Shown one piece after another: positions 1 to 41,673 of a stretch of 41,673 nt of DNA. Under the pieces are notes generated by a model, which did no database searches, was not told where the DNA came from, and saw nothing but the letters and a program-made list of their open reading frames with translations. A program made the translations under genes and the position numbers. Position 1 is the first letter of the stretch; each line of letters begins with the position of its first letter. The stretch lies in IMG/VR virus record IMGVR_UViG_3300000976_000007, positions 1 through 41,673 of that record. One strand, 5' to 3'. The DNA is from a virus.

Positions 1-49
1 AATTACAATGGAGATACAGATGTTCATTCAACAACAACCAAACATACTA
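1..49. repeat. 49-bp terminal direct repeat, identical to 41625-41673 (closure overlap of a circular or terminally redundant genome)
   Basis: Compared base by base: both copies read aattacaatggagatacagatgttcattcaacaacaaccaaacatacta. Confidence 0.95.
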
Positions 50-190
50 AAAGAAGCTCTCATCGTTTGCACAATTGAGACGATAAAAGAGTGCCAAAAA
101 GAACTTGAGAATGCCGACTCAGTAAATGAGAAGTTACTCAAGCGCAAGTTAGCTAGAGCAAATGCAAGATTAAATAGATTATATAATTAG
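8..190 (+). CDS. hypothetical protein (60 aa)
   Basis: ORF track. Same strand and packing as neighbours, but no obvious SD. Its first 14 codons are duplicated at 41632-41673 by the terminal repeat. Confidence 0.45.
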   Translation: MEIQMFIQQQPNILKEALIVCTIETIKECQKELENADSVNEKLLKRKLARANARLNRLYN

Positions 191-201
191 GAGGTTTTAA
201 T

Positions 202-426
202 ATGGAATTTACATTAGAAGAAATCAAAACAGCAGTAAAATATGGACTATCTATTATTGGCATGATTCTGATAGCAGTGTCATCAACAGGATGCGGAGTC
301 TCTACAGCAGGAGGGTTTGTAGTAGGAAGCAAGGGCTATCTAAGAGAATATAATACTGGGCGAGTAGCTACTACAATGGATTTTTACAAACGGGCTCATG
401 TTCCAGCTAGAATGGGGGCAAAATAA
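202..426 (+). CDS. putative membrane protein or lipoprotein (74 aa)
   Basis: AGGAGG lies 7-8 nt upstream of the ATG. Hydrophobic stretch LSIIGMILIAVSSTGC ends in a lipobox-like Cys, but the N-terminal region is acidic and so atypical. Confidence 0.5.
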   Translation: MEFTLEEIKTAVKYGLSIIGMILIAVSSTGCGVSTAGGFVVGSKGYLREYNTGRVATTMDFYKRAHVPARMGAK

Positions 427-569
427 TGACATCGGCAGTAGGGCAAGCATTGATAATCGTATGCGTATTCATGTGCGGAATGGCAACAATGGTGTTGGGC
501 GAGAAGTTCGGCGTAATACCTAAATCTTGTATAATAGAAGAGGGTGCATTAGAATTAATGAAGCCTTAG
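426..569 (+). CDS. small hydrophobic protein (47 aa, below ORF-track cutoff)
   Basis: ATG overlaps the preceding TAA (TAATG) with GGGGG 7 nt upstream. My translation: MTSAVGQALIIVCVFMCGMATMVLGEKFGVIPKSCIIEEGALELMKP. Confidence 0.4.
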   Translation: MTSAVGQALIIVCVFMCGMATMVLGEKFGVIPKSCIIEEGALELMKP

Positions 570-641
570 CCAAACTTGTAATAGAGAACTGATATACTGC
601 TTAAATTAAGAAGTCAGCAGTATTGAGTTGGAGCTAGAGTT

Positions 642-672
642 GCCCGTCTAGTGACTACAAACGGGCTTTTAA
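642..672 (+). terminator. rho-independent terminator ending the early/middle + strand block
   Basis: Stem GCCCGT (642-647) / ACGGGC (661-666) followed by TTTTAATT. An 8-bp hairpin ATACTGCT/AGCAGTAT (594-623) precedes it. Confidence 0.6.
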
Positions 673-784
673 TTCTATATAGATAGCATGAATAGTAGTA
701 GTGTTGTATTAGTAATACTTAGACGCCAATAATAGCTAAGTACCAAAAAACCAGTTCTTTATTAGTTCAATTTTTAGACCCCAG

Positions 785-816
785 TTGTCAAGCTATATCT
801 TTTTTTATCTTGACAA
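785..816. promoter_or_regulatory. inverted repeat TTGTCAAG-N16-CTTGACAA just upstream of the terminase genes (candidate operator, late promoter element or packaging-site element)
   Basis: 8-bp perfect arms at 785-792 and 809-816. The right arm contains TTGACA (811-816). Confidence 0.3.
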
Positions 817-845
817 AATTCATCATTTCTATTCCTATTAGAATT

Positions 846-1235
846 ATGAGCGATTCCGTCAAAAAGGGGAAATCCCCAGAAAAGCAGAAGCAAGCAGGAA
901 ATCATAATCCAACCGAAGAAACTAAAGATATGGTTGTGAGAATGTCAGCAATGGGAGCGACTAAAGTATCGATAGCCCGCAGACTGAAAATTGATCCCAA
1001 AACCCTCAATACTAACTATCACGAGGAACTTACTACGAAATTAGATTATGTCATGGCAGTAGCGACAGACAACATCGTCGATAAGGTGATGGATGGAGAT
1101 CTTGAATGTAGTCAATTTGTTCTAACTCACAAAGGTGGTTGGTCTAAAACCCATAGAGTTGAAACAAATGTTGAAGTTCCTTTGATTAAGCGAAAAGTCT
1201 TAAAGCAAGATGGAACAATCGGCGATTCAGAGTAA
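846..1235 (+). CDS. terS: terminase small subunit candidate (HTH-containing, about 129 aa)
   Basis: Lies directly upstream of and overlapping terL. Segment MGATKVSIARRLKIDPKTL looks like a helix-turn-helix. ATG at 846 is preferred over the TTG at 810, which lies inside the palindrome. Confidence 0.5.
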   Translation: MSDSVKKGKSPEKQKQAGNHNPTEETKDMVVRMSAMGATKVSIARRLKIDPKTLNTNYHEELTTKLDYVMAVATDNIVDKVMDGDLECSQFVLTHKGGWSKTHRVETNVEVPLIKRKVLKQDGTIGDSE

Positions 1236-2604
1236 AGAAATTGAGATGGTTCATCATTGGTGGGTCGATAGGCTCGTCAATGACATAGAATCCAGTGAGA
1301 TCTGTGTTACTGCAGGATATGGATCTGGTAAGTCCTTTGGCTCGTGGCAGTGGCTTTTAGACAAAATGCTATCAAACCCTGATTGTAAGACTTTTGCTTA
1401 TGCTGAGCCAACATACCCGCTTATTGAAAGCGTTGCAGTGCCAGCTTTTCAAAAGCTAATGGAATTCCATCGATTAGTCGAAGGTAATGATTATAAAGTT
1501 CGTGGGGGAATTAAACCGAAGATTGAGTTTCTCAGAACAGGACAGACTATAAGACTACTCTCAATGAGCATTCCTAGTGCGATTGTAGGTTTTGAGTGTG
1601 GAACAGCCGTCATAGATGAAGCGGCTTTATGTAAAAAAGAGGCTTATCAAAGGCTAAAAGCGAGAATGAGGGCATCAGGTATTGAGGGTGAGAACCAGAT
1701 CTTATTCGTATCAACTCCAGAGGGATTAAACTGGCTATCGGATATGTTTGATTCCGAAGCTCAGTCTGGATGGAAATTCAAAGATAAGTTTGATTCTCAC
1801 AAGATGGTAAAGATTGAGACTATCAAGGGTGATATCTGGATGAAGAGAAGACGCTTTAGACTTACCACCTATATGAATGAAATATATTTACCACCCAATT
1901 ACATAGCAAAAGAGATTATTGCACCATACGGGCACAATCAGAATTACCTCGATTCATATGTATTTGGTAAGTTTAGACCATTCTCAACTGGCTTGGTCTG
2001 GGCTTCTTACAAAAGAGCTATGAACTGGCATGAAGAAATGTCACCTCAGCCAGATAGACCAGTAGAGCTAACTTGGGATTTTAATATCTGCCCTGCTTGG
2101 GTAGCTATTCAGACCTATCGAGATGATAATCGAAAAGAAACTCATTATGCCATAGACAACTCAAATTACGGAGGAGAGCAACTAGCCGATGCTTGCGTTG
2201 AATTTAGTCAGAAATTCCCAAGAGATGAATTTAAGAATGTTCCGATCCACATCTATGGTGATCCATCTGGGCATTCCAAGTCCCATAAAGTAAGGGGTTC
2301 TGACTTTGAGCAGATAGTAAAACACCTTAGAGAGATAGGCTACAACAAGGTTGTTGTCATAGCTCCAAGACCGCCTGCACCACTTGAAAGAGTATCAGTT
2401 GATATCACAAACAGATTATTTGATGAGGGAATACTAAAAGTGTGCGAGAATTGCGACAAGGTCTTTGAATCAATATCTAAGACAGTATGGAAAAACGAAC
2501 AGAGACAAAAGATAGATAAGCCATCTGGAGAGACTCATTCTCACTATATGGATTCTATTAAGTATTACAACTGGGCTAGACAGCAAAGACCCGTCATGAT
2601 TTAG
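1210..2604 (+). CDS. terL: terminase large subunit
   Basis: Walker A-like GYGSGKS, Walker B-like AVIDEAA, coupling motif VSTPEG, and a C-terminal nuclease-like region with DFN and GDPSGHS. 464 aa. Alternative start ATG 1246. Confidence 0.9.
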   Translation: MEQSAIQSKEIEMVHHWWVDRLVNDIESSEICVTAGYGSGKSFGSWQWLLDKMLSNPDCKTFAYAEPTYPLIESVAVPAFQKLMEFHRLVEGNDYKVRGGIKPKIEFLRTGQTIRLLSMSIPSAIVGFECGTAVIDEAALCKKEAYQRLKARMRASGIEGENQILFVSTPEGLNWLSDMFDSEAQSGWKFKDKFDSHKMVKIETIKGDIWMKRRRFRLTTYMNEIYLPPNYIAKEIIAPYGHNQNYLDSYVFGKFRPFSTGLVWASYKRAMNWHEEMSPQPDRPVELTWDFNICPAWVAIQTYRDDNRKETHYAIDNSNYGGEQLADACVEFSQKFPRDEFKNVPIHIYGDPSGHSKSHKVRGSDFEQIVKHLREIGYNKVVVIAPRPPAPLERVSVDITNRLFDEGILKVCENCDKVFESISKTVWKNEQRQKIDKPSGETHSHYMDSIKYYNWARQQRPVMI

Positions 2605-2608
2605 GATT

Positions 2609-4351
2609 ATGCCAGAGAGAGAAGAAGAACAAAAAAAATCATCAGTAGAGCTTTATTATCACTATGAGTTTCTACAGAAACAAAAAGAGTGGTGTCAGAT
2701 AGAAGACATGTTAGACGGCAGTCATCATCTTATGAGTCATCCTAAATACCTTTGGCTTCATGCCTCGGAGAATAAAGAGAGATGCGACGAAAGAGATCAG
2801 CTACAAGCAAAACATAGAAGAGCAAGCAGGAAACAAAGAACTCAGTATGTTAACTACCTAAAGATGATTAGAAATAGATTAGTTTCTTTGATTACAAAGG
2901 GCGGTTTTAATATTCCAGAGAGCATTGAGAAGATCTTTGAGGGTGTCAGAGATGATGTTGATGGAAATCAGCGTGGCTTAGAATGTTTCTTTAGAATGCT
3001 AATTGAAGACAATATCTCTTTTGGTGTTGCATATTGTGAGACTAACACAAGGACGCTTGATATTAGATCAAGACAAGACGAGCTATTACAAAATTCAAGA
3101 CCATATTTTCAGCGAATTAGCCCTAAAGATCTTAAAGATTGGCAGTTATCGCCCGATGGTAAGTTCTCTAGCTTTAGAAAAGAATATAAACTTGTTATTC
3201 CTAGAGCATCACTAAAAGCAGAACCTCAGCTATATCATTTCTCAGATGTATTTTCAGTAGAGGATATTATACTTGGAGAAATCCCAGAGCCAGGGGAAGC
3301 AAGAGATGCTCTTACAACAAAAAGAGTAGTTACAGTTGAGACCTTTATTTCTGTTGATGAAGATGGAAATAGAATTAATCACCACCCATTTGTTACTCAA
3401 AATAAGAATCGAGATAGGACAAGAGATCAAATAAGAAATCATCATCATTGGGTATTGTTTGATAGTCATACATTGGAGCAAATTGAAGAGCTTCCATTAT
3501 CAACTACTAGACTACAAGAATCTTGGTTGGCTGATTCCCTAGCTCCAGCTCTAAAGATCTATAATAAACAGTCAGATCTTGATAATATTCTTCACTCACA
3601 GTGTTATGATCGAATCTTTATTGCGACAAACTTAAGTAATGCAATTACAGCAGATGGAAATCCAGTTAGTGATGAAGCTAAGAAGAGAAGACTTTCACAT
3701 GACACGGCTGTTGTCTTACCCATAGAATCAACAGTTCATAAGCTAGACCCAACAAACCCAGAAGCTTTAATTAAGTCTATTGAGCATGATTTTGTTGATT
3801 TACTAAGAGTGGCTTTTAATCAGCCTAGACAGATTAATAATGATAGCCGACAAGTTGAGGGTCAAGATACTCGCAAAGAACAAAAAGAAGACCTTTATAC
3901 TAGAATAGGAGAAAAGCGAGTTGAGTTGTTAGACATGCTAAACAATGCTGTATTACAGTTTGCTAGGTTCAAAGATACAGGTGTAACAGAGCTTGAAGAT
4001 AAGATTTCATTTTTAGAAGATGTAAGTGAGGACGATTTAAAAGAGTTCTTAACTAATATTCGTATGGTGGATGACAGAATTAGTAGATATCCAAAGCTGG
4101 ACAAAGCCATAGATATGAAGCTTGCTCAAAAGCTTGACCTAGGAGATGAAGAGGAGATTAAAGAGGAGATCGAGAATACAGACATTGAGCAACGTAAGCA
4201 GGAGCTAATGGATGAACAAACCTCTTTACTGGAATCTAGTAACAAACGAGGAGTGCCAACCAGACCACCCGCAAAGAGCAATAATGCTAAACGGAATGGT
4301 AGTGACACTAAAAGAATACCAAGAGAAAACAAGAAAAGGAGAAAATCGTAA
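2609..4351 (+). CDS. portal protein (580 aa) with highly charged C-terminal tail
   Basis: Immediately follows terL, has typical portal size, and precedes the Mu-F-like head gene. Assignment rests on position only. Confidence 0.65.
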   Translation: MPEREEEQKKSSVELYYHYEFLQKQKEWCQIEDMLDGSHHLMSHPKYLWLHASENKERCDERDQLQAKHRRASRKQRTQYVNYLKMIRNRLVSLITKGGFNIPESIEKIFEGVRDDVDGNQRGLECFFRMLIEDNISFGVAYCETNTRTLDIRSRQDELLQNSRPYFQRISPKDLKDWQLSPDGKFSSFRKEYKLVIPRASLKAEPQLYHFSDVFSVEDIILGEIPEPGEARDALTTKRVVTVETFISVDEDGNRINHHPFVTQNKNRDRTRDQIRNHHHWVLFDSHTLEQIEELPLSTTRLQESWLADSLAPALKIYNKQSDLDNILHSQCYDRIFIATNLSNAITADGNPVSDEAKKRRLSHDTAVVLPIESTVHKLDPTNPEALIKSIEHDFVDLLRVAFNQPRQINNDSRQVEGQDTRKEQKEDLYTRIGEKRVELLDMLNNAVLQFARFKDTGVTELEDKISFLEDVSEDDLKEFLTNIRMVDDRISRYPKLDKAIDMKLAQKLDLGDEEEIKEEIENTDIEQRKQELMDEQTSLLESSNKRGVPTRPPAKSNNAKRNGSDTKRIPRENKKRRKS

Positions 4352-4530
4352 TGCCAAAAAGAAGCACAAAAGAACTACAAAAAAAGATAGAAGAATTTAA
4401 TAAATTCGTTTCTGAGTTTGTTAAAGATACAAAGATTCATGTTCATATAAAAAGCAATAGAGTTGAGATAGAAAAGAATCTTCACTACCCACACATTAAG
4501 GCTATTGTTACTAGCAGTGAAGAGTTATAG
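4351..4530 (+). CDS. hypothetical protein (59 aa, below ORF-track cutoff)
   Basis: TAATG overlap with the portal stop and AAGGAG 9 nt upstream. Translation MPKRSTKELQKKIEEFNKFVSEFVKDTKIHVHIKSNRVEIEKNLHYPHIKAIVTSSEEL. Confidence 0.5.
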   Translation: MPKRSTKELQKKIEEFNKFVSEFVKDTKIHVHIKSNRVEIEKNLHYPHIKAIVTSSEEL

Positions 4531-4535
4531 CTCAA

Positions 4536-5114
4536 ATGCGTTTGATCTTAATATTTCTTGTTATCTTAACGACAAGCCCAGCAGTAGCTCAGTTTACTGA
4601 TGAGTTTCGAGGTAGGTTAACAAGAATTACATATGCAAATGAGGCTGGTGAGTGTGTTAATGAAGAATACACTACTAAGCTTGGTTTGTTTGATCGGTCT
4701 CAAGATGCAATCCCTCTTAGCGGTTCTCTAAATCGTCCAGGAGCAAGCATAGATGACATTACTGATGTTGGTCTTGCTATGGAGCATTATTGGATGAGCT
4801 TTGAGCTAAATATGAAAGCCCAGAGAGAGTATAGATCTTGTGTTGCTAAAATAGAGATGATTCAAGAGATCATGGGAGAGTGTCAGTTAACGCATGAGTG
4901 TAATCCAAACAGAGATAGCATATTGCTACTTTCTGAATACTGGATTCCATTTAATGCTATTGATAACTTTTTTGAATTCCCTCCTGGGTTATCTTCATAT
5001 ATCGGTCACTTCAAAGCAGGTGTGTTTACGCTTAATCGTATGATTGCCCACAGGGATGCTTGCAGAGGAACACTTGCATTCTATAAAGCTAGAATATTAG
5101 GCTTAAATAGATGA
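4536..5114 (+). CDS. secreted Cys-containing protein (192 aa) with Sec-type signal peptide
   Basis: N-terminus MRLILIFLVILTTSPAVA then QFTDE. The predicted mature part contains 6 Cys. Confidence 0.6.
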   Translation: MRLILIFLVILTTSPAVAQFTDEFRGRLTRITYANEAGECVNEEYTTKLGLFDRSQDAIPLSGSLNRPGASIDDITDVGLAMEHYWMSFELNMKAQREYRSCVAKIEMIQEIMGECQLTHECNPNRDSILLLSEYWIPFNAIDNFFEFPPGLSSYIGHFKAGVFTLNRMIAHRDACRGTLAFYKARILGLNR

Positions 5115-5350
5115 AAGTAGTGACCTTAGAGAAGAAGGATTGTGACAAGCTTGATGTTGGGTTGAAGAATATAGTTAAAGAACTAGACAATCAAGATGAG
5201 GTAGTGGTTGTAATCAGAGATCGAGGAGATGGTCTTATTTTACATTCACTTGGTAGAAACGGAAACAATGGTATTTATATCTTAGGGCTTCTAGAAAGAG
5301 CTAAATTTGTTATAAATAGTGATAAGATTGGGGTAAACACAGAAGAATGA
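5111..5350 (+). CDS. hypothetical protein (79 aa)
   Basis: ATGA overlap with the upstream stop; in the ORF track. Confidence 0.55.
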   Translation: MKVVTLEKKDCDKLDVGLKNIVKELDNQDEVVVVIRDRGDGLILHSLGRNGNNGIYILGLLERAKFVINSDKIGVNTEE

Positions 5351-5351
5351 T

Positions 5352-6071
5352 ATGCCTGAGATACCTGAAGAATTATTAGATGAAATAGAGGATGCACATG
5401 AATCAATCGACGCCTATATACTTGCGGTTCGCACAGAGGTTGAAAGCTATATACGCTCACTTATCAGTGATTTCCAGGAGGCAGAGTCTGAAGATGAGGG
5501 CTTCGCTATACTTGCTCGCTTCTCGTTTAATGCTCTCCCGACTGAGCTTAGAAGACGTGTTAGCTCGCTTAGACGCATATACCGTAGACAACAGAGAGTT
5601 CTCGCAAGAAGAGTTGAGTTCACTGCGGAGGATGCAAGAATCAATCAGCAATATGTTAGCGGGGAAATTAATTCGATTCGGTTCGAGATCGAAGCGGGAC
5701 TAAGCAAAGCATCAAGCACACTTGCTTTGTCTTTAGTTAATGCAGAGAGAGTTCTTGTAAACGCAGATGAGCTTATTGATGACAACGTTAAGGGTCGATT
5801 AAATAACATAGCGACAGCAGTTGTCACGGGATTGGCAGCTTATAGAAGTAGCGTTTCTCTTGCCAAGGCTGGTAGAAATGCTAGGTTCTTATATGTAGGA
5901 ATTAGAGATTCTAAAAACAGACCTTTCTGTGCTGACATTCTTAGCAGAGACAAGGTTTGGACAAGAGCAGAGATTAACAGACTCGATAACCACCCTGATG
6001 CTGGTAGATTGCCCGTAAGGCTTTATGCAGGGGGATGGAACTGTCGGCATGAATGGGTCAAGCAACGATGA
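5352..6071 (+). CDS. head morphogenesis protein, Mu F / SPP1 gp7-like
   Basis: C-terminal motif LYAGGWNCRHEWV resembles the conserved (H/W)xNCR(C/H) end of the Phage_Mu_F family. Sits downstream of the portal. Confidence 0.65.
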   Translation: MPEIPEELLDEIEDAHESIDAYILAVRTEVESYIRSLISDFQEAESEDEGFAILARFSFNALPTELRRRVSSLRRIYRRQQRVLARRVEFTAEDARINQQYVSGEINSIRFEIEAGLSKASSTLALSLVNAERVLVNADELIDDNVKGRLNNIATAVVTGLAAYRSSVSLAKAGRNARFLYVGIRDSKNRPFCADILSRDKVWTRAEINRLDNHPDAGRLPVRLYAGGWNCRHEWVKQR

Positions 6072-6211
6072 GTGTCAAAAAGATAAAACTAACGAAAGAT
6101 GAAGACATTGTAGAATGCTTCGCAGAAGACGAAGAGGGTGTTGTCGAATATTATCTTTGTTTTAAGTGTAACTCCGCGTTTGCCAATAAGGAGAATCACC
6201 AATGCCAATAG
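6068..6211 (+). CDS. small Cys-containing protein (47 aa, below ORF-track cutoff)
   Basis: ATGA overlap with the upstream stop. Translation MSVKKIKLTKDEDIVECFAEDEEGVVEYYLCFKCNSAFANKENHQCQ. The SD is weak. Confidence 0.35.
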   Translation: MSVKKIKLTKDEDIVECFAEDEEGVVEYYLCFKCNSAFANKENHQCQ

Positions 6212-6414
6212 TAAATACAACAGCTATGATGAAAGATATAAGCTCTCAAATTGAAGACTTAACAAAGACATTAAATGCAGTTAGGACTTTACAGAATACA
6301 GCTAAGAAGTATGGGTTTACGGTTGTTGCAAATGAGCATCTAAAATTAATAAACGATCAGATAGAGTTACAATTAGCTGGAGCAGTTTTAACAATTAGTA
6401 TACCATTAAAATGA
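6202..6414 (+). CDS. hypothetical protein (70 aa)
   Basis: AAGGAG 8 nt upstream of the ATG; in the ORF track. Confidence 0.55.
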   Translation: MPIVNTTAMMKDISSQIEDLTKTLNAVRTLQNTAKKYGFTVVANEHLKLINDQIELQLAGAVLTISIPLK

Positions 6415-6638
6415 TTTATTAATATATGAGCTACTTACTCGACAAGGTTTTTTGCTCTTTTTTAAGGTGATGTTTGATAGTATTGCACTAGAGTTGTTTT
6501 TTCAGTTTAGCGGGAACTCTACTGAATTAACGATTGCAACCGTTCGCTTACATCAATCGGCATGGATGCCACGCCTTAATTTTTTTTAAGATAGGATTTA
6601 GTCGAGCACTTAGCTCTTCTTTATAAAGGGGAAACCTA

Positions 6639-6962
6639 ATGACAAATGAAATAAACAACATAGAGACAGAAGATAAGTTTGCACCGATGGATTTACTAGA
6701 AGAGAGCGTAAAGAGTCAGATTGTAGCAACAAAGATCTTTAGAAAAGACTTAGATGAAATATTACAAAGCATGAAACATTGCCAGAGTTCGAGAGAGATA
6801 TCTCTAGCTATCACTAAACTACAAGAGTCGATTATGTGGTGCGGTATGAACTTAAAGAGACTTGGTGAGCTTAGTTCAGAACCTCAAGAATCTGCTTACC
6901 CAAATAGCTACAATCCAGAGAATACGATTGTTGACCCGACAGCAGATGGACTAAAACTCTAA
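6639..6962 (+). CDS. small acidic helical protein (107 aa), paralogue of the next ORF
   Basis: Preceded by GGGGAAACCTAA. Motif SLAITKLQESIMWCGMNLKRLG is shared with 6975-7223. Confidence 0.6.
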   Translation: MTNEINNIETEDKFAPMDLLEESVKSQIVATKIFRKDLDEILQSMKHCQSSREISLAITKLQESIMWCGMNLKRLGELSSEPQESAYPNSYNPENTIVDPTADGLKL

Positions 6963-6974
6963 GGAGGCTAAATA

Positions 6975-7223
6975 GTGACACTAAAACTAGGCATATTTGA
7001 TGATGTCTTTAAACAAGAGCAGCTTAAAGTGCAACTTGTTAAAGTTGAGAGTATTAGAGCAGGACTAATTGACTGCTGGAAAGAAATGGAGTCTCTTAAC
7101 GGTCATACTACTAGACATAAGGCGAATGCGTCTGTCCGAACTGAAGAAGCAATCATGTGGCTAGGGCAAGAATTAGCAAGGCTTCAGGTTAACTTACAAG
7201 TAATAGAAAAGGAGAATAAATAA
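6975..7223 (+). CDS. small helical protein (82 aa), paralogue of the previous ORF
   Basis: GTG start with AAGGAGG 7 nt upstream. Motif SVRTEEAIMWLGQELARLQ. Confidence 0.6.
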   Translation: MTLKLGIFDDVFKQEQLKVQLVKVESIRAGLIDCWKEMESLNGHTTRHKANASVRTEEAIMWLGQELARLQVNLQVIEKENK

Positions 7224-7531
7224 TGGAAACAAGACAATCAGACTTAAGTCCACTTTGTGCGACTATCAATGAGACATCTAAGCAGATAGTTTCTATATCG
7301 AATACTATCATCACAAACGAGATTAAGCCGAAAGACCAAAGACTGTCTGAGGAGGCGATAGAGATGGCAATAGCATTAGCTGAAAGCATAACTGTAGTCA
7401 GAGAAAGAGCTTTAGTAGCTCTAGAGTATGTAGCTAACTCTATCTGCGAAAAGAATGGTAAGCCAGTTCAGGTAACTCTTGAGCCAGGTAAAACTACTCA
7501 GGAGATAATCGATGAGGTGGAGAGTGAGTAG
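7223..7531 (+). CDS. hypothetical acidic protein (102 aa)
   Basis: TAATG overlap with the upstream stop and AAGGAG upstream; in the ORF track. Confidence 0.6.
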   Translation: METRQSDLSPLCATINETSKQIVSISNTIITNEIKPKDQRLSEEAIEMAIALAESITVVRERALVALEYVANSICEKNGKPVQVTLEPGKTTQEIIDEVESE

Positions 7532-7778
7532 CCTAACAAACGAGGACTTACAGAATAATGTGAAAGCCAAGACTGAGAATTTTAGCAAGAGGTTGAATCT
7601 AGTAAAACGAACTCGTCGTAACTTAGCATATATGGGCTCAGCTTTAGAGCATGACAATGATGGAGTGCCTTTCTGTCAGAACCACGAAGAACGCTTAGTT
7701 GAGTTACTTATTCAAGCTTTTATCGAGTGCGATAGCATAGTTAAAGAAATGGAGAGCATACTAGAAAATGCCGATTAG
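7512..7778 (+). CDS. hypothetical protein (88 aa)
   Basis: AGGAG 7 nt upstream of the ATG; overlaps both neighbours by a few codons. Confidence 0.5.
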   Translation: MRWRVSSLTNEDLQNNVKAKTENFSKRLNLVKRTRRNLAYMGSALEHDNDGVPFCQNHEERLVELLIQAFIECDSIVKEMESILENAD

Positions 7779-8196
7779 CTTCACAACAAAATCAAATGGA
7801 GGGCTTGAGCGTTTAATCTCTGACTTAGAGACTAGATCGACTCAAGCCCTTAATCCTATTGGTGAAGAAACTAAGCGAGAGATTATTAGTCGAACTCGTG
7901 CTGGTCGAAACGTAGATGGTGCTGGATTTGAATCATACTCAGAGAGGTATGCTAGAAGAAAAGGCACATCAGCCAATCAAGTTAATCTTCAGCTCACAGG
8001 TGACATGCTCAACTCGATAATCTCAAGGGTTCAGCAGAATGAGCTAATAATCTCCATTCAGGGCAGTTTTGCCCGTAGCAAAGCCTCTTGGCATCAGTTT
8101 GGTGCTGGGAATAACAAGGTTCGTAGGTTTTTTGGACTAAGCGATACACAAAAAAGAAAGATCTTTCAGGATTTCACTAGATTTCTAAAAAGATAA
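7768..8196 (+). CDS. virion morphogenesis protein, Mu G / P2 S-like
   Basis: Pattern DGAGFESYSERYARRKG...LQLTGDMLNSI...WHQFGAGNNKVRRFFGLSDTQKRKI matches the family hallmark HQFGG...R.FLGLS..D as I remember it. Confidence 0.65.
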   Translation: MPISFTTKSNGGLERLISDLETRSTQALNPIGEETKREIISRTRAGRNVDGAGFESYSERYARRKGTSANQVNLQLTGDMLNSIISRVQQNELIISIQGSFARSKASWHQFGAGNNKVRRFFGLSDTQKRKIFQDFTRFLKR

Positions 8197-8274
8197 GAAG
8201 GAAACGCCTCGCATGGAACTGGTTAGTTTTATGTAAAGCAAGGGTCTTAAGTCTTATTTTTTAAGGGCAAGACG

Positions 8275-8303
8275 TCTCCGTTAATAATGTTAACAGACGG
8301 AGA
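8275..8303 (+). promoter_or_regulatory. hairpin able to sequester the scaffold-gene SD
   Basis: TCTCCGT (8275-8281) pairs with ACGGAGA (8297-8303). The right arm contains the GGAG used as SD for the ATG at 8310. Confidence 0.3.
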
Positions 8304-8309
8304 AATAGC

Positions 8310-9056
8310 ATGCCAGAAGAAAATATGACCCCATCAGGTGAAAAAGTTGATGCGGGAATCTCAGAACAAGAGCATAATGATCTCAAATCGGATTTTGCTC
8401 GATTACAAACGCTGAATGAATCATTAGTTGCTGAAAGCAATGGGTTCAAGACGCAATTAGCTACTTTTCAAGAGTCAAACGAAGCAATGAAAGCTGAACT
8501 TGAGTCTCTGAAGACAACGCAAAAGAATACTGGCGTATCGAAAGATATTCAGAAAGCTGTAACAGCGAGAGAGGAAGAGCTTCGGGGCGAACTCGGTGCC
8601 ACAATAGACGAAGCTCATTCTAAAGTCTCTCAGCTCGAACAGCAACTCAAAGAATATCAAATAGTAGACAAGCACATGGGGGAGATACTCCCTAAGCTCG
8701 TCGATAATTCCATGATGCATGAGCTTATCAAAGATCAGATCAGGAAACGTTTTGTCCAAGACAAGAATAACCCCTCTCAGATCTTAGTGCTCGATGATAA
8801 TGGTAAGCCACTAAAATCACCTAGAAATCCAGCTTTTACTATGACTCCAGAGGAGTATTTTCAAAAGCTTGAAGTAGATTTAGCCCCTGCATTTAAACCA
8901 AAGGGTGTAACTCAAGGCTCAATGCCAAGCGGTCAAATTGCTGGCGGTTCTAGTGGTAGCGGTCAAACGCAAATAACTAGAGAACAGTATCTAAAGAATC
9001 GTGACTCATATGACAGGTCAGAAAGAGTCAAATTGGATGCTCATTTTAAACTTTAA
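8310..9056 (+). CDS. scaffolding protein candidate (248 aa)
   Basis: Lies directly upstream of the capsid gene. Long E/K/Q/L-rich coiled-coil-like sequence with no protease motif seen. Confidence 0.55.
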   Translation: MPEENMTPSGEKVDAGISEQEHNDLKSDFARLQTLNESLVAESNGFKTQLATFQESNEAMKAELESLKTTQKNTGVSKDIQKAVTAREEELRGELGATIDEAHSKVSQLEQQLKEYQIVDKHMGEILPKLVDNSMMHELIKDQIRKRFVQDKNNPSQILVLDDNGKPLKSPRNPAFTMTPEEYFQKLEVDLAPAFKPKGVTQGSMPSGQIAGGSSGSGQTQITREQYLKNRDSYDRSERVKLDAHFKL

Positions 9057-9072
9057 CAAATAGAGGGAAATT

Positions 9073-9975
9073 ATGCCTTTTAGCACAGAATACCAGAATA
9101 CGGTTCAGCCAGCACAAGTTGTCGTTGATAATGCGTCTGAGAATCTTGTTCCAAATAGCGTTTGGCTTCAGCACGTTTTGCGTGAAATGATGCCTAGCGG
9201 AACACAAACTAAAGAAATACCAAAGAAAGGTGAATTGGGGAGAATCGTTCTACCTGAAAACACTAAATATACTTATGGTGCTTACTCAGAATACACAGAG
9301 ACTTCAACTCTTCTTAATGCAATTAAGTCAGTTGTTATTTCTCGTATTACTAAAGAGCAAGAGAAGTTTGGTCGTAGACCAGTATTCTCAACTATCGGTA
9401 TGGAGCAAGGAAAGGCTCTTGGTGTTGGAATGGAAGAGGACATCGCAACACTAGTTGCAGGTGCTACTTCATCTTTAACTGCTGCTGGAACTGGAGCAAC
9501 AATCCTAGATCTTATGGCTTGTGCTTTAGACGTTCAGATTTCAACAAACGGTCACGCCAACACTGGTAGAGACTTGGTTGCAGTAATGCACCCAAAAGCT
9601 GCTTTTGAATTAGGAGTTATTGATACACTTAACGGTGGAACGAACAACTTGACTGCAATGGGTGGAAATCCAATGTCGAGCATTCCAAACGTATTTGAAA
9701 AGATGGGTGCTTCTATGCCTACAAACGGCAGAGTTACATCTGTTGGTGGTATTCAAATCTACACTACAAACGTAATTGATGATGATGGAACAAACTTCAG
9801 AAATGCTATTTTTGATCCATCAAGAGCATTCGTTGGTATGTGGGATGATAGCGTTGATGTAATGACTCAAATTGAAATTGAGTATTTCAGAAACAGATTA
9901 GCTAGTTGTCACTTCAGTGACTTTGAGATCCACTTTCCAGAGGCTATTTGCCGACTAGAAAGTCCAGTTCTTTAA
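9073..9975 (+). CDS. major capsid protein (300 aa)
   Basis: Position after the scaffold, GAGGG SD, capsid-typical size, and a strong terminator immediately downstream. Confidence 0.75.
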   Translation: MPFSTEYQNTVQPAQVVVDNASENLVPNSVWLQHVLREMMPSGTQTKEIPKKGELGRIVLPENTKYTYGAYSEYTETSTLLNAIKSVVISRITKEQEKFGRRPVFSTIGMEQGKALGVGMEEDIATLVAGATSSLTAAGTGATILDLMACALDVQISTNGHANTGRDLVAVMHPKAAFELGVIDTLNGGTNNLTAMGGNPMSSIPNVFEKMGASMPTNGRVTSVGGIQIYTTNVIDDDGTNFRNAIFDPSRAFVGMWDDSVDVMTQIEIEYFRNRLASCHFSDFEIHFPEAICRLESPVL

Positions 9976-9988
9976 TAGCTGACTAATT

Positions 9989-10020
9989 AGGGAGGGGCAT
10001 ACGCCTCTCCTAATTTAATA
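9989..10020 (+). terminator. rho-independent terminator after the capsid gene
   Basis: AGGGAGGGGC (9989-9998), loop ATAC, GCCTCTCCT (10003-10011) giving a 9-bp stem with two G-U pairs, then an AATTTAATA tail. Confidence 0.55.
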
Positions 10021-10045
10021 AAATAATATATCGGGGAAACCTAAA

Positions 10046-10606
10046 ATGAGCCTAAACGAAAACGTTGTTGTAATTAGAGAAAAAAGGAAAGAATTGCTTA
10101 AAAAGGTCGATGAGATCAGAGCTTTAAGAAAGCAAAGAAGAATTAATACACCATGTATTTACTTTGCCACTGTTCTTCAGATTCCTAGAACTAAAGAAGT
10201 TCCAAATCCACCTAAAGAAGCAAGCATTCAAACATTTAATGTTAAGGGCGGAAATATACAGCCTAGAGTTGTAACAAACATGCTTAGACGTAGACAGATG
10301 CCAATTGCATATGACTTGCCAACATCAGAGCAAGCTAGGGAATTTGCAAATAAGACAGCAGAGCAATCTCAAGACGGAGATATGCTTAAAGGTGAAATTG
10401 CTTCTTATTTAGCTGGAGAAAACCCATACGATAAGCTGAAGAGAGAATTAGATAGGAGTATAAGAATGACTCTTACTGATTGGGAGAATGAAGATTTAAA
10501 AGAAAAGGTTAGTGAGTTACAGAAGCGAGCTGATAAAGAAGATAAAAAGCCAATCAAGAAAGGAGGCACTAATGCCAAAGACAAAAAAGAACAAAGCGGA
10601 AGCTAA
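10046..10606 (+). CDS. hypothetical charged protein (186 aa)
   Basis: Preceded by GGGGAAACCTAA; in the ORF track. Confidence 0.6.
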   Translation: MSLNENVVVIREKRKELLKKVDEIRALRKQRRINTPCIYFATVLQIPRTKEVPNPPKEASIQTFNVKGGNIQPRVVTNMLRRRQMPIAYDLPTSEQAREFANKTAEQSQDGDMLKGEIASYLAGENPYDKLKRELDRSIRMTLTDWENEDLKEKVSELQKRADKEDKKPIKKGGTNAKDKKEQSGS

Positions 10607-10862
10607 AGAAGAGGCTGAAGCGGTAGCTAAAGTTGAAATAGCAGAAGACACTCCTGAAGCGAAAGAGCCTGAAACGGTTCAAGAACTAAAGCAGGAGATT
10701 GCTGAATCTAATGAAGAGTCTAAGTCAGAGAGTAAAATGACAACTCGTCATCCTGCTCTTGATTTAGTTAAGAAGCCTACTGGTTTTAAGGATTCAGTAG
10801 CTAAGAAGATGAAGAGAGTAAAAGTAAAAACGGAAGTAAAAGTAAATAAGGAGATAAAGTAG
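10572..10862 (+). CDS. Lys/Glu-rich protein (96 aa)
   Basis: AAGGAGG 5-6 nt upstream of the internal ATG at 10572. The track start at 10512 has no SD. Confidence 0.55.
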   Translation: MPKTKKNKAEAKEEAEAVAKVEIAEDTPEAKEPETVQELKQEIAESNEESKSESKMTTRHPALDLVKKPTGFKDSVAKKMKRVKVKTEVKVNKEIK

Positions 10863-11006
10863 ATGCTTTGGTATTGCGCAAACGCAACATTATTTAGTGC
10901 TATATGCACAGCTAATCAAGCTGTAATTGTAACACATCGCACCAAAAAGACGCAGATAAGAACTGCCCTTGATGGATTATTAGAACCAACATTAGATGAG
11001 GACTAG
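10863..11006 (+). CDS. small protein (47 aa, below ORF-track cutoff)
   Basis: AAGGAG 9 nt upstream. Translation MLWYCANATLFSAICTANQAVIVTHRTKKTQIRTALDGLLEPTLDED. Confidence 0.45.
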   Translation: MLWYCANATLFSAICTANQAVIVTHRTKKTQIRTALDGLLEPTLDED

Positions 11007-11009
11007 ACA

Positions 11010-11195
11010 ATGGCAGTAGATTACACTGGTTTCGTTACAGCTTTAGCGGCTACAGCGAAAATTAAATCAAATATTGCAAGAGCTTTTAGTGATCCAGCAC
11101 CTTTAGGTTATGGAGCAACACATAGAGTTCCTAATAAAGTAAACAAAAAAGTAGCTTTATTAGATTACAGAATCAAAGAAACTACTGAGGACTAG
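11010..11195 (+). CDS. hypothetical protein (61 aa)
   Basis: GAGGA 7 nt upstream; in the ORF track. Confidence 0.55.
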   Translation: MAVDYTGFVTALAATAKIKSNIARAFSDPAPLGYGATHRVPNKVNKKVALLDYRIKETTED

Positions 11196-11198
11196 ACC

Positions 11199-11429
11199 TT
11201 GAGTAAGTTTGATACACGAGTCGCTCAAAGAGAGACTACGAACAAGAAAACTGAGGTGCAGAAAGAGGCTTTAGCTAAGCCTCGCTCTCAGTCTGAAAAG
11301 ACCGCAATGGCTAGAAGCCAGAAAGACCATTTAATTGGTAAACTTCGAAAACAGGGAATGTCATCAGATAAAGCGGAGAAGATGGCACGCAACGCTGTTG
11401 AGCGATGGGATAAGACAATCAGGAAATAA
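11199..11429 (+). CDS. hypothetical basic protein (76 aa)
   Basis: TTG start preceded by the same GAGGACTAGAC element as the previous gene. Confidence 0.5.
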   Translation: MSKFDTRVAQRETTNKKTEVQKEALAKPRSQSEKTAMARSQKDHLIGKLRKQGMSSDKAEKMARNAVERWDKTIRK

Positions 11430-11431
11430 TC

Positions 11432-12073
11432 ATGAGTGATAGAATTACGAGAAGAGGAGAGTTGATTTTAAGGCACACAAAGTTAGATGCTTTGACAGCT
11501 CCAGCAGTAGCAAATGGAGCAGCACAAATAGCGGCAGCAACAGGCGCAGGAGCAATGATGCCAGCAGTGCCATTTGCACAAGAGAGAATCATTTATAGAG
11601 GAATCGATGATACTACTGGAGACTTTCTTTTTGTAAGAGAAATCTTTGATGAGAATACTGGAGCAGTGACTTATGAATATTCGAATGTTGCAAACTTCTC
11701 TACGCTAGTAACTCCAGCCTCAACTGTCAGTCCTGTAAATGTTGCAGGAACAACTAAGCTTAATTTACTTGAGGGAGATGAAGAGGTCTTATCAGTAGAT
11801 GACTCAGGAACAGTTGCCCTAACAGTTCCAGCATCAGCAATTGGAGCTTTGGTTCAAGTAGAGATTTTAAGTGGTGATGGATGCGTAAGATTATACGCAG
11901 ATGGACAAACACCAACTGATACGGACGGTATAAAGGCTACTCACTTGGCACAGATATCTTTAGGTATTTCACCAGTAGCTAATGGTGATTCAATGGAGCT
12001 AGGAAACTTCTTAGCTATAGCAGAGACAGGAACAACAGCGACTATTAGAGTCGAGTATTACGAAGAGGCATAA
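11432..12073 (+). CDS. hypothetical structural-module protein (213 aa)
   Basis: ORF track. Ala/Thr/Gly/Val-rich, and the stop overlaps the start of the next gene. Confidence 0.6.
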   Translation: MSDRITRRGELILRHTKLDALTAPAVANGAAQIAAATGAGAMMPAVPFAQERIIYRGIDDTTGDFLFVREIFDENTGAVTYEYSNVANFSTLVTPASTVSPVNVAGTTKLNLLEGDEEVLSVDDSGTVALTVPASAIGALVQVEILSGDGCVRLYADGQTPTDTDGIKATHLAQISLGISPVANGDSMELGNFLAIAETGTTATIRVEYYEEA

Positions 12074-15000
12074 TGAAATTCTTATTTAGACTATTTTTAG
12101 TATTAATATTTGCGACTACAGCTAATGCTCAAGTCGTTTTTAACAATGGCGGTGGTGGTGGAAGCACTAACTTAAACCTCGCTACTCTTACAAACACTAG
12201 ACTAGGTGAGTTCTTTTACGCCGCTTCTGGAAAGACTGAGCAGGGATTATTGCCTGTTGTGTCGGGAACAGTAATAAATGGAGCGATTGATTATCCTCTT
12301 TGGTCTGCGATGTATCCTAACTTTGTAGTTGGGAATGATATTGTTTTTCCAACTAATGTAGATGGAATGTTCTTGAGAAACGTAGGTGGCAATGCAGGTG
12401 CTGAGGGTGCTTTACAAGCAGACGGCACAGCAGTAAATGGCTTATCTGGAACAGTTGCTAGAACAGCAAACAACCACATAGCAACAGAGGTTGACGGTGG
12501 AGGCGGTAATAATGTTCGATTTAATAACACAACTAGAAACGTGGTTTTTAGCTCTACAGATCCAGAGACTAGACCAGTAAACAGAGCTTATCAGCTTTAT
12601 ACAGTAGTAGATGGATATACTCAGATTGGAAACCTAATTGGGGCTCCTGTTAATCCTGATACTAACTGCGAAGTTCTTGAATTTGTTGCAGGTGTTGCAA
12701 TTACATCGACAAACGGCGAAACGATTAATCCAGGTGATTATTACATTAGCTGTCCACAGTCAGGCACTACTTGGATGGGTGGAGCAGGAGCGAACTATGC
12801 AAGTGCAAACTTAGCTTCAAGCGGTGCAAGGACTCACTCTTGGGGGCATAATCAGATTGAAAACTTTACTGATGCTGGTCATGAAAGAAATTACGACAGT
12901 GCTTTTTTCGCAGGTCTTGGAATGGATATTTCTGAGACTGCCTTTAATAGAGACACAGTTATAAATGGTAATCCTGGTATATCTTCAGATGAGAATTTAA
13001 GTGCTAGTGATTACGATAGAAACTTTACAAACGGTGCTGACCAGTCAACACTCGACCATAGCGGTAGCGGTTTTAAAGTCGAGGCTCAAAATGTAAATAC
13101 ATCAACTCAAGGAACATCAGTAATAGACTTAACGACAATTCCAGCTTCGGGAGCTAAACTTGAATGGAGTTCTCAGGTTTTACCTGATGGCACTACTGTT
13201 GGGATTGAGGCTAAGGATGTTGGAAACTCCTCAGAGCTATTTATCAAGACAGGTGATGTAGGCAGAGGAACGGCTACCGTAGGTCAAGTCTTAGGGCTTT
13301 CTGCTGCGACAGGTGAGGTAGAATTTGTTGATGTTGCCTCTAGCTTAGTATTCCAAGAGTTCGCAGGAATAAGCTCCCCAATTCTTGACGGTGTTTCTAA
13401 TACTGTTTGGACTCACACAGATGCTACAGCAGGAACGATATTGCTAGACTCCACCCCTTATGATGTAGGAGCGAGAATATTCGTAACTCAGGGCGATGCG
13501 AACGGAACTCTTGCGGTTATAACACCTCAGTTGTTTCTATCAGACAATGAGCTTAATGCAGTCACAGGCAGTATCACAATTGAGCAGAATGAGTCTTTAT
13601 CTCTTATTAAAGACCCAGCAGGAAACTGGATAGTAACAAGCCAGCCTAGACCTCAGAGTGTAGATGTGGGCGATGTTGTTGCTCAACTAAGAGATTGGAC
13701 TCAAGAGAGTGCTATACCATCATTGGGGTTAGCTCCAATCCCAGTGCCAGGAAGCTACAAGGCAGTAAATAGTGTGTCTTTGGAAGACCTTTCTACTACA
13801 TGGCAGTACTATTCTCTTTTTAGCAATATCCCAACTACGACTAACCAAGTTGTTAGGGTTAAGTGGGTTTTACAACCTGGAAGCACCACAAGTTGGGCTT
13901 TAAGGCTTGGCTCTCCGAATACTGATATTACCTTTGATAAGGATACTGGCTTAGCAGACATTGTAGGAGCAGGTATCACAGTATTGTCACAAGAAGTAAG
14001 TAATGGGGTTGCAGAGACTTATATTGAAATGCCTGCAAGTGCTGGTTTTGCTTTCTGGCAGATATACCCTGCTTTTGGAGTAGTTGGTGCAGGGACGCCA
14101 TCAGCTACCCAAACAGGCACAGTTCAGATTCTCGAGTTAGACCTTAACGCTGACTTCTCAGCAGGAGGAACTGCAAGAGATGGAGTTCTTACGGAAGTAT
14201 TGAGTGGCTCAAGCACTGGGTTTGATGTAGCAGAAATAAAAGATGTTACTTATATTCTAGGTGGTGGAAATCAGACTATTCCAGATGCTATTAATCCTAA
14301 CTTCGCAGGACATCTTTTAGTTAAGTTTATCTATGGGGGAACAACGCCTGTAACAATAACGCTTCCTAGTAATGTTGCTCAACATAATGATGGGGTAAAT
14401 GACTTTACTACTGTGACAGTAGGACAAGGAACTACTTCTTATTTAGTTACAACTAATAACTCTTGGAATTGGGATTTGATTTCTAGTCAGCCAGAGCCAC
14501 AAGCAGGGAAGACTTATAATAGTCCTTTTCCAAATATTGCTTTAACTATCGGAGCTACGAACTTTCCAAGCGGACAAACTGTTCAGGGATTCTTAGAAGA
14601 AGACATTCATAATACGATGGTATTTAAGACTGATGGAACTGAGACATTTCAAGCTCTACTTACAGCAGTAGGTGGAACTGGTGTTGTTACATACTTAGAG
14701 CTAAATGATTTATCTGCTCAAACGATAATTCCGACAGACCCAGTGCCAGCAGGTATTTATTCGATAAACAGAATCGGTGGAGTCAATGCGACTATTAAGC
14801 AGATTTCTTTATATAAGAATATCAATGCTGAGTTGTCTGGAAGTGGTGGAACATTGAAGTTGAACCAGGTTCATCCAGTTAATGTGACAGCTAGTCCTGT
14901 AACGGTAGTAATGCCAGCAGGTGCAGAGATTGGAGATACGGTCACAGTTATTGACTCTAGATTTAATGCTTTGACTAACAACATTACAGTCGACTTAACA

Positions 15001-15114
15001 ACTAATGGGTATGTTCTTTACGGAACTTCTCAAGACCTCATCATTGATACAAATGGAGAGACAGTTGTTCTTACTTACACTAGCCCAGGTGCGGGCTGGA
15101 CAGCAGGGAATTAA
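12073..15114 (+). CDS. large fibre-like protein (1013 aa) with N-terminal Sec-type signal peptide and tail-collar-like domain
   Basis: MKFLFRLFLVLIFATTANA then QVVFNNGGGGG. Tail-collar-like marks are LGEFFYAASG, DYPLWSAMYP, FPTNVDGMFLRNVGG and ETRPVNRAYQLYTVV. Overall Thr/Gly/Asn/Val-rich. Confidence 0.65.
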   Translation: MKFLFRLFLVLIFATTANAQVVFNNGGGGGSTNLNLATLTNTRLGEFFYAASGKTEQGLLPVVSGTVINGAIDYPLWSAMYPNFVVGNDIVFPTNVDGMFLRNVGGNAGAEGALQADGTAVNGLSGTVARTANNHIATEVDGGGGNNVRFNNTTRNVVFSSTDPETRPVNRAYQLYTVVDGYTQIGNLIGAPVNPDTNCEVLEFVAGVAITSTNGETINPGDYYISCPQSGTTWMGGAGANYASANLASSGARTHSWGHNQIENFTDAGHERNYDSAFFAGLGMDISETAFNRDTVINGNPGISSDENLSASDYDRNFTNGADQSTLDHSGSGFKVEAQNVNTSTQGTSVIDLTTIPASGAKLEWSSQVLPDGTTVGIEAKDVGNSSELFIKTGDVGRGTATVGQVLGLSAATGEVEFVDVASSLVFQEFAGISSPILDGVSNTVWTHTDATAGTILLDSTPYDVGARIFVTQGDANGTLAVITPQLFLSDNELNAVTGSITIEQNESLSLIKDPAGNWIVTSQPRPQSVDVGDVVAQLRDWTQESAIPSLGLAPIPVPGSYKAVNSVSLEDLSTTWQYYSLFSNIPTTTNQVVRVKWVLQPGSTTSWALRLGSPNTDITFDKDTGLADIVGAGITVLSQEVSNGVAETYIEMPASAGFAFWQIYPAFGVVGAGTPSATQTGTVQILELDLNADFSAGGTARDGVLTEVLSGSSTGFDVAEIKDVTYILGGGNQTIPDAINPNFAGHLLVKFIYGGTTPVTITLPSNVAQHNDGVNDFTTVTVGQGTTSYLVTTNNSWNWDLISSQPEPQAGKTYNSPFPNIALTIGATNFPSGQTVQGFLEEDIHNTMVFKTDGTETFQALLTAVGGTGVVTYLELNDLSAQTIIPTDPVPAGIYSINRIGGVNATIKQISLYKNINAELSGSGGTLKLNQVHPVNVTASPVTVVMPAGAEIGDTVTVIDSRFNALTNNITVDLTTNGYVLYGTSQDLIIDTNGETVVLTYTSPGAGWTAGN

Positions 15115-15116
15115 CA

Positions 15117-16598
15117 ATGCATAGATTATTTGCTTTACTATTTTGGATACTATCTTGTGCAGCACTTGCTTATTCGCAAGTAACTTCTGCGGAGCTTGAA
15201 AGCGACAAGGGTTTTGGGAATATCGCAATCGATGTTCTTGAAGTATCGAGTCCTACTTTCACATTTCCACAGGGATACACGGGAGATAAAGACGATGTTG
15301 CTATTATAGGTGATGGATTAGCACCTGTAATTGTTAGCGGTCTTGGTGGTTCTGATGTTTCAGTTGAGCCAAACGAGAAAGCTCTCTTTCATAAATCAAA
15401 CGGAACTTGGTATGGAAGAACCTTGTCTGGTGCTGGTGGAGGTAGTGCAAACACTGCTGGAAACGGAATGACTCTTAATGGCTCTGTTATGGAGCTTGGT
15501 GGAGCTTCGCCAGCAGGTGCTCCATTAACTAGAGACACTTTCTTTGACGGTGTTGGTGGTTTGTATAGTTTTAGAGTTCTTAACGTAGATGGGTTCTCTG
15601 CTACAGCTAATGATGCGATGACATTTGAAACAAGTCAAACATACGCCGTTGATGCTGATGGAGATATCAACTTAAATGCAGTTGGTGACGGCAGACTAAT
15701 TGTTCAAAATGGCAAGATAACTATTAGATCAGATACTAACGATGTTAGCCTACAGGGTAATAATGTTACGACAGTTGGTGTTTTAACGGGAGGAACGAGC
15801 GAACTAAGACTAAGAACTAGAAATATTGCTGCTGGATTTACAAACGTAGGTCAATACCTAAGACTTAGTAATGTAAACGGACAGGTTGAATTTGATGATT
15901 TGCCATCTAGTGTCACTCAGAATTTCGCTAGAGACGATCTGTCTCTAACAGCTAACAGAACGCACACTCAAGGCTCTTTTGACTACAAACAGGACATCGG
16001 AACTGGACGCTGGGATATCACTAGAGGTGGGACTAATATATTTACTAGAGGAACTTTTAGCACTCAGGTTCGTAATGACGATAACGGTGCTAGGCTTTCT
16101 TTGCTTGATTCGGGTGATGAGGCACAACTAACTACTGATAGCGGAACTGTAAGAGTTGGAACAACTACACCAGTTGGTAAAGTTGAAATAGCAACACCAA
16201 ATGTTGTAACGGGTGGTGCTTCAGTAGGACAGTTCTTAGCACTAAGTGCAGCTTCAGGAGAGGTTGAGTATGTCGATGCACCAACAGATAACAGCTTAAT
16301 TGGCGATAATGCTTTTTCTAACTACATGGATATCGGAGAAATGCGAATCCAGTGGGGACGTGTTACAGCGACATCTACGATAGAGTCTGTCACCTATCCA
16401 GCTGTTTTTGATGGAGTTGCAGGTTCATTTACTGCAACATCAACTACAAATACCTCTAACTATGTGAACGAGAATACACTTGCTCAAACCTCAGCAGGAA
16501 CTCAAGTTTCTGGTTATGATATTAACGGAAATTCAGCTGTAGTTAATTTTAGCTGGATGGCTATAGGAACTAAGCCACCAACCGCAGTAATACCATAG
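15117..16598 (+). CDS. fibre-like protein (493 aa) with N-terminal signal peptide
   Basis: MHRLFALLFWILSCAALAYS then QVTSAE. Carries two copies of the VGQxLxLSxxxGxVE(F/Y)xD motif also present in 12073-15114. Confidence 0.6.
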   Translation: MHRLFALLFWILSCAALAYSQVTSAELESDKGFGNIAIDVLEVSSPTFTFPQGYTGDKDDVAIIGDGLAPVIVSGLGGSDVSVEPNEKALFHKSNGTWYGRTLSGAGGGSANTAGNGMTLNGSVMELGGASPAGAPLTRDTFFDGVGGLYSFRVLNVDGFSATANDAMTFETSQTYAVDADGDINLNAVGDGRLIVQNGKITIRSDTNDVSLQGNNVTTVGVLTGGTSELRLRTRNIAAGFTNVGQYLRLSNVNGQVEFDDLPSSVTQNFARDDLSLTANRTHTQGSFDYKQDIGTGRWDITRGGTNIFTRGTFSTQVRNDDNGARLSLLDSGDEAQLTTDSGTVRVGTTTPVGKVEIATPNVVTGGASVGQFLALSAASGEVEYVDAPTDNSLIGDNAFSNYMDIGEMRIQWGRVTATSTIESVTYPAVFDGVAGSFTATSTTNTSNYVNENTLAQTSAGTQVSGYDINGNSAVVNFSWMAIGTKPPTAVIP

Positions 16599-16606
16599 GG
16601 AGATAG

Positions 16607-16840
16607 ATGTTAGACTGGATAAAACTAACTGTCATGCTCGCAATACAGATTGTCATTGTGTGTGCTTTTGCTTTTACGATGAGGTCTCAAGTTTCAAGCA
16701 ATAAAGAAGACATTAAAGATCATGAGCTAAGAATTCGTTATATAGAATCTGCGGTTATGGATTTTAAGCACTTAAAGGATGATGTCTCTGATATTAAGAA
16801 AGCAGTTAGTGACTATACCAAACAAGGATGTAGTAAATGA
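16607..16840 (+). CDS. single-pass membrane protein with coiled-coil tail (77 aa)
   Basis: Hydrophobic LTVMLAIQIVIVCAFAFTM followed by a charged helical region. GGGAG SD upstream. Confidence 0.55.
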   Translation: MLDWIKLTVMLAIQIVIVCAFAFTMRSQVSSNKEDIKDHELRIRYIESAVMDFKHLKDDVSDIKKAVSDYTKQGCSK

Positions 16841-17643
16841 AAGCTCTATTTGGAAAAGCATTTAGCTATGACTTTTATGCACTCAGTGCTGATGAAGTTA
16901 GCAATATAGAGCTACCTGCTAGTCCTACGAGTATTTATCTATTTGAAGAAAGGCCAACTGATGACGAGGCTCGTAATAACACATCAGGAACAGCAATACA
17001 GACAGTTAGTGCTTGGACAACTACAGCAGACGGATACGGTAAGAGAATTAGCTTTAGTCGAGTTGACGATCCAGATCCAACAATAAGAAATGAGGGTGGT
17101 TCTTATTACTATAGCAAAAAGATTGGTTATTACGACGACTCTGATAGCCTGGAAAGAGAGTATTGGATTGCTATAAATAGCCCTCTTGAGGTGGGAGACG
17201 TGGCTCAACATGCTCCTATTTTAAGATCAATTCGTCTTTGCCGAGTTTGGGGTCAGGAAAGCAAAGTCAATGTGACTGTTGCTGATTTAGTCCGTCTGGA
17301 GAGCCACCTTACAATTCATTGTGATTATCTTGGGGACTTAACTCAATACATCGACACGGCAGAATATCGAGTAAGAATGAAGCTTGTAGGCTGTAATGTT
17401 AGATGGGGCGATATCGTAGACCCAGAGCAGTTAAACCTATGCATAGCTGAGAGGGCACTCTATGACTTCCTTAGTGGTCAATCACGAGGGGCTGGAGACG
17501 TAGCTGAGAATCTATCTATGAAGCATAAAGAAGAATATAAGGACTGCCTTAAACAGCTCTATATTGAGCTAGACAAAGACAGAGATGGAAAGTCTGAGGG
17601 GAAAAGGAATGCAAGTAATCCAACCCTGGAGTTTTTTAGATGA
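16837..17643 (+). CDS. hypothetical protein, possible head-tail connector or completion protein (268 aa)
   Basis: ATGA overlap with the upstream stop; lies upstream of the major tail gene. Function is guessed from position only. Confidence 0.4.
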   Translation: MKALFGKAFSYDFYALSADEVSNIELPASPTSIYLFEERPTDDEARNNTSGTAIQTVSAWTTTADGYGKRISFSRVDDPDPTIRNEGGSYYYSKKIGYYDDSDSLEREYWIAINSPLEVGDVAQHAPILRSIRLCRVWGQESKVNVTVADLVRLESHLTIHCDYLGDLTQYIDTAEYRVRMKLVGCNVRWGDIVDPEQLNLCIAERALYDFLSGQSRGAGDVAENLSMKHKEEYKDCLKQLYIELDKDRDGKSEGKRNASNPTLEFFR

Positions 17644-18125
17644 CATTCTTTTCTTCACAGATATGTGACGCTTTTCAAAAAACAGTCTTTTCTGATGCTG
17701 ATATTCTAGCAATTACACCAAATATCTATATTGGACGTGATATGGCTGGAGATCAGGTTCACACAAAAGACTTGCGAGATATCGTTCATCATAAGATAAT
17801 CAACTTTGTTCAGGTATTGTGCCAGCGATACCGAGACGATGAAGAGCTTGGCAGATGCGGAGCTTATAAATATAGAGTGCTTATTTCTTACTACCGAGAA
17901 GAATACAAAGACGAAGCAACTCAATCAATAATTCAACATTTTTTTGAACTACTAGATGACAAGATCTATGAACTTATGGGTCGTCACTGGTGTTCTACGG
18001 TTGATTCTTTTAATGGGGAAGTTAACTTTCCTCAGATATTTCGAGCAGGTCAGATTGATTCACGTCCTATTTTAGTAGGGCAATATTCATACTTCGGCGA
18101 CAGAGGAGGAGCTGGAGTTGGTTAA
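17640..18125 (+). CDS. hypothetical protein, possible tail completion protein (161 aa)
   Basis: ATGA overlap with the upstream stop; lies directly upstream of the major tail protein. Confidence 0.4.
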   Translation: MTFFSSQICDAFQKTVFSDADILAITPNIYIGRDMAGDQVHTKDLRDIVHHKIINFVQVLCQRYRDDEELGRCGAYKYRVLISYYREEYKDEATQSIIQHFFELLDDKIYELMGRHWCSTVDSFNGEVNFPQIFRAGQIDSRPILVGQYSYFGDRGGAGVG

Positions 18126-18142
18126 ATCAATAGGAGACTCTT

Positions 18143-19303
18143 ATGGCAGGTCAAGGACTTGGAAACGCATTAGATGGTGCTTCGAGTAATGCAGGTTATG
18201 TAAATAGCTCGTGTGCCGCACCAACCCCAGATATATTCGGAACAGCTTTGGATATGTCTACTTTCGATGACGCTAAAATCTGTGCTCAGATAACAGACAA
18301 CCTTTCAGCTTCTGAATTAGAAGAGGATGTGGTTGGTTGTGGAGCATCAGCAGGATTTTCTAGCTCTTGTCGATTAGGACAGAGAGAATATCGTGTAGGA
18401 CTAGCAGGTGACTTAGGATATGAAAATGGATTTGATAGAATCCTTGCTCAATTCTTTGGTCAAGTATCAGCACCCGCTGAGCAGAATGCTGGAGAAAACG
18501 ACTGTCTTCATACTTTCACATTCGCCCAGATAGCAAATGAGCATTTTGGAACATTCGCTTATGAGACATCAAGAACAGATGTAATTGAGCTACCAAGTGT
18601 TTATACTGAGGGCATCAGCATAAACATGAGTTCTATTAATAATTATGTTCGTTGGGGAGCTAATCTAGTTTCTAATGATTTTAACTGCGTAACAGTTGCA
18701 AGAGCTACTGCAAACACTGACTTGACTGCGGATGTAGTTAATCAGAATGCACAGCTTCAAGCCTTAACTGTTGGTGACAGAGAGCTTGTATTCCCAGAGT
18801 GTAATCACACACTAAGATTAAAAGAGATTTTAGATGATGGAACTGACACAGCATTAGTTGCTGCCGATCAGTTTAACATCACATCTTTTGAGTTAGAAAT
18901 GAATACTCCACTAGAGACAATCGATGAGATGACTGGTGGTGTATGTAATGGTGCAACTCAATCAGATAGAAGAAATGGAACTCTTACTCTTGGAGTAAAG
19001 GAACATTCTGATAATGGACTAACTTATTGTGCTTGGAGAAATGGCACTACCTTTATGGCCGAACTTGAATGGACAGGTAAGCAGATTGGAACAGGAGCAC
19101 TTAAAACTTTTAGAATTAAACTCCCTAAACTTTGTCTTGCAGGATCTCCTGGATACAACATTACAAACGCTGGGAAAAACCCTTTTAACTTAGTTTTTAG
19201 AATCCTAGAAAGTGAGAATATCCTTCCACTAACAGGACAAACTACACAAGCACCAGAGATAGACATTATCAATGGTAGAAAAATAGATTACTTACAGACT
19301 TAA
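18143..19303 (+). CDS. major tail protein candidate (386 aa)
   Basis: AGGAG SD. It is the single large gene immediately before the chaperone pair and tape measure, which is the siphovirus gene order. Confidence 0.6.
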   Translation: MAGQGLGNALDGASSNAGYVNSSCAAPTPDIFGTALDMSTFDDAKICAQITDNLSASELEEDVVGCGASAGFSSSCRLGQREYRVGLAGDLGYENGFDRILAQFFGQVSAPAEQNAGENDCLHTFTFAQIANEHFGTFAYETSRTDVIELPSVYTEGISINMSSINNYVRWGANLVSNDFNCVTVARATANTDLTADVVNQNAQLQALTVGDRELVFPECNHTLRLKEILDDGTDTALVAADQFNITSFELEMNTPLETIDEMTGGVCNGATQSDRRNGTLTLGVKEHSDNGLTYCAWRNGTTFMAELEWTGKQIGTGALKTFRIKLPKLCLAGSPGYNITNAGKNPFNLVFRILESENILPLTGQTTQAPEIDIINGRKIDYLQT

Positions 19304-19354
19304 TTTAATCATTAAGTTGTGGTGCGGATGAGGTGGATTTTATAAACCGTTAAT

Positions 19355-19699
19355 ATGGAGAACGGAACTATGTCGCTAAACTTTGGAAACGAAGAAATAA
19401 TACTTTATGTCAAACCTGAGGACAAGACAGGGGAGATTATAGCTAAAGAGCCTGATTATAATTTTCAGATTGAAATTCTGAAAGTTAGTGAGGACGAAAT
19501 AATGCAAGAGAAGATTGTTACTTTCTTGGAAAACCACCTACTTGCAGTAAGGGGTGATTGGACAATGAAAGGAGAAAAGCCAGACTTAAAGAACTTAAAA
19601 GAGTGGCCGATCAGCATTGTTAATAGCTTAGTAACTCAATACACAGAGGCTTTTAAAAAACTTTCGGGTGTTGAAGAGGATAAAGTTAAAAAAAAGTAA
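19355..19699 (+). CDS. tail assembly chaperone (G-like, 114 aa)
   Basis: Lies directly upstream of the tape measure, is acidic, and ends in the slippery A_AAA_AAG. An alternative start at ATG 19370 has better GGAG spacing. Confidence 0.7.
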   Translation: MENGTMSLNFGNEEIILYVKPEDKTGEIIAKEPDYNFQIEILKVSEDEIMQEKIVTFLENHLLAVRGDWTMKGEKPDLKNLKEWPISIVNSLVTQYTEAFKKLSGVEEDKVKKK

Positions 19700-20103
19700 T
19701 TGAGCTTTGTGTTACCCGTTATAGGTGGCTTACTATCATAAATCCAAAACTTGAGTGTTCTTTATGCACTCGAGCCTTTTTGGATCATGGAGTTAAGCCA
19801 CTCTGTAAAACAAAAGATGGTTGTGAGATAGAAGAAAGTGCTACCTCATTAACTGTTAAAAGATTGATCGATGGGTTTATCGCTTACAAGCGATTAAATA
19901 ACGTCAAAGCTCCTGAGTTTCTTCAAATGGAGTGTCTAAAGAAATACGGCATCATGGATATTGGCTTTAAGCTTATCGCAGAGCTTGAAAGTGTTCATTC
20001 TGAATTTATGCAACATGTCAAAGAGGAAGCTGACAAAAAGCAAAAACTAAAGAATGAAACAAACAGCTTAAAGCAGAGACTAAAAAATAGTGGAATGAGG
20101 TAG
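19355..20103 (+). CDS. tail assembly chaperone frameshift product (G-T-like fusion, about 249 aa) made by -1 slippage at 19690-19696
   Basis: I read the -1 frame codon by codon: it is open from 19690 through 20103, and the downstream ORF has only a TTG start and no SD of its own. Confidence 0.65.
19690..19696 (+). promoter_or_regulatory. -1 programmed ribosomal frameshift heptamer A_AAA_AAG
   Basis: Zero-frame codons AAA (19691) and AAG (19694) preceded by A (19690). This is the same heptamer as the E. coli dnaX site. Confidence 0.65.
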
Positions 20104-20104
20104 T

Positions 20105-23100
20105 ATGCCTGATAGAGAAATTTTTGACATTGTTGTTAGAACTAATACTCAGGAAGCAGAGAATGCACTGAGATCTCTTAGAACTGCCTTTGAAGAACTG
20201 AGAACAACGGCTCGCCGATCTGGTAACGATATAGAGCGAAGCTTTACAGAATCTTTAGTTAGAACAGCTAGAGCATCTAGCCGACGTTTCTCCACAGAAA
20301 TAAACAGAAGTTTTAGAACCGTTGGAACAAGTTCATCACAGAGCTTTGTTAGAGAGTTTCAAAAAACAGCAACTTCGGGTGTTCAAGATGCCAGTAAAGT
20401 TATTTCTAGTCGATTAGGTCAATCGCTGAGACAGGATATTACTCCACAGCTCGACGAAGTTAGAAATAAAATCCAAGATGCCCTTGGTGGATCTGGTGGT
20501 GGCGGAGCTGGAGGTGGTGGAACTAGTCCATTTTCTAGGCTATCAGCATCGATAATTACTCTTAATCAAGGATTAGAATTAACGCAAAGACTTATTGGCG
20601 GAGCAACAAGAGTAGCTAGAGGCTTTGTTGATGCACTACAAGAAGCCGCTCGAGTTGAGGGTCTTGAAAGATCATTTTCTACTCTTCAGGAGAGCATTGG
20701 TGCAGATGCTACAGCATCAATCAATGGACTTAGAGAAGCTACAAGAGGCTTAGTATCTGACTTAGATTTATTCCAAAGCGCAAACCAAGCTGTATTACTT
20801 GGAGTAGATGATGGCTCTGGAGCATTTCAGCAGTTAACAGCAGATGCTATTAAACTTGGTCAAGCAATGGGAGTCACAGCCAAGGACGCTGTTGATTCAC
20901 TAGTAATTGGTATTGGTCGTCAATCGCGACTGGTTTTAGATAACCTTGGTGTTGTCGTAAAGGCAGAAGAGGCTTATAAGGCTTTTGCAGATCAGCTAGG
21001 AGTAACAGTCGATCAATTAAACGATGCTGGAAAACGAGCCGCTTTTACTGAAGCCGCTTTTGAAGCCGTAAGACAAAAAGCCGCTGAATTAGCAGATGCA
21101 ACAGAGACAGCAGGTATAGCTTCACAGAGGATAATAGCAACATTTAGCAATCTACGTTCAGAGCTATTACAAAACTTATCTGCAAATGAGAATTTAACAA
21201 ACGCCCTTAGACAGTTTAATGATGTTTTAATTAATATTGATTTAGATGCATTCGCTAATGACTTAGCCGAGGTAGCAGGTGCAATAATTAACTTTGCTTC
21301 TATCGTGATAGAACAGGGTGTTTTTGCAATTAGAGAGATTACAGAAAACCTTAGAATCTTTACAAACTTTGCAGGTCAAATAAGCAATGCATTCTCGCAA
21401 ATAGACTTCTCTACTGGCTTTCGAGCAACAAGGTCATTTATAGGGGCATTAAGAGAGGTTAGTTTAGAAACTGCAATCCTAGAGGAAGCAAGTAAAAGAC
21501 AAACTAATATAGTTGCTCAGATGGCTAAGGCTACTGATGAAGCTAGAAAAACATTTACTGGAAAGGGTAGAGCTGTAAAGACAGTCTCCGATGCTTTAAC
21601 AGAATATACTGGAAATTCAGACAAAGCGACTGCAAGCACTACAAAGTTAACAGATGAGCAGAAAAAGCAAATACAAGAAACTAGAAGACTTGATGGTGCT
21701 TTTGAAAAATTAAGAGACACTGTTACATCGATAACACCTGAGTTTATAACATTAAGAGATACTGCCGTTGATTTATATGAAGAGGTCAAGCAAGGAACTT
21801 TAGATTTTGATGACTTTAGAACAGCTCTTGAGGAGATGGCTAGGGCTTCAGGGTTAACTAAGAGAGACTTAGCAAACTTACTCCCTGAGATAGTTAAGGT
21901 AGGTGAAGAATCAAACAAGGCGGAAGAGGAAGTTCAAAAATTAAAAGATGCGTTACAAGAAGATATTGATGGAAGTCTCTTTGGTGGGCTACTTGATGAT
22001 CTAACAAGTGGAGGATTTGCTGATCTGCTTGGTGGCTTAAGTGAGGGTGCTCAGGGTGCTATTCTTGGGGGACTTTCTGGTATTACCGATTCACTCGCAG
22101 GGGCACTTGGAGGCATACTTGAAGGTTCGTTTAATAGCGACTCAGCAGAAGAGCTAGGGAGAGGTATTGGTGGCTCAATTGGGAGAGCGGCAGGAGATGC
22201 TATTTTACCTGGGCTTGGGCAGTTTACGGAGCTTATTGGTGCTGAGATTGGAGAGGATATTGCTGAAATTGGGCAAAGCACCAGAGATACCCTTCAAGGC
22301 GTTGGGGCTATACTGGGTGGGTTGCCTGGATTAGTTTTAGGTGATGCTATTGGAAACTTATTTAATGATGACCCAGAACCATTTAGAGAGGCTAGGGATA
22401 ACTTTGTTGGGGCATTAAATAATGCTTTTACTGAAGCTGGCATAGAAGAAAATGATTTTGATTTTGGAGTAAATGGATTCTTTCAGATAGATGAAGATGC
22501 TTTTAATGAAATTAGAATCTCAGCAGAGGAAGCTAGGGAAGTTTTTGGTGAAGCCTTTGGAAGTAACACTTCAGTTATTGGAGATGAGTTATTTACTAAT
22601 CAGGCATCAATAGACGCATCAGGCATTGCTCCAGATTTAAGAGCACAATTTGAAGGGATAGCAACTGCATTTAGAGAGTCATTTGATTTAAGCCCAGAGC
22701 TAGAAGGATTAGCAAGTCAGCTTGGAACAGTCTTTGCATTAAATTTACAAGATGCATCAGGCTTGAATGAATTTCAGTTAGCACTACAAAGAGCTGATGT
22801 TAACGTTGAAGATCTTGGTGTCGCACTAGAAGAGGCTTTTCTTGCTGGTGATATTTCAGCAGGTGAATTTCTTAATTCACTCTCAGCAGTTGAAGACTTA
22901 GCCGCCGTTGGAATCCCAGGAGCTTTCGGTGCTGTTGATTTAGCATTTCAAAACTTCTTAGATGGAGCAACGGTTTCTGGAGATAGGGCAGTCGATGCAC
23001 TACAAGATATCGCCGCCGAAGCTGAAGATCTAGGTGCTGAAACTTTTGAAGACTTAAGGAGGGTCTTAGAAGAAAGAGGCTTTGATACTCAGCAGATAGA

Positions 23101-23401
23101 ACAATTCTTTAATACACTTCAAGAAAGAGGGATTCAAACATTAGAGCAACTAGAGAATGTTTCCGCTTTTGATGCCGCTGGAATTGTTAGCTCACTAGAG
23201 CAAACAGGCTTCGCTTTCACTGAAGTTAGTGATGATATCGAGGGTGCGATAGAAAGAATAGAAGACTTTAGAAATAATGCTGAGACAGAGATAGTCACTA
23301 GATGGAGAATTGAAACAACAGTTACTGGAGACCAAATTCCATCAGAAGTTGCAACTGCTACAGGAGTTGATGATGCAAACTTTGAGGGGATTGCTCAGTA
23401 A
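20105..23401 (+). CDS. tail tape measure protein (1098 aa)
   Basis: Longest gene in the window, follows the chaperone pair, is Ala/Leu/Gly/Glu-rich and helical, and has Gly-rich hinges (GGSGGGGAGGGG). Confidence 0.85.
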   Translation: MPDREIFDIVVRTNTQEAENALRSLRTAFEELRTTARRSGNDIERSFTESLVRTARASSRRFSTEINRSFRTVGTSSSQSFVREFQKTATSGVQDASKVISSRLGQSLRQDITPQLDEVRNKIQDALGGSGGGGAGGGGTSPFSRLSASIITLNQGLELTQRLIGGATRVARGFVDALQEAARVEGLERSFSTLQESIGADATASINGLREATRGLVSDLDLFQSANQAVLLGVDDGSGAFQQLTADAIKLGQAMGVTAKDAVDSLVIGIGRQSRLVLDNLGVVVKAEEAYKAFADQLGVTVDQLNDAGKRAAFTEAAFEAVRQKAAELADATETAGIASQRIIATFSNLRSELLQNLSANENLTNALRQFNDVLINIDLDAFANDLAEVAGAIINFASIVIEQGVFAIREITENLRIFTNFAGQISNAFSQIDFSTGFRATRSFIGALREVSLETAILEEASKRQTNIVAQMAKATDEARKTFTGKGRAVKTVSDALTEYTGNSDKATASTTKLTDEQKKQIQETRRLDGAFEKLRDTVTSITPEFITLRDTAVDLYEEVKQGTLDFDDFRTALEEMARASGLTKRDLANLLPEIVKVGEESNKAEEEVQKLKDALQEDIDGSLFGGLLDDLTSGGFADLLGGLSEGAQGAILGGLSGITDSLAGALGGILEGSFNSDSAEELGRGIGGSIGRAAGDAILPGLGQFTELIGAEIGEDIAEIGQSTRDTLQGVGAILGGLPGLVLGDAIGNLFNDDPEPFREARDNFVGALNNAFTEAGIEENDFDFGVNGFFQIDEDAFNEIRISAEEAREVFGEAFGSNTSVIGDELFTNQASIDASGIAPDLRAQFEGIATAFRESFDLSPELEGLASQLGTVFALNLQDASGLNEFQLALQRADVNVEDLGVALEEAFLAGDISAGEFLNSLSAVEDLAAVGIPGAFGAVDLAFQNFLDGATVSGDRAVDALQDIAAEAEDLGAETFEDLRRVLEERGFDTQQIEQFFNTLQERGIQTLEQLENVSAFDAAGIVSSLEQTGFAFTEVSDDIEGAIERIEDFRNNAETEIVTRWRIETTVTGDQIPSEVATATGVDDANFEGIAQ

Positions 23402-24222
23402 TGGCTTTAACAGGAATACCTCCATATGAAAGAAGATGCACCTACTTTGCTTTTCCGCACAATGGTTGCTTTCATGAAGCAAGTGATGATGGCTGTTCTT
23501 TATTACATTCTGTTTGTGGTATTAATACGGGATACAGACATCATAACTTTTTTACTGAATCTACTGGAGTAATGAGCTGGGAAGTCACATACGACTTCTT
23601 TAGTGATCCAATTGCTCCTAATTTTTTATATATAAGTCGAGTTGATCTAGAGGAAGCATTTCTTACTGGGTTATTAACTATCCGATTTAGAGGTAGTAAT
23701 GATGATGTTAACTACGTGGATATTCAAAACTTTACAGCACCATTTAATTTATCTGGTAGTCAAGAAAATGACTTTTTTGAGTGTTTTGATCCAGGGGTAG
23801 AGTATCGATATATTCGTATTCGTTTTAACTTTTCAGCTCAAACAAGAGTTTCTTTTAGCAAAATATACTTTGGAGAGCTTTTTGATATGGAGCAAGAACC
23901 ATCAGTTAGCTTAGTAGAAACAAGAGAGCAAACAGAAAGAGGGGTTTTCCAGTCAACTAGTAATATAAAGATTTACAGAAGAAACGGCAGACCAGTCTAT
24001 ACATACAGATTTGAATATAAAGGATTGTCTGATAACAAAGCTAAGCAGTTCCTAGATAAAATGATTATCTTAAATAATAGGTTTACCGTTTTGGCAGACT
24101 TAGATAACAGAGAATTATTTAATAAACATGGCGTTATTAACGGCGTTATCTCTGGAGTAGAGGTTGAGAACACGGCTAAAGATTTTAATAATCTAAGTTT
24201 TAACTTTGTGGAGATGCTATGA
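23401..24222 (+). CDS. minor tail / distal tail protein candidate (273 aa)
   Basis: TAATG overlap with the tape measure stop. Function is inferred from position only. Confidence 0.45.
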   Translation: MALTGIPPYERRCTYFAFPHNGCFHEASDDGCSLLHSVCGINTGYRHHNFFTESTGVMSWEVTYDFFSDPIAPNFLYISRVDLEEAFLTGLLTIRFRGSNDDVNYVDIQNFTAPFNLSGSQENDFFECFDPGVEYRYIRIRFNFSAQTRVSFSKIYFGELFDMEQEPSVSLVETREQTERGVFQSTSNIKIYRRNGRPVYTYRFEYKGLSDNKAKQFLDKMIILNNRFTVLADLDNRELFNKHGVINGVISGVEVENTAKDFNNLSFNFVEML

Positions 24223-24998
24223 GTGGTGTCTCAAAAGAAAATTGCGAATCTGGATTTGCTTTTTTACTTGGTGAGTATAATTGGTGTTCACCGACAGGGA
24301 TGCCATCAATAGAAAACTGTGCAGGAGGTTGTTGGTTACTAGCCCCAGGAGGAGAAGCATCAACAACTCATAGAATAGACTATGACCTTGGGGCAGACTA
24401 TCAAGACTTAGAAATAGCTGATTCTGTCGCTATTTTTGGCTTAAAAGAAATGCTTAAATTTACTGGTAGCCTTGATGTTACAGTAACAAGCGCAACCGCA
24501 CCATTCTTTGCAGGGATTTCTCAAGAAACATTTAATCTAACTCTAGCTGATTTGATGGGGGTTGATTCCGAGAACTGGATCCAACAATTAGATGACACAA
24601 TTTTTACAAATAAAAGACAATTTTGGCGTATAACTATCACAACTCCAATTGCAACGGCACTGCCAATTAGAAAGGCTATGCTGGGAAAAGCACTTTGTTT
24701 TAGCAGGTCTCCTAAATATCCTGCAACCCTGTCTCTCGTTACAGATAGAATTGAGGCACGCAGAGGTCATTTTATCTTAGATATTCAATATCAGGGAATA
24801 AACGATATAGAAAAAGAGCAAATTGTCTCTAAGCTTCTTAAGTATGCAGACGTTATTGATATTGTTTTCTGGGATAGAGAGCAGACAGTCTTACTTGGTT
24901 ATCAAATGATTAGAGCAGTTCTGAGATCTCATAGTGTTAGCCTGCAAGCAAGTTCCAGCGACTATGAAATTACGCTAGTTTCGGAGGAGGTTCTATGA
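24219..24998 (+). CDS. minor tail protein candidate (259 aa)
   Basis: ATGA overlap with the upstream stop. Loosely similar in organisation to the preceding ORF. Confidence 0.4.
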   Translation: MSGVSKENCESGFAFLLGEYNWCSPTGMPSIENCAGGCWLLAPGGEASTTHRIDYDLGADYQDLEIADSVAIFGLKEMLKFTGSLDVTVTSATAPFFAGISQETFNLTLADLMGVDSENWIQQLDDTIFTNKRQFWRITITTPIATALPIRKAMLGKALCFSRSPKYPATLSLVTDRIEARRGHFILDIQYQGINDIEKEQIVSKLLKYADVIDIVFWDREQTVLLGYQMIRAVLRSHSVSLQASSSDYEITLVSEEVL

Positions 24999-27415
24999 TC
25001 CCATTACTCAATGAATATGTTGGGGTTCAGTTTTCCTTTCATGGTCGATACGATATTTGCGATATACAGGAAGTATTTATTACAAATACTCCTGTTACTA
25101 AAGAAAACACACCAAGATTATTTTTCCCTATCCTTGAGTCTATATCAAACATTGGGGTTGATATGGATCAGTTCTTTCCTAAGTTTAGAAATGGAACTAT
25201 TAGAATAAATGCAGGTCGAGATAGTCTAGCTTTTGAAAAGAGACTAACAGACCTAGCCTCTAGGTTTATGATTGAGGGTGGATGCGTTAAGATATATCAT
25301 TCTACAACTCCAATCAAAGAAGAGACCTTTACAGACAATCGTTGCTTAGTTTTTGAGGGAGAGATTCAGGCAATTAATTATACTTCAAATGGAACTGAAG
25401 CAACTCAAACTGCAAGTATTACAATAAATAAACGACTAGATGATTGGCTTATTAATAAACAGATTACTTCTTTTAATAGTCAGTTAGCACCAAATAGATC
25501 ACTAGGAAAGTGGCTTCCATTGGTTATTGGTCGAGATATTCAAGTAGTGCCGTATTCAATTAGTCCTGATAATACCGCAGGAGCTACGGGCTTTAACTTC
25601 TTATATGGAACTTCCTTTAGATCAACTACCTTTGGAAACGGAAAAGACTTTTTTTATAAAGGAATTCAAAAATACCTAGCTCCAGACTTAGAAACAATCG
25701 AGGGGGATCGAGACAAGGTTTATCGGGAAATTAAGAGTGTTCCAAACTTTGACTTACCAGTATATGAGCAAGTTGGAGGACTGCCACTTCAATTTAGTGT
25801 CAACTTAGATCAGGCTCAAGCATTTCCAATTCCATATACTCCAGGAGTTAGTGACCCTCATATTATAACGTCATTGGTTGTTGTCATTGGTAGCCCTGGA
25901 AATCCTGGCACAGAGATTCCTGATGGGGAAATTAGCATAAGAATCCATGCTCAAAGACCAAACTTACAAAGACCAACAAGCCCTGATGATTTTCTAGCTG
26001 AAGCTGTTATCGATAAATCAACATTAGCAGTTGAGTATGCAAATCAAGTGCCATTTAATGCAGTTGCTACATTTAATAAGCCAGTTCCTATTTGTAGCAC
26101 TGAAAAAGGATATTGGATTTCTATACAGGGATCAAATGAAGATGAGCCTAATTCAACAACGGTTCTTGGTCTTGTTGCATTTAATGCTGGCACACCCGCA
26201 GGTGCAAGAAGTTTTATCACAACAGATGATGCCGATAATAGCGTAAATCAAAATACATGGGCTTCTCACCCAAACCAAGATTTAAGTATGTCATTTCAGT
26301 TACTAGGTATTGAGTTTGAAGACTTCCCCAAGGGTATTGGAATCCCAGATGAGAATGGCATTGAAGTTCCTTTTGTCTTAGTAAAATATCAAGATTATGT
26401 TCAGACCGTTCCTATGGAGCAGTTCGCTAGATTAGATCTAATCTTAGAAGTCGATGGAATTCAAGATGAAGATGGGGCTATTACAGGAACTCCTGTAACC
26501 CTAATAGAACAGCCTCAGCATATAGCAGAGCTATTAATGCACAGATATGACGGTCAGAGCTGGAATCCTGGTCTATTCGATAAAACACTTTTTCAAGCGA
26601 CGCATTCACAGTATAATGATCCAAATAGCGGTTTTTACCGAGTAATCGCTGGTAGAACATATGGGAGAGCTACCAATGTAGCTGTTCTAAGAGAGATTAT
26701 GAGAAATTCATACTCTCAGTTCTTTTATAATGGGTTAAATAGTTCACCAAAATACGGTGTTCTTGCCGTTGGGCAAACAAGAAACCCAACAAGAACTATC
26801 ACTGATGATGACGCCAAATTTCAGAGATGGTTTTCAAATAGACTAAGCACAGTAGTTAATTTCGCTGACTTTAATTTTGATAGACGCCTTGATGGGTTGC
26901 ATTTTCAGAACGAAGCAGACCAAGCCCTAGTTAGAGACTATTCTCAAACGACTAGATATAGCCCATACGATGGGGGAATTGGATCTCAGCTTAGCAGTAT
27001 CAGCAATTTTCATTTTAGAGAAAGAAGAGCCTCAAATGAGAACTTTGATTGGGTCTCAGACCTACAATCAATGAACTCTGTAGCACAGCTTTACTTAAGG
27101 TTGGGAGATCTACCTTACATGCTTGCTCAAGTTCAAGTTCCATATGCTGAGTTTAAAGATTTACAGATGTTTGAAGTTGTAAATTTGATTAGCACAGAGT
27201 TGCCAAGTCTCAGGGGAACAAACCCAAGAGTTTATAAGCACCCTGATTTTTGTGGCATAGCAGGTGAAAATGTAAAGGCTAGAGTTTATCGAGGGGAGTT
27301 ATTTTCGATGGTCTATAGCAAGGGCAGAAGAAGCCCAGCAGTATTGAATTTATTATTTAGGCTATTAATTCAAGAGAATGATCCTCTCTTTAATTATGTG
27401 CCAGAGAGTTTATAG
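24995..27415 (+). CDS. tail tip / baseplate hub-like protein (806 aa)
   Basis: GGAGG SD, ATGA overlap, and a large protein in third position after the tape measure. Confidence 0.5.
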   Translation: MIPLLNEYVGVQFSFHGRYDICDIQEVFITNTPVTKENTPRLFFPILESISNIGVDMDQFFPKFRNGTIRINAGRDSLAFEKRLTDLASRFMIEGGCVKIYHSTTPIKEETFTDNRCLVFEGEIQAINYTSNGTEATQTASITINKRLDDWLINKQITSFNSQLAPNRSLGKWLPLVIGRDIQVVPYSISPDNTAGATGFNFLYGTSFRSTTFGNGKDFFYKGIQKYLAPDLETIEGDRDKVYREIKSVPNFDLPVYEQVGGLPLQFSVNLDQAQAFPIPYTPGVSDPHIITSLVVVIGSPGNPGTEIPDGEISIRIHAQRPNLQRPTSPDDFLAEAVIDKSTLAVEYANQVPFNAVATFNKPVPICSTEKGYWISIQGSNEDEPNSTTVLGLVAFNAGTPAGARSFITTDDADNSVNQNTWASHPNQDLSMSFQLLGIEFEDFPKGIGIPDENGIEVPFVLVKYQDYVQTVPMEQFARLDLILEVDGIQDEDGAITGTPVTLIEQPQHIAELLMHRYDGQSWNPGLFDKTLFQATHSQYNDPNSGFYRVIAGRTYGRATNVAVLREIMRNSYSQFFYNGLNSSPKYGVLAVGQTRNPTRTITDDDAKFQRWFSNRLSTVVNFADFNFDRRLDGLHFQNEADQALVRDYSQTTRYSPYDGGIGSQLSSISNFHFRERRASNENFDWVSDLQSMNSVAQLYLRLGDLPYMLAQVQVPYAEFKDLQMFEVVNLISTELPSLRGTNPRVYKHPDFCGIAGENVKARVYRGELFSMVYSKGRRSPAVLNLLFRLLIQENDPLFNYVPESL

Positions 27416-27425
27416 GGGATGAAGA

Positions 27426-27983
27426 ATGGCTGGATGCTTTGATACTTCACAGTTACTAAATAATTGCAAAACAACCGCAGATAGTTTTAAGCAACTACTT
27501 GACCAGGTGTGCGAAGTTTTTGATACGCCTAGTATCATAACTGACATTACGACTAAGGCTACAAATGCTGAGAATGAGTTTCCAGGATTTACAAGTAAGA
27601 CGTTTACCAATGATGATGATGGTTGCCCAGGTACTCAAAGAACCTTTCGTGGGGTTTTGGTAGCAACGGCATCTGTCGCAACTGATCATGTTAGTGGTGT
27701 TCATATCATTGGTCATGCACTTGACGTTGATGGTGTAACAGTTGCAGGTGATTTTGATAATGCAAATAGCCCAGGATGGAATCAATACTTTGGATTACCA
27801 GAGGCAGGAGCGGGTCTAAGAGAGGGAATGCTTCCAGTTATAATACACCCAATAGTTGTTGCTCCAAACGTTACAATAACCTATGCACATAGGGTTTTTA
27901 CAAACAACACTCTGTCAAACAATCCTGTATTTAACTTTGTTTCTACTGAGAGTAGACATTTATTTTTAATAGGAGGTTACTAG
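27426..27983 (+). CDS. hypothetical tail-module protein (185 aa)
   Basis: ORF track; GGGGA upstream. Confidence 0.55.
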   Translation: MAGCFDTSQLLNNCKTTADSFKQLLDQVCEVFDTPSIITDITTKATNAENEFPGFTSKTFTNDDDGCPGTQRTFRGVLVATASVATDHVSGVHIIGHALDVDGVTVAGDFDNANSPGWNQYFGLPEAGAGLREGMLPVIIHPIVVAPNVTITYAHRVFTNNTLSNNPVFNFVSTESRHLFLIGGY

Positions 27984-28423
27984 TGAGCAAGATTAGAAAT
28001 ATATATGTGAAGTTTTATAACTTAGTAAAAAACCAAAAAGTTTATAACGGGGATTATGGGAGAGTTACTAAGTTCTTCAGAGCTGGTGAGTCTGACACTT
28101 CAATCGATAATGGACAGGTATTACCAATCTCTATAGAGAGAACCTTTAATCACTTTGACGAGAATCTTCTTTATGATGAAGTTACAGAAGAGGCTTATTT
28201 AGCTTTTATTGAATCAAGAAGCTCTGCAATAGCAAGAATGCGACAAGAAGCCGAGACTCGGGTTTTAGAGGAACAACAAAAAGCAAGTCAAGTATTTGCT
28301 GATGCATTGATTAAACTAGGATTAAGTAAAGAAGACACTTTGCTTGTTCTGTCTGCTCTTAATTTGCAGGCATTAAAACAAGCAGAGCCACTACCCACTC
28401 CAATCACGAGGGTTGTTAGATAA
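27983..28423 (+). CDS. hypothetical tail-module protein (146 aa)
   Basis: GTG start with AGGAGG 6 nt upstream. Confidence 0.55.
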   Translation: MSKIRNIYVKFYNLVKNQKVYNGDYGRVTKFFRAGESDTSIDNGQVLPISIERTFNHFDENLLYDEVTEEAYLAFIESRSSAIARMRQEAETRVLEEQQKASQVFADALIKLGLSKEDTLLVLSALNLQALKQAEPLPTPITRVVR

Positions 28424-29847
28424 TGAGCGTTTTAAACCTAGATGCATATCAAGGCTGTGGTCATGGAACATCAGACTTACTAGCAACTTTTACAGAAATA
28501 CAAGCATGTTTTGATGGTATGGGGGGTAATACTGTCACTTTGACCTATAATGGAGTTGGGCACTTTCTTACATTTAATAATGGAACGGGAGCGACTGATT
28601 TACAGCTAGAGATGTCTGCTATTGGTCTTATTGGAACTAACTTAATTCATACAAGACCAGATGGCACTCAAGATATATTAGATTTATGCCCCGCCGTTCA
28701 AGCTTGCGAAACCTTAACCGTATTTAACTATATTCCAGCCACGGGAATTATTACTTTCTTGGACGAAAACGGAGACCTTAATCAGTTTACATTAAATATA
28801 CCTCAAGGGTTTAAGTCTGTAATTTCATACGATGATGTTCTACATCAGCTTGTTCATCAAGACGGCGACACTACCACAACAGTAATGGACTTAAACGTTG
28901 GTATTTTAACACTAACAGGAAATCAATTTTTAAACTACGAAGATGCGAGTGGCACAACAGTTTCTCATGATCTTTGCCCTGTTGTTAAGAACTGTGAAAC
29001 TGAAACCGACTTAGATTTTAATCCAGCGACTGGAGTTTTAACATTTACTAATGAAACGGGAGTTCCTGTTCAGTTTACTTTGCCAACAGGAGGCGGAGGC
29101 GGAGGTCTTTCAGTATTGACATATGATCCAGTAGATCATGCGATACTCCACTCAGATGGTAGTGGGAATGCCGCTCAAATAATCCCGCTTGATAATCCTA
29201 CGATTAGCTATAATGATACGACTGGAATCTTAACTCACATTGCACCAAATGGTGATGTTACCAACCTGGATATTGCACCATCATTGATTACAAGAGGAGA
29301 AGATGGATCAATTGGTGGAGTTCCTAATTTGATAACAGATCCGCTAGGTTTTGTAACTGAAGATGTTCCAGTTCCTAGTGTTGTCGCTAATAGAGTTCAG
29401 ATACCAGAAGATCTAGTTTTTTGTTTCCAATCGAGAGTCGGAGAAAATAATAATAATCCTCCAGACGGTGATATTTACGCTCAAGCACAAATCGTGGTCG
29501 CTAATAATACTACTCAGCTTGTTAGGGGGGTTGTTATTTTTAATGCCGAGAGGGCGTCTATTTCAGTTGATCCATCGACAGCCGCAAGAGGACAGCAAAT
29601 AGAATACCGAATAGACGGAGGTGCCTGGACTCGTTTCACGACCTTTGCGATCGATAATCAATCGACTGGTAATAATAGTATTGAGGTATTTTTTGGTGGA
29701 GGGTCTATTCCTATATGTGTCGATCTTCCTGCTGGAACAACTGGAGTATATGAAATTAGAGCTGTTGTTCTAAACAACTTAGGTAATGTTAATTTTGTAA
29801 ACACCAGAAACTCAGTCACATTTTACGGAACTAATACTAAGACATAG
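28423..29847 (+). CDS. tail fibre / receptor-binding candidate with internal repeats (474 aa)
   Basis: Two units of about 96 aa, each containing DLCPxVxxCET...PATG(I/V)(I/L)TF...QFTL and (L/I)(T/S)Y(D/N)...H.DG blocks, plus a Gly6 hinge. Confidence 0.55.
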   Translation: MSVLNLDAYQGCGHGTSDLLATFTEIQACFDGMGGNTVTLTYNGVGHFLTFNNGTGATDLQLEMSAIGLIGTNLIHTRPDGTQDILDLCPAVQACETLTVFNYIPATGIITFLDENGDLNQFTLNIPQGFKSVISYDDVLHQLVHQDGDTTTTVMDLNVGILTLTGNQFLNYEDASGTTVSHDLCPVVKNCETETDLDFNPATGVLTFTNETGVPVQFTLPTGGGGGGLSVLTYDPVDHAILHSDGSGNAAQIIPLDNPTISYNDTTGILTHIAPNGDVTNLDIAPSLITRGEDGSIGGVPNLITDPLGFVTEDVPVPSVVANRVQIPEDLVFCFQSRVGENNNNPPDGDIYAQAQIVVANNTTQLVRGVVIFNAERASISVDPSTAARGQQIEYRIDGGAWTRFTTFAIDNQSTGNNSIEVFFGGGSIPICVDLPAGTTGVYEIRAVVLNNLGNVNFVNTRNSVTFYGTNTKT

Positions 29848-29853
29848 GTAGAT

Positions 29854-30498
29854 ATGAATACAACAATTGAACAGTTTTTCTGGAACGGAGAGGAGGTAAC
29901 ACAGCAAGAGTTTTTGATCCTAGAAGCGCAACAAGCGATGCAGATAGAGACAAGCCAGGCACAACAGTCAGAAGTCCAGGCTGGTCTGATGCTAGATGCA
30001 GTAGCAGACATGCTGGCATTGGGATTTACCAGAAATGCTATTTTAGCTTTAACGGGCGTCGATATTACAGCAACGCCAGTTCTGCCAGTTCAGCCAAATC
30101 CAAGCCCAAGGCTTCGTGAAAACATGTCTGAAACGTTAGAGAGAAACGGTAACGTTACGAATGGAACAACTATATGGCTAAGGAGAGGCTCTACTTCTAT
30201 TGGAGATAGTGATGATGCCCCTCTCGTTATGCCTGAAAATGCACAACTAATTAGTTTAACATACTCACTTCGAACGGTAGTCGGGGGCGCAGGTGATTTT
30301 AGTATTTTTATTTATAGAAATGACTTCACTACTCCAATAGAGGAAGTAAAGTTTAGTGTAACTACGACACAGCGAACTGGCGTAATTGACTTAAAGAGTT
30401 CTTTCGAGAAAGGAGATGAAGTCGCTGTTCGAGCACAACGAACTGGTGGTGGAAATGGTAATGACTTGGTTGTTAATTTAAATTATAGGATTTTATAA
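29854..30498 (+). CDS. hypothetical tail-module protein (214 aa)
   Basis: ORF track. It is the last gene before the lysis cassette. Confidence 0.5.
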   Translation: MNTTIEQFFWNGEEVTQQEFLILEAQQAMQIETSQAQQSEVQAGLMLDAVADMLALGFTRNAILALTGVDITATPVLPVQPNPSPRLRENMSETLERNGNVTNGTTIWLRRGSTSIGDSDDAPLVMPENAQLISLTYSLRTVVGGAGDFSIFIYRNDFTTPIEEVKFSVTTTQRTGVIDLKSSFEKGDEVAVRAQRTGGGNGNDLVVNLNYRIL

Positions 30499-30499
30499 A

Positions 30500-31111
30500 A
30501 TGAGCTGGAGATGGTCACCATATTTTGAGCCTGTGGAAGTTCTAAGTCCTGCTGGAATGAGGTATTATAACAAGAGAGGACAAATTCAAGTTCAAGGTTC
30601 TTGCTTAGATGCACTAGTTGCATGGAGGGTTTTTTGGAATAGTGGTATTATAATAAATAGTAAAAGAAACAAACGTCGAGGTTATCGCTCAGTAAAGGAA
30701 GCGAGAGAGGTTTATAAGCAAAAGAAGCGTGTAATCTATGGAGCGCATGTTCAGGGTATTGCTTTTGACCAAACACCAATTAGAGAGAGTATATTTGACT
30801 TTACGATAGGGGCTTTGCTTTGGAATAAAAAGCGGTTATTTGAGGATAAAATGCCATTTAGAGCGATTGGAATATACCCTGCAATGAACTTCATGCATGG
30901 CGATTTTAGAACTCTAAGATATCAGCAATTCGTTATCTGGAATGGAAATAAATCAATAACTGTTGTCTTACAAGATAAAGATTTGATTAAGATGACAGCA
31001 CAAGAAATAGCTGACTTCCTAAAGAGCAACTTAAATGTTCCTAAGAAGTGGAGTATTGCTAATGAAAAGAAAATCCTAGAACTAGAAGAAAGAACTGGGT
31101 ATGTTAGCTAA
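30500..31111 (+). CDS. endolysin candidate, peptidase M15 (zinc D-Ala-D-Ala carboxypeptidase fold)
   Basis: RGYRS, then AHVQGIAFD (H-x-x-G-x-A-x-D) and a late MHGDF (H-x-D), which fits the M15A zinc-ligand pattern. Next to membrane and lipoprotein genes. Confidence 0.65.
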   Translation: MSWRWSPYFEPVEVLSPAGMRYYNKRGQIQVQGSCLDALVAWRVFWNSGIIINSKRNKRRGYRSVKEAREVYKQKKRVIYGAHVQGIAFDQTPIRESIFDFTIGALLWNKKRLFEDKMPFRAIGIYPAMNFMHGDFRTLRYQQFVIWNGNKSITVVLQDKDLIKMTAQEIADFLKSNLNVPKKWSIANEKKILELEERTGYVS

Positions 31112-31205
31112 AGATAGCGAGCAAAAAGATTTTGAAGTGTTTATACCTTTAGGCTGGTTATTACTTTGGATTTATAGAAAATTTAAAAGGAGAAAAAAGA
31201 AATGA
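31101..31205 (+). CDS. tiny membrane protein (34 aa, below ORF-track cutoff)
   Basis: Translation MLAKDSEQKDFEVFIPLGWLLLWIYRKFKRRKKK: one hydrophobic helix and a poly-basic tail. The SD is weak. Confidence 0.3.
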   Translation: MLAKDSEQKDFEVFIPLGWLLLWIYRKFKRRKKK

Positions 31206-31342
31206 AATTTTTACTTATGCTAGTTGTATTTTCATCTTGCACGTTCTCACCTGCATTAAATACACACCATCATACACACGAAGAAACTTACTTAATTAAA
31301 CCTGATAGCATTGAGAAAGTATTAACAGAAGAGGAGAAATAA
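31202..31342 (+). CDS. small lipoprotein, o-spanin-like candidate (46 aa, below ORF-track cutoff)
   Basis: AAGGAG 9 nt upstream. Translation MKFLLMLVVFSSCTFSPALNTHHHTHEETYLIKPDSIEKVLTEEEK has a signal sequence plus a lipobox-like FSSC. Confidence 0.5.
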   Translation: MKFLLMLVVFSSCTFSPALNTHHHTHEETYLIKPDSIEKVLTEEEK

Positions 31343-31343
31343 A

Positions 31344-31739
31344 ATGTCAGATATATCATACGAAGAGCTATTAAGAAGAGAGGCTGAAGTTGCCCAAAAA
31401 GAAGCTGAGCTTATGGTTGAAGAGCCAGAGAGAACACCATTACAATCGAGAACTGTCAAGGTTGGTTGGCTTGGTGCTTTAATAACTACTATTACGTTGC
31501 AAAAAGATTCAATTGCCGCGATTCTCTGTAGTGTTATTTCTGTTGATTGTGGTTTAGTCGGGAAAATCCTAACAGGTGTTTTAACTGTAATCGCTTTTAT
31601 TAATGGCTTCTTTGTTCAACACTTTAGAACTAACACTAAGGGAGAGATAACTACAAAAGCTAAAAGTGCAAAGAGAGCTGAGAAGCTTAAGAAGCTAATA
31701 GAAATCCAGAAGTCTTTAGAAGAGGATGACGAAATCTAA
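31344..31739 (+). CDS. holin-like membrane protein (131 aa)
   Basis: Two to three hydrophobic segments (VGWLGALITTITL, IAAILCSVISV, LTGVLTVIAFINGFFV) and a charged C-terminus. Adjacent to the endolysin. Confidence 0.45.
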   Translation: MSDISYEELLRREAEVAQKEAELMVEEPERTPLQSRTVKVGWLGALITTITLQKDSIAAILCSVISVDCGLVGKILTGVLTVIAFINGFFVQHFRTNTKGEITTKAKSAKRAEKLKKLIEIQKSLEEDDEI

Positions 31740-32146
31740 TGGGCTTTGATGAAAGAAAAGCATTTACAAAAATAGCTCTTGGCGACGAAGACTTGTCCCA
31801 CTACAGTCTTGGTCGCAAAGAGTTGCATGTAAACTCTCAAGAGACTCGTAGAGTAGAAATTGATTATGAAACTATCTTAGCTGACAATGATTTTATTGTT
31901 GATTTTACGGTAGTTGCAAAGAAGCAAGCATTCGGAGCAAGTGCTAATATTATCAGTAGTGCTACTCCCGAGTCTGATACTGATGGTAGGGCTGTTTTTG
32001 GTATTTTTACAATTGACAATACTGAAGATGGTTTGAGCTATGATGTAACAACTCAAGTAGAAACAAACCTTGGGGAAGTATTTACAACTCATTTTTTACT
32101 TGTCTCTGACAAAGGCTTAAGAAACGATAAGCTTTTCAGTGAGTAG
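31739..32146 (+). CDS. hypothetical protein (135 aa)
   Basis: TAATG overlap with the upstream stop; in the ORF track. Confidence 0.55.
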   Translation: MGFDERKAFTKIALGDEDLSHYSLGRKELHVNSQETRRVEIDYETILADNDFIVDFTVVAKKQAFGASANIISSATPESDTDGRAVFGIFTIDNTEDGLSYDVTTQVETNLGEVFTTHFLLVSDKGLRNDKLFSE

Positions 32147-32498
32147 TTTTCTGATTAAAAAATCAGGTTCTTGTTTTGGTTGTAGAGGGCTTCAGGTTTA
32201 CAGAGTCTCCAGAAGACATGAGCTTTTAGTCTTAGAGACTGACTGGAGCTTACATTCTCGACGGGGAAGTCACACCGTTGAGGATGCTTCTGTCTTATTT
32301 TACCCGACAAATGTTAGAAAGTTATCTAAGCCAATTGAATATGACATTAGGCTAGATAAGCTTAAATCAGTTCTAACAATCCGCATAGATGAATTCCCTA
32401 ATCTGGGGGGTAATTTTAAAATAATTCAACAAGTAAAGAAAATACAAGACCAACATCATGGTTCTTTAGCAGATGCTACGGTTATTAAGCTGATTTAG
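32139..32498 (+). CDS. hypothetical protein (119 aa), last gene of the late operon
   Basis: GTG start without a clear SD; followed by terminator hairpins. Confidence 0.45.
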   Translation: MSSFLIKKSGSCFGCRGLQVYRVSRRHELLVLETDWSLHSRRGSHTVEDASVLFYPTNVRKLSKPIEYDIRLDKLKSVLTIRIDEFPNLGGNFKIIQQVKKIQDQHHGSLADATVIKLI

Positions 32499-32531
32499 TT
32501 TTTCCTGGTTTAATATTAACCCAGGAAAAAA
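32499..32531. terminator. bidirectional-looking terminator hairpin
   Basis: TTTTTCCTGG (32499-32508) pairs with CCAGGAAAAA (32521-32530); T-run on one side and A-run on the other. Confidence 0.55.
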
Positions 32532-32589
32532 GAATAGGGTCGATACTAGAATAAAACCTATTCTTTCTAGTATCGAGGGTATTCTTTTA
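32531..32589 (+). other. long imperfect hairpin or 21-bp inverted repeat (terminator-like, or a protein-binding palindrome)
   Basis: Outer stem AGAATA (32531-36) / TATTCT (32580-85), a GGG/GGG internal loop, inner 12-bp stem TCGATACTAGAA (32540-51) / TTCTAGTATCGA (32565-76), then TTTT. An alternative AGAATAGG/CCTATTCT pairing is possible. Confidence 0.45.
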
Positions 32590-32590
32590 G

Positions 32591-32634
32591 GAGTTGTTAT
32601 TTTCAGATAATTTAAAAATAACAACTCTTTTCTC
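32591..32634 (+). terminator. 13-bp-stem terminator hairpin
   Basis: GAGTTGTTATTTT (32591-32603) pairs with AAAATAACAACTC (32615-32627), followed by TTTTCTC. Confidence 0.55.
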
Positions 32635-32706
32635 AATGATTTCAATGGGATAAATTAAGTTGTTGTTTTCAGTTGTGAGTTGTTATTCCCATAACTTACA
32701 ACTAAG
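32591..32706. repeat. iteron-like cluster of the AGTTGT(T) motif (candidate replication origin or Rep-binding sites)
   Basis: GAGTTGTTATTTTCAG (32591), AAGTTGTTGTTTTCAG (32657), AGTTGTG (32671) and GAGTTGTTATT (32677), plus inverted ACAACT at 32622 and 32699. Confidence 0.4.
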
Positions 32707-32722
32707 AAATACTGGTAAAAAT

Positions 32723-32760
32723 AAAAAAAGGGGTATTTTTTTAAAATTACCCCCCTTTTC
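32723..32760. terminator. bidirectional-looking terminator hairpin
   Basis: A7, then GGGGTA (32730-35) pairing with TACCCC (32748-53), then CC and TTTT. Confidence 0.5.
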
Positions 32761-32774
32761 TTGGAGACCTAAGC

Positions 32775-33002
32775 ATGGACACACTGGAACATTTAGAAGA
32801 CTATTACCGCCACACAATGAAGCGAATACGCCAAAGGCGAGCAAATATCATTAAAAATATGCCACTATCTGAGGTTGATGCTATTAAGTATAAGCAAAAC
32901 CTAGTTATTTACTGTCGCAGGCAGAAACAAAGAATTCTTAAGAAGATGGGTCAGACTGAGCCAGTGCTTCAGAAGTCCTCCCAAGTAGATTATCAAGCTT
33001 AG
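32775..33002 (+). CDS. hypothetical basic protein (75 aa), convergently overlapping the rep 3-prime end
   Basis: GGAG 8 nt upstream of the ATG. Overlaps the minus-strand rep gene by 65 nt, so it is uncertain. Confidence 0.35.
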   Translation: MDTLEHLEDYYRHTMKRIRQRRANIIKNMPLSEVDAIKYKQNLVIYCRRQKQRILKKMGQTEPVLQKSSQVDYQA

Positions 33003-33846
33003 CTTTAGTAGCCTTATCGATTTCTGTATTAGTATTGTCGTTTTTATTTTTCGATACGTCTGATTTATCCCTAGATTTAGCCTTAAATATATTCCCGTCT
33101 CTTCTGCCTGAGGGATTATTTGCATTTTTCGATATGGGGGCTTCTTTCTCAGAATAGTATTTTTCCTTGCCCTTTGAGACCGCCATATTTGCCTGTGACG
33201 CGATTATGTTGCCCATATCTCTGATTGCTTGATTAATATAAATAAAACCACGTGTGCGTGAACCTCGATGATTAGAGGTGGATGCCATGGTCTCAGCATA
33301 AACTAAGATTGATTCTATTTCGTCCTGGGAAAGTTTTTGCTTATCGAATCCTTTTTGAATTACTTCACGCTGTGAGTGGGAAATTCCCAAAGATGGATAT
33401 TTCTTTAAAAGCATAAATCCAGATCCTATAATTTCAGTATCAAATTCAAGAGGGTGATTTTCTTTATAGAGAGTGGTTTTAGTATTAGTTGGTTTTAAGT
33501 TTAAGGTTTTATGGTTAACCTCAGGTGAACCCCCCTTAACCTCAGGTGAACCCTCAACACTTTGGTCACTAATTATTTTGCCAGTCATTTTGAGGATTCT
33601 ACGAGTGCCTTTTTCGCTCTTTTTATACACTGCTTCGATGTAGTTTTTATCTACCAAAATCTTTATATGTTCTCGAACTCGATTTGGATGACATCGAATA
33701 CAATCAGCAATTCTTTCATTAGAAAGATAGACATCTCCAGAGCGGGAGAATGACCAAATTAACTCAAAAAGTAGCAAGGTAGATGCTTTTAGTTCTTTAT
33801 CTTGCAACATTTCCGTGCTAAAAGCAGAAGTGTAAATATCTTTCAT
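32938..33846 (-). CDS. replication initiator-like protein with N-terminal winged helix-turn-helix (302 aa)
   Basis: N-terminal LSNERIADCIRCHPNRVREHIKILVDKNYIEAV resembles wHTH replication and DnaD-type initiators. Has in-gene DNA repeats, nearby iterons, and GGAG upstream. Confidence 0.55.
   Translation of the reverse strand: MKDIYTSAFSTEMLQDKELKASTLLLFELIWSFSRSGDVYLSNERIADCIRCHPNRVREHIKILVDKNYIEAVYKKSEKGTRRILKMTGKIISDQSVEGSPEVKGGSPEVNHKTLNLKPTNTKTTLYKENHPLEFDTEIIGSGFMLLKKYPSLGISHSQREVIQKGFDKQKLSQDEIESILVYAETMASTSNHRGSRTRGFIYINQAIRDMGNIIASQANMAVSKGKEKYYSEKEAPISKNANNPSGRRDGNIFKAKSRDKSDVSKNKNDNTNTEIDKATKAKLDNLLGRTSEALAQSDPSS
33515..33553. repeat. tandem direct repeat (two copies of TTAACCTCAGGTGAACCC, period 21 bp) inside rep
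   Basis: Copies at 33515-33532 and 33536-33553. Each contains the palindrome ACCTCAGGT. Flanked by three GGTTTTA repeats at 33475, 33491 and 33505. Confidence 0.85.
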
Positions 33847-33883
33847 AGGGTAATTACTCCAAAAAATAGTTTATATTTGTTCT

Positions 33884-33917
33884 AAATGGGGAGAGTGGTT
33901 ACTCCCCATTTTTTTTA
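33884..33917 (+). terminator. hairpin plus T-run oriented for + strand termination, located between two minus-strand genes
   Basis: AAATGGGGAG (33884-93) pairs with CTCCCCATTT (33902-11), with the T-run continuing to 33917. On the minus strand only TTT follows the stem. Confidence 0.5.
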
Positions 33918-33955
33918 CTCTCGAATAGTGATCCAGTCCAGATTTATTTTTTAAC

Positions 33956-34369
33956 TTAGTGGATTACTTTACTTTTAGAGTCTTCAAAGATGCTTCCCGA
34001 TTCAAGATAGTTTGTAACAAGCCTAACTATGTCATCGGCAGACGTTGCGTATAGCACGCAAGCAAGGTATCCAGCTTGGTTTAATTTTTTACACCAATCG
34101 ATTTGATGTTCAGTTGGTTTATTTCTGCCAGCTTTTAGTTCAATGAACAAACCATTGTAATCACCAACAGGTAGCAACACAGCAATATCAGGAAAGCCTT
34201 TACTCGCTCCCTCCTGTAATCGCATTTTTAGCCATACTACATCATTACCTCTTTGTAGTGGGTAGCTAAGGATCATTCCCCAACGCCAGTCAGTGTTTGC
34301 ACGCCAAGCAACTTCCTCAAAAAAGGCAACCTGCATATCTCTTTCTGGTGATTTTTGTCTCTTTTTCAT
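33956..34369 (-). CDS. VRR-NUC domain nuclease (PD-(D/E)xK fold)
   Basis: E early in the protein, then GFPDIAVLL, FIELKAGRNKPTEHQIDW and KKLNQAGY. This matches the E / PD / ExK / Q order of VRR-NUC. Confidence 0.75.
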   Translation of the reverse strand: MKKRQKSPERDMQVAFFEEVAWRANTDWRWGMILSYPLQRGNDVVWLKMRLQEGASKGFPDIAVLLPVGDYNGLFIELKAGRNKPTEHQIDWCKKLNQAGYLACVLYATSADDIVRLVTNYLESGSIFEDSKSKVIH

Positions 34370-34388
34370 ATTTGAATCCTTTTGATAG

Positions 34389-34417
34389 TTGACGGCATCT
34401 TAAAATTAAGATATTAT
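34389..34417 (+). promoter_or_regulatory. sigma70-type early promoter: TTGACG, 17 nt spacer, TATTAT
   Basis: -35 at 34389-94 and -10 at 34412-17, with an exact 17-nt spacer. About 30 nt upstream of the first early ATG (34450). Confidence 0.6.
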
Positions 34418-34425
34418 TATTTCAA
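34397..34425 (-). promoter_or_regulatory. divergent minus-strand promoter TTGAAA, 17 nt spacer, TAAGAT, overlapping the + promoter
   Basis: On the minus strand the -35 is 34425-34420 and the -10 is 34402-34397. It would drive VRR-NUC and rep. Confidence 0.45.
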
Positions 34426-34449
34426 CGACAACAAATAAAGGATAGAAAA

Positions 34450-34650
34450 ATGCAAACACAAAATAACCCCCTATTAAATAATCAGAGAAAACTTCGTAAG
34501 TTAAAAACTTGCGAAAACTGCCGTTGCAGATATCCAAAAGAAGAAATTGAGAACGTTGTAACAGGTTATCATTGGGATTATCACAATGAGATGACTGACG
34601 TTGAATCAATGGATATGTGCCAAGAGTGCAGAGATAATTTAGAATACTAA
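34450..34650 (+). CDS. zinc-ribbon-like small protein (66 aa)
   Basis: Paired CxxC motifs (CENCRC ... CQEC). It is the first gene of the early operon. Confidence 0.55.
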   Translation: MQTQNNPLLNNQRKLRKLKTCENCRCRYPKEEIENVVTGYHWDYHNEMTDVESMDMCQECRDNLEY

Positions 34651-34673
34651 ACGACAACAACAAGGAGAGAAAA

Positions 34674-34910
34674 ATGAAACAAGTTAAGCTAAATAAGGCA
34701 TTGCCTGCTAATAAACATGAAATGGAGTTAAAAATATTGTCTCTAGCATGTAATAGAGTGGACATCTCTATTAGAAGAGCAAAGGAGCAAATAGAAGAGT
34801 ATTCTCAGATGCCAGATACGGGTGCAAAAATGCTTTTGATTAAAAGCGAACAGCGTATTTTTAGAAAAGCAATACAGGAAGTTCTAGATACAATCCTAAC
34901 GGAGTTATAG
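34674..34910 (+). CDS. hypothetical protein (78 aa)
   Basis: AAGGAG SD; in the ORF track. Confidence 0.6.
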   Translation: MKQVKLNKALPANKHEMELKILSLACNRVDISIRRAKEQIEEYSQMPDTGAKMLLIKSEQRIFRKAIQEVLDTILTEL

Positions 34911-34911
34911 A

Positions 34912-35175
34912 ATGACAAAAAGTAATTTAACAGCAATGCCATTGCCAGTAGAAATACATAAAGTAAAAGACAGAGACAGGAGAAAACTATTATTAACGCG
35001 CTGGTGGGTTGATGGAGAAGCGGGGCTACCTCATTGGATTGAGATTAAAGTTCCGCATAGAGATGCACTAGAGTTAATAAACAGGCTGTTTGAATACTTA
35101 TCAAACCCAGAAGAGAGTAAGGTTGTATTGCCAATTGGGTGGTGCATAGTAGAAGACATAAAGGAGAAAAAATGA
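34912..35175 (+). CDS. hypothetical protein (87 aa)
   Basis: GGAG SD; in the ORF track. Confidence 0.6.
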   Translation: MTKSNLTAMPLPVEIHKVKDRDRRKLLLTRWWVDGEAGLPHWIEIKVPHRDALELINRLFEYLSNPEESKVVLPIGWCIVEDIKEKK

Positions 35176-35528
35176 AAACAATAACTACAATAATAATCTC
35201 ATTAATGGTTTCAGGATGCGGAGTCATTGATGTCGGAAAACTAGAAAGAAACTTAGGGGGATCTCAAGTTAAAAACTCTTACTCTTCTGGGTATGTGCCA
35301 AGAAGAGCTAGGAGTTGGACACAGAAATCAACTATTGAGTATAACCCAAGCCAGTTTAGCACAAACGGCTTAGAGAGAATTAAGGGTAAACTTAATTCTA
35401 GAAGAATTGAATACAAAACTCGATATAATGGCAAGACTAGGCGTTTAAACACAACTAGGAAAGTTCTTAGAAAAAAGTCTCGTAGGGGAACTCGCAGAAG
35501 GCTTAGGCTCAAGAAGAGGAGAAGGTAA
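35172..35528 (+). CDS. lipoprotein with extremely Arg/Lys-rich C-terminus (118 aa)
   Basis: AAGGAG 5-6 nt upstream of the internal ATG at 35172. N-terminus MKTITTIIISLMVSGC (lipobox VSGC); tail RRLNTTRKVLRKKSRRGTRRRLRLKKRRR. Confidence 0.55.
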   Translation: MKTITTIIISLMVSGCGVIDVGKLERNLGGSQVKNSYSSGYVPRRARSWTQKSTIEYNPSQFSTNGLERIKGKLNSRRIEYKTRYNGKTRRLNTTRKVLRKKSRRGTRRRLRLKKRRR

Positions 35529-35746
35529 TGTTAAATGCAATAATAAATGCACTTGCTGCTGGTAACTCAAAAGAGCAAGCGAGTTTCTTAAACTCTTTGT
35601 CTTTGTCTTTGAAGTTTGCTTGCAAAGAAAAATTAGGAAATCAAATTTACTATATTTGTGGAGATCTAGATCAAAACTCCAGGGCTGTAATAAAAGAGTT
35701 TCATGAAACACTAGAATTTCTTTCGGAGAATAAGAATGAAAGTTAA
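35528..35746 (+). CDS. hypothetical protein (72 aa)
   Basis: GGAGAAGG SD and TAATG overlap with the upstream stop. Confidence 0.55.
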   Translation: MLNAIINALAAGNSKEQASFLNSLSLSLKFACKEKLGNQIYYICGDLDQNSRAVIKEFHETLEFLSENKNES

Positions 35747-36014
35747 ACATTTAAAAAAGAGGCTTACTAAGTATCTAAGGCTGTTGGAAGACTTGGATGA
35801 GGAGGCTGTAATCGAGCTAGACACACAAGTAAACTTTATTGACCTAACCTCTGAATATGATGATGACTTAATTCAAGTAGACATTACTACTCAGGTTAAG
35901 GGGATTAAAACTTCATATACAATGGTGGGTCAAGATAGTGGGTCTATAGAGGAAAGGACAAGGGACAGACATTTTATTCTACTTGCTTCAACATGTAATT
36001 GGAGCTGGGCATAA
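35736..36014 (+). CDS. hypothetical acidic protein (92 aa)
   Basis: GGAG 7 nt upstream; in the ORF track. Confidence 0.55.
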   Translation: MKVKHLKKRLTKYLRLLEDLDEEAVIELDTQVNFIDLTSEYDDDLIQVDITTQVKGIKTSYTMVGQDSGSIEERTRDRHFILLASTCNWSWA

Positions 36015-36253
36015 TGGACACTAGAATGGAAAACTTCAATGTCTTTGAGCAAGCAAGAGAGGACGCTATTAATAACCTTGTTAAGACAATGTTTGGAATA
36101 GTAACAAAATTTTTTTCTCAAAATAAAAATGACGTTCCTGAGTCAGTAAAGAAAGAAGTTCTAACCAGGTTTGCTAATTCAATTTTAGATGAAGTAAGGA
36201 CTAGACAAGATTGTAAGATTTTTGTAAATTTAGAAAACAAATATAACAACTAA
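36014..36253 (+). CDS. hypothetical protein (79 aa)
   Basis: ATG at 36014 overlaps the upstream TAA. The track start at 35999 is a TTG. Confidence 0.5.
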   Translation: MDTRMENFNVFEQAREDAINNLVKTMFGIVTKFFSQNKNDVPESVKKEVLTRFANSILDEVRTRQDCKIFVNLENKYNN

Positions 36254-36271
36254 CTAACGGAGAATACGACT

Positions 36272-37102
36272 ATGGAAATAATCAATTACGAAAATCAAAA
36301 AACTATTGAGCTGATGAAAAAGTCAGTTGCTCAAGGAGCGACTGATGCAGAGTTTGGTTTGTTTGTTAAGGCTTGCCAAGCTACGGGGTTAAATCCATTT
36401 AAAAAAGAAGTATGGTTTATAAAAGTTAAAGGTGCTGTTCAAATTATGACTGGCATTAATGGCTATTATGCCATCGCAAACAGACACCCGAAATTTGATG
36501 GAATTGAAACTGAAATTGTAGAAGAAAATGGAAAAGTAATTAAAGCTATTGCTAGGGTTTATCGAAAAGATCGCTCAAGACCAATGGTTGCTGAGGCATA
36601 TATGCAAGAATATGCGAAGAACTACGGTAACTGGAAAACGATGCCAAGGGTTATGATCGGAAAGTGTGCGGAGTCTACAGCCCTACGGAAAGCTTTCCCT
36701 CAAGAAATGAATGGAACTTATACTGAAGAGGAAATGCCAGATAAGTTTTCGAAAAGTGCTAAGGCTTTTTATGATGAGCCAACAGGGCAAGAGGTAATGC
36801 CTAAAGAGCCAGAGCCCTCAATTGATGGTGAGTTTGAAGAGGTCGAGTTTGTAATGCCTGATTTAGATTGGTGGGGCTATACTCTACAAGAAGAGAAGAG
36901 CGTATTTAATGGAATGACTTTACATTCGATATACAGTCAAGAACCTGAGTGGTTATCTAAGAAGCTCGGCTTTCTTGGGTCTGAAGATCAAGAGGCGGTT
37001 AGGAATGTTCTTATTTTAATTAATCATAAGCAGTTTTATAACGAAAACGTTGATTCTACGGATGGTCTGGTCAAGCAAGGGTCTGACTTAATTCAGGAGT
37101 AA
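36272..37102 (+). CDS. bet: single-strand annealing recombinase, Red-beta (Bet) / RecT superfamily
   Basis: ATDAEFGLFVKACQATGLNPFKKEVWFI, RVYRKDRSRPMVAEAYMQEY and MIGKCAESTALRKAFP align by eye with lambda Bet blocks (ASDAQFIALLIVANQYGLNPWTKEIYAF, RIYRKDRNHPICVTEWMDEC, MLRHKAMIQCARLAFG). Confidence 0.8.
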   Translation: MEIINYENQKTIELMKKSVAQGATDAEFGLFVKACQATGLNPFKKEVWFIKVKGAVQIMTGINGYYAIANRHPKFDGIETEIVEENGKVIKAIARVYRKDRSRPMVAEAYMQEYAKNYGNWKTMPRVMIGKCAESTALRKAFPQEMNGTYTEEEMPDKFSKSAKAFYDEPTGQEVMPKEPEPSIDGEFEEVEFVMPDLDWWGYTLQEEKSVFNGMTLHSIYSQEPEWLSKKLGFLGSEDQEAVRNVLILINHKQFYNENVDSTDGLVKQGSDLIQE

Positions 37103-37178
37103 CGGATAGTTTACAGAAGCTAAAATGGATTCTTTTTGTATCCTTGGTTGTCGTTGACTTTTTAGTTTCTGGGCGTTT

Positions 37179-37213
37179 GGCTGTATCGCTTGAATAACAG
37201 CCTTTTTATTTTT
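37179..37213 (+). terminator. rho-independent terminator after bet
   Basis: GGCTGT (37179-84) pairs with ACAGCC (37197-202), followed by TTTTTATTTTT. Confidence 0.55.
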
Positions 37214-37237
37214 ACTAAAACTACATGGAGTAGAAAG

Positions 37238-37519
37238 ATGAAAAGAGCAGATACATCAAGACGTTTTTTAATATTTGGTGGTTCTTGTTATTACCCAGGC
37301 GGTGGCACAAGTAGTTGTATTTGTAGTGTGGACACACTTAAGCAGGCCATGTTTATAGTAAAGAGTTCTACGCTTCCTTATGCTGGAACAAAGACTGGCT
37401 ATTGGGAAATTTATGACCAGAAAGAAAGAAAAGTTGTTTGGGAAGCTGAGGATTTTCCTTATTGGAGTTCTTCTGACATGCTTACAGCAATAGAGAGAGA
37501 ATTAGAAACCTCAAGATAG
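37238..37519 (+). CDS. hypothetical protein (93 aa) with FGGSCYYPGGG motif
   Basis: GGAG 8 nt upstream of the ATG at 37238. The track TTG start at 37190 lies inside the terminator. Confidence 0.55.
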   Translation: MKRADTSRRFLIFGGSCYYPGGGTSSCICSVDTLKQAMFIVKSSTLPYAGTKTGYWEIYDQKERKVVWEAEDFPYWSSSDMLTAIERELETSR

Positions 37520-37527
37520 GATAAAAG

Positions 37528-37896
37528 ATGACTGAAGAAATAGAGGAGATACTAATACAAAGGCTTTCTCTTCTCGAGATGGAAGTTGATAGACTAAAGC
37601 GAAAACTTAAAGCTAAGAAAGACGAAGTTGAGATATTTCACGCAACAAAAGTAATCTCAAAACACGAAAGACGCTATCTTTCACATGAGGGCTTCTTGGA
37701 GCACTTAAAATATTTCTTTGCTAGACAATTAGCTGAGTTCATTTGCGAGAAAGCTACTTATCTTGAGCATAATGTAGATAGAGATTATACAAATGCTGTT
37801 ACGACTATTGCTATCGTCTTACCAAAGCAAAAAGAAGGCATAAGGAAAGCTAGGCCACTAACAAGTGATGAGTATCAGGGGTTTAATAATGAGTAA
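37528..37896 (+). CDS. hypothetical coiled-coil protein (122 aa)
   Basis: ORF track; AGGA upstream. Confidence 0.55.
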   Translation: MTEEIEEILIQRLSLLEMEVDRLKRKLKAKKDEVEIFHATKVISKHERRYLSHEGFLEHLKYFFARQLAEFICEKATYLEHNVDRDYTNAVTTIAIVLPKQKEGIRKARPLTSDEYQGFNNE

Positions 37897-38257
37897 ATAC
37901 TTAGACAGCGCAGTAAAGAAAGCAGTAATTCAGGTTATGGAAAAGAAGCCAAGGGCTAGAGATGGCGGTATGCATTTAGTTCTTTGTGTTTGGGCAAAAC
38001 AGATGCCAGAGCTACTACCACACCTGCAAGCAATTCAATCAGCGTTTAAAGCAGGTCAAATAAGCAAAATTGGTTCTATAGACAGATGTCGACGGAAAGT
38101 TGAAGAAGAATTTCCTTCATTAAGGGGTGCTACTTATGATAAAAGACAAAGAAAGTCTAAAAGAGTAAGTAAAGAAATGATGGAGAAGACGAATGCACCC
38201 ACCCAAGGTATTCCAAAGCAAGAAACAATTGGATTCAGAGATCCTAAGTTTAGTTAG
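37889..38257 (+). CDS. hypothetical basic protein (122 aa)
   Basis: AGGGG 8 nt upstream of the ATG at 37889. The earlier GTG/ATG starts have no SD. Confidence 0.5.
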   Translation: MSKYLDSAVKKAVIQVMEKKPRARDGGMHLVLCVWAKQMPELLPHLQAIQSAFKAGQISKIGSIDRCRRKVEEEFPSLRGATYDKRQRKSKRVSKEMMEKTNAPTQGIPKQETIGFRDPKFS

Positions 38258-38369
38258 AGAGTATGAAAGACAGACAGGAATTGAGATCTCTTCTATTAAT
38301 ATTGAGAAGTATGTTGATAAGAGTGGGCACTTACAGATTCAAGATGTTGTTTGTGTTACAAAGGCATAA
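38193..38369 (+). CDS. possible small protein (58 aa, below ORF-track cutoff)
   Basis: GGAG 7 nt upstream, and its stop overlaps the next ATG (TAATG). However it overlaps the previous ORF by 65 nt. Confidence 0.3.
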   Translation: MHPPKVFQSKKQLDSEILSLVREYERQTGIEISSINIEKYVDKSGHLQIQDVVCVTKA

Positions 38370-38671
38370 TGAGCGAAGTCGATTCTTCAGTGCAGATACC
38401 ATTCGGAGAGAAAGATTCTCGCCTGCCTTTATCGTATAGAAACTTAGCAAGTGCAGTAATTAACCGAGCATTAGTTGATGTCGGTGTTAAAGTGGAAGGT
38501 TTTTCAGAAAGCTCAGCAAGTAGTGTTGAGGAAAGAACGGCGTATCGTTTTTTTTTCAGTAGTTCAAAGAAAGAATGTTCGTTTTATTGGTGGTGTAAGT
38601 TGGTTGATATTGACCCAATGATAATTAGAAAGGAGATACTTAATGTCAGAAGAAAAAAGACTACTAGATAA
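38369..38671 (+). CDS. hypothetical protein (100 aa)
   Basis: ATG at 38369 within the track ORF that starts with a TTG at 38351. Confidence 0.5.
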   Translation: MSEVDSSVQIPFGEKDSRLPLSYRNLASAVINRALVDVGVKVEGFSESSASSVEERTAYRFFFSSSKKECSFYWWCKLVDIDPMIIRKEILNVRRKKTTR

Positions 38672-39089
38672 TACAATGCAAAGTCCAGATGACAGGTTTT
38701 GGACTTGTTACTATTTTTACCCTGAAGTATTCACGCCAGTTTGCACAACAGAAATAAAACAGTTTGAAGTTCTAAGACCTTTGTTTGAGTCTGAAGATTG
38801 CCATTTAGTAGCTGTTAACTATGCTGACTCAATAGAGCAAGATAAGTTTTTTAAGTCATTAGATATCGGTGATAAGTATATATTTGCCCAGGATATTAAC
38901 CACGAGCAAGCTAAGAAGTTTAACGCTTACAGTGATGAGCTAGGCATTTGCGATAGGCTAGTTGTTATCTGTAACCCACTCGGAGTAGCCCAGTTTGTTC
39001 AAGTCTTTCCACAAAATATAGCTAGAAGTCCAGCTAATATACTATCGGCATTGATAGCGATCCAGTCAGGAGACGAGTGTGATGATTAA
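38643..39089 (+). CDS. peroxiredoxin-like (AhpC/TSA, thioredoxin-fold) protein (148 aa)
   Basis: FYPEVFTPVCTTE contains the peroxiredoxin active-site pattern PxxxTxxC. AAGGAG SD upstream. Confidence 0.6.
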   Translation: MSEEKRLLDNTMQSPDDRFWTCYYFYPEVFTPVCTTEIKQFEVLRPLFESEDCHLVAVNYADSIEQDKFFKSLDIGDKYIFAQDINHEQAKKFNAYSDELGICDRLVVICNPLGVAQFVQVFPQNIARSPANILSALIAIQSGDECDD

Positions 39090-39498
39090 GGTCTTATTAA
39101 TTATAATATTAGTTTTAATCATATTTTGTTTGGGTATTTTGTTTACTTTGCTCGTCAAAAAGGATGAGTGCCCTAAGTTATTTCTCATGCAGAAGATAGC
39201 AGATGCTTATATGGATGGAATTATTTCAATCGACGACTTCGTGTTTGTAAGGAAGTTATTTCAAAACCAACTAAAGGAGAAAGAAATGGAGGAAGAAAAA
39301 CAAGAGGAGTTTGCAAACACTCTGGATAGACTAGAGATAAGAAAAGCTAAGAATAATGAATGGTATTGGGTTGCTATTTCTAAAGGCAACCACGAAGAGA
39401 CAGGAAGCTCTTTGCCAGAGACCTACAAGAACAAACTTGATTGCTTAAATAATGCTAGACGTTTTGGCTTAGGGATGGAGAAAGAGTATGGAGAATAA
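39079..39498 (+). CDS. membrane-anchored protein with C-terminal YegP/DUF1508-like domain (139 aa)
   Basis: N-terminal hydrophobic helix IKVLLIIILVLIIFCLGILFTLLV. The C-terminal NNEWYWVAISKGNHEETGSSLPETYKNKLDCLNNARRFG resembles the YegP repeat. Confidence 0.5.
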   Translation: MMIKVLLIIILVLIIFCLGILFTLLVKKDECPKLFLMQKIADAYMDGIISIDDFVFVRKLFQNQLKEKEMEEEKQEEFANTLDRLEIRKAKNNEWYWVAISKGNHEETGSSLPETYKNKLDCLNNARRFGLGMEKEYGE

Positions 39499-39739
39499 TG
39501 TTGAGGTGATTAAATCAAAAAGACGTCACTTTAGATCGCCAGTTAATGACAGAAGAAAGGACATAAAGGACGGAAAAACAGCATTAATAGCTTTTGATTT
39601 TCAAGATGATTTTTATAAGGTTGCTTTAAGTAACCCAACGCCAGCCGAACTGTTAGAGGCATATAAGGCTCATGTAGCCAATACCCATTTCTATTTTTTT
39701 AAAGATAGAATGAAAAACTTTAATCGATGGACTAAATAA
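39488..39739 (+). CDS. hypothetical protein (83 aa)
   Basis: GGAGAAAGAG SD; in the ORF track. Confidence 0.55.
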   Translation: MENNVEVIKSKRRHFRSPVNDRRKDIKDGKTALIAFDFQDDFYKVALSNPTPAELLEAYKAHVANTHFYFFKDRMKNFNRWTK

Positions 39740-39749
39740 GGAGAAAAAG

Positions 39750-40268
39750 ATGAAATATTCAATAATAAAATACCTATGTTTTTTAGTGTCAGCCTTAACT
39801 ATTTTTGGGTTGGTAGTTGCTTGTGGTGGTAGCGGGGATTTTGGAGATTTTGAAACCGAAATACCTATTATGGAAATAGTGCCAACACCTGAGCCAGAGC
39901 CAACAGAAGAGCCAGAGTGCCCGAGAGATGATTTTACTAATGAAGATTGTGCTGAGCTATCATTTAATGACGGCAGAGGTGGTGATCTTTGGAAGCCAGT
40001 AAGTGAATCTGATGGAAAGCCTGCATATCTCTTAAATGGTGGTTATCAGGGAACTGCGAGTGTTCAGCTTGAATTGATCTCTGGGGGCTTTGAGGATATG
40101 AGGTTTGCGAATTGCTCAAATGAGGATGGATCTTTTAATAACAATTTAAGACAAACTTTTAGAGCAAATCAAGATTGCACTGCTTACACAGGTAGGGTAA
40201 TTGTAACCGACGCAACTAAAAGCTGTGATTTTGATCTACCAGCCAATCCTTGTGAGAGAATTGATTAA
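39750..40268 (+). CDS. Cys-rich lipoprotein (172 aa)
   Basis: AAGGAG SD. N-terminus MKYSIIKYLCFLVSALTIFGLVVAC (lipobox VVAC), an acidic Pro/Glu linker, and several Cys in the predicted mature part. Confidence 0.6.
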   Translation: MKYSIIKYLCFLVSALTIFGLVVACGGSGDFGDFETEIPIMEIVPTPEPEPTEEPECPRDDFTNEDCAELSFNDGRGGDLWKPVSESDGKPAYLLNGGYQGTASVQLELISGGFEDMRFANCSNEDGSFNNNLRQTFRANQDCTAYTGRVIVTDATKSCDFDLPANPCERID

Positions 40269-40498
40269 TGGAAGATATTGAACCGCTTAAATTGCTGGAA
40301 GATGATGCAGTCTTGGAGTTCGATTTTAGCGACTTCAAGCTATATTTTATAGCGATAGTCCTACTAGCCATATACTCATTTGTAGTAGCTGGCTGGGCAG
40401 GACTATCAATCATAATACTTAGTAAGTATGTAACACATAATATATTGGCTAATATAGTAGCTAACAAAAAGGATAAAAATGGAAATAAAAGAACTTAA
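40268..40498 (+). CDS. small membrane protein (76 aa)
   Basis: TAATG overlap with the upstream stop. Hydrophobic region LYFIAIVLLAIYSFVVAGWAGLSIIIL. Confidence 0.55.
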   Translation: MEDIEPLKLLEDDAVLEFDFSDFKLYFIAIVLLAIYSFVVAGWAGLSIIILSKYVTHNILANIVANKKDKNGNKRT

Positions 40499-40844
40499 AA
40501 AATTAATGAAGCCAACAAAAGATGCTTTTGCAAGGGAGCTTCAAAAGCGTTTGATGGATGTGATGGTAGATCAGGCTAAGATTATAACGAGCCATGGTTT
40601 ATATTCACTAGTTAACCCTAGTGAAACTGAAGATAGTTCTCAAATTAAGAATGTTGTTTTAGCTTCACTCGCTGTTACAAATAGTGAAATAAGTAATATT
40701 GTAGCTGAGATGGTTAAGATTGGCATTGCAAAGCCAGGAAAGAAAAATACCAAAAAGAAAGCTATTAAAAAGAAGCCTACTAAGAAGAAAGCAAAGAAAA
40801 AGGCAACAAAAAAGAAAACAACTAAGCGAAAAAAGAGAAAGTAA
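40479..40844 (+). CDS. protein with histone-H1-like Lys-rich C-terminal tail (121 aa)
   Basis: C-terminus KPGKKNTKKKAIKKKPTKKKAKKKATKKKTTKRKKRK. Confidence 0.55.
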   Translation: MEIKELKKLMKPTKDAFARELQKRLMDVMVDQAKIITSHGLYSLVNPSETEDSSQIKNVVLASLAVTNSEISNIVAEMVKIGIAKPGKKNTKKKAIKKKPTKKKAKKKATKKKTTKRKKRK

Positions 40845-41024
40845 ATGCCAAAAGCATTAAGCTTAGAAGTTACGTCGATAGAAGAGGAGCTTATTACTGA
40901 AATCACTAATTCTAGTGACTGGAAAGTGAAAGCTCTGATTCGTCGATTAGCTAACCGATCTTACTTTCTTGGGTATCATGAGGGGTTGTCTGATCGAGAT
41001 AGTGATATAGAACAAGAGAAGTAA
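40845..41024 (+). CDS. hypothetical acidic protein (59 aa, below ORF-track cutoff)
   Basis: ATG lies immediately after the upstream TAA. Translation MPKALSLEVTSIEEELITEITNSSDWKVKALIRRLANRSYFLGYHEGLSDRDSDIEQEK. Confidence 0.45.
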   Translation: MPKALSLEVTSIEEELITEITNSSDWKVKALIRRLANRSYFLGYHEGLSDRDSDIEQEK

Positions 41025-41029
41025 AGCTA

Positions 41030-41341
41030 ATGAAAACTCTAAAAACAGATACTCAGGTCTTGCGAAAAGCAATAGATACCTTTGGGGTAAATACTCAATA
41101 CACTATTTGTATGGAAGAGTGTGCTGAATTAATTCAGGCTTGCTCTAAGGCGATTAGATGTAGTTCTAGACAAGATACTATTGAACACTTATTGGAAGAG
41201 ATAGCTGATGTTCAGGTTATGCTAAACCAACTAATTCTTATAGCAGATGGTTATGGATTTAGTGCTGATGAGTTTGAAGAGATATATAAAGAAAAGATTT
41301 ATAATCTTCGTGATATGCTGGAGGGCAAACGTGGAACTTAG
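41030..41341 (+). CDS. mazG: MazG-like nucleotide pyrophosphohydrolase (small all-alpha NTP-PPase, 103 aa)
   Basis: MEECAELIQACSKAIR followed by LLEEIADVQVMLNQL, the paired EExxE / ExxD helices typical of MazG-like proteins. Confidence 0.6.
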   Translation: MKTLKTDTQVLRKAIDTFGVNTQYTICMEECAELIQACSKAIRCSSRQDTIEHLLEEIADVQVMLNQLILIADGYGFSADEFEEIYKEKIYNLRDMLEGKRGT

Positions 41342-41558
41342 GGAGGTTTATTGCTACGATGCTAAGACAGTAGTTGATTATCTTATTCGTTTTAAAAAAG
41401 CCAGTGGGGTCAGCTACCGTGAAATGGCTAGAGATATTGGATGTAGTTATGCTTATTTGCATGATGTGATGTCAGGTGTATTACCGCCAGCTGATAAGAT
41501 TGCCGAATATCTGTGCTTGGAAAAGAAAACTGTCTTTGTTGTAAAAAAAGAGATTTAA
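41247..41558 (+). CDS. XRE-type helix-turn-helix protein (start codon unresolved)
   Basis: SGVSYREMARDIGCSYAYLHDVMSG is HTH-like. The only in-frame ATGs lie 73-95 nt inside mazG and lack an SD. A strong AGGGAGG at 41339-45 has no in-frame start after it. Confidence 0.45.
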   Translation: MVMDLVLMSLKRYIKKRFIIFVICWRANVELREVYCYDAKTVVDYLIRFKKASGVSYREMARDIGCSYAYLHDVMSGVLPPADKIAEYLCLEKKTVFVVKKEI

Positions 41559-41624
41559 TAAACAAGAAGTAACAACACCTAAAAGAATCCTTTCTAGAAC
41601 CTCTGTAATCTAAACATCATTAAC

Positions 41625-41673
41625 AATTACAATGGAGATACAGATGTTCATTCAACAACAACCAAACATACTA
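41625..41673. repeat. second copy of the 49-bp terminal direct repeat
   Basis: Identical to 1-49. Contains a duplicate of the ATG and first 14 codons of ORF 8-190. Confidence 0.95.

Follow-up and report, generated by a model that had tools for sequence, protein, structure and literature searches.

Why should a phage furnish proteins built from tail-fibre modules with signal peptides, and do so within its virion-assembly operon? The question is raised by the complete, ~41.6 kb genome of a siphovirus-like phage (the whole stretch of 41,673 nucleotides, here called the window), in which two large open reading frames, ORF-A and ORF-B, have capsid genes on one side and neck/tail genes on the other and match exactly the coordinates and sizes given in the original prediction (Table 1). 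The stop codon of the gene directly 5' of ORF-A overlaps the ORF-A start (TAATG), 2 nt separate ORF-A from ORF-B and 8 nt separate ORF-B from ORF-C, the stop of which overlaps the start of the next gene (ATGA), and thus the small membrane and coiled-coil protein said to close the cassette is real and as tightly packed against its neighbours as described. The suggestion that these genes might be morons fares less well, since there is no intergenic room and no promoter or terminator excess was found at the cassette, which is coupled in translation to both its neighbours and holds its position in a relative at ~45% core identity. ORF-A, ORF-B, ORF-C and the 213-aa protein make up a four-gene cassette fixed in this phage lineage. 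Gene anatomy, conservation and module homologies are read directly from the DNA, and the answer that we build on them, tentatively and with a probability of roughly 0.4, is that ORF-A and ORF-B are Sec-exported fibre-type binding proteins, made from a late-operon cassette, with a non-virion role in the envelope of the infected cell; export and cleavage, taken alone, are likely.

Table 1. Coordinates of the cassette, its modules and its surroundings in the window.
Feature	Position	Strand	Details
Third Q-rule signal-peptide protein, 3' of portal gene	4536-5114	+	192 aa; MRLILIFLVILTTSPAVA before Gln; 6 Cys
Scaffold and MCP genes, upstream flank	8310-9056, 9073-9975
Conserved protein directly 5' of ORF-A	11432-12073	+	213 aa; without signal peptide
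ORF-A, modular fibre-like preprotein	12073-15114	+	1013 aa
ORF-A type-I signal peptide	12073-12129	+	aa 1-19, MKFLFRLFLVLIFATTANA; predicted cut before Gln20
ORF-A predicted mature N-terminus	12130-12165	+	QVVFNNGGGGGS; short strand, then Gly5 linker
ORF-A divergent tail-collar-like module	12175-12642	+	aa ~35-190; >200 protein clusters (alignment)
Shaft module common to ORF-A and ORF-B	13192-13365	+	aa 374-431; 47% identical to ORF-B aa 218-271, E 5e-7
ORF-A C-terminal beta-sandwich, CBA120 TSP4 XD1-/T4 gp9-like	14845-15102	+	aa ~925-1010
ORF-B, fibre-like preprotein	15117-16598	+	493 aa
ORF-B type-I signal peptide	15117-15176	+	aa 1-20, MHRLFALLFWILSCAALAYS; predicted cut before Gln21
ORF-B Gp53-like C-terminal fibre tip	16347-16568	+	aa 411-484; PF21882, E 4.9e-6
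ORF-C, single-pass membrane and C-terminal coiled coil	16607-16840	+	77 aa; TM ~aa 6-25
Downstream flank, ahead of the tape measure gene (20105-23401)	16837-19303

The signal peptides claimed for both large ORFs were borne out by rule, from the n-, h- and c-regions and the small residues at -3 and -1, and are thus rule-based and unscored calls: ORF-A reads MKFLFR, LFLVLIFATT and ANA before Gln, ORF-B reads MHR, LFALLFWILSCAAL and AYS before Gln, and both show the canonical regions and A-x-A/S ends. Met1 of either ORF is followed by no ATG, GTG or TTG before the first conserved residues are reached, and translation must therefore include the hydrophobic N-termini. Equivalent signals are found in the homologues P0002, P0005, P0007, P0008 and P0087, with that of ORF-A kept in P0008 (MKLFFRLFLALTLFVTSAQA before Gln) and P0087, and that of ORF-B represented in P0007 by MRNICLFIFSLFVVNAYA before Gln, followed by the conserved mature motif QVT[ST]AEL[EQ]SD. 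Glutamine stands at +1 in 25 of 30 signal-like N-termini of relatives (23 counted by script, P0034 and P0083 by eye) against a Gln background of 3.2%, and in all three signal-peptide proteins of the window. This is the pattern of signal peptidase I and glutaminyl cyclase known as the 'Bacteroidetes Q-rule', with Gln after the cleavage site (PMC5837995); it implies real signal-peptidase processing and would not be expected for a purely structural hydrophobic helix. The concern that the starts were mis-called, which relatives that are ordinary fibres would have raised, finds nothing to feed on within this lineage, where signals are kept and alternative starts are lacking; these two observations and the lineage-typical Gln identify the N-termini, as far as sequence can, as genuine conserved Sec/SPase-I-type signals.

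Behind the signals, the description of the proteins as fibre-like is upheld by a divergent collar, an XD1-like domain and a Gp53-like tip, making them modular phage-fibre-type preproteins, presumably trimeric, with receptor-binding-type modules. The Gly5 linker reported for ORF-A is there (NNGGGGGS), and its mature N-terminus has counterparts in P0008 (QVVFNNGGGAGTS) and in fibre 1 of the relative L025 (QIIFGGGGGGS). The 'tail-collar hallmarks' seen beyond it survive in part: the motifs belong to a module present in >200 clusters, the AlphaFold model of which (pLDDT 67) matches tail-collar/MdpB proteins in BFVD by Foldseek at E 4e-5 to 1e-3, the TM-scores being low (0.31-0.43), but no member of the module matches Pfam Collar, and the best PDB matches (T4 gp37, T4 gp12 and the cyanophage A-1(L) fibre) fall short of significance. 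At the other end of ORF-A, the C-terminal module, detected by HMM as a single copy, matches residues 99-173 of 7rfv_A (E 3.8e-6), XD1 being residues 80-178 of TSP4 (PMC8825819), and is 36% identical to the C-terminus of L025 fibre 1. The ORF-B tip scores 27.4 bits against a PF21882 cut-off of 24.9, matches 4mtm_A (E 0.009) and resembles the C-termini of P0002 and L025 fibre 2. The pair Cys199/Cys227 of ORF-A, both kept in P0008 and both lost in P0002, is consistent with an extracytoplasmic disulfide.

Synteny, proposed as a check on the original prediction, speaks in its favour, as L025 and L026 keep a pair of fibre genes with Q-rule signal peptides in this slot, with the same genes on either side. 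L025 is a true syntenic relative, with identities of 46% for TerL, 49% for MCP, 45% for the 213-aa protein (L025 9345-10001) and 49% by blastp for ORF-C (L025 14749-15042; 53% in a MAFFT alignment). The 213-aa protein is also 69% identical to P0156, has no match in Pfam, PHROG or PDB, and keeps its junction with ORF-A (YYEEA, stop, ATG) in L025; the L025 copy of ORF-C matches phrog_19043 (E 9e-6) and, weakly, holins/antiholins. Between the two phages the ends of the fibres are conserved and the middles swapped. Module-sharing relatives that lack a signal have instead an ordinary fibre N-terminus and a gene 3' of tape measure or baseplate genes (P0004 in L013; L018-L020), the canonical tail-fibre slots of those phages, so the signal replaces the virion-proximal end. 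The slot of signal-bearing fibres itself varies, from 3' of the portal gene (L015) to head/neck (here) to 3' of the central fibre J (L017), a variation easier to reconcile with an accessory cassette than with a set position in the structure. An arrangement kept in this way in related phages suggests that the fibres mature outside the cytoplasm, the usual site of phage particle assembly. Chromosomal homologues in Flavobacteriaceae point the same way: these Q-rule signal-peptide fibres, which share the collar module at 45-54% identity and two of which weakly match the Bdellovibrio MAT N-domain model NF053851, adjoin a T9SS type-B sorting-domain protein (TIGR04131) and a PorP/SprF protein (TIGR03519), and therefore export is, at the level of genome context, an established usage of this fibre family.

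Exported proteins near phage fibre genes have been described before. Lambda Lom, T5 Llp and Cor of T1/phi80 are signal-peptide or lipobox proteins encoded in or near tail-fibre genes and act at the host envelope, where Llp and Cor block the receptor; they are small outer-membrane proteins or lipoproteins, mostly morons or early genes, whereas ORF-A and ORF-B are fibre-type, of 500-1000 aa, without a lipobox, and part of a conserved and translationally coupled cassette. In the 'Nixviridae' phages of Porphyromonas gingivalis, some genes without an assigned function code for Q-rule signal-peptide proteins, in which the predicted SPase-I cut exposes Gln as it would here; this is taken as an adaptation to the host Sec pathway (PMC10367356). 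Those proteins are not described as fibre-like, whereas ORF-A and ORF-B are fibre-type and sit inside a virion module. The 'mosaic adhesive trimer' (MAT) fibres of Bdellovibrio are related to phage tail fibres, carry a signal peptide, and are exported and trimeric with mosaic swappable tips (PMC10769870), but they are cell-encoded, and behind the signal they have a conserved N-domain of ~130 aa that finds no match in ORF-A or ORF-B. The SprB/SprF-type T9SS-linked surface-fibre operons of Bacteroidota, to which the Flavobacteriaceae homologues belong, share the Q-rule signal and the same collar module, which is placed at the extreme C-terminus there and N-terminally in ORF-A, and they differ from the phage window in having T9SS genes and a C-terminal sorting domain. 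By homology or fold the modules resemble the T4 gp12 collar, the tip of Acinetobacter phage AP22 gp53 (4MTM) and CBA120 TSP4 XD1 (7RFV), proteins that lack a signal peptide and are assembled cytoplasmically, with XD1 near the N-terminal anchor in TSP4 and C-terminal in ORF-A.

In the envelope reading that we prefer, ORF-A and ORF-B would be translated late in infection from the structural operon, coupled to their neighbours, carried across the inner membrane by their type-I signal peptides and cut by signal peptidase I after A-x-A/S, exposing an N-terminal Gln that a Q-rule host would cyclise to pyroglutamate. They would then fold in the cell envelope and not in the cytoplasm, the site of head and tail construction, possibly with ORF-C as tether or assembly partner, and would attach to glycans of the envelope or surface, both on the infected cell and on its debris. 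Recombination with the common stock of marine phage fibre modules would replace their middles and spare their ends. In a diderm host they would remain periplasmic until lysis, because neither has a T9SS C-terminal domain or other outer-membrane-crossing signal. We infer export, cleavage, envelope location and role alike from the gene-level observations; if true, ORF-A and ORF-B would parallel, in fibre form, the exported phage proteins that serve receptor blocking or exclusion. The simple idea that they mask the receptor used by the phage itself is weakened and gains no support from shared tips, since ORF-A and ORF-B have no module in common with the post-tape-measure proteins, which show no detectable homology to anything.

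What weighs against an envelope role is that the cassette lies among virion genes, to which it is translationally coupled, and shows the conservation of a structural module, that apart from ORF-A and ORF-B no protein of the genome has a recognisable fibre or receptor-binding domain, and that P0005 occupies a side-tail-fibre-like slot 3' of a J-like central fibre. All of this would suit virion fibres with extracytoplasmic maturation, exported, cut and kept in the periplasm, perhaps by ORF-C, until holin and endolysin mix the compartments at lysis and they dock onto finished particles, at a head/neck site if gene order is a guide. Such fibres would also account for the receptor-binding-protein-like evolution and the collar, XD1 and Gp53-like modules; the conserved mature peptide Q-V/I-V/I-F with its Gly linker could be a docking strand, and a pyroglutamate N-terminus would aid survival in seawater (PMC10653852). 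We nevertheless regard this as unlikely, joining after lysis seeming inefficient, gene position varying among phage groups and no virion-binding domain being recognisable. To our knowledge, extracytoplasmic addition of parts has no precedent in tailed phages.

It is more improbable still that these are ordinary cytoplasmic virion fibres with a structural N-terminus, such as a helix that is buried in the particle and serves trimerisation or anchoring, even though their genes lie in the structural operon and a single-sequence AlphaFold model places an N-terminal helix at ORF-B residues 2-19. A structural helix leaves the basic n-region, the helix-breaking Pro or Thr ahead of the cleavage site, the small -3/-1 residues and the near-universal Gln unexplained; the same signal is carried by a non-fibre protein of this phage (192 aa) and by the clearly exported chromosomal T9SS-linked homologues, and the signal-less relatives have unrelated N-termini. 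Equally hard to credit is display on the infected cell, by which the fibres would be taken over after Sec export by a partner or pathway of the host outer membrane and alter adhesion or aggregation, releasing progeny beside new hosts. Such a handover does seem to happen for the chromosomal homologues, in their operons of fibre, T9SS type-B cargo and PorP-SprF, MAT fibres are surface-displayed (PMC10769870), and ORF-A has binding-type modules at both ends, but neither ORF contains a T9SS C-terminal domain, an autotransporter domain or a lipobox, the window holds no T9SS, partner cargo or PorP gene, and late-operon expression leaves little time before lysis.

As for the host, the signals conflict: the Q-rule signal peptides stand against Shine-Dalgarno-rich genes, and such use of Shine-Dalgarno sequences, which is at odds with a classic host in the Bacteroidota, counts against the envelope reading. 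The 192-aa protein, which has no family match and no L025 homologue, lies outside the cassette and ends its signal in A-V-A before Gln, of the same type as ORF-A and ORF-B, and may belong to the same export theme.

The standard view holds that tailed-phage particles, including their fibres, are assembled in the cytoplasm, and that the phage proteins exported by an infected cell are small accessory factors. The genome discussed here does not fit this view, since it encodes large modular fibres of receptor-binding type (ORF-A and ORF-B) with lineage-adapted Sec signals inside the virion operon, where a 213-aa protein precedes them and the small membrane protein ORF-C follows. The signal-bearing fibre cassette is real, and its conservation makes the case stronger than the original prediction could know.

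A 49-bp direct repeat at window positions 1-49 and 41625-41673 indicates a complete, circularly closed genome of about 41.6 kb, with almost all genes on the plus strand in siphovirus order and with replication genes and RecT also encoded. A DNA search of 50,697 phage records with 11000-18000 gave no match, hence no relative at the DNA level, and the terminase is 25-27% identical to cultured-phage terminases. The three ORFs lie exactly where they were first placed and are tightly packed: the stop of the 213-aa gene overlaps the ORF-A start (TAATG), 2 bases separate ORF-A from ORF-B and 8 bases ORF-B from ORF-C, and ORF-C ends in an overlap with the following start codon (ATGA). A consensus scan found 8 promoter-like sites in the cassette against 18.2 expected, fewer than in shuffled sequence, and 3 terminator-like sites against 4.2 expected, thus no excess of either. 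The suggestion that the cassette is a moron therefore falls: a classical phage moron has its own promoter and terminator and is sporadically present, whereas here the genes overlap or nearly abut and the slot and flanking genes are conserved in the syntenic relative L025. ORF-C, considered as a candidate holin or i-spanin, has only weak matches to PHROG holin/antiholin families (E 2e-3 to 7e-3), besides a match to phrog_19043; the candidate lysis genes lie elsewhere.

Features of the window genome and protein identity to the syntenic relative L025
Feature	Position	Strand	Identity to L025	Remark
ORF, lipobox-like N-terminus	202-426			..SSTGC
Large terminase (TerL)	1210-2604		46%	
Portal	2609-4351		36%	
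192-aa protein	4536-5114	+		6 Cys; ...SPAVA/Q
Scaffold	8310-9056			
Major capsid protein	9073-9975		49%	
213-aa protein	11432-12073	+	45%	
ORF-A	12073-15114	+		1013 aa
ORF-B	15117-16598	+		493 aa
ORF-C	16607-16840	+	49%	77 aa
268-aa protein			29%	
161-aa protein			37%	
386-aa tail protein			45%	
Tape measure	20105-23401		44%	last gene of tail-gene block
Seven further proteins	23401-30498			called distal-tail proteins by position only
474-aa protein	28423-29847			post-tape-measure, no signal
Candidate lysis genes	about 30500-31739			assigned from position and TM content only
ORF, lipobox-like N-terminus	~35172-35528			..MVSGC
ORF, lipobox-like N-terminus	39750-40268			..LVVAC

The claim of Sec-type signal peptides on both fibres stands by a rule-based reading, in which a type-I signal has a basic n-region, a hydrophobic h-region of 7-15 residues, a polar c-region, small residues at -3/-1 and no Cys at +1. 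ORF-A divides into MKFLFR, LFLVLIFATT and ANA before its Gln, and ORF-B into MHR, LFALLFWILSCAAL and AYS before its own. No ATG, GTG or TTG lies between the first codon and the first homologue-conserved residues of either ORF, so that no alternative start could remove the hydrophobic segment and a mis-called start does not explain it. Every close homologue that reaches its N-terminus carries a signal peptide (a slash marks the predicted cut): P0008 with ...TSAQA/QVVFNNGGG, 62% identical to the ORF-A N-terminus; the ORF-B homologue P0007 with ...NAYA/Q; P0002 with ...PALG/Q; P0005 with ...DAVA/Q; and P0087 with ...PVEA/QIIFGGGGGGS. When 1.84 billion representative proteins were searched exhaustively with HMMER, 283 matched. 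Of the relatives whose sequences were examined, 30 begin with a signal-like segment, and Gln directly follows a -3/-1-compatible site in 25 of these (23 counted by script; P0034 and P0083 added by eye) against a Gln background of 3.2%; all three signal proteins of the window have Gln at +1. This is the Bacteroidetes Q-rule: in >99% of Bacteroidetes species at least 48% of the signal peptidase I sites are followed by Gln, and glutaminyl cyclase turns the exposed Gln into pyroglutamate (PMC5837995); Porphyromonas gingivalis phages also have Q-rule genes, of unknown function (PMC10367356). The Q-rule pattern is the strongest available evidence that the ORF-A and ORF-B signals would be cleaved at the outer face of the inner membrane. 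A receptor-blocking lipoprotein of the Llp/Cor type was considered for both and set aside, as the lipobox is absent and the +1 residue is Gln, not Cys. The third Q-rule signal protein (192 aa) is encoded just 3' of the portal gene, with no family match and no counterpart in L025.

Both proteins are built from fibre modules. The collar-like module of ORF-A (aa ~35-190) occurs in >200 protein clusters, a shaft segment is 47% identical to a segment of ORF-B, the middle region (aa ~500-700) has few relatives, and a beta-sandwich closes the protein (aa 925-1010). Within the latter, aa 934-1010 match residues 99-173 of CBA120 tailspike-4 (TSP4; 7RFV, 7rfv_A) at E 3.8e-6, a region that is the XD1 domain of TSP4; its fold is common to T4 gp9 and gp10 and recurs in modules with which the secreted proteases StcE and CpaA bind glycans (PMC8825819). 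Several XD1-like repeats had been seen by eye in ORF-A and ORF-B, of which the HMM finds only the C-terminal ORF-A copy. The tail-collar hallmarks originally proposed for ORF-A hold in part: an AlphaFold model of the module from a 29-sequence alignment (pLDDT 67) matches BFVD entries for 'tail collar domain'/MdpB (E 4e-5 to 1e-3, probability ~1, with low TM-scores of 0.31-0.43), while Pfam Collar (PF07484) has no match to ORF-A at E<=0.1 or to the 29 module sequences at E<=1. The collar profile likewise found nothing among PDB sequences, and the best PDB matches of the model (the T4 gp37 tip, the cyanophage A-1(L) fibre and the T4 gp12 receptor-binding domain) are not significant, with E>=0.12 for gp12 and gp37. 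ORF-B ends in a Gp53-like tip (aa 411-484; PF21882, 27.4 bits against a gathering cut-off of 24.9, E 4.9e-6; 4MTM, 4mtm_A, E 0.009); its single-sequence AlphaFold model (pLDDT 35) was of no use. Since the signal-bearing P0002 (1004 aa) joins ORF-A-like segments, collar and ORF-B-like tip in one protein, ORF-A and ORF-B resemble one fibre divided over two genes. A tblastn of both against the 50,697 phages gave one short match, to gp61 ('hypothetical') of Pelagibacter phage HTVC023P, and this lies in the C-terminal module.

Mature ORF-A has only two Cys, Cys199 and Cys227 (window 12667-12753), 28 residues apart; both are conserved in P0008 and both are missing from the homologous P0002 segment, a joint presence or absence suggestive of a disulfide. 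Even Cys counts are weakly commoner in signal-bearing relatives (Fisher p = 0.06), and the idea of a disulfide signature was dropped; the non-signal tail protein at 28423-29847 has two closely spaced Cys pairs as well. The Bacteroidota O-glycosylation motif D-[ST]-[AILVMT] is not enriched in ORF-A or ORF-B.

The conservation of the cassette comes from a look-up of P0087, which led to two ENA contigs, L025 and L026, that are true relatives of the window phage. L025 keeps two consecutive signal-bearing fibre genes in the cassette slot: fibre 1 of 562 aa with the Q-rule signal MYRFIFLSLIAVFLALPVEA/Q, and fibre 2 of 1006 aa with the Q-rule signal MIKYISKALLLTILISSFAQA/Q and a BclA_C domain. These resemble ORF-A and ORF-B at their ends only, fibre 1 sharing the signal, the Q-[VI]-[VI]-F-Gly-rich N-terminus and the C-terminal module (36%), and fibre 2 the C-terminal tip (29%); ends kept and middles apparently exchanged is the receptor-binding protein mode of evolution. 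The YYEEA-stop/ATG junction is also kept in L025. Two fragments stand for a third relative: P0156, which is 69% identical to the 213-aa protein, and P0008; I infer that both are from one contig. Scanning viral and metagenome contigs with the 213-aa protein gave no further syntenic locus, and a protein search with it returned one fragment only, P0156.

Beyond this lineage, module-sharing phage proteins come with and without the signal, those without it having an ordinary fibre N-terminus instead. The fibres of L018-L020 and L023 begin MAQ... or MTQ..., and that of L013 and L014 (P0004) lies after the tape measure and three further genes. Signals are present in L015, where the P0002 gene directly follows the portal gene; in L017, whose tape measure is 30% identical to the window's and whose P0005 gene comes after those for a distal tail protein, a tail protein, a J-like central fibre and a minor tail protein, which is the lambda lom/stf slot; and in L016. 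The signal-bearing fibre is thus recurrent, in a slot that varies among phage groups and is fixed in the window's lineage. L016 (viral, 39% GC) encodes at 7628-18614, 3' of a DarB-like protein of 1890 aa, two products with Q-rule signals, namely a fibre of 1422 aa and a protein of 663 aa, together with a lipoprotein of 538 aa that shows hydrolase/tail-fibre similarity, so that several exported fibre-like proteins are predicted in one phage.

Bacterial chromosomes carry the same collar. When one genome per GTDB species was scanned with the collar alignment, 10 loci came up, of which 8 belong to Bacteroidota (Ancylomarina, Arenibacter, Winogradskyella, Maribacter, Cellulophaga and unnamed Flavobacteriaceae). 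There the module lies at the very C-terminal end (...ETRPxNRAYQLYTIVDTY-stop) of proteins of 380-1250 aa that have Q-rule signals (MK...SFA/QFGIGT...) and also collagen and phage-fibre repeats, encoded in ordinary chromosomal surroundings. In two of the loci a PorP/SprF-family membrane protein of the type IX secretion system (T9SS; TIGR03519) is encoded two genes downstream (L006, E 5e-79; L010, E 1e-69); the middle gene encodes a T9SS type-B sorting-domain protein (TIGR04131) in L010 and a 662-aa signal-peptide protein with only weak CglD/MtsD-like matches in L006, and these three-gene units (L006 7350-11494 and L010 5805-11044) appear to encode T9SS-linked surface fibres of an undescribed class. 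Two of the cellular collar proteins also give weak matches to the N-domain of the Bdellovibrio MAT fibres, which are surface-displayed, signal-bearing relatives of phage fibres (PMC10769870). Given the MAT and the T9SS-linked homologues, cells can be said to have an established use for export of this fibre family. The two phage fibres ORF-A and ORF-B belong to neither group: MAT fibres have a beta-rich N-domain of ~130 aa (NF053851) right after the signal peptide, whereas the two phage proteins have no NCBIfam match to it at E<=0.01, and as T9SS cargo they would need a type A or B C-terminal sorting domain, which NCBIfam does not find in them, TIGR04131 occurring only beside the chromosomal homologues. 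The cassette is best placed between known kinds, with phage fibre or receptor-binding proteins on one side and, on the other, fibre adhesins and accessory phage proteins that are exported.

The host is a puzzle, because the window signals obey the Bacteroidetes Q-rule and yet its genes are rich in Shine-Dalgarno (SD) sequences. AGGAG-type motifs precede 33 of 53 window genes (background 15%), 9 of 22 in L025 and 7 of 18 in L017; the count is 4 of 65 in Flavobacterium phage 11b and 1 of 13 in the SD-poor L016. Published SD use is 0.1-3% in Bacteroidota classes, 32% in Ignavibacteria and 51% in Calditrichae (PMC10783764), and Ignavibacterium album has a Q-value of 77% (PMC5837995). A host among the classic Bacteroidota (Bacteroidia/Flavobacteriia) is contradicted by the window's SD usage, and, with low confidence, I would place it in the FCB group (Fibrobacteres-Chlorobi-Bacteroidetes) outside those classes, for example in the Ignavibacteriota.

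What the cassette does has to be read from these sequences, which support a route in which ORF-A and ORF-B would be made as Sec preproteins, cut before Gln and folded outside the cytoplasm. My preferred reading, held tentatively at a probability of about 0.4, is that the cassette equips the infected cell's envelope with binding proteins of fibre type, which ORF-C may tether or help to assemble, and that these fibres would occupy envelope or surface ligands, thereby excluding other phages or stopping new particles from re-adsorbing to debris. This reading has against it that the cassette behaves as a structural module, and its two fibres are the only recognisable ones in the genome, share no module with the post-tape-measure proteins (they are thus not duplicates of the phage's own tail receptor-binding proteins) and lack any signal for crossing the outer membrane. 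The main rival makes them virion fibres that would fold and mature in the periplasm, by signal removal, a pyroglutamate cap and possibly a disulfide, and join the cytoplasm-built particles when lysis mixes the two compartments; I regard this as rather unlikely, as I know of no precedent in tailed phages for fibres matured in the periplasm and docked at lysis, and the searchable literature yielded neither these nor virion fibres with cleaved signals.

Two further explanations appear improbable. The hydrophobic N-termini could instead be structural helices that are never exported, but the Q-rule pattern speaks against this idea, since such a helix gives no reason to expect a basic n-region together with small residues at -3/-1 and Gln at +1. 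There is also little to recommend display of ORF-A and ORF-B on the cell surface through a host pathway, for which they carry no sorting signal.

If the envelope reading is right, fibre-shaped binding proteins in the infected-cell envelope would add a class to the phage factors that act at the envelope, one akin to the MAT and T9SS-linked surface fibres of bacteria; if the virion reading were right instead, part of virion morphogenesis would take place outside the cytoplasm, as a lineage-conserved step that recurs in several unrelated marine phage groups. Signal-bearing fibres are found in at least three other uncultured phage groups (L015, L016 and L017), and module sharing shows that virion fibres draw on one fibre-module pool together with the exported fibres of phages and the surface fibres of bacteria, which matters for predicting hosts from fibre genes.

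Some smaller observations concern the same genomes. The three lipobox-like N-termini in the window probably mark phage lipoproteins, none of which adjoins the cassette, and the cultured phage 11b (L002) has an 88-aa lipoprotein gene at 12286-12552 (MKTTIKLAAVLSLLLLTSC...) between its major capsid and head-tail adaptor genes, the cassette's general slot. The 474-aa protein of the window has two repeats with Cys pairs (LCPAVQACET..., LCPVVKNCET...) and a Gly6 stretch, has no homologue in Pfam, PHROGs or PDB, and is by position only a candidate tail receptor-binding protein. Finally, the P0004 fibre gene (L013 10001-13477, also in L014) contains 40 in-frame TGA codons that the database product reads as Trp; at collar positions 579, 586, 626, 627 and 633 they fall where the family has invariant Gly, which implies that TGA is read as Gly (genetic code 25) in the 78-kb L013 contig, and that L013 is therefore probably a phage of Gracilibacteria/Absconditabacteria.
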